27,321 bases of DNA from Nitrososphaeraceae archaeon. GTDB lineage: Archaea > Thermoproteota > Nitrososphaeria > Nitrososphaerales > Nitrososphaeraceae. Where the stretch lies: contig DATFEP010000036.1 of the NCBI GenBank assembly GCA_035250975.1, forward strand, positions 1-27,321. The letters run 5' to 3'. The position numbers and the translations under genes were made by a program. Under the pieces are notes generated by a model. That model saw only the letters and a list, made by a program, of their open reading frames with translations, was not told the DNA's origin and made no database searches. Positions 1-27,321 of the stretch are shown here, one piece after another (position 1 is the stretch's first letter; each line of letters opens with the position of its first letter).

Positions 1-264
1 TGATGAATGCTGATACTCTTTTTCTCTTGTAAATCCGTAATGAACCAAATCGTTGAATCCATTCCCAGACTGCAACATGACTTCTTTTCTCATCTCTAAA
101 GATTACTAATGCTTTAGATGTATTCCGTAGACTCAAACCAACAAAGTACAAATACAAAGAATACATTACTATACATATAGATGATCTATTTCTGACAAAT
201 CTCAATAACATATGTCAGAATAGAACGCTCACAGCTAAAGCTCTATCGTTAACTTAACAGCACC
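1..264 (-). mobile_element. IS6-family insertion sequence, left end plus 5' part of transposase (runs off window start)
   Basis: Minus-strand ORF from ATG at 211 reads MLLRFVRNRSSIYVVMYSLYLYFVGLSLRNTSKALVIFRDEKRSHVAVWEWIQRFGSLRIYKRKRVSAFI, the typical N-terminal HTH of archaeal IS6 transposases. Terminus GGTGCTGTTAAGTTAAC (264-248) resembles IS6 terminal inverted repeats. Confidence 0.85.
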
Positions 265-276
265 AGAAAAAGTAAT

Positions 277-765
277 TTAATCATTGATTTTTTTATATCT
301 GTTAATAATTGCATTTATTCTTGAACCGTATTTTTCCTTATATACATTTCTGCATGCATCACAACAAAAAAAACGTTCGTGGCTACCAAATTTCAGAGTA
401 TACAATTTATTTACAATAGGTGTATTACAATGATTACACTTTACATCAAGGGTGATTCCATGAGTAGATGACTCGATATCTTTTTTCTTTTGTAGTAATT
501 GCTATGTTATATATTCTTGATATTTTATTAGACTATCAATTTCAAAATAATTAGCTTCTTTGTGTTTGGAAATCCGTAACCTATTTAAATCAAGAATTGG
601 AGATACAGATGTTATAACACCCATATCCACAAGTCTATTAAATCTAGCCTTAGCTGTTGGTGTACTTACGCCTATTTCTTTGGATATTTCACGAAATGAT
701 TTGCGACCATCATCTAATAGAGATTTCAATAATGCATTATCTCTATCACTAAGAATTATGACCAA
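277..765 (-). pseudogene. Lrp/AsnC-type wHTH + TRASH (metal-binding) transcriptional regulator, CopR/CopT-like, interrupted by one in-frame TAG at 502-504
   Basis: The N-terminal AsnC HTH (LLDDGRKSFREISKEIGVSTPT) is followed, in the same frame past the TAG, by KCNHCNTPIVNKLYTLKFGSHERFFCCDACRNVY (CxxC...CCxxC TRASH motif), ending at TAA 277-279. Confidence 0.8.
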
Positions 766-848
766 TATTTTATTTAGAACAAATACATATTAAAATTTTA
801 GATTTGTAAACAAAATAGATTATCTATCTCAATACAGTTTATAAATTA

Positions 849-1190
849 ATGGCTAAATTACAAAGTCAGAAATATCGTACTTGTATAGACGCATGTAATG
901 AATGCCTTGAAGCCTGTGAACTGTGTGCGGTAAAATGTCTGTATGATGAGAATGTAAAATCATTGGCAAAATGTGTAGAATTATGTGTTACATGTTCCCA
1001 TGCCTGTGCTGCTGCATCATTGGTAATGTCTGGTGAAAGTGAATATTCAAAAAAAGTTTGCAATTTGTGTGCCGAGATATGTGAAGCGTGTGCTTCTGAA
1101 TGTGAAAAACATGGTCAGAATATGGAACACTGCATGCTATGTGCTGAATCCTGTCGTCTATGTGCACAAGAATGTAGAAATATGAGTTAA
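849..1190 (+). CDS. Four-helix-bundle copper storage protein (Csp3/DUF326-like)
   Basis: 113 aa with 20 Cys in CxxxC/CxxC helical repeats, a KH...EHC motif and no signal peptide. Confidence 0.9.
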   Translation: MAKLQSQKYRTCIDACNECLEACELCAVKCLYDENVKSLAKCVELCVTCSHACAAASLVMSGESEYSKKVCNLCAEICEACASECEKHGQNMEHCMLCAESCRLCAQECRNMS

Positions 1191-1333
1191 TTAATCCTAT
1201 TTTATTTTTTTTAGTTTATGTTATAATAATTATCTATTTAAGTGTTGAATAAATCATATCATTTCACTTAGGGCAATCATTATTTAATACATATATAGAA
1301 TTTTTTTTATATTAGGTAGTCTAAAAAAAAATA

Positions 1334-1621
1334 ATGATAGATAGGATACAATATATACTATTCATAGTAACAGTAACAATGGGCATCTCATTATGTATTA
1401 GCAATGTCGCTGTTTCGGCGGCAATGACGGTCAATCCCCAAACCTTACAAGAAATAGAAAGTCATCTAAAAGAAGTACAGACAGCGTTAGACAACAAGTA
1501 TATTGGAGGTGCAAAAAGGCATTTGGATTTAGCAATGGAACTTTTAACTCAGCTTACAAACAAAACTGCCGGTTTGGAATCCTCACCTAGCATGGCTGAT
1601 AATACAACAAGCATCAGATAA
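1334..1621 (+). CDS. Small secreted helical hypothetical protein
   Basis: Hydrophobic N-terminal signal-like segment followed by two amphipathic helices. Confidence 0.65.
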   Translation: MIDRIQYILFIVTVTMGISLCISNVAVSAAMTVNPQTLQEIESHLKEVQTALDNKYIGGAKRHLDLAMELLTQLTNKTAGLESSPSMADNTTSIR

Positions 1622-1907
1622 ATTGGTGGATAAGGATAAAGATTTTTTTCTCACTTTTAGTGTGAATTGCAATACAGCAATATATTTTGTTAATACAATT
1701 TTTACATTTTATAACATTATTTTTAAGTTCATTATAATTACAGTTGCCAGTGAGCATTTACACTCATAGCATACAACGTCCTTTGTCATTTCTTTCTTTT
1801 ACTATTTTCAAATTATTAAGATAGAGACTTCCATCTTTTGATATTGTAGAATTATAGAAATTATTTATAGGGGTTAGAATTTTACAAATAAAATTGATAA
1901 TTTTTCC

Positions 1908-2277
1908 TCATAGTATGTTTTCTCTGTTTGTTCCTTCAAGAATCCATGTGTTACCTTCATCTATGCTTTTGTATACACTTGAAGCAATTTCCTTTTGAGA
2001 CGTTTATTGATTTAGTATTGTATAGATTTCACCATTCTGTCCTAATGCAAATTTCCATGCTGCTTTGGCATATGGAATTTGACCATCTGTCTTGATCCAA
2101 TTATTAATGGAATTATCTGATTTTATTAATATCCATTTTGATTATTAGTTTCTTCTTCTACCTTCGGTATTACATATGCAAATAGTTCATCATCTTGGTT
2201 AAACCTCAGTCCTGTAACAACAGAATCTCCAATTACTTCAGATTCAATTTTCTTCCAATTGTTTGCTTGGTCATTGA
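1908..2277 (-). pseudogene. Remnant of a BNR/Asp-box beta-propeller protein
   Basis: Fragments INDQANNW, KSDNSINNW and KSIDEGNTW (SxDxGxTW Asp-box) are separated by a frameshift near 2126 and by stops. Confidence 0.55.
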
Positions 2278-2598
2278 TGAAATCGATGGTGATCCCAATT
2301 CTGCAAATATTACTCAAAGATGTTGTACAGCATTAACACCTCCAAATCCACCAACAGAATATGATACAATCGCTGAAGGTTTAAAATAATATTCTTCAAG
2401 AAAATAATCAAGTATATTTTTCATAGCTGCAGAGGTACTATGGTTATATTCTGGAGTTATGGGCATATATCCATCTGTTTCCACAATTTGGTTCCTCAAT
2501 TGTTTTAGATTTTCAGGTGGATCTATAATTCCTTGTACATTTTATCTAAAAGTTGCAAATCGAGTTGGAGTGGATCTATAAAATATACGATATGGCCT
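2278..2598 (-). pseudogene. Degraded NADPH-dependent FMN reductase, paralog of 8236-8805
   Basis: HIVYFIDPLQLDLQLLDKMYKE / PEYNHSTSAAMKNILDYFLEEYYFKPSAIVSYS...*VIFAELGSPSI aligns with the intact copy. Frameshift near 2526, TGA at 2314-2316, both ends missing. Confidence 0.85.
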
Positions 2599-2874
2599 AC
2601 CTTTCAATCCTGCCTAGATATAGAATTCATCACCTTCAACTTTTCATAGACTTGAACGAAAGTAGAAAATTCTAGAATTCAATTAGATTATTAGTTGATG
2701 TTCAACATAAAAATAAAAGAAGATGCAGTAGATAAAAATGAGATTAGATAAAATATGAAAATCCATTAACAAAACTTTAGCTATTAAATAAGAAATATAT
2801 TTTTGAATTTATTAATGATGAAGAATGCAAAACTACAGTTAATAGTAAGATGGTATTTTCTTATAATATTAGGT

Positions 2875-3480
2875 ATGAATAAGAAGATCAAAATAATAAT
2901 TGGAGGAGTTATTGCAATTATTGCTATAGCTATAGGCACATATACAATTTCTCCGTTATTTATCAACACTACAGTAGATGAACCACTTCCACCAAGCAAG
3001 GATATAGATTTTAAAGAATTTATGGAATTGAGTGAAGATCAGAGAGCTACTATTGGCAAGGATATGACTCAAGAAGGGAAAGATAGTATTATGAGAGTGT
3101 TCGCACAAGAAAATGTAACTGTTAATGATGAAATGACTCTGCCAGAGAATCAAACTAACATGTTGACTGGGAACTTAATCGATGCTGGTGACGGTTTTCA
3201 TATGGCCTCGGGACAAGTAAAAGTGCTACAAGTTCCAGATGGAACCCAGGTTCTAAGATTTGAAAATCTTGAGGTAACTAATGGACCAGATCTATATGTC
3301 TATCTGTCTACAGACACAACTGCAGACGATTTTGTTAGTCTAGGAAAACTAAAGGGTAACATGGGAAACCAGAATTATCCAATTCCCGAAAACACGGATC
3401 TTGAAAAATATAAGACAGTATTAATCTGGTGTCAGGCCTTTTCTACGTTGTTTGGGAGTTCCCAATTATCACCTACATAA
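2875..3480 (+). CDS. Membrane-anchored DM13 domain protein
   Basis: N-terminal TM helix and DM13 motifs (H.ASG.V, NGPDLYVYLS, LKGNMGNQNY, VLIWCQAFSTLFG). Start at ATG 2875 preferred over 2803. Confidence 0.9.
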   Translation: MNKKIKIIIGGVIAIIAIAIGTYTISPLFINTTVDEPLPPSKDIDFKEFMELSEDQRATIGKDMTQEGKDSIMRVFAQENVTVNDEMTLPENQTNMLTGNLIDAGDGFHMASGQVKVLQVPDGTQVLRFENLEVTNGPDLYVYLSTDTTADDFVSLGKLKGNMGNQNYPIPENTDLEKYKTVLIWCQAFSTLFGSSQLSPT

Positions 3481-3614
3481 TTTTTCTATCTTTCTTTTCT
3501 GCAAATATCATTATTTAAAGATATAATTTACTAATTGTTAACAAAAGATAAAAGACAGAGATTTCTTGGAAAAATAAATATTTTATAATGTAGTTAATAG
3601 ATCGAGAATAAATT

Positions 3615-4706
3615 TTGAATAAAGATAACGATAAAAATGAAGATCTTGAAACAGTCCTAGTAATGCAAGGTGGAGGCTCTTTGGGTGCATATGGCTGTGG
3701 TGTTTATAAAACCTTAGCAAAACACAATATTGATTTTGATATTATTTCGGGAACATCAATAGGTGCAATCAATGCATCAATTATAGTCGGTTCAAAATCA
3801 GGTGAGCCAGCTACTGCACTGGAAGATTTCTGGCTTGATTTGTCGGAGAAATTTACTTTATCCCTTCCAGAAAGTTTAAGACCTTATTTTTCATCAACAT
3901 ATTCACTATTTTTTGGCAACCCTAAAGCATTCAAACCTGCTTGGTTTCCACCATACTCTCCGTTTTCCTATTTTAATTCTCCCTATTTATATGGAATTGC
4001 ACCGTTAAAAAACACCTTAGAGAATCATATAGATTTTACCAAACTTAACAGTAACAAAAGCTCACGTCTAATTATTACATCAACAGATATACAAAACGGC
4101 GAAGCTGTGGTCTTTGACAACCGTCAAAAACCTATTGATACAGATCATATAGTTGCCTGCGCAGGATTTCCATTTTATGGTATAGAATGGACCTTTAAAG
4201 ATGGACGGTATCTATGGGACGGGGCTCTGCAAAGTAATACTCCATTAAGAGAAGTGATTGATGCATCGCCCAAGAACGACAAGAAAGTGTATATGATAAA
4301 TCTTTTTCCTCGAAATCATTGTGACCTGCCAAGTAACATGTTTGAAGCAATACATAGAGCTAGAGATATCTCACATACAGATAAAACTGATCATAATGTT
4401 AGAATGTCACATGTTATTTCAAAATACTTGCTGATGTTAAAGGAAATGCATGAGATAATTGGTAGTGTAGAAGAGCATTTGGATTCAGAACGAAAAGCAA
4501 GATTGATGAAAGTGGAACGACTTTACCATAAATTCGCACTAGATCATGGTGCTATGATTAAAGAGATAGTTAGAATAGAGAGATCAGAAGAGACTCATTT
4601 CCTGTTTGAAGATGCCGATTTTTCAGTAAATACTATAAAAAAATTAATAAGTCAAGGCGAAAGAGATGCAGAAAAAGCTATTAGTAAGAGTAAAATGAAG
4701 CACTGA
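3615..4706 (+). CDS. Patatin-like phospholipase/esterase family protein
   Basis: QGGGSLG oxyanion motif, GTSIG nucleophile, WDGA catalytic Asp, and a C-terminal DFS...I..G extension. Confidence 0.9.
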   Translation: MNKDNDKNEDLETVLVMQGGGSLGAYGCGVYKTLAKHNIDFDIISGTSIGAINASIIVGSKSGEPATALEDFWLDLSEKFTLSLPESLRPYFSSTYSLFFGNPKAFKPAWFPPYSPFSYFNSPYLYGIAPLKNTLENHIDFTKLNSNKSSRLIITSTDIQNGEAVVFDNRQKPIDTDHIVACAGFPFYGIEWTFKDGRYLWDGALQSNTPLREVIDASPKNDKKVYMINLFPRNHCDLPSNMFEAIHRARDISHTDKTDHNVRMSHVISKYLLMLKEMHEIIGSVEEHLDSERKARLMKVERLYHKFALDHGAMIKEIVRIERSEETHFLFEDADFSVNTIKKLISQGERDAEKAISKSKMKH

Positions 4707-4963
4707 TTTCGACCTAAAATTTAATAAAAAACATATTATTTTCAAAAATATAGTATTATGTTACCAGATTTTAATTAATATCCAGATATAGGATATAAAT
4801 ATAAGTTTAAGATTGCTAACTTGAAACATAAATTATAATTGTTGTCTTTTTTTGTATATAGAATCATTTTCAATAGTTGAGATCGAAAGTAACATTCCTA
4901 AATATGTATCTGACTTCAGTATACGTGGCAAAAGAAAAATAACATATAATGTACAGAAATATT

Positions 4964-6376
4964 CTATTCTACATGGTGTTCGTGAAACAGCTTGTCATAG
5001 AAACGTATAGATTTTATATTTACGAATTCTAACATTCCATATCTGGATAGTTCCCTTCCAAATCCACTATGTTTAATCCCTCCAAATGGAACTCTTGGAT
5101 CTGAAACAACCATATTATTAACAGTAACAATTCCAGATTCAACCACTCTTGATAATTTATCAGCTTTATCTAAATTTTTAGTCCATATGCTAGCTCCCAA
5201 GCCAAATTCAGAATTATTTGCTATTTTGATGGCTTCAGTTTCATCCTCTACAACCGTTATTGGAGCCACCGGTCCAAATGTCTCCTCATTTGCAACACGC
5301 ATATCTGGAGTAACTTTACCAATTATCGTAGGTTTATAAAATGCACCTTTACTTCCGATCCTCTCACCACCAGTTAATATCTCACCACCTTTACTAATTG
5401 CGTCGTTAACCGTCATGTCAATGTTTTCCATGCTCTTCAAACTTGAAACTGGACCTATATCAGTGTTATCTGCCAGTGGATCTCCGATTTTTAGATCTTC
5501 TGTATTTTGTACAAATTTTTCTACAAATTCACCAGCAATTTTTTTTGCTACAATAAATCTCTTTGAAGCAATACAGCTCTGTCCACAATTTAAAAATCTC
5601 CCCTTCATTGCTCCCATCGCAGCTTTATCTACATCTGCATCTTCTAATACTATGAAAGGATCACTTCCACCCAGCTCAAGTACGCATTTTTTAAGTTGAG
5701 ATGTCGCCTTTTGTGCAACCTTTGCTCCAATTTCTACACTACCGGTAAATGTTACTCCATTGATGTCTGAATCAATCAATGTCTCTGCTATACTTGAATT
5801 TCCTACTAAAGTACTAAATACTCCTTCTGGTACTCCTATTTTTTTCATCAGATTTTCTATTTCTATTCCACATTGTAGTGTGGCACTAGCAGGTTTCAAC
5901 ACTATTGTATTTCCGGCAATCAATGAAGGTGCTGCAAATCTCAACGCCTGCCAATAAGGAAAATTCCATGGCATTATACTTCCAATTATTCCAATAGGTT
6001 GAAACGTTATTGTAGTCTTGATTGCGTCACTATTTAACGACTCGTCATTTAGATAGATTTCTCCATTATATGCATAGAAGTCCATAACCCATGCGCATTT
6101 ATCGACCTCCGATCGTGATTCTTTTATTGGTTTTCCCATTTCTTGCGTAGCTATCCGTGCAAGCATTTCCTTATCTTTTCGTATTTGCTCGGCTAACTGG
6201 TGCAAAAAAACTGATCTGTTGTGACCATTTGATTTCCATCTTACAAATTCATTTCTAGATTTTTTTATAACTTCTGTCACTTGTTCTTTATTCATATTAT
6301 CATATTCTGCTAAAACTTGTTCTGTAGCTGGATTTATTGTCCTTACTTTATTATTATGCATATTTTGGATATACAT
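4964..6376 (-). CDS. NAD(P)-dependent aldehyde dehydrogenase (succinate-semialdehyde dehydrogenase-like)
   Basis: MPWNFP, FTGS, LELGGSDP, GQSC and EETFGP motifs. True start may be 6358. Confidence 0.93.
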   Translation of the reverse strand: MYIQNMHNNKVRTINPATEQVLAEYDNMNKEQVTEVIKKSRNEFVRWKSNGHNRSVFLHQLAEQIRKDKEMLARIATQEMGKPIKESRSEVDKCAWVMDFYAYNGEIYLNDESLNSDAIKTTITFQPIGIIGSIMPWNFPYWQALRFAAPSLIAGNTIVLKPASATLQCGIEIENLMKKIGVPEGVFSTLVGNSSIAETLIDSDINGVTFTGSVEIGAKVAQKATSQLKKCVLELGGSDPFIVLEDADVDKAAMGAMKGRFLNCGQSCIASKRFIVAKKIAGEFVEKFVQNTEDLKIGDPLADNTDIGPVSSLKSMENIDMTVNDAISKGGEILTGGERIGSKGAFYKPTIIGKVTPDMRVANEETFGPVAPITVVEDETEAIKIANNSEFGLGASIWTKNLDKADKLSRVVESGIVTVNNMVVSDPRVPFGGIKHSGFGRELSRYGMLEFVNIKSIRFYDKLFHEHHVE

Positions 6377-6549
6377 ATCTGTTATATTAGATTGACTTTG
6401 TTCACGTGGATAATTAAAGAACCAAAAAAAATTATGAATGATATTTAAAATGTTTTAATACTGCCTATGAGTTTATTTGATAATGTTATTTTTTCATGAC
6501 ATCAATTTAGTCTACATATTTACAATAAAAAAACGAAGTCGTTTCTAAA

Positions 6550-7606
6550 ATGAAGGCTGTACAGGTGATAAAACCAAAAGAAAAGTTAGAAGAAAGAAAA
6601 TTGGTGAACCCAAAACCAAGAGGCAAGCAAGTTGTTGTAGAGATTAATTCTGCAGGTGTATGCCATAGCGATATACATATCTGGGAGGGAGGTTATGAGG
6701 GGACAAAAGGACAAATTATGAGTGTGCTAGAAAGGGGAGTCAAATTTCCTTTAACATTGGGGCATGAAATTGCTGGTACCGTAGAAGCAGTTGGAAGTGA
6801 TGTCGCTGGCATAAAGAAAGGACAAAATGTAGTTGTATACCCATGGATAGGTGATGGAGTTTGTCCTGCATGCCAAATTGGCGATGAACATATTTGTGGC
6901 CATCCCAGATCACTTGGTGTATTTTTGAATGGAGGTTACGCAGAGAAAGTTTGGCCCCGGATGCAAAATATGTCGTTGATATAGGGGATCTTGACCATGA
7001 TTCAGTCTCTTCCTTAGCTTGTTCGGGATTAACTTCTTTTACTGTAGTAAAGAATGCTGTTACTTCACCAAAACAAACTATGGTTATTACTGGAATTGGA
7101 GGACTTGGTTTAATGGTAGTACAGATAGCTCGATCACTTTTGAATCCTACGATCATCACAGTGGATATTGATGACAAACGTCTCAAACATGCTAGTAAAC
7201 TTGGTGCCGATCATGTAGTTAATTCAAGAAGTGGAGATGCAGTTAAGCAGGTTAAAAATATTACTAAGGCCTTGGTGCCGAAGCAGTGGTGGATTTTGTT
7301 AATGGTCCAATGACAGCAGGTCCAAGTCTGGAAATGTTATGAAAACGTGGTAAACTTGTGTTAGTGGGTTTGTTTGGAGGTTCAATTGACCTAAACCTTC
7401 CTCTTGTTCCATTGAGAGCTATGCAAATAATCGGTTCATATACTGGAAGACTTGCAGACCTCTCAGATCTTGTAGGCCTAGCGAGACGAGGTTCAATAAA
7501 TCCCATAATCTCAAAACGTTTCAAGTTAGATCAGGCCAATGAGGCAATTAGTCAGCTAAAAGCTGGCAAGATAATAGGACGAGCTGTATTGAATCCCAAT
7601 TCCTAG
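6550..7606 (+). pseudogene. Zn-dependent (MDR) alcohol dehydrogenase, broken
   Basis: GVCHSD, GHE, structural-Zn Cys cluster and GIGGLG are spread over three frames. Frameshifts near 6950 and 7270, in-frame TGA at 7340-7342. Confidence 0.9.
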
Positions 7607-7661
7607 CTCAACATAACTTTTGACAATCAAGTTAAAAAATGAAATCATTTCTCATTAAATC

Positions 7662-8165
7662 ATGATAGAATCTATATTAACATACGCACCATTAATCTCT
7701 GCAACAATAGTTTCAGGAGTTCTTACTATAGCTTTAATCAACTTTTCCTCGATGAGAAAAAATACCGACAGACAAAAACAACAAGAAATGAAAACTCTCA
7801 TGGTACAGACTGAACAGCAGATTTATGCTAGAATTATGGAGATGAGATTGAATTTAGAAAACACTGAAGCCTTTACGAAAATCGCTATGGAGAGTCCAAT
7901 ATTTGCCGAGAGATTCAAAGTCGTCGAAACCCCATCAGAATATTATATTATAGTGGCATTCTTTGATCTTTTTGAAGATATATTTCATCTTCATAAAAAT
8001 ACAGTGCTAGATGATTTTGTATGGAAAAGATGGAAGGTTATAATGTCAACTATGATGACTATCCCTAGATTTCAGAAGGTTTGGGAGATTACAAGATCAT
8101 CTCATCCAGATGAAGAATTTAGAAATTTCCTGGATTCATTAAATAAAGATAAAGTTGTTAATTAA
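7662..8165 (+). CDS. Hypothetical protein with N-terminal TM helix
   Basis: 167-aa ORF with a hydrophobic N-terminus and a helical soluble domain. Confidence 0.75.
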   Translation: MIESILTYAPLISATIVSGVLTIALINFSSMRKNTDRQKQQEMKTLMVQTEQQIYARIMEMRLNLENTEAFTKIAMESPIFAERFKVVETPSEYYIIVAFFDLFEDIFHLHKNTVLDDFVWKRWKVIMSTMMTIPRFQKVWEITRSSHPDEEFRNFLDSLNKDKVVN

Positions 8166-8235
8166 TTAGTTGACGTCTTAACTTGCATTCGAATTATAAA
8201 TCGTTATAAAATATGTTTTTATTATATTGTATCAA

Positions 8236-8805
8236 ATGGCTAAAATAGCTTTAATTCTGGGCTCTGTAAGAAGAGACAGACAAGGTATTAAGGTTGCAAG
8301 ATGGATTGAAAAAAAACTACAAGATAGGCATCATGAAGTCTTCTTTGTAGATCCCATGGATTTGAATCTTCCTTTGTTAGATAGAATGTTTAAAGAAATG
8401 AAAGATCCATCTGAAAAGCTTAAAGACTTACAAAGAAAAATAAAAGATGCCGAAGGATATCTAGCGGTTACGCCTGAATATAACCGGAGTACCTCTGCAG
8501 CGATGAAAAACACTCTTGATTACTTTCTAGAGGAATATTTCTTTAAACCATCTGCTATTGTATCGTATTCGCCTGGAATTTTTGGCGGTGTCAATGCCGC
8601 TCAACTGTTAAGACTTGTCTTTGCAGAATTAGGTGCACCTTCGATTCCATCAGCATTTACTATCTCTAGAGTTCACAACGCATTTTCAGAAAATGGTAAA
8701 TTAACCGACGAACAATATGAGAAAAGAATAGCTCGCTTTCTCGATGAATTTGAATGGTTTATTGCAGCATTAAAGAACCAACGAGAAAAAGGAGTTCCAT
8801 ACTAA
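8236..8805 (+). CDS. NADPH-dependent FMN reductase (flavodoxin-like)
   Basis: LGSVRRDRQG, TPEYN, MKNTLD and KPSAIVSYSPGIFGG motifs. Confidence 0.93.
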   Translation: MAKIALILGSVRRDRQGIKVARWIEKKLQDRHHEVFFVDPMDLNLPLLDRMFKEMKDPSEKLKDLQRKIKDAEGYLAVTPEYNRSTSAAMKNTLDYFLEEYFFKPSAIVSYSPGIFGGVNAAQLLRLVFAELGAPSIPSAFTISRVHNAFSENGKLTDEQYEKRIARFLDEFEWFIAALKNQREKGVPY

Positions 8806-8986
8806 TAAAGTATTTTTTAATATATCAATATCAATATCAATATTATTATCTACTTATCGTCGGATATATCAGGAGATATATTTAAAAAATACCTTCTAGA
8901 TTCATATGAATATTGATAATGATTTTCAGTATTTTTAAACTTTAAATATAAAACTTAATAAAATTTGTTGCAGAATAACTATTAGA

Positions 8987-9109
8987 ATGACCAACAATAA
9001 ACAAGAATTTAAGTGTGAAGGCTGTCATACTATCTTTGGTTCAGAAAGGGAATTAATGGAACATGAATCTTTCGCAAGACATAGACGCCCAGGTTCATGT
9101 TGGCAATAA
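8987..9109 (+). CDS. 40-aa C2H2-type zinc-finger microprotein (below ORF-track cutoff)
   Basis: MTNNKQEFKCEGCHTIFGSERELMEHESFARHRRPGSCWQ fits the F-x-C-x2-C-x3-F-x5-L-x2-H-x5-H pattern. Confidence 0.7.
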   Translation: MTNNKQEFKCEGCHTIFGSERELMEHESFARHRRPGSCWQ

Positions 9110-9551
9110 TGTATTGTTTATTACTAGAAGAACATTTAAAGAAAATGAAATATTTTTAGTTGAGTTCTTTAAATGATCCCATCTACTTTTGTGCAATCCG
9201 ATTTATGTCTATTATCTATTAAATAAAAACATATTAAAATCAGCAGTTTTGTTTAAAAGTTTGAACTAATTACAATCTATGATGATAATATTTTGTTCCT
9301 ATCTATTTGATAGATGGTATTTTATTTTTATTCTCTAATTTCTCAAATGAATTTGGCAAATTATAAATTATTGATCTGAATATTAAGGATATTAAAGAAA
9401 CAAAAAAAGATACCGATTTTAATTCTACTCTAAAAAAGAATAGAAAATTTTAAAAAAGATATGAATGATTCAAAATTTTTAAGATGACAAACTTATTTTT
9501 TTATTTTTAGATATAAAAGATATAAAAAGTATTGTCATGTTCGTTAAATTA

Positions 9552-9710
9552 AAAGTATTCTTTTTTTATCTTTTTCTTCTTTGGTCTGGGTCTCTCCTGT
9601 TCTGATGAATCTACAAACGATTTGAATCTTGGGAAACGTTTCTGTACTTGCTCTATGGTTCTCAATCTTTTCTTTGTACATTTATTTTACAATTTTTGAG
9701 GTAATGGAAT
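9552..9710 (-). mobile_element. Internal fragment of an IS5-like/DDE_Tnp_4 transposase
   Basis: IPLPQKL*NKCTKKRLRTIEQVQKRFPRFKSFVDSSEQERPRPKKKK resembles the F-[IV]-D-S-[ST]-E-Q-x-x-P-R-P motif around the first catalytic Asp. Recognised from memory of the family. Confidence 0.65.
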
Positions 9711-9712
9711 CT

Positions 9713-9765
9713 CCCAACTACATGTCATACCTGAAGCCCTCCGAGCCCATATACTAGTAGGGTTC
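9713..9765 (+). repeat. Dispersed site A (type 1)
   Basis: CCCAACTACATGTCATACCTGAAGCCCTCCGAGCCC-N11-GGGTTC. Confidence 0.9.
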
Positions 9766-9801
9766 AATGATATTTTTGCAAAGTTTAACTTGGAAAATAA
9801 A

Positions 9802-10401
9802 TCATGGTGCTAAACTTGACATATTTTGGTATACTCTAGCATCTTCCAGACTGGTCATGTTTTGATATACTCTATCTTGTCCAAGACTAGACATATTTTG
9901 GTATACTCTAGCATCTTCCAGACTGGTCATGTTTTGGTAAACTCTAGCATCTTCCAGACTGGTCATGTTTTGATATACTCTATCTTGTCCAAGACTAGAC
10001 ATATTTTGGTATACTCTAGCATCTTCCAGACTGGTCATGTTACGATACAATGTGATAGTAATTATAGTATTTCCAAGTAAAGATAGTTCATATTTATTTA
10101 TATTAACATCTGGAATCATATGCAATAAACGGAAATGATTAAAATCTATATATGTCATATCATTTACATTTTTGCTTAATGGTTTAGTATTTTCTGAATA
10201 TGTTATAGATATTATTTTATCTTTAATGCCTTTCCAATCGTTATGAGAGTATTTTTTGATAGTATTTATATTATTTTCATTAACATCTCTTTGTGCAAAA
10301 GATAATTCAAAAAATGATAAAAATAGTATACTACTACTGATAAAGGAAATACTAATAAACAAAAAAAGAATTTGAATAGGTTTTTTTCTTTCTGTCTTCA
10401 T
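9802..10401 (-). CDS. Secreted/membrane-anchored protein with C-terminal 12-aa tandem repeats
   Basis: Signal-like N-terminus and about 7 copies of RVYQNM[TS]SL[EDA/GQD]. Confidence 0.75.
   Translation of the reverse strand: MKTERKKPIQILFLFISISFISSSILFLSFFELSFAQRDVNENNINTIKKYSHNDWKGIKDKIISITYSENTKPLSKNVNDMTYIDFNHFRLLHMIPDVNINKYELSLLGNTIITITLYRNMTSLEDARVYQNMSSLGQDRVYQNMTSLEDARVYQNMTSLEDARVYQNMSSLGQDRVYQNMTSLEDARVYQNMSSLAP
9805..10047. repeat. 36-bp coding tandem repeat, about 7 units in two variants
   Basis: Units of the form TATACTCTAGCATCTTCCAGACTGGTCATGTTTTG[GA] and TATACTCTATCTTGTCCAAGACTAGACATATTTTGG, with no spacers. Confidence 0.95.
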
Positions 10402-10504
10402 AGATTGAAGAATTGAAATAACTATATAATAATTTTATACAAATTATTTGCTATTAGTATTATAATCAAATTATTATCAAATATATAATAATTTTTATTA
10501 TTTA

Positions 10505-10545
10505 GAACTACAAAATTGTGTCAAAAACAGTTGACAATCGTCCGA
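10505..10545 (+). repeat. Dispersed site E (type 2, right part decayed)
   Basis: GAACTACAAAATTGTGTCAAAAACAGTTGACAATCGTCCGA. Confidence 0.9.
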
Positions 10546-10928
10546 TTGCAATGATTTAATTATTATTTATTAATTTAAATTGCTAAGCCTAAATAATAAA
10601 TTATATTCTTTTTCTGACCCGTGAGTTTTTTTACACAAACATTTCTGCCATTAGAAAACTTTTAATCTATTAAATGACCTGTTCTAGCATTTTCTAATGC
10701 ATAGAATAGTCTGTCAAGATGTTTCGTTTTAATAAAAAGAGTTACAGTAAAATGAGTGCCGCTCATAGTCTTATCTAATATTAATAAAAGTTTATTTCTT
10801 TCTTTAGTAATATATTGATCAAAATTCAAAATAGAGAACCAATATTATAAAATAAGATCTTCTTTAACAAATCCTTCAACAAAAAGCATTGAATCTTAAT
10901 GTTCATGAATATTCAATTTAGAATTTGC

Positions 10929-11714
10929 TTATTTTTTGCCCATTAACTCATAAACATAATTAACATGTTCATAAGTTTTCAATTTCTTATCTTCTGGTAT
11001 TTTTATTTTTTTAGTTCTAAATGTATTGTTAGTTATCTTTCTTAATGCATTATTCAACTCTTTCGAAATGATAATTTGATCATTATCAGCAAATCCCTCA
11101 AGTCTACTACAGAAATTAACATCATCTCCAATAGCAGTAATCTGACTTCGAAGAGGAGAATACCAATATCCAAATAGAACTTGACCAATATGCATACCAC
11201 ATTTCAAATTTATATTGGTAGTAGGCTTGTAATCATAATGAGAATATAAAATTTTCATATGTTTTTCCTTAATTTTTATAAAATTCGTCTTTAACTCTAA
11301 AGCAGCATCCATTGCTTTTGAATGAACTATATCAAATTTTTTATCTTGGTAACCGAAATAAGCAAAAATTCCATCGCCTATAAATTTATCCAATATTCCA
11401 TTATTTTTTTTTATCACCCTTGTTGCTTCACTATAATAATCTCTTAATAAGTATTCTAATTCATGAAATATAAGACCTTGTTTTTTCATTCGTTTTTTCA
11501 TTAATGCTTTTAATTCTTTAATTAAGGCAGAAAATTTACTTATATCCCAAAATACAATAATGAAATTATTGATGTTGACTCCATCTAACTTTAATTCTTT
11601 AATATGTTCGTATATGAATGGATCAAAATACATACTTAGTTGTTGCTTAGAATAAGGATCATTATCTGTAATATTTTGATCAGTCATATATTTACACCAA
11701 TTATCTATTTCCAT
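10929..11714 (-). CDS. Class III adenylate/guanylate cyclase (adenylate-type residues)
   Basis: VFWDISKFS, LDKFIGDGIFAYFG, GMHIG and TAIGDDVNFCSRLE motifs. Start may be 11687. Confidence 0.92.
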   Translation of the reverse strand: MEIDNWCKYMTDQNITDNDPYSKQQLSMYFDPFIYEHIKELKLDGVNINNFIIVFWDISKFSALIKELKALMKKRMKKQGLIFHELEYLLRDYYSEATRVIKKNNGILDKFIGDGIFAYFGYQDKKFDIVHSKAMDAALELKTNFIKIKEKHMKILYSHYDYKPTTNINLKCGMHIGQVLFGYWYSPLRSQITAIGDDVNFCSRLEGFADNDQIIISKELNNALRKITNNTFRTKKIKIPEDKKLKTYEHVNYVYELMGKK

Positions 11715-12105
11715 TAAGATAGATTGACAGGTTGGGAATCTGGATATTATATCTCTTATGAAGATATCTTAATCTTTGAGTATTGCTCATATTTTCATAG
11801 TCTTCAGTAAAAATAATAATACTATTAACTTCTCTTCTATGGATTTTACATACATAATCTATTCGTTCATAATTATAATTAAACATGATTTCTCCCACTT
11901 CTCCAGAGTTTAGATAAAGTCTTTCATCTAATACTTCAATATTTGTTGGGTCAGGATCAATTTTAATAAAGTAGAGATGGTGAGATTCATTATCCGTATT
12001 AATCCATGTAATGGTATCTCCTTTTTGAATTTTGACGGCTTGCGGAATATAATTCCTAATAGATTCATTACGTAGAAATTGTGGAATGATTACCTGATGT
12101 TTCAT
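11701..12105 (-). CDS. Cupredoxin/plastocyanin-fold protein without signal peptide
   Basis: YIPQAVKIQKGDTITWINTDNESHH and DYVCKIH motifs. Confidence 0.8.
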   Translation of the reverse strand: MKHQVIIPQFLRNESIRNYIPQAVKIQKGDTITWINTDNESHHLYFIKIDPDPTNIEVLDERLYLNSGEVGEIMFNYNYERIDYVCKIHRREVNSIIIFTEDYENMSNTQRLRYLHKRYNIQIPNLSIYLNGNR

Positions 12106-12120
12106 TACTATTATGTAATT

Positions 12121-12467
12121 ATATCAAATAGGATAGATATATAGAAATATCAACAGACAACATTGAAGAAACAAAAAAATTCTATTCGAATATGTTTGGC
12201 TGGGAATTTGAGAAAAGTGGAGGAGGAGGAGAAAAGTATTGGTTAATAAAAAATGCTGGAATAAAAGGAGCAATAACTTCAAAAAGAGAAGATAATCAAA
12301 CTCCTACATTTTATATTACGGTAGAATCAATATATGAATTCATAACTAAATCTCAAAAGCAAGGTGCAAAGATGGTAGTTGACAAACAGGAGATATCTGA
12401 AGGTTTTTATGCTACATTACAAGATCAGCAACAAAATACATTTGGTTTACGGAAAAGCAAAAAATAG
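12121..12467 (+). pseudogene. VOC/glyoxalase family protein with damaged 5' end
   Basis: The frame extends upstream of 12192 as IEISTDNIEETKKFYSNMFGWEF but hits TAG at 12129-12131 with no start codon. C-terminus reads YATLQDQQQNTFGL. Confidence 0.75.
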
Positions 12468-12665
12468 TAAGTAAAAGTATTGTCTAGATTAAATCAAACC
12501 ATAATATTTTTTGAAACAAAATAGGTTACTAGATTGATTTATAAATCCGAAGATATCCCTGGCGAAATGTGTCTATCTTATCACCAGTAAGAAATTTTAT
12601 TAGTAAATTTTGCAGTTAATGCAGCAAGGTTGCCAGACTTAAATTTGATAAACTTATTACTTTTT

Positions 12666-12727
12666 GAACTACAAAATTGTGTCAAAATCAGTTCACACAC
12701 CTCCGAGCCCGTACCACATCAAGGTTC
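12666..12727 (+). repeat. Dispersed site F (type 2)
   Basis: GAACTACAAAATTGTGTCAAAATCAGTTCACACACCTCCGAGCCC-N11-AGGTTC. Confidence 0.92.
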
Positions 12728-12796
12728 CGTTACATCGAATATTTCAAGTATTTTAAAGAAAACGCAATAAACTGATGCTTTTTACAATTCCTTAAT
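12723..12796 (+). repeat. About 75-bp direct repeat copy 1 (IS-end-like)
   Basis: GGTTCCGTTACATCGAATATTTCAAGTATTTTAAAGAAAACGCAATAAACTGA...AATTCCTTAAT matches 14442-14518. Confidence 0.85.
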
Positions 12797-13030
12797 GGTT
12801 TATGTTCAAGCATCATTGTAAAAATAACAATAACAAGAATAATTTTAACAAAACATGAGGATATAGGAGCTATAAAAATTAATAAAAAAATGCCTCAATA
12901 ATTACTAATAATTATAGTAATTATAGTAATGTTCTGGTAGTCCTAATGGAAGTAATGGCAGACAATTAGTATTTAGATTTAACAAATTATTATTTTTTTT
13001 TTCGCGACGGCAGCAGCAGTGAGGATTTTG

Positions 13031-13942
13031 TTACTGCAATTTTACCCCCTTTTTACCACCCTTCACGCCAGGGGCTTTTTCACTTGGTATCTCTTTTGTA
13101 TTTTTAGATAATGGGATATCTCCTTTTTTTGGAAATTTCCCTTTAAGCAATGGTTGTAGGGGGATCTCCTCTTTCCTTACCTGTAAGTCCTTAAATATGT
13201 CTGCACTATTTTTGTTCTCTTTTTCTTCATCTATTTCAATACCTAGTTCTTCTTCCACATTTTCCTTTCTAGCTCCAATTAGTAGAAGCTGGGTATTTTC
13301 ATAGTCTAGTATTTGAGGATCATCTACATTTATCCACCGTCTTTCTCCAAACTTTTCTTTAATTTGTCTTGGATATTTAGGTTTTCGATCTTTAGAAAAT
13401 ACTTCATAACCAGGAATAAAAACTTCAGGATTTTTTACTGATACAATGTAACTTGCCTCTTTTTTTATTTCAAATTCTGTCTGAGTAGGACCGGGAACTT
13501 CTGGTAACTCTAATATATAAGCTAATTCAGTATGGCCCTCATGGTTAATAATTGAATATTTTCCTTCTCCAGCAGGGTGCGCTGCCGACACTCTTCTTTT
13601 CCCTTTTGTTTTTGTAGTATATTCGGCCTGTACAAAAAGTTCTTTGTGTATATCTTTAGGATTAGAAGTATTCAAGATATTTAACGCCCAATTTCTTTCT
13701 TCCGAATTTGATTTTCCTTCTACTATTTCTGGCATTTTCTTACTGCCCAGCATAAAAAGTCTATAAGTTTTATTTTTATTTTTATTCTTACTATCTGGAT
13801 AAGTTAACATATAAAATCTTTGAACATCAGATAGATCTTTTACTTCTTCAGTATCAATTTTTGGTCGATAAAAGAAAAAAATATCTCCACTCTCAATAAG
13901 TCCTTTATTATCATCATAGTTGGAATTTAACTTCCTTGCCAT
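13031..13942 (-). CDS. Conserved hypothetical protein, C-terminus probably frameshifted or truncated
   Basis: IESGDIFFFYRPKI and HTELAYILELPEVPGPTQTEFEI motifs. It ends in a KGG-like motif, and another frame continues KIAVTKS...AAAVAK. Confidence 0.8.
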   Translation of the reverse strand: MARKLNSNYDDNKGLIESGDIFFFYRPKIDTEEVKDLSDVQRFYMLTYPDSKNKNKNKTYRLFMLGSKKMPEIVEGKSNSEERNWALNILNTSNPKDIHKELFVQAEYTTKTKGKRRVSAAHPAGEGKYSIINHEGHTELAYILELPEVPGPTQTEFEIKKEASYIVSVKNPEVFIPGYEVFSKDRKPKYPRQIKEKFGERRWINVDDPQILDYENTQLLLIGARKENVEEELGIEIDEEKENKNSADIFKDLQVRKEEIPLQPLLKGKFPKKGDIPLSKNTKEIPSEKAPGVKGGKKGVKLQ

Positions 13943-14441
13943 TTTTTTAATGCTCCTCATTTTTTTCTGCTTTGTTTGATTGGAAGAGAATTGAATGAAT
14001 CATTTTCATTATAATAGTATATTGATCAACAATGTTTTTAAAAATTATATTGATTACAAGCTTAATTTATATTGATGAAGTTCTGTTATTAAACGAATAA
14101 AATATTACAAAAAATAATATTTTAATATAATAATGATTTAGATAGGTAATTAAAAATACTTATCAGAAATTTTAGGTTTTTCTTTTTAATATATTGTCTA
14201 ATGTTAATAAAGAAGATCTGAAATGAAAGTTCACAATATCACATTACGTTATTTTTGAATATTATTTAAAAGTATAAACTTGAATAAGGGTTCGAGTCCC
14301 GTAGTCTAAATTAGTAATTGTCTTTTTAACACAATAGCAGTCAACATGGCAACTTGAAAACAAATAATAGATAGACTCTATTATCCTCAATCAATGAATC
14401 CAAATCTTAGGATTCGAAGCGAGCATACAGTTCCCACCAGA

Positions 14442-14518
14442 GGCTCTGTTACATCAAATATTTTCAACGTATTTTAAAGGAAACACAATAAACTGAATTC
14501 TTTTTATAATTCCTTAAT
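14442..14518 (+). repeat. About 75-bp direct repeat copy 2 (IS-end-like)
   Basis: GGCTCTGTTACATCAAATATTTTCAACGTATTTTAAAGGAAACACAATAAACTGA...AATTCCTTAAT. Confidence 0.85.
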
Positions 14519-14950
14519 TCCATTTCTACCAGAAGATGAATTGCTATTCTTCTTATAGTCAATAATTCAGAATGATAGAATATCAGAACATTATATAGTT
14601 ATCCTTCCAACGTTACTGTATTTCTATATCCGGTATTTATACCAAACTCATTTTTTGGCAATAAATTATATTAAAAAAAGATATTAAAAATATCTTTGTT
14701 GTTTGGTTGGTTAGTTAGTTAGTGTATTATTGGTTTATTCTGCAGGTAAGAACAGATATGTTTTTTACATTGGAATAGTTCCCAATACTCTCCTTTCTCT
14801 ATATTCCAGTATATCGGAGTATTGCAACCGTAACAACAGGTGTTATTCATGTGTACTTTTTATCATGTTACTAATAGTATTTGTACTAATTGAAATATTA
14901 CTATATAATATTTATAGTAGTAACAATAGTATAGTATTGTTATTAGTTAC

Positions 14951-15190
14951 TTACTGATTTTGTATTATAACCCTACCTGATTTATTTTTAATAAATTCAA
15001 ACCTTGTCTTTAGTTTGTCCCTCTTTCCTTCTGGTACTTCATAATAGACAAGTAAATCTAATAAACCAGTCTTGATATCTCTTTCCCTTTGTGAACCGTG
15101 TACTTTACCTCCTGATTGGATTACAATATCAGACACTAGTCCTCTTCTCTTTATAGCCTTAATTCTTCTAATAGGTTTCACAGTAGTCAC
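14951..15190 (-). CDS. Basic hypothetical protein or gene fragment
   Basis: 79-aa K/R-rich ORF with GTG start and protein-like composition. No family recognised. Confidence 0.4.
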   Translation of the reverse strand: MTTVKPIRRIKAIKRRGLVSDIVIQSGGKVHGSQRERDIKTGLLDLLVYYEVPEGKRDKLKTRFEFIKNKSGRVIIQNQ

Positions 15191-15240
15191 ATTATTGGTG
15201 AATACGAAAAGTCAAAGTTTAAATCTTAAAAAAACAGATT

Positions 15241-15299
15241 CCAATTACATGTCAAACTTGAAGCCCTCGGAGCCCATATTACATCGGAGTTCATATACA
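15241..15299 (+). repeat. Dispersed site C (type 1)
   Basis: CCAATTACATGTCAAACTTGAAGCCCTCGGAGCCC-N11-GAGTTCATATACA. Confidence 0.92.
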
Positions 15300-15546
15300 A
15301 GTTTATTGTAACAGCAACTAACGACACCAAAAACTATACAATATCTTTTGTTAAACTTGAAATTAGTAGTGCAACGAACAGTAAACATAATTAGCATATA
15401 TAACCCTGAACTTGTATTTTGTTTTAGTGATTATCTTGATAATTGTAAATTTAATCAACTAAAATCATTAATTAATTACAATAAGATTAAATTAATTTGA
15501 AAAAAGAGAGACAAAAAATAAAAATAAAAATATTACTTATTTTTAG

Positions 15547-15948
15547 TCAAAATTCCCATTCCCAATTTCTTGCGGACGTATTACCTCGTTCATCTATTTC
15601 AAATTCAAAAACTGCCATCGTATTGTTGAGAAAAGCAAGACTTGCTGTTGAATCTGTTCTATAAAATGCACTACCACGAAATCTTACTACTCTTGCGGAT
15701 ATATATCGACCCAATCCCTGTGCTGTCCATGTAGCCATTTGACCATCTGTACTAACTAAGACTCCTCGTCCCTCTCCATATAATACTCCTCCTGGTCTTA
15801 CACTGGTCCAATAAGTTCCGAGATCGTCGATATCTATTCCTCTGAAACTACCTTCAGCATTAAATGTATTTTCTATCTTGGGAACTTCCTCCAAAACTCT
15901 ACGTCCAATAATCTGACCCTCTTCATGACCTATTTCTGCTCCTAACAT
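15547..15948 (-). CDS. Conserved hypothetical beta-rich protein
   Basis: MLGAEIGHEEGQIIGRRVL...GVLYGEGRG...LAFLNNTMAVFEFEIDERGN...WEW. ATG at 15948 with a TATA-like tract upstream. Confidence 0.8.
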   Translation of the reverse strand: MLGAEIGHEEGQIIGRRVLEEVPKIENTFNAEGSFRGIDIDDLGTYWTSVRPGGVLYGEGRGVLVSTDGQMATWTAQGLGRYISARVVRFRGSAFYRTDSTASLAFLNNTMAVFEFEIDERGNTSARNWEWEF

Positions 15949-16012
15949 ATCACTATATGAGATTATCAAAGATTTAAACCGATTCAAGAATTATATATTT
16001 TAGATTAATTAC

Positions 16013-16079
16013 ACTACAAAATTGTGTCAAAAACAGTTGACAATCCTCCGAGCCCGTATTATATCGGGATTCATATACA
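16013..16079 (+). repeat. Dispersed site G (type 2)
   Basis: ACTACAAAATTGTGTCAAAAACAGTTGACAATCCTCCGAGCCC-N11-GGATTCATATACA. Confidence 0.92.
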
Positions 16080-16280
16080 TTTATATTCTAAAATAGCAAG
16101 GAGAAACGGCTAAAATGTCTCAAAAACTTGAAACTGTTCTGAAAAAGATAGCCTTTATTCCTCGTTGTCAAATAATGATGTAAGAAAGTAGTATATATCA
16201 CTCTCATAATGCATCTCAGCAAATAAAAATATTCATTCAAAATATTAGATCATTTAAACTAACCCAATCATGTAATAAAG

Positions 16281-16308
16281 TTTATATATTGTAATGGCTA
16301 TTACAATA
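16281..16308 (+). promoter_or_regulatory. TATA box and overlapping 9-4-9 inverted repeat upstream of hsp20
   Basis: TTTATATA at 16281-16288 preceded by a purine-rich BRE-like AAAG. TATTGTAAT-GGCT-ATTACAATA at 16287-16308. Confidence 0.65.
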
Positions 16309-16325
16309 CAAGGTGGAATATTACA

Positions 16326-16961
16326 ATGAGTAATAGAGATATAATTCCAAGTGATTGGAATAAGAGATTTTTTAGTGGACGAAGTCGTTTTGGCAGCTGG
16401 AACCTTAACGATCTATTCAGAGAATTTGATGAAATGAGAAACGAAATAGAAAGAACATTTTCTGAATCATTTAAAAATATTGAAAACAGAGTACCAAAAG
16501 ATTTAGTTAAAGAATATGAAACACCTGAAGGTGGAAAAGTTAGAGAAGTAGGTCCAATAATATATGGCTATTCTATGACCATAGGACCTGATGGAAAACC
16601 AGATATTAGAGAATTTGGTAACGTAAAATCTCCTTTTACTGGCAGAACAGAATTCTTCAAACAACCATCAATTTCTTCAGAAAGAGAACCTTTAGTTGAT
16701 ATATCATCTACAGATAAGGAAGTAAAAATTGTAGTAGAAATGCCAGGTACTAAAAAAGAAAATATAAAGATAAATGCTTACGAAAATTCGGTAGAAATAA
16801 TAAGTGATAATCCACAAAGAAAATACCATAAAGTAATAGATTTACCAACAGAAGCAGATATTGAAACTGTCAAATCTACATATAATAACGGAATTCTGGA
16901 AATCGTATTTAATAAAAAGAAACAGACAAAGCCTAAAGGAAAAGAAATTAAAGTAGAATAA
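16326..16961 (+). CDS. hsp20: Archaeal small heat-shock protein Hsp20
   Basis: GPIIYGYSMTIGPDGKPDIREFGNV, EREPLVD, alpha-crystallin YNNGILEI and C-terminal IKVE (IXI/V) motif. Confidence 0.95.
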   Translation: MSNRDIIPSDWNKRFFSGRSRFGSWNLNDLFREFDEMRNEIERTFSESFKNIENRVPKDLVKEYETPEGGKVREVGPIIYGYSMTIGPDGKPDIREFGNVKSPFTGRTEFFKQPSISSEREPLVDISSTDKEVKIVVEMPGTKKENIKINAYENSVEIISDNPQRKYHKVIDLPTEADIETVKSTYNNGILEIVFNKKKQTKPKGKEIKVE

Positions 16962-17476
16962 TAATAAGTAATTTTTTAACTTATTTTTATTTATTTTTAA
17001 TTTTTATGACTTGCTAAAATATATAAATTTTGGACAATAAAAATAATAGAAAATGTTTAATAATTGACTATCAATTAAAACTTTATTAAAATATTATTTA
17101 TGAATTTGAATTCCTTTTTCAAACATTTGGTAATTCAGATTATCAAAGATGACAATAAAACTAGATTAATCTAATTATTAGATAAAGGCTTATCTTTAAG
17201 AGCCTTTTCAATTTTTTCTATATCTTCATTTCCAGATTCTAATCTCTCAATATAACTAAATAACGAAAATCCTAAATATTATGTTACCGAACACCGTCAT
17301 AATGCAAATTCGAACTCCTCTGAGCTTTGCAATTTTGTTATTGAACCTATTTAGTCAATGGGGCCAAGCAGATATGAATCCTTGCAGTTATCTAGAATTA
17401 TGGCCACTGTAAATTCATACACTTGATCTAACCTACATTATATAATGATAGAACTTTATGAAATGAAAATAAAATT

Positions 17477-17670
17477 ATGAGAACAATATCAATTATTATA
17501 TTACTTGTAGTATCAATATTGTTATTTTTTGGATCTCTCCTTGATTATCAATTAACTTACAATTATGCCTATACCTTTCCTCCCTCAATGCTCATCTTGC
17601 TATTGAAGAACTAAATCAAACAACAACAACTAACACAAGTAAAGCAGCTACAACAATGCCCTGTGAATAA
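17477..17670 (+). pseudogene. Possible remnant of a small secreted protein
   Basis: Signal-peptide-like MRTISIIILLVVSILLFFG, then in another frame AHLAIEELNQTTTT, reminiscent of the 1334-1621 C-terminus. Confidence 0.3.
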
Positions 17671-17731
17671 AGATTGAAATTAAGAGTTGAATGAGTCCTC
17701 TGGGATGTGACCTTTGACATAGAATTGTGTA

Positions 17732-18643
17732 TTATGCTTCAATAGCCTTAACTTCTGCTTTTATTTCTGGTCTGGAAGAAAAGAATTCAGAAATCTTCTG
17801 AGCAATTAGGTCACAATCTTCTTCTAAAGCAAAGTGACCGGTATCAAGAATGTATGTCTCTATATCTTTTAGGTCTCTTTTGTATGGATGTGCTCCCGAT
17901 TCTGGAAAGATATAGTCGTTTTTACCCCATACAATTAATGTAGGAGGCTGATACTTTCTAAAATTCTTTTGCCATTGTGAATATAGCGGTGGATTTGTTT
18001 TATAATCATAAAGCATCGCTAGTTGAATTGCAACATTACCAGGACGGTTCAATCCAGTCTGATCGATTATCCAATTGTCAGGACTGATTGATTGAGGATT
18101 TCTTGTTCCGTTAACATATTGCCACTTTGTTGTCTCCTCTGTCACCAGATAGTGAAGTTTCTTTTCATTTTCGAGAGTTTTATTATTCCACCAATCTTTT
18201 ATGGGATTCCAAAATTCTCCTAGACCTTCATCATATGCATTTCCATTTTGTATAATAAATGCCTGTACTTTTTCCGGCTGCATTGAAAATAGTCTGAATC
18301 CAATCGGTGCACCATAATCCATCATGTAAAGACTGTATTTTTCCAATGCAATTGTTTCTACAAAGTCAAAAATAATTTTGCCTATATTTTCAAAAGTATA
18401 GTCAAACTCATCGACTGATGGCATAGAGCTGTTTCCATATCCTGGATAATCTGGTGCCACAAGATGGAATTCATCAGACAGTTTTTGCATTAGATTCCGA
18501 AACATGTGTGATGATGTTGGAAAGCCATGCAACAACAAAATTGTTGGGGCATTCTTTGGACCTGCTTCTCTGTAAAAAATATCGAGACCATGTATTTTGA
18601 CAGTTTTGTATTCTGTCATGTATTTGGTTTGGTATTTATTCAT
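17732..18643 (-). CDS. Alpha/beta hydrolase (epoxide hydrolase/dehalogenase-like)
   Basis: LLHGFP, APDYPGYG, nucleophile MDYGAP, WGKND and TGHFALE motifs. Confidence 0.92.
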   Translation of the reverse strand: MNKYQTKYMTEYKTVKIHGLDIFYREAGPKNAPTILLLHGFPTSSHMFRNLMQKLSDEFHLVAPDYPGYGNSSMPSVDEFDYTFENIGKIIFDFVETIALEKYSLYMMDYGAPIGFRLFSMQPEKVQAFIIQNGNAYDEGLGEFWNPIKDWWNNKTLENEKKLHYLVTEETTKWQYVNGTRNPQSISPDNWIIDQTGLNRPGNVAIQLAMLYDYKTNPPLYSQWQKNFRKYQPPTLIVWGKNDYIFPESGAHPYKRDLKDIETYILDTGHFALEEDCDLIAQKISEFFSSRPEIKAEVKAIEA

Positions 18644-18700
18644 AAGTATATAATATAATAAAAAATATATAGGTTGGCTGGTAATATTTTTTTCGATGTT

Positions 18701-18766
18701 TGTCCAAATTGGACAGGATTTAAGATATAAACCATTATTAGATGGTAATAATGTCCAATATGGAAA
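18701..18766. promoter_or_regulatory. Two 15-bp palindromic operator candidates in the divergent promoter
   Basis: TGTCCAAATTGGACA (18701-18715, perfect) and TGTCCAATATGGAAA (18752-18766). Confidence 0.65.
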
Positions 18767-18796
18767 AGTTATTATCTAGTTATTTAAAGAGACATT

Positions 18797-19789
18797 ATGC
18801 TTGATAAAGTAGACAAAATTATTATAGCTCAACTGGGAAAAAATGCAAGACTATCATCACAAGAACTACGAAAAATCCTTCAAGCTACTGGACATAATAT
18901 TACAGACAGAGGAGTAAGACATAGAATACAAAAATTAGAAAAAAATAATATAATTTTAGGATATTCGGCAATCATAAATCCTAACATAATCTCAGAAAAA
19001 ATTAATCGTACTGTTCTATTGAAATTCAAGTATGGAAAGTCATCACAGGAAAGAATCAAACAATTAACTGACTATGTGAATCAATCATCATTTTGTTTAT
19101 ATGCTAACCGATTAAGTGGTGATTATGATTGGATTTGTAATTTTATATTTGATTCAATCGAACAATATGAATTGGAAACTGATAATTTTGTAAATAGATT
19201 TTCTTCATTGATTTCAGATTTTAGATCATATGAATCTAAAATGATTAAGTCTTCACCATATTCAGTTTATGATGAGGAGGGAATTAAGGAGAAAAAAGAA
19301 AGAGTATTTCAAATTTTAAGTTCTGTTAGAAAGTACAATACTCTTAATGATAGATTACAGGCAATTGTAGAAAGTTTGGTAAAATATTTTGATGCTGCGT
19401 TTGCCCGGGTTTGGTTTGTTGATGAAAATCAAAAATATCTGATTTTAAAGTTTAGTGCAGGAATGTATACCGGAATAAAGGGAGAATTTTCAAAGGTATC
19501 CATTAATTCATTAAAAATTGGTCCGGTAGTAAAAACAAAAAAAGCTGTTGTTACAAATGATGTTGTAAATGATCCAAGAATAAAACATCACGATTGGGCA
19601 AAAAGGGAAAATTTAAAGTCTTATGCTTCCTATCCACTGATATACAAAGGAAAATCAGTTGCTGTTTTAGCAATGTTTAGTAAAAAAAGGCTGACTCATG
19701 TTGAATTCGAGGTTTTAGGTATATTTTGTGATCAACTTTCAAAAGAATTGGCCGGTTTTTTTGAGGCCAAAGATTTTTTATTGGAATAA
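18797..19789 (+). CDS. Lrp/AsnC-family regulator fused to a C-terminal GAF domain
   Basis: MLDKVDKIII...NARLS...RIQKLEKNNIILGY HTH, RAM-like LSGDYDW domain, then GAF (ARVWFVD, TNDVVNDPR, SYASYPLIYKGKSVAVLAMFS). Confidence 0.88.
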   Translation: MLDKVDKIIIAQLGKNARLSSQELRKILQATGHNITDRGVRHRIQKLEKNNIILGYSAIINPNIISEKINRTVLLKFKYGKSSQERIKQLTDYVNQSSFCLYANRLSGDYDWICNFIFDSIEQYELETDNFVNRFSSLISDFRSYESKMIKSSPYSVYDEEGIKEKKERVFQILSSVRKYNTLNDRLQAIVESLVKYFDAAFARVWFVDENQKYLILKFSAGMYTGIKGEFSKVSINSLKIGPVVKTKKAVVTNDVVNDPRIKHHDWAKRENLKSYASYPLIYKGKSVAVLAMFSKKRLTHVEFEVLGIFCDQLSKELAGFFEAKDFLLE

Positions 19790-20082
19790 GAATTTTTAAA
19801 ATATTTCTCGCGAAAAAGAATATATAAAAATATTATTTTGAGTTGAAAAATAATTATTTATTGCTCATTATCTATTATAGATAATTTTAATTTAATTATT
19901 ATCATTATACAAAATTTTTTAATATATTCTAAGATTAAAAGATGCGTATAACTTGGCAATGAGACTGTAAAATATTTTATTTAACAAAAATTTACTGGTC
20001 CCAATTTATAGAAGGATTCAAATCCCACTGATTCCTCTTTTTCGTTTTTTTATAATTAATTAGAAATTGTTTGCAAATATTC

Positions 20083-20137
20083 AAATAAGTTACCAAATTA
20101 ATAAATAACAGTTTACCGATCCAATTACATGTCATAC
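20083..20137 (+). repeat. Dispersed site D (type 1, left flank plus core only)
   Basis: AAATAAGTTACCAAATTAATAAATAACAGTTTACCGATCCAATTACATGTCATAC matches 22850-22903. Confidence 0.88.
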
Positions 20138-20147
20138 TAAAAACAGG

Positions 20148-21206
20148 TTATTTGAAAAACTCTAGTATCTGTTTTGTCAGAAAATTTGGTCTTTCTTCCG
20201 GAATGAAATGCCCTGTATTTGGTAACGTCATCCCTGTAACGTTGTTTGAAACTTTTTGAAATGATGTTGTAGTCAAGTTGCCTAAACCTGCTTCTCCGCC
20301 TATTGTCAATATTGGTATATCTAGTTTTTCTTTGGCATATTCCTTGTTTTGTTCTGCATCTTCAAAAACTGCTCTATAGTATTCAAAACCAGCACGCATT
20401 GCGCCAGGTTTTGAATATTGTTTAATATACTCTTCTCTAGCTTCTGATGTTATTGCAGATTGATTATAAGTCCAGTCATAAAACCAATTAAGATATGTGT
20501 CTTCTTTTCCTTCAATCAATTTCTCTGGTAGATCCCTTACTGCATGAAATGAGAGATGCCATAATCCATTTGGTGAAAAGTTTGCTGCTTCTTCTAATCC
20601 AAATCCAGGCAAAACGATATCAAGTATAACCATTTTATTTACACCTTCAGGATGTGCGGCTGCATAAGAATATGCTACTGCTGCTCCCCAATCATGTGCC
20701 ACAAGATATATTTTACTATATCCTAGTTTCTTTACTAGTTGGTAAATATCTTCTGCAATAGTTTTCTTGTCATATCCTGTTTGTGGTTTTTCTGAATCTC
20801 CTATACCTCTCATATCGGGAGCTATTGCTGTATAATTGTTAGCTACTAATTGGGTAATAATGTGTCGCCATTCATACCATGTTTGTGGAAAACCGTGGAG
20901 TAAGACTATTGGATCTTGACCATTACCTTCACCACTTATCACATAGTGAAGTTGAATTCCATTAACTGTGGTTTTGTGATGTGTATAGTCTATTTTTTTC
21001 TCACTATTATCACTAATAGTGTTTTGTTCAGCAGTAACTGGATAAATAAATCCTAATGAAACTATAGAACAACAACAGATGATGAATATTAGAAAACTTT
21101 TAAGTATAGATAAACTACCGATAGTATTCTCTCTTAGAAATACTAGCCATAAAGTAAAACTTTTCTTGTTTTTCATTTGTTTATCAGATTTAAATCGATT
21201 TTCCAC
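20148..21206 (-). CDS. Alpha/beta hydrolase (epoxide hydrolase-like) with N-terminal signal/TM segment
   Basis: LLHGFPQTWYEW, APDMRGIG, AHDWGAAV and TGHFIPEERP motifs. Start codon uncertain. Confidence 0.92.
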   Translation of the reverse strand: MENRFKSDKQMKNKKSFTLWLVFLRENTIGSLSILKSFLIFIICCCSIVSLGFIYPVTAEQNTISDNSEKKIDYTHHKTTVNGIQLHYVISGEGNGQDPIVLLHGFPQTWYEWRHIITQLVANNYTAIAPDMRGIGDSEKPQTGYDKKTIAEDIYQLVKKLGYSKIYLVAHDWGAAVAYSYAAAHPEGVNKMVILDIVLPGFGLEEAANFSPNGLWHLSFHAVRDLPEKLIEGKEDTYLNWFYDWTYNQSAITSEAREEYIKQYSKPGAMRAGFEYYRAVFEDAEQNKEYAKEKLDIPILTIGGEAGLGNLTTTSFQKVSNNVTGMTLPNTGHFIPEERPNFLTKQILEFFK

Positions 21207-21249
21207 TTTACATACACCACCATCATTTATTGCTATAATCTATAGAATC

Positions 21250-21663
21250 CTAGACTTTAAGACGATTAAATTCTCCTATAATAGTGCGAGATCCAGATGT
21301 AATGAGAGATAGATATTGCTGATAAAGTGATTCACAATTCTTATCTTTTTCCATATTTGCCATTATTTCATCTCTGTGATTGCGATCTCTGTAAGACTGT
21401 ACTTCTATCCAAACCTCTTCCTCATCTTGTTTAGCTGAGACAGTTTCTGTTATATTTACAAAATTCATTATAGTATCCGTACTGCTTAGATAAAAGAATT
21501 CTGAATTAATAGGTCCATGTATCGGTAACGAATTTTTAATTTGTTTATTGAGTTGTACCATAGCATCATGATTCTTTTTAGGTACTCGATAAATAAAGAT
21601 CTGAGCATGACTTTCAATTTCTTTTTTCTCTTGTTCATTTCCCAATATGTTTGATTTACTCAT
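21250..21663 (-). CDS. DUF1428-like dimeric alpha/beta barrel protein
   Basis: FIYRVPKKNHDA, SYRDRNHRDEIMANM and terminal GEF motifs. Confidence 0.75.
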   Translation of the reverse strand: MSKSNILGNEQEKKEIESHAQIFIYRVPKKNHDAMVQLNKQIKNSLPIHGPINSEFFYLSSTDTIMNFVNITETVSAKQDEEEVWIEVQSYRDRNHRDEIMANMEKDKNCESLYQQYLSLITSGSRTIIGEFNRLKV

Positions 21664-21848
21664 AGTTTTTTAGTATATTAGGTATAGTATAAAAATCAGT
21701 AGGGAGTAAAAATATCGTTAGCAGGTGCAATGCATCAAAGACACCAAAAAGAGCAGTCATATCACAGTTATGAATGAAGAGATCTCGCCATTATATTGGA
21801 ACTAACTATAATTATATAAACTCCTGAATTATTCTTAGAAGGATAATA

Positions 21849-22754
21849 TTGCCGCCACAATTTACAATCATAGATGCTCCTTCAATTCTAGGATTACGAC
21901 CAACAGGAGTAGAACTTCTACCTAATGCGCTGAAGGCAGCAGGCCTGATTGAAAGATTAAATGCGAATTATGCAGGGAGAGTTTCTACGTTGCCTTATAA
22001 TTCAGAACGGGACAAAATAACTCTTTTACTAAATCCTGACTCCATCAAAACATTTTCCCTACAACTTGCAGACATGGTCTTTTCTGTTATTCGTAGCAGA
22101 CGGTACCCAATTATACTAGGAGGTGATTGTAGCATCGTGATTGGTAATCTTCTAGCTCTAAGGCGTTTGGGAAGATATGGATTATTCTTTATAGACGGCC
22201 ATGCTGATTTTTATCAGCCAGAAGCTTCTTTAACAGGAGAGGTCGCCGATATGGATCTTGCAATTGTATCTGGTCGCGGTCCAGATGTTTTGACTAATAT
22301 CGATAATCTTAAACCACTTGTCCGTGATGAAGACATAATTCTATTTGGTTACCGCGATAGAGAACAAGCCGCAACTTTTGGAAGTCAAGATGTTCGAAAT
22401 ACTAATATTCATTCATTTGATCTTGCATACATTAAACAACGAGGAATTACAACTGCCGGATCAGAGGCTGTCAAGAAGCTTTTGAATAATGAACTTGGTG
22501 GATTTTGGATCCATCTCGATGCCGATGTATTGGATGACTCAATAATGCCAGCAGTAGATTATCGTCTAAATGGTGGTTTAAGTTTCCATGAGCTTACTGA
22601 GCTTTTGAAAATCATAGTTGCTACAGGTAGCAGTGTTGGGATGGATATTACTATATTCAATCCCAATCTTGATCCAGATAGTTTGATAGCCAACAGATTC
22701 GTTTCGAGTTTACTCGAAGGTATATTAGAAAAAGACCAAGTTGATATTTTATGA
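21849..22754 (+). CDS. Arginase/ureohydrolase family protein
   Basis: GGDCS, DGHAD, HLDADVLD and GLSFHEL motifs. TTG start. Confidence 0.92.
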   Translation: MPPQFTIIDAPSILGLRPTGVELLPNALKAAGLIERLNANYAGRVSTLPYNSERDKITLLLNPDSIKTFSLQLADMVFSVIRSRRYPIILGGDCSIVIGNLLALRRLGRYGLFFIDGHADFYQPEASLTGEVADMDLAIVSGRGPDVLTNIDNLKPLVRDEDIILFGYRDREQAATFGSQDVRNTNIHSFDLAYIKQRGITTAGSEAVKKLLNNELGGFWIHLDADVLDDSIMPAVDYRLNGGLSFHELTELLKIIVATGSSVGMDITIFNPNLDPDSLIANRFVSSLLEGILEKDQVDIL

Positions 22755-22849
22755 ACATAAAGAATTTTAGAAAAAACAGCTGTAAGAAAAATTCAACTCT
22801 TATAGACTTGTTTTTCTAATTTTTTCATGTTCTAGTAAGGAATACTTTA

Positions 22850-22936
22850 AAATAAGTTACCAAATTAATAAATATTGGTTTGCCGATCCCAATTACATGT
22901 CATGCTCAAGCCCTCCGAGCCCATATAATAGTGTTC
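22850..22936 (+). repeat. Dispersed site B (type 1 with left flank)
   Basis: AAATAAGTTACCAAATTAATAAATATTGGTTTGCCGATCCCAATTACATGTCATGCTCAAGCCCTCCGAGCCCATATAATAGTGTTC. Confidence 0.92.
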
Positions 22937-22972
22937 AATGATATTTTCGTAAAGTTTAACTTGGAGAATAAA

Positions 22973-23055
22973 TCATGGTGCTAAACTTGATATATTTGCA
23001 TATACCCTAGCATCTTCCAGACTGGTCATGTTTTGGTATATCCTAGCATCTTCCA
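22973..23055 (-). pseudogene. 3' remnant of a paralog of the 12-aa repeat protein (9802-10401)
   Basis: Encodes (L)EDARIYQNMTSLEDARVYANISSLAP*, with the same downstream flank as 9766-9804. Confidence 0.85.
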
Positions 23056-23493
23056 ATGAAAATGTTGGTAGTATTTTAGCAGATTTACCAGTATTAGCTT
23101 TAATAAAGTGGGATGTATTACCTATTGTCTTTTAAATCGGCTGATGAAAGGGACTGCAAGGTAATAGATAGACTGAAAGGTGGACACTAGTCATACTTCT
23201 TATATATCCAATTCCCTCGAATTTGCTTGTGTGAAAACGTTACTGAAAAGTCTATCAAAAATATTTTAAAATTCCTTGATCAAAGATAATATTTTTATAA
23301 ATTTATCGTAAAATAACACGGGATTGAATCGTAAAAAAGAAATAGTAACAGACCAGTAGATATGTAAATGAAAGTTCTGTGTCGATTCCACTGTCTGCAT
23401 TCAACTCTTGGCTTCTAATAAATACAAATAAAAAAGTACTGTATTATGATAGTAATTGCATATTAAAACACAATTTCTATCGTTGAATTTGTC

Positions 23494-23555
23494 GAACTAC
23501 AAAATTGTGTCAAAATCAGTTGATACACCTCCGAGCCCTATACATCTTTAGGTTA
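23494..23555 (+). repeat. Dispersed site H (type 2)
   Basis: GAACTACAAAATTGTGTCAAAATCAGTTGATACACCTCCGAGCCC-N11-AGGTTA. Confidence 0.92.
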
Positions 23556-23567
23556 TATTTTCTATTA

Positions 23568-23954
23568 TTACTCTACACATATTCCTGGAACATGGAGCTT
23601 CTTGAATAAATGCGGCGAAAGTACTAAACTATCATCATCATATTTTAAAAGTGACGATTGTGTTTCAGAACTAAACAATATTTTGTTAACCGCTTCTTTA
23701 TAATGTTCTATCGATTCCCAAACAGGATAATTAATAAATACACTACTTTTTCCAATCCCTTTGTGCAGTTGTGGAGAAATAAATCCGGGTTGCTGTTTAA
23801 AGTTAGCAGCATCCTCTGCCCAATCCTTTAAAAACTGTTCAACTTTGTCTGATTCTACATTGAATTTGTTTATTAGAATTACCGAACCCTCTATTTTTTC
23901 TTCAATCTGATCCTTAAATTTTACTCTGTCGTCCATTTCAAGAATTTTTGCCAT
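23568..23954 (-). CDS. Antibiotic-biosynthesis-monooxygenase (ABM) family protein
   Basis: VILINKFNV, FKQQPGFISPQLHKG and FINYPVWES motifs. Confidence 0.88.
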   Translation of the reverse strand: MAKILEMDDRVKFKDQIEEKIEGSVILINKFNVESDKVEQFLKDWAEDAANFKQQPGFISPQLHKGIGKSSVFINYPVWESIEHYKEAVNKILFSSETQSSLLKYDDDSLVLSPHLFKKLHVPGICVE

Positions 23955-24210
23955 ACCAATCCAATATAGTAGTAACTAATAGAATAAATGATTTCTTTTT
24001 TTACTACAATAATAGAAAGGCTATTTGGGTGTTGGAGGTCATAGCAGGCAAATAGTTAAGAAAAAATTTATCTTTGCCAGAAACGAATCATCGTATAAAA
24101 ACTTTGTAAAAGATAATTAATTGTAATGAGACTATAATTTAATTAGATTAATAATTACTATAAAGTTGTACTGAAACTATTATATAAAATGCCGTGCAGG
24201 ATCAACTACA

Positions 24211-24660
24211 TTGAATTTTTATAATAATAATGAAAGGAATAATCATGATATTGAATATGTTGATTATTTTGCAATACTTACTGGTAGAGAGGAAGTTCCA
24301 CAAGTTTATACTTTAGATACTGCTTTAGCAACATTTCAATCCAAAGACAATAACGATTTAAAATTCTCTGTAAAGATCACAGAGATGAGCAAAATAAAGC
24401 AAGTCAATATTGATATAGGAAAATCCTCTCAAAGAGAAGAAATAGTTGCAGAGTTGTATAAATCGGAAATTCCATCAGATGAAGTTACGGGCAAATTATG
24501 TGAAGGGGATATAAGTTCACAAGATCTTAAAGGTCAGTTACGAGGAGAGGATACTGCGGAATTGGTCAGAAAAATAGAGAATGGACAAGCATATGTAAAC
24601 ATATTGACAGCAGATAAACCAAACGGAAAGATCAGAGGAAAAATCAAGAAATTAAGTTAG
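24211..24660 (+). CDS. CHRD domain protein
   Basis: AILTGREEVP and GQAYVNILTADKPNGKIRGKI motifs. Confidence 0.8.
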   Translation: MNFYNNNERNNHDIEYVDYFAILTGREEVPQVYTLDTALATFQSKDNNDLKFSVKITEMSKIKQVNIDIGKSSQREEIVAELYKSEIPSDEVTGKLCEGDISSQDLKGQLRGEDTAELVRKIENGQAYVNILTADKPNGKIRGKIKKLS

Positions 24661-25123
24661 AATGTTTTCATTATTCTACTGAGGTGTCTACATGTCTTCG
24701 TTCTTATAATCTTCAAGTGAAGAATATTCATTATTTCATTACCCCGTCTTGCAGTTATCTCATAGATTTCTCTAATTTCGGGAAATGATTTCATCCATTT
24801 GTAATAGGAATTTTGTTGGGTGAAAAATTTTTATTATTATTAGCTCTGTATTTTGAATAGTAAAATTTCTCAGGTTATTTTTATATCATCACTAAAAAAA
24901 ATAATAGCACTTGGAAAACTTTTCCTAAAGTATTTAAGCGTACTGAAAAACAAATTATTAGTACAAGGTAGAGAAATGAAAACTTTAGAGTATAGTAAAA
25001 TAAACACTAGTTACAAAGACTTATCTATGATCTAATTATTGAATCATTTCTTTCTAAAATCAACTATTAATAGTTACCTGTAATCTTAATAAAGAATACT
25101 GTTGTTTTATTATACAATGTAAA

Positions 25124-25546
25124 ATGCCTATTACAAAAGGTAAAATTATATTGATAGTAGATGACGATGAAGATCTTACTAATCTATTTAAAACATTTTT
25201 AGAATATGATGGATATAAAGTAGATGGTTTTACCAATCCTATTGATGCTTTATACTCTTTTAGAAGAAATGTATATGATCTTGTTTTACTTGATTTGAAA
25301 ATGCCCAAAATGAATGGTTTGGTATTATCTCGAAGATTACAGAATATAGATCCTGCTCTATTATTTAGATTTATTACTGCCGCAAATAAAGAATACATAG
25401 AAGACCTCAAGAAAAATAATCCAAATATTGAAAAGATTATTATATACAAACCAATCTGGTTAAACGAACTACGAAGTAAAGTTCATTCACTTTTATTCAA
25501 CCAACAACAACCAAATGATAAAAAACAACTATTGATGACATTATGA
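25124..25546 (+). CDS. Single-domain response regulator (receiver)
   Basis: IVDDDED, LLDLKMP (phospho-Asp), FITA and YKP motifs. Confidence 0.92.
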   Translation: MPITKGKIILIVDDDEDLTNLFKTFLEYDGYKVDGFTNPIDALYSFRRNVYDLVLLDLKMPKMNGLVLSRRLQNIDPALLFRFITAANKEYIEDLKKNNPNIEKIIIYKPIWLNELRSKVHSLLFNQQQPNDKKQLLMTL

Positions 25547-25599
25547 TTAATAAATAGAATATAATTATAAAAAATTGAAAGAAAATAATAAATAATAAA

Positions 25600-26616
25600 T
25601 TATATCCAAACACTACTATGAGTTAATACTAGTCTTCTAACTTGATCTTCTGATAATTGTGCTATATGTTTATCTTTATAAGCACAAAATGCAAGAAATG
25701 GTTTATTTAATTTAGGAGATCCCATACATTCATAATCAACTAATTCATCAACTAAACCATATTCAAAGAAACAATCCATCATAGAAAATACTCGTAATCC
25801 CTTTCTTCCATTATTTATTGATTGTTCAATCAAATTATTCCATTTTAGATGAACTTTTTGGCCATCTATTGCTACTATGTTCTTTTTATTGCTATCTCTT
25901 TTTTGATTAAATAATAAATACCAATCTTCACTATAAGCAATATTCAACAATCTATCATTCCGAAATTTACTTATATCAATATCATGTAATGCCATTTGAG
26001 ATTGTAGATAAGATTCTTGAATATTTTTATCTAATAGTAGTAGAGTTGTTTCATTGTTTTTTATTCCTATTTTTAGAAATTTAATAGCATCATTGATCTT
26101 CTCATCAGTAGAAGAATAAGTATACATAGTATGATCATGTAGTCGGATTTGATAAAGTCTTTCTTTTTTCTTTGTATCAGAAATTAAATCTATTAAATCA
26201 AATACTGAAAATGGTTGAATTCTAATATCTTCCTTATTGCTTATTTCCATAGATAGGAAGGTTTCTATTATAGATTCGGATGATAATATAAAAAATATTC
26301 TTTTATCATAAAATATTTTTTTGATTTCTCCAATAGTAGTAGTTAGTTTAATAATCTTTGTATCTTGTACTGCTGTTTCTGTACAAATATCTAAAACAAT
26401 TAATTCAAGATTTTTATGTTTAATATCATCGTTACCATTTGTGATAAAGGTCAAAATGTCATTCCAATTGATGAATTTTATTCTGTAATTATTTAAATTG
26501 TAGTTATAAAATTGTTGTTGATAGTGTTGAATATTATCTGTAACAAGTAGTATTGTTTTTTTCTTATTATTATTTGAAATCTCATTATTATTATGATTTC
26601 CAATATCTTCTAACAT
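25600..26616 (-). CDS. Pseudo-receiver + MEDS domain protein
   Basis: Degenerate receiver (LLVTDN, IVLDI, IQPF), then MEDS (HTMYTY, FLKIGIKNNE, GLRVF, LVDYE, FCAY, LVLTH). Confidence 0.75.
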   Translation of the reverse strand: MLEDIGNHNNNEISNNNKKKTILLVTDNIQHYQQQFYNYNLNNYRIKFINWNDILTFITNGNDDIKHKNLELIVLDICTETAVQDTKIIKLTTTIGEIKKIFYDKRIFFILSSESIIETFLSMEISNKEDIRIQPFSVFDLIDLISDTKKKERLYQIRLHDHTMYTYSSTDEKINDAIKFLKIGIKNNETTLLLLDKNIQESYLQSQMALHDIDISKFRNDRLLNIAYSEDWYLLFNQKRDSNKKNIVAIDGQKVHLKWNNLIEQSINNGRKGLRVFSMMDCFFEYGLVDELVDYECMGSPKLNKPFLAFCAYKDKHIAQLSEDQVRRLVLTHSSVWI

Positions 26617-27321
26617 TTATCTTCCTTCTCCTCCTTTCTCACTTTTCCTCTTATCTGTTAGTGAATCAAATTTTGAATATTTTGAGTGAACTATTCCCTC
26701 AGAATCACAAATAATACTATGAATATCATTTATTCTATATTTATGATATTTAAAAGGAATATTTTGAAAATTATTACTATGATATAGACATAATAACGAT
26801 ACATTTAATCCATGATTTTTATTTAATTCTTCTATTGTTTGATCCCACCATTCTTCTAGAGCAATACACTGATCAAAATGTTTATATCTAAAGAGAAAAT
26901 TTGGAATATCGCATACTATTCTAATGTCTTTTTTATTGCCTAGTATTGCTTTCTCAAAAATTTCTTTTTTTAAATCTTCAAATGGTTTTAGATTGTTACG
27001 TACTGCATTGATATAATAATCACCACTATTTTTAATTACCATAAATTTTTTTTTTATTGGAGACTTTTTTAGATTAGTAAGTTGTGATAGTATTGTTTTT
27101 GGATGATCTTTTTTCATATTATGCATAGAAAGATAAATACATAATTGATTGTGTAGTAATCCTTCACCAAGATATCGTGATAGACTAGTTACAAAAGAAT
27201 CAGAAAAAGAAGGAGATTGTAATTCGTTCTCATAATACATACAAATATGTTCAGTCAGACTAAGAGAAAATGAATCATCAAATATATTTCGAAATAGATT
27301 ATTTGTAAGATGTAGGTTGTG
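26617..27321 (-). CDS. MEDS domain protein (5' end beyond window)
   Basis: The frame is open to the window edge (...EHICMYYE). IRIVCD, IALEEWW, LLCLY and DIH motifs. Confidence 0.78.
   Translation of the reverse strand, partial: HNLHLTNNLFRNIFDDSFSLSLTEHICMYYENELQSPSFSDSFVTSLSRYLGEGLLHNQLCIYLSMHNMKKDHPKTILSQLTNLKKSPIKKKFMVIKNSGDYYINAVRNNLKPFEDLKKEIFEKAILGNKKDIRIVCDIPNFLFRYKHFDQCIALEEWWDQTIEELNKNHGLNVSLLCLYHSNNFQNIPFKYHKYRINDIHSIICDSEGIVHSKYSKFDSLTDKRKSEKGGEGR

Follow-up and report, generated by a model that had tools for sequence, protein, structure and literature searches.

The short intergenic repeats that punctuate this archaeal contig are tRNA-derived att junctions between stacked small mobile elements, and not a new kind of recombination site. 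Very probably, the elements are small integrative ones that target the 3′ end of tRNA-Arg(TCG) by means of a tyrosine integrase. Two observations lead to the reading of the sites as att junctions: the core that they share is the 3′ terminus of tRNA-Arg(TCG), and in three relatives the intact tRNA has an integrase gene behind it. The same two observations support the suggestion, made in the original prediction, that they are accumulated ends of an integrative element family. The mechanism, tandem integration at a tRNA gene, is known; the novelty lies in this family of elements, in the scale, and in a host that is an archaeon. Soil nitrification is driven by ammonia-oxidising archaea, whose gain and loss of accessory genes are poorly known. 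Much of the flexible gene pool of this genus appears to be channelled through one tRNA-Arg integration hot spot.

Repeat sites in the window

The window, that is the whole 27,321-nt stretch of DNA analysed (Nitrososphaeraceae archaeon, contig DATFEP010000036.1), was scanned with HMMs of three arm types, T1, T2 and T3. Nine repeat sites were found between 9674 and 23562, all on the + strand and separated by gaps of 0.5–2.7 kb (Table 1), and the scan gave no T1, T2 or T3 site upstream of 9674. Each gap held 0 to 3 unrelated accessory genes, on either strand. The T2 20-mer ACTACAAAATTGTGTCAAAA was present in exactly four copies, all + (10507, 12668, 16013 and 23496), for a chance expectation of 0.02 by shuffles, and the T1 sequence CCAAYTACATGTCA likewise in exactly four + copies (9714, 15241, 20121 and 22889). 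A fifth T1 match, on the minus strand at 18614 with two mismatches, was discarded, 0.53 such matches being expected by chance. Together with junction 1, the 3′ part of the 199-aa gene of module 1 is duplicated at 22889–23045 (89%).

Eight co-oriented sites and a possible degenerate copy at 17273–17325 had been predicted from the letters of the sequence. All of them are real, the degenerate copy being a site of the third arm type, T3 (nhmmer 68 bits), and the first 9.7 kb are indeed free of sites. Other details needed amending. The T2 sites are genuine, with three of their four positions having been placed 2 nt off. The inverted repeat GAGCCC-N11-GGGTTC, which most sites were thought to share, is perfect at 9738 only, with AGGTTC, GAGTTC, GGATTC, GTTC or AGGTTA found elsewhere. 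The placement of all sites outside real genes has to be qualified for the T1 site at 15241, which overlaps two 79-aa ORFs, both without Pfam match.

Table 1. Junctions, modules and related features of the window.
Feature	Position	Strand	Description	Evidence
Junction 1	9674–9778	+	T1 arm, upstream part absent, conservation from ~9712	nhmmer T1, 68 bits
Junction 1 core	9738–9748	+	CCTCCGAGCCC, then class-a right arm ATATACTAGTAGGGTTCAATGATATTTTT	core regex
Module 1 cargo	9802–10401	-	199-aa predicted secreted protein, C-terminal 12-aa tandem repeats	
Junction 2	10500–10552	+	T2 arm; core (10539–10549) decayed to CGTCCGATTGC, 7 of 11 bases; without right-arm motif	
Module 2	10858–12710	+	adenylate/guanylate-cyclase-domain gene, plastocyanin-like gene, 91-aa ORF; ends in T2 arm of junction 3	
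Junction 3	12661–12739	+	T2 arm, core 12700–12710, class-d-like right arm	
Junction 4	15198–15304	+	T1 arm, core CCTCGGAGCCC 15265–15275, class-c right arm	
Junction 5	16009–16083	+	T2 arm, core 16045–16055, class-c right arm	
Integrase-gene stub	16115–16150	+	12 codons, MSQKLETVLKKI	
Module 5, HSP20 cassette	16056–17327	+	class-c arm, integrase stub, HSP20 gene 16326–16961, T3 arm	
Junction 6	17260–17352	+	T3 arm, decayed core CCTCTGAGCTT 17317–17327; the "degenerate copy"	nhmmer T3, 68 bits
Junction 7	20080–20143	+	T1 arm, cut off before core	
Junction 8	22845–22947	+	full T1 arm, core 22912–22922, class-a right arm	
Junction 9	23489–23562	+	T2 arm, core 23528–23538	

The sites are short, intergenic and strand-biased, and T2 contains a hairpin-like motif, GTCAA-N6-TTGAC.

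Sites of this aspect could also be MITE-like or IS200/IS605-derived (PATE) repeats, or else a conserved promoter, terminator or small RNA, an explanation that we regard as very unlikely. Neither terminal inverted repeats nor target duplications were found, the window contains no transposase, and no Rfam family was matched. The conserved blocks are one-sided and finish at the tRNA 3′ end, beside integrase genes or stubs. Moreover, a sister family of elements, whose core is different, retains the right half of the hairpin-like motif, so that pairing is not what conserves it.

The tRNA-Arg(TCG) core and its putative integrase

The core shared by the sites is CCTCCGAGCCC (11 nt) in T2 and TCGAAGCCCTCCGAGCCC in T1, and is one base longer in T3 (18–19 nt in T1 and T3). 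It is the end of tRNA-Arg(TCG) in G078, L063, G134, G037 and G026; in G078, the tRNA-Arg(TCG) detected by ARAGORN terminates in ...TCGAAGCCCTCCGAGCCC, followed by GTCAACCAATTGGGCTCATATAC. The original prediction, which did not recognise the sites as any described element, had missed this identity: they are textbook tRNA-derived att junctions. No tRNA was found in the window itself or on contig G048:C11, and tRNA-Arg(TCG) is not assembled anywhere in the assembly of the present genome (G000), which leaves the start of the array out of view in G000. Contig C27 of G000 begins within a core, and the T1, T2 and T3 models account for the breaks of these assemblies at the sites.

Around this single core, three left arms (T1, T2 and T3) pair freely with four classes of right arm. 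Conservation of the left arms stops at the 3′ edge of the core, as seen in 87 distinct instances of T2, 38 of T1 and 24 of T3, and the T2 arm is a sharply bounded unit of 45 nt which abuts at least 87 different upstream sequences.

We propose that the attP of a free element would comprise three parts: a distal arm (T1, T2 or T3, 34–60 nt), a core with the same sequence as the final 11–19 nt of the tRNA, and one of four classes of proximal arm, at least two of which lead directly into the integrase gene. Insertion at the tRNA, or at any older copy of the core, would restore the tRNA and leave a core copy at the far end, and repeated insertion would stack the elements head to tail. An internal site is then a hybrid, with the core flanked by the distal arm of the left element and by the proximal arm of the right one, and all sites have one orientation. 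Most elements later lost their integrase, becoming accessory-gene modules of 0.5–5 kb, which recombination between cores, promoted by an intact integrase of the family or by homologous exchange, could delete, move or swap. The tRNA identity of the core, the adjacency of tRNA and integrase gene, the hybrid make-up of the sites, the arrays, the breaks at the core and the permuted order are observed; from them we infer that the joints were made by the integrase and that recombination is still ongoing.

In G078, L063 and G134, a predicted tyrosine-integrase ORF of 436–479 aa starts about 60 nt past the intact tRNA-Arg (436 aa and 59 nt in G078). The assignment is probable, resting on HMM matches close to the Pfam threshold: the G078 protein scored 26.3 bits against Phage_integrase (PF00589, cut-off 27.1) in one search and 28.1 in another, and it matched the phrog_1 integrase at 4.5e-14. 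Candidate catalytic residues R, K, R-H and Y, picked by eye, are invariant in 4 integrase sequences. A PDB sequence search with the integrase gave no match, and its AlphaFold model (pLDDT 45) was too poor for use. The one intact element of G078 is only 4.6 kb long and consists of the integrase, a 154-aa ORF, a SIR2_2-domain gene and a T3 arm, with no replication gene.

Most modules are now without integrase. Intact integrases of the family occur in several species; none was found in the window, G000 or G048, the latter two genomes holding fragments only, and the action of a recombinase in trans on integrase-less cassettes, as originally predicted, is unsupported here. N-terminal stubs of the integrase follow cores in G000 (C27 and C32), G048, G078 and the window, where the stub of module 5 matches the N-terminal residues (MPQKLETVLKH...) of a class-c integrase, intact and located after tRNA-Arg in G134, and where positions 16045–16144 align with L075:1564–1667 at 80%. 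Since modules contain such stubs, they descend from autonomous elements.

Integrons have reportedly been found in Archaea (10.1101/2022.02.06.479319), and small accessory modules separated by co-oriented sites would suit a true integron or a CALIN, with attC sites and an IntI-type integrase. The layout of attC is R″-L″...L′-R′, with the consensus GTTRRRY. It is extremely improbable that the present array is of this kind, for it fails on the defining features. The site is derived from a tRNA, its core being the tRNA 3′ end; it has no R″/R′ pair, and its sole GTT motif, GTTGACW, misfits this consensus. The integrase is not of the IntI type, scoring 28 bits against the NCBIfam XerA/integron-integrase model (cut-off 220). 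In addition, genes lie on both strands, and a search of the sites against Rfam returned no match at E≤1.

Arrays and probable module exchange among relatives

The site family in G000 is far beyond chance, with 38 matches, of which 33 are on six contigs, every contig using a single strand. In G048:C11, 31 of 31 sites are on the same strand, across 40.4–143.5 kb. Arrays in relatives comprise 31–33 junctions over 100–215 kb, and the median site spacing is 2.7 kb (n=89). The array of G078 (33 sites) has the tRNA at its start; its first 5 sites are in the orientation of the tRNA and 27 further sites are inverted relative to it, which requires an inversion, itself undocumented. The genus has 24 other species, 22 of which carry T2; across the other 17 genera, T2 was present in 6 of 176 genomes. 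Synteny holds upstream of the tRNA among G078, G037, G134, G026 and G012, and the downstream side is different in each, G012 having a single remnant and no array; no clean empty attB was seen among them. Among the genes carried by the island are those for stress proteins, hydrolases and signalling proteins, genes for the handling of metals, and a candidate defence gene of the SIR2 type.

A comparison of G048 with G000 shows a permuted island in which 22 of 23 homology blocks retain their orientation relative to the sites. Block ends fell within 50 bp of a site in 14 of 62 cases, versus 5.4% at random; part of this enrichment is to be expected from the conservation of the sites. The other 48 (77%) lie away from detectable sites, so that other processes cut the island too. 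Modules are 88–95% identical between the two genomes, much like the syntenic flanks (88–94%). These last two results, and the fact that neither genome has an intact integrase of the family, would suit a frozen relic, in which past integrations are now modified only by homologous recombination at the 45–70 nt repeats and by ordinary indels. We consider this rather unlikely: breaks coincide exactly with the 3′ limit of the 11-nt core and are not spread over the 45-nt repeat, several species do have intact integrases, and one module is far more alike across species than rpoB.

That module is module 2, which is 93–95% identical in five other species. It has no integrase, and it shares 93–94% identity with its counterparts in G059, G134 and G100, whose rpoB region is 80–81% identical to that of G000. 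The T2 arm is retained in all five species; in four of them, four different neighbours come directly past the core, and the fifth copy, truncated before the core, joins a fifth sequence. Similarly, the homology between the HSP20 module and G048:C11:107717–106267 extends from core to core, and in G048 the module is preceded by T1 and not by T2. Judging from these comparisons, the island seems to have been reshuffled far faster than its flanks, with modules passed between species. The checks attached to the original prediction thus came out in its favour: sites are clustered and co-oriented, a putative tyrosine recombinase adjoins them in relatives, and species differ in which modules they carry and in what order, with breaks at the sites.

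An integron-like capture platform is an extension of the tandem-integration reading, and not its opposite. Integrase-less modules that end in a T arm and a core would be the true mobile units, excised as circles and reinserted at any core by an integrase of the family acting in trans. The sharply bounded T2 unit with its many upstream partners, the similarity of module 2 relative to rpoB, the HSP20 module with its differing neighbours, and the permuted order with maintained orientation all speak for it; even so, we hold it only as a tentative possibility. The integrase stubs in modules point to autonomous ancestors, module 2, the best example, has a left edge that does not fall on a clean core in every genome, and transfer could predate the loss of the integrase or involve larger segments. 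It is conceivable, though on balance doubtful, that this genus of soil ammonia-oxidising archaea runs such a platform at tRNA-Arg(TCG), with integrase-less cassettes of 0.5–5 kb, each closed by an arm of 45–70 nt and a tRNA core of 11–19 nt, and trans-acting integrases that excise, reorder and exchange cassettes between species within a flexible island of 100–200 kb. If true, this would be a cassette-shuffling route evolved independently of IntI and attC.

On the preferred reading of stacked integrative elements, the tRNA-Arg island is a defined place at which horizontal gene transfer in uncultured Nitrososphaerales can be tested, and T1, T2 and T3 models can be used in annotation to mark island boundaries.

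Comparison with known systems

The arrays resemble integrons and CALINs in their co-oriented short sites, in small accessory modules of varying order and, in some genomes, in an integrase heading the array. They differ in that the sites are double-strand att junctions with a tRNA core, as opposed to folded attC, the integrase is other than IntI, both strands carry genes and there is no common promoter, and modules derive from autonomous elements.

In the available excerpts on Thaumarchaeota (PMC6563490, PMC8371274), integrated elements lie mostly in the 3′ part of tRNA genes, with att sites as short as 8 bp (median 17 bp); many of the elements, termed "cryptic integrated elements", combine an integrase with cargo, and tandem integration is known. 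Neither arrays with tens of junctions nor modules of 1–3 kb devoid of integrase are described in these excerpts, and the word Nitrosocosmicus does not occur in PMC6563490. Accretion of CIMEs at ICE and IME sites is also similar: according to PMC5704250, these decayed elements keep attL and attR without an integrase, share the 3′ end of a tRNA gene with more recent insertions in a tandem arrangement, and are open to mobilisation in cis. Those systems are, however, bacterial and conjugative, with two to few elements per site, whereas here dozens of modules are stacked, without conjugation genes.

The tycheposon islands of Prochlorococcus offer a further parallel. According to bioRxiv 10.1101/2020.12.28.424599, elements bearing an integrase and cargo enter tRNA genes, newcomers push older ones inward, partial tRNAs and pieces of integrases are scattered through the islands, and cargo acts as plug-in cassettes. 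Integration in a tRNA gene, an integrase with cargo, displacement of older elements and debris of tRNA and integrase are common to both. A tycheposon comprises a tRNA-specific integrase of the tycheposon clade, a replication module and cargo, whereas the one intact element here has no replication module. Relative to the islands described in that source, the present ones have an archaeal host, more than 30 junctions in a single tRNA-Arg island, and short, sharply bounded distal arms. With these differences, the tRNA-Arg island is an archaeal counterpart of the Prochlorococcus tycheposon islands.

Sites in the window and in the source assembly

The original prediction described two repeated motifs, T1 and T2, lying in one orientation, and both were confirmed. 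The T2 20-mer has four exact copies, on the + strand only, against 0.02 expected from shuffled sequences. The T1 14-mer has four exact + strand copies, and its single match on the minus strand, with two mismatches, is at chance level. A search with HMMs made from genome-wide copies revealed nine sites, 9/9 on the + strand and none upstream of position 9674, in agreement with the description of the first 9.7 kb as site-free. The ninth, previously flagged as a possible degenerate copy, is a real site with a third arm type, T3. Intervals between sites are 0.5–2.7 kb long and hold 0–3 unrelated accessory genes each, on both strands, including a secreted repeat protein, a cyclase-domain protein, a plastocyanin-like protein, HSP20, two alpha/beta hydrolases, an HTH-GAF regulator, DUF1428 and an arginase-family protein. 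No tRNA was detected in the window by ARAGORN, and no family by an Rfam scan at E<=1.

The source assembly (2.49 Mb in 91 contigs, 30.6% GC), whose contig C36 is the window in its entirety, contains 38 family matches, 33 of them on six contigs. Within each of these contigs the strand is uniform.

Features of the window (positions alone) and of other contigs of the source assembly (C numbers)
Position	Strand	Feature
1-272		Repeat at the left end
1-9673		Site-free segment
2275-2594		Match within the G078 array, 92%
4964-6403		Match within the G078 array, 83%
8231-8792		Match within the G078 array, 71%
6550-6984		Alcohol dehydrogenase piece, ADH_N
6894-7313		Alcohol dehydrogenase piece, ADH_zinc_N
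7358-7606		Alcohol dehydrogenase piece, extra ORF
9714, 15241, 20121, 22889	+	T1 14-mer, exact
9826-10054		36-nt tandem repeats
10507, 12668, 16013, 23496	+	T2 20-mer, exact
16115-16150		Class-c integrase gene stub, MSQKLETVLKKI
17260-17352	+	Ninth site, arm type T3, HMM 68 bits
22926-23045		Second copy, 3' end of repeat gene
25124-27321		Segment right of the last site
C36	+	9 sites
C11	-	9 sites
C32	+	7 sites
C87	-	4 sites
C27	-	2 sites
C90	+	2 sites
C27, contig start		Contig begins within core, then 74-aa N-terminal integrase stub
C32:14527		Integrase fragment

Other features of the window were recorded. The repeat at its left end is 98% identical to G000:C20:7180-7441, in the source assembly, and to G078:C10:621645-621908, in a related genome whose island holds several further copies (72–83%); it overlaps an open-ended 70-aa ORF without Pfam match and is probably the reason for the assembly break. 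The site-free segment is also flexible island, with matches inside the G078 array and accessory genes for DUF326, DM13, patatin, aldehyde dehydrogenase and FMN reductase. A zinc-type alcohol dehydrogenase in it is apparently divided among three frames that overlap or adjoin (6550-7606), and is probably a frameshifted pseudogene. The 36-nt tandem repeats encode units YQNM(T/S)SL(E/G)(D/Q)(A/D)RV in a 199-aa gene whose 3' end is present twice. The stretch beyond the last site, on its right, holds two adjacent MEDS-domain genes with a response-regulator receiver gene next to them.

The shared core, its arms and the integrase

In G078, a nearly closed genome, the tRNA-Arg(TCG) called by ARAGORN ends in ...GGGATCGAAGCCCTCCGAGCCC(G), followed by GTCAACCAATTGGGCTCATATAC. 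From this end sequence, the core common to all site types is the tRNA 3' end, namely the last 11 nt in T2 and the last 18–19 nt in T1 and T3. The left half of what had been described as a hairpin is the acceptor stem's 3' strand. A 436-aa ORF, beginning 59 nt past the tRNA, matches Phage_integrase and the phrog_1 integrase (E 4.5e-14), and the tRNA-integrase pairing recurs at locus L063 and in the relative G134. The earlier interpretation stands in part: it was right to read the sites as the built-up ends of a family of integrative elements, and it missed their tRNA origin. Readings of the sites as MITEs or PATEs, or as regulatory elements, were rejected on the tRNA identity of the core. A sequence search of the integrase against PDB gave zinc-ribbon matches at chance level only, and its AlphaFold model, built from an alignment of 4 sequences, had a mean pLDDT of 45, too low for a fold comparison.

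Around the core, three left arms pair freely with four right-arm classes, T1 and T3 being diverged versions of a single arm. Class b (GTCAACCAATTGGGCTCATATAC...) leads into one integrase subfamily (G078, L063, G048:137776 and G000:C27), and class c (GTATTATATCGGGGTTCATATACA...) into a second (G134, MPQKLETVLKH...). The T2 alignment covers 87 distinct instances, drawn from 53 contigs or loci; an anchor 17-mer in it is conserved by construction, and the other 28 columns are free of that constraint. Its information content climbs at -5 (GAACT...) and drops to zero directly past ...CCTCCGAGCCC. The same sharp edge was observed for T1 (n=38) and T3 (n=24). Such a pattern fits what is expected of tandem integration, in which each joint would be made of the distal arm of the left element, the core, and the proximal arm of the right element. 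Window segment 16045-16144 aligns at 80% identity with the part of the intact G134 element next to the tRNA.

A sister integrase subfamily has another core, CCCGACGGGCCC, and a similar right arm. Its members at L065, L066, L068 and L069, 56–73% identical, carry CCCGACGGGCCC then GTTATGTATTCGGGTTCATATACATG upstream of the integrase starts. This other core suggests that the element family was retargeted to another tRNA. Outside the array, an intron-containing tRNA-Arg(TCT) of the source assembly (G000:C16:19237-19330), ending in TCGAAGCCCTCCGGGCCC with one mismatch to the core, gave a weak HMM match.

The family integrase is multicopy: it is intact in G078, G134, G037, G138 and G122, and many stubs or pseudogenes accompany it. 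The source assembly and the relative G048 hold fragments only; the two long integrase ORFs of the former (C9, C57) are only 31–33% identical to the family integrase. Stubs are truncated at about aa 45–72, with differing downstream DNA, and no recurrent break point or second site was found at their ends. The only complete element delimited, in G078, consists of the integrase, a 154-aa ORF, a SIR2_2-domain gene and a T3 arm. It measures only 4.6 kb, so the modules are the remains of elements that were small from the outset and comprised an integrase and cargo. At G048:C11:149900-150200 (L037), in a ~30%-GC genome, a high-GC stretch borders directly on an integrase N-terminal stub, at its ribosome-binding region and start; the stretch is foreign DNA picked up by a junction or else an artefact of chimeric assembly.

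Extent of the arrays and movement of modules

Larger arrays were found in relatives. A 151.6 kb contig of G048 (C11) has 31 sites between 40.4 and 143.5 kb, 31/31 on the minus strand. G078 has 33 across ~215 kb, where the tRNA and the next five sites are forward, 27 are reversed and one is forward. A single large inversion would account for this switch; a search of the two switch points detected no inverted repeat other than the sites. Median site spacing is 2.7 kb (interquartile range 1.4–4.4 kb, 89 intervals).

The T2 pattern is present in 22/24 other species of the genus; elsewhere in the family it occurs in 2/38, 1/2 and 3/7 genomes of three genera, and in none of the other 14 genera. The flank upstream of the tRNA is syntenic across five species, and the downstream side is different in every one. 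G012 (98% complete), the sole complete member of the genus lacking an array, has no T2 and no family integrase; it holds a lone, 5'-truncated tRNA-Arg(TCG) copy (L078, G012:C17:109206-109265), uncalled by ARAGORN, which keeps a class-c right arm. As to free forms, the exact T2 pattern had no match in IMG/VR. The 18-mer core had five, four of them arising by chance in coding sequence of high GC and the fifth on a 36%-GC contig beginning at a tRNA-Arg tail; none of the five carries the family integrase.

The T2-ended module at 10858-12710 is 95% identical in G078, 94% in G100 and G117, and 93% in G134 and G059, whereas the rpoB region of the source assembly is 97% identical to that of G078 and only 80–81% to those of G100, G134 and G059. 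The excess of module over rpoB identity in the latter three shows a recent passage between species. (C51:53802-59745 was dropped as a baseline, as it falls within the island region of G078.) In the window, G134, G100 and G059, homology runs through T2 to the core, then gives way at once to four unlike sequences; the G078 copy ends before the core, and the left edge of the module is not as sharp. From core to core, the HSP20 module (16044-17325) shares homology with G048:107717-106267: both copies end in T3, are preceded by T2 in the window and T1 in G048, and have unlike downstream neighbours.

Between G048 and the source assembly, flanks are collinear and the island is permuted, orientation relative to the sites being kept in 22/23 blocks on site-bearing contigs. 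Block ends fall no more than 50 bp from a site in 14/62 cases versus 5.4% of random points, a figure somewhat inflated by the conservation of the sites themselves, and away from sites in the other 48. Module order varies between relatives, with breaks at sites, which the original prediction had proposed as a test. Parts of 9700-19600 occur in 20 sequencing runs from 12 studies, the share being 0.90 for one run and 0.20–0.47 for the rest; these shares are not evidence. On an integron-like reading, modules that lack an integrase may still be mobilised in trans.

Relation to known systems

Among the papers listed by a literature search on TH1177 and integrase, none names TH1177. The proposed mechanism is a known one, that of tycheposon islands, CIME accretion and tandem archaeal integrations. 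In Prochlorococcus, tycheposon islands are described in which newcomers displace older elements inward, leaving partial tRNAs and fragmented integrases (bioRxiv 10.1101/2020.12.28.424599). CIME accretion is reported from streptococci (PMC5704250), and tandem integration from archaea, where Thaumarchaeota att sites are described as typically short (PMC6563490, PMC8371274), as are those of the array. Unlike integrons, the array has neither attC architecture nor IntI and carries genes on both strands; the tRNA identity of its core, together with the absence of attC and IntI, rules out the integron reading. What appears to be new is the element family (arms, core and integrase), its host clade and its extent, with tens of junctions spread over 100–215 kb, genus-wide.
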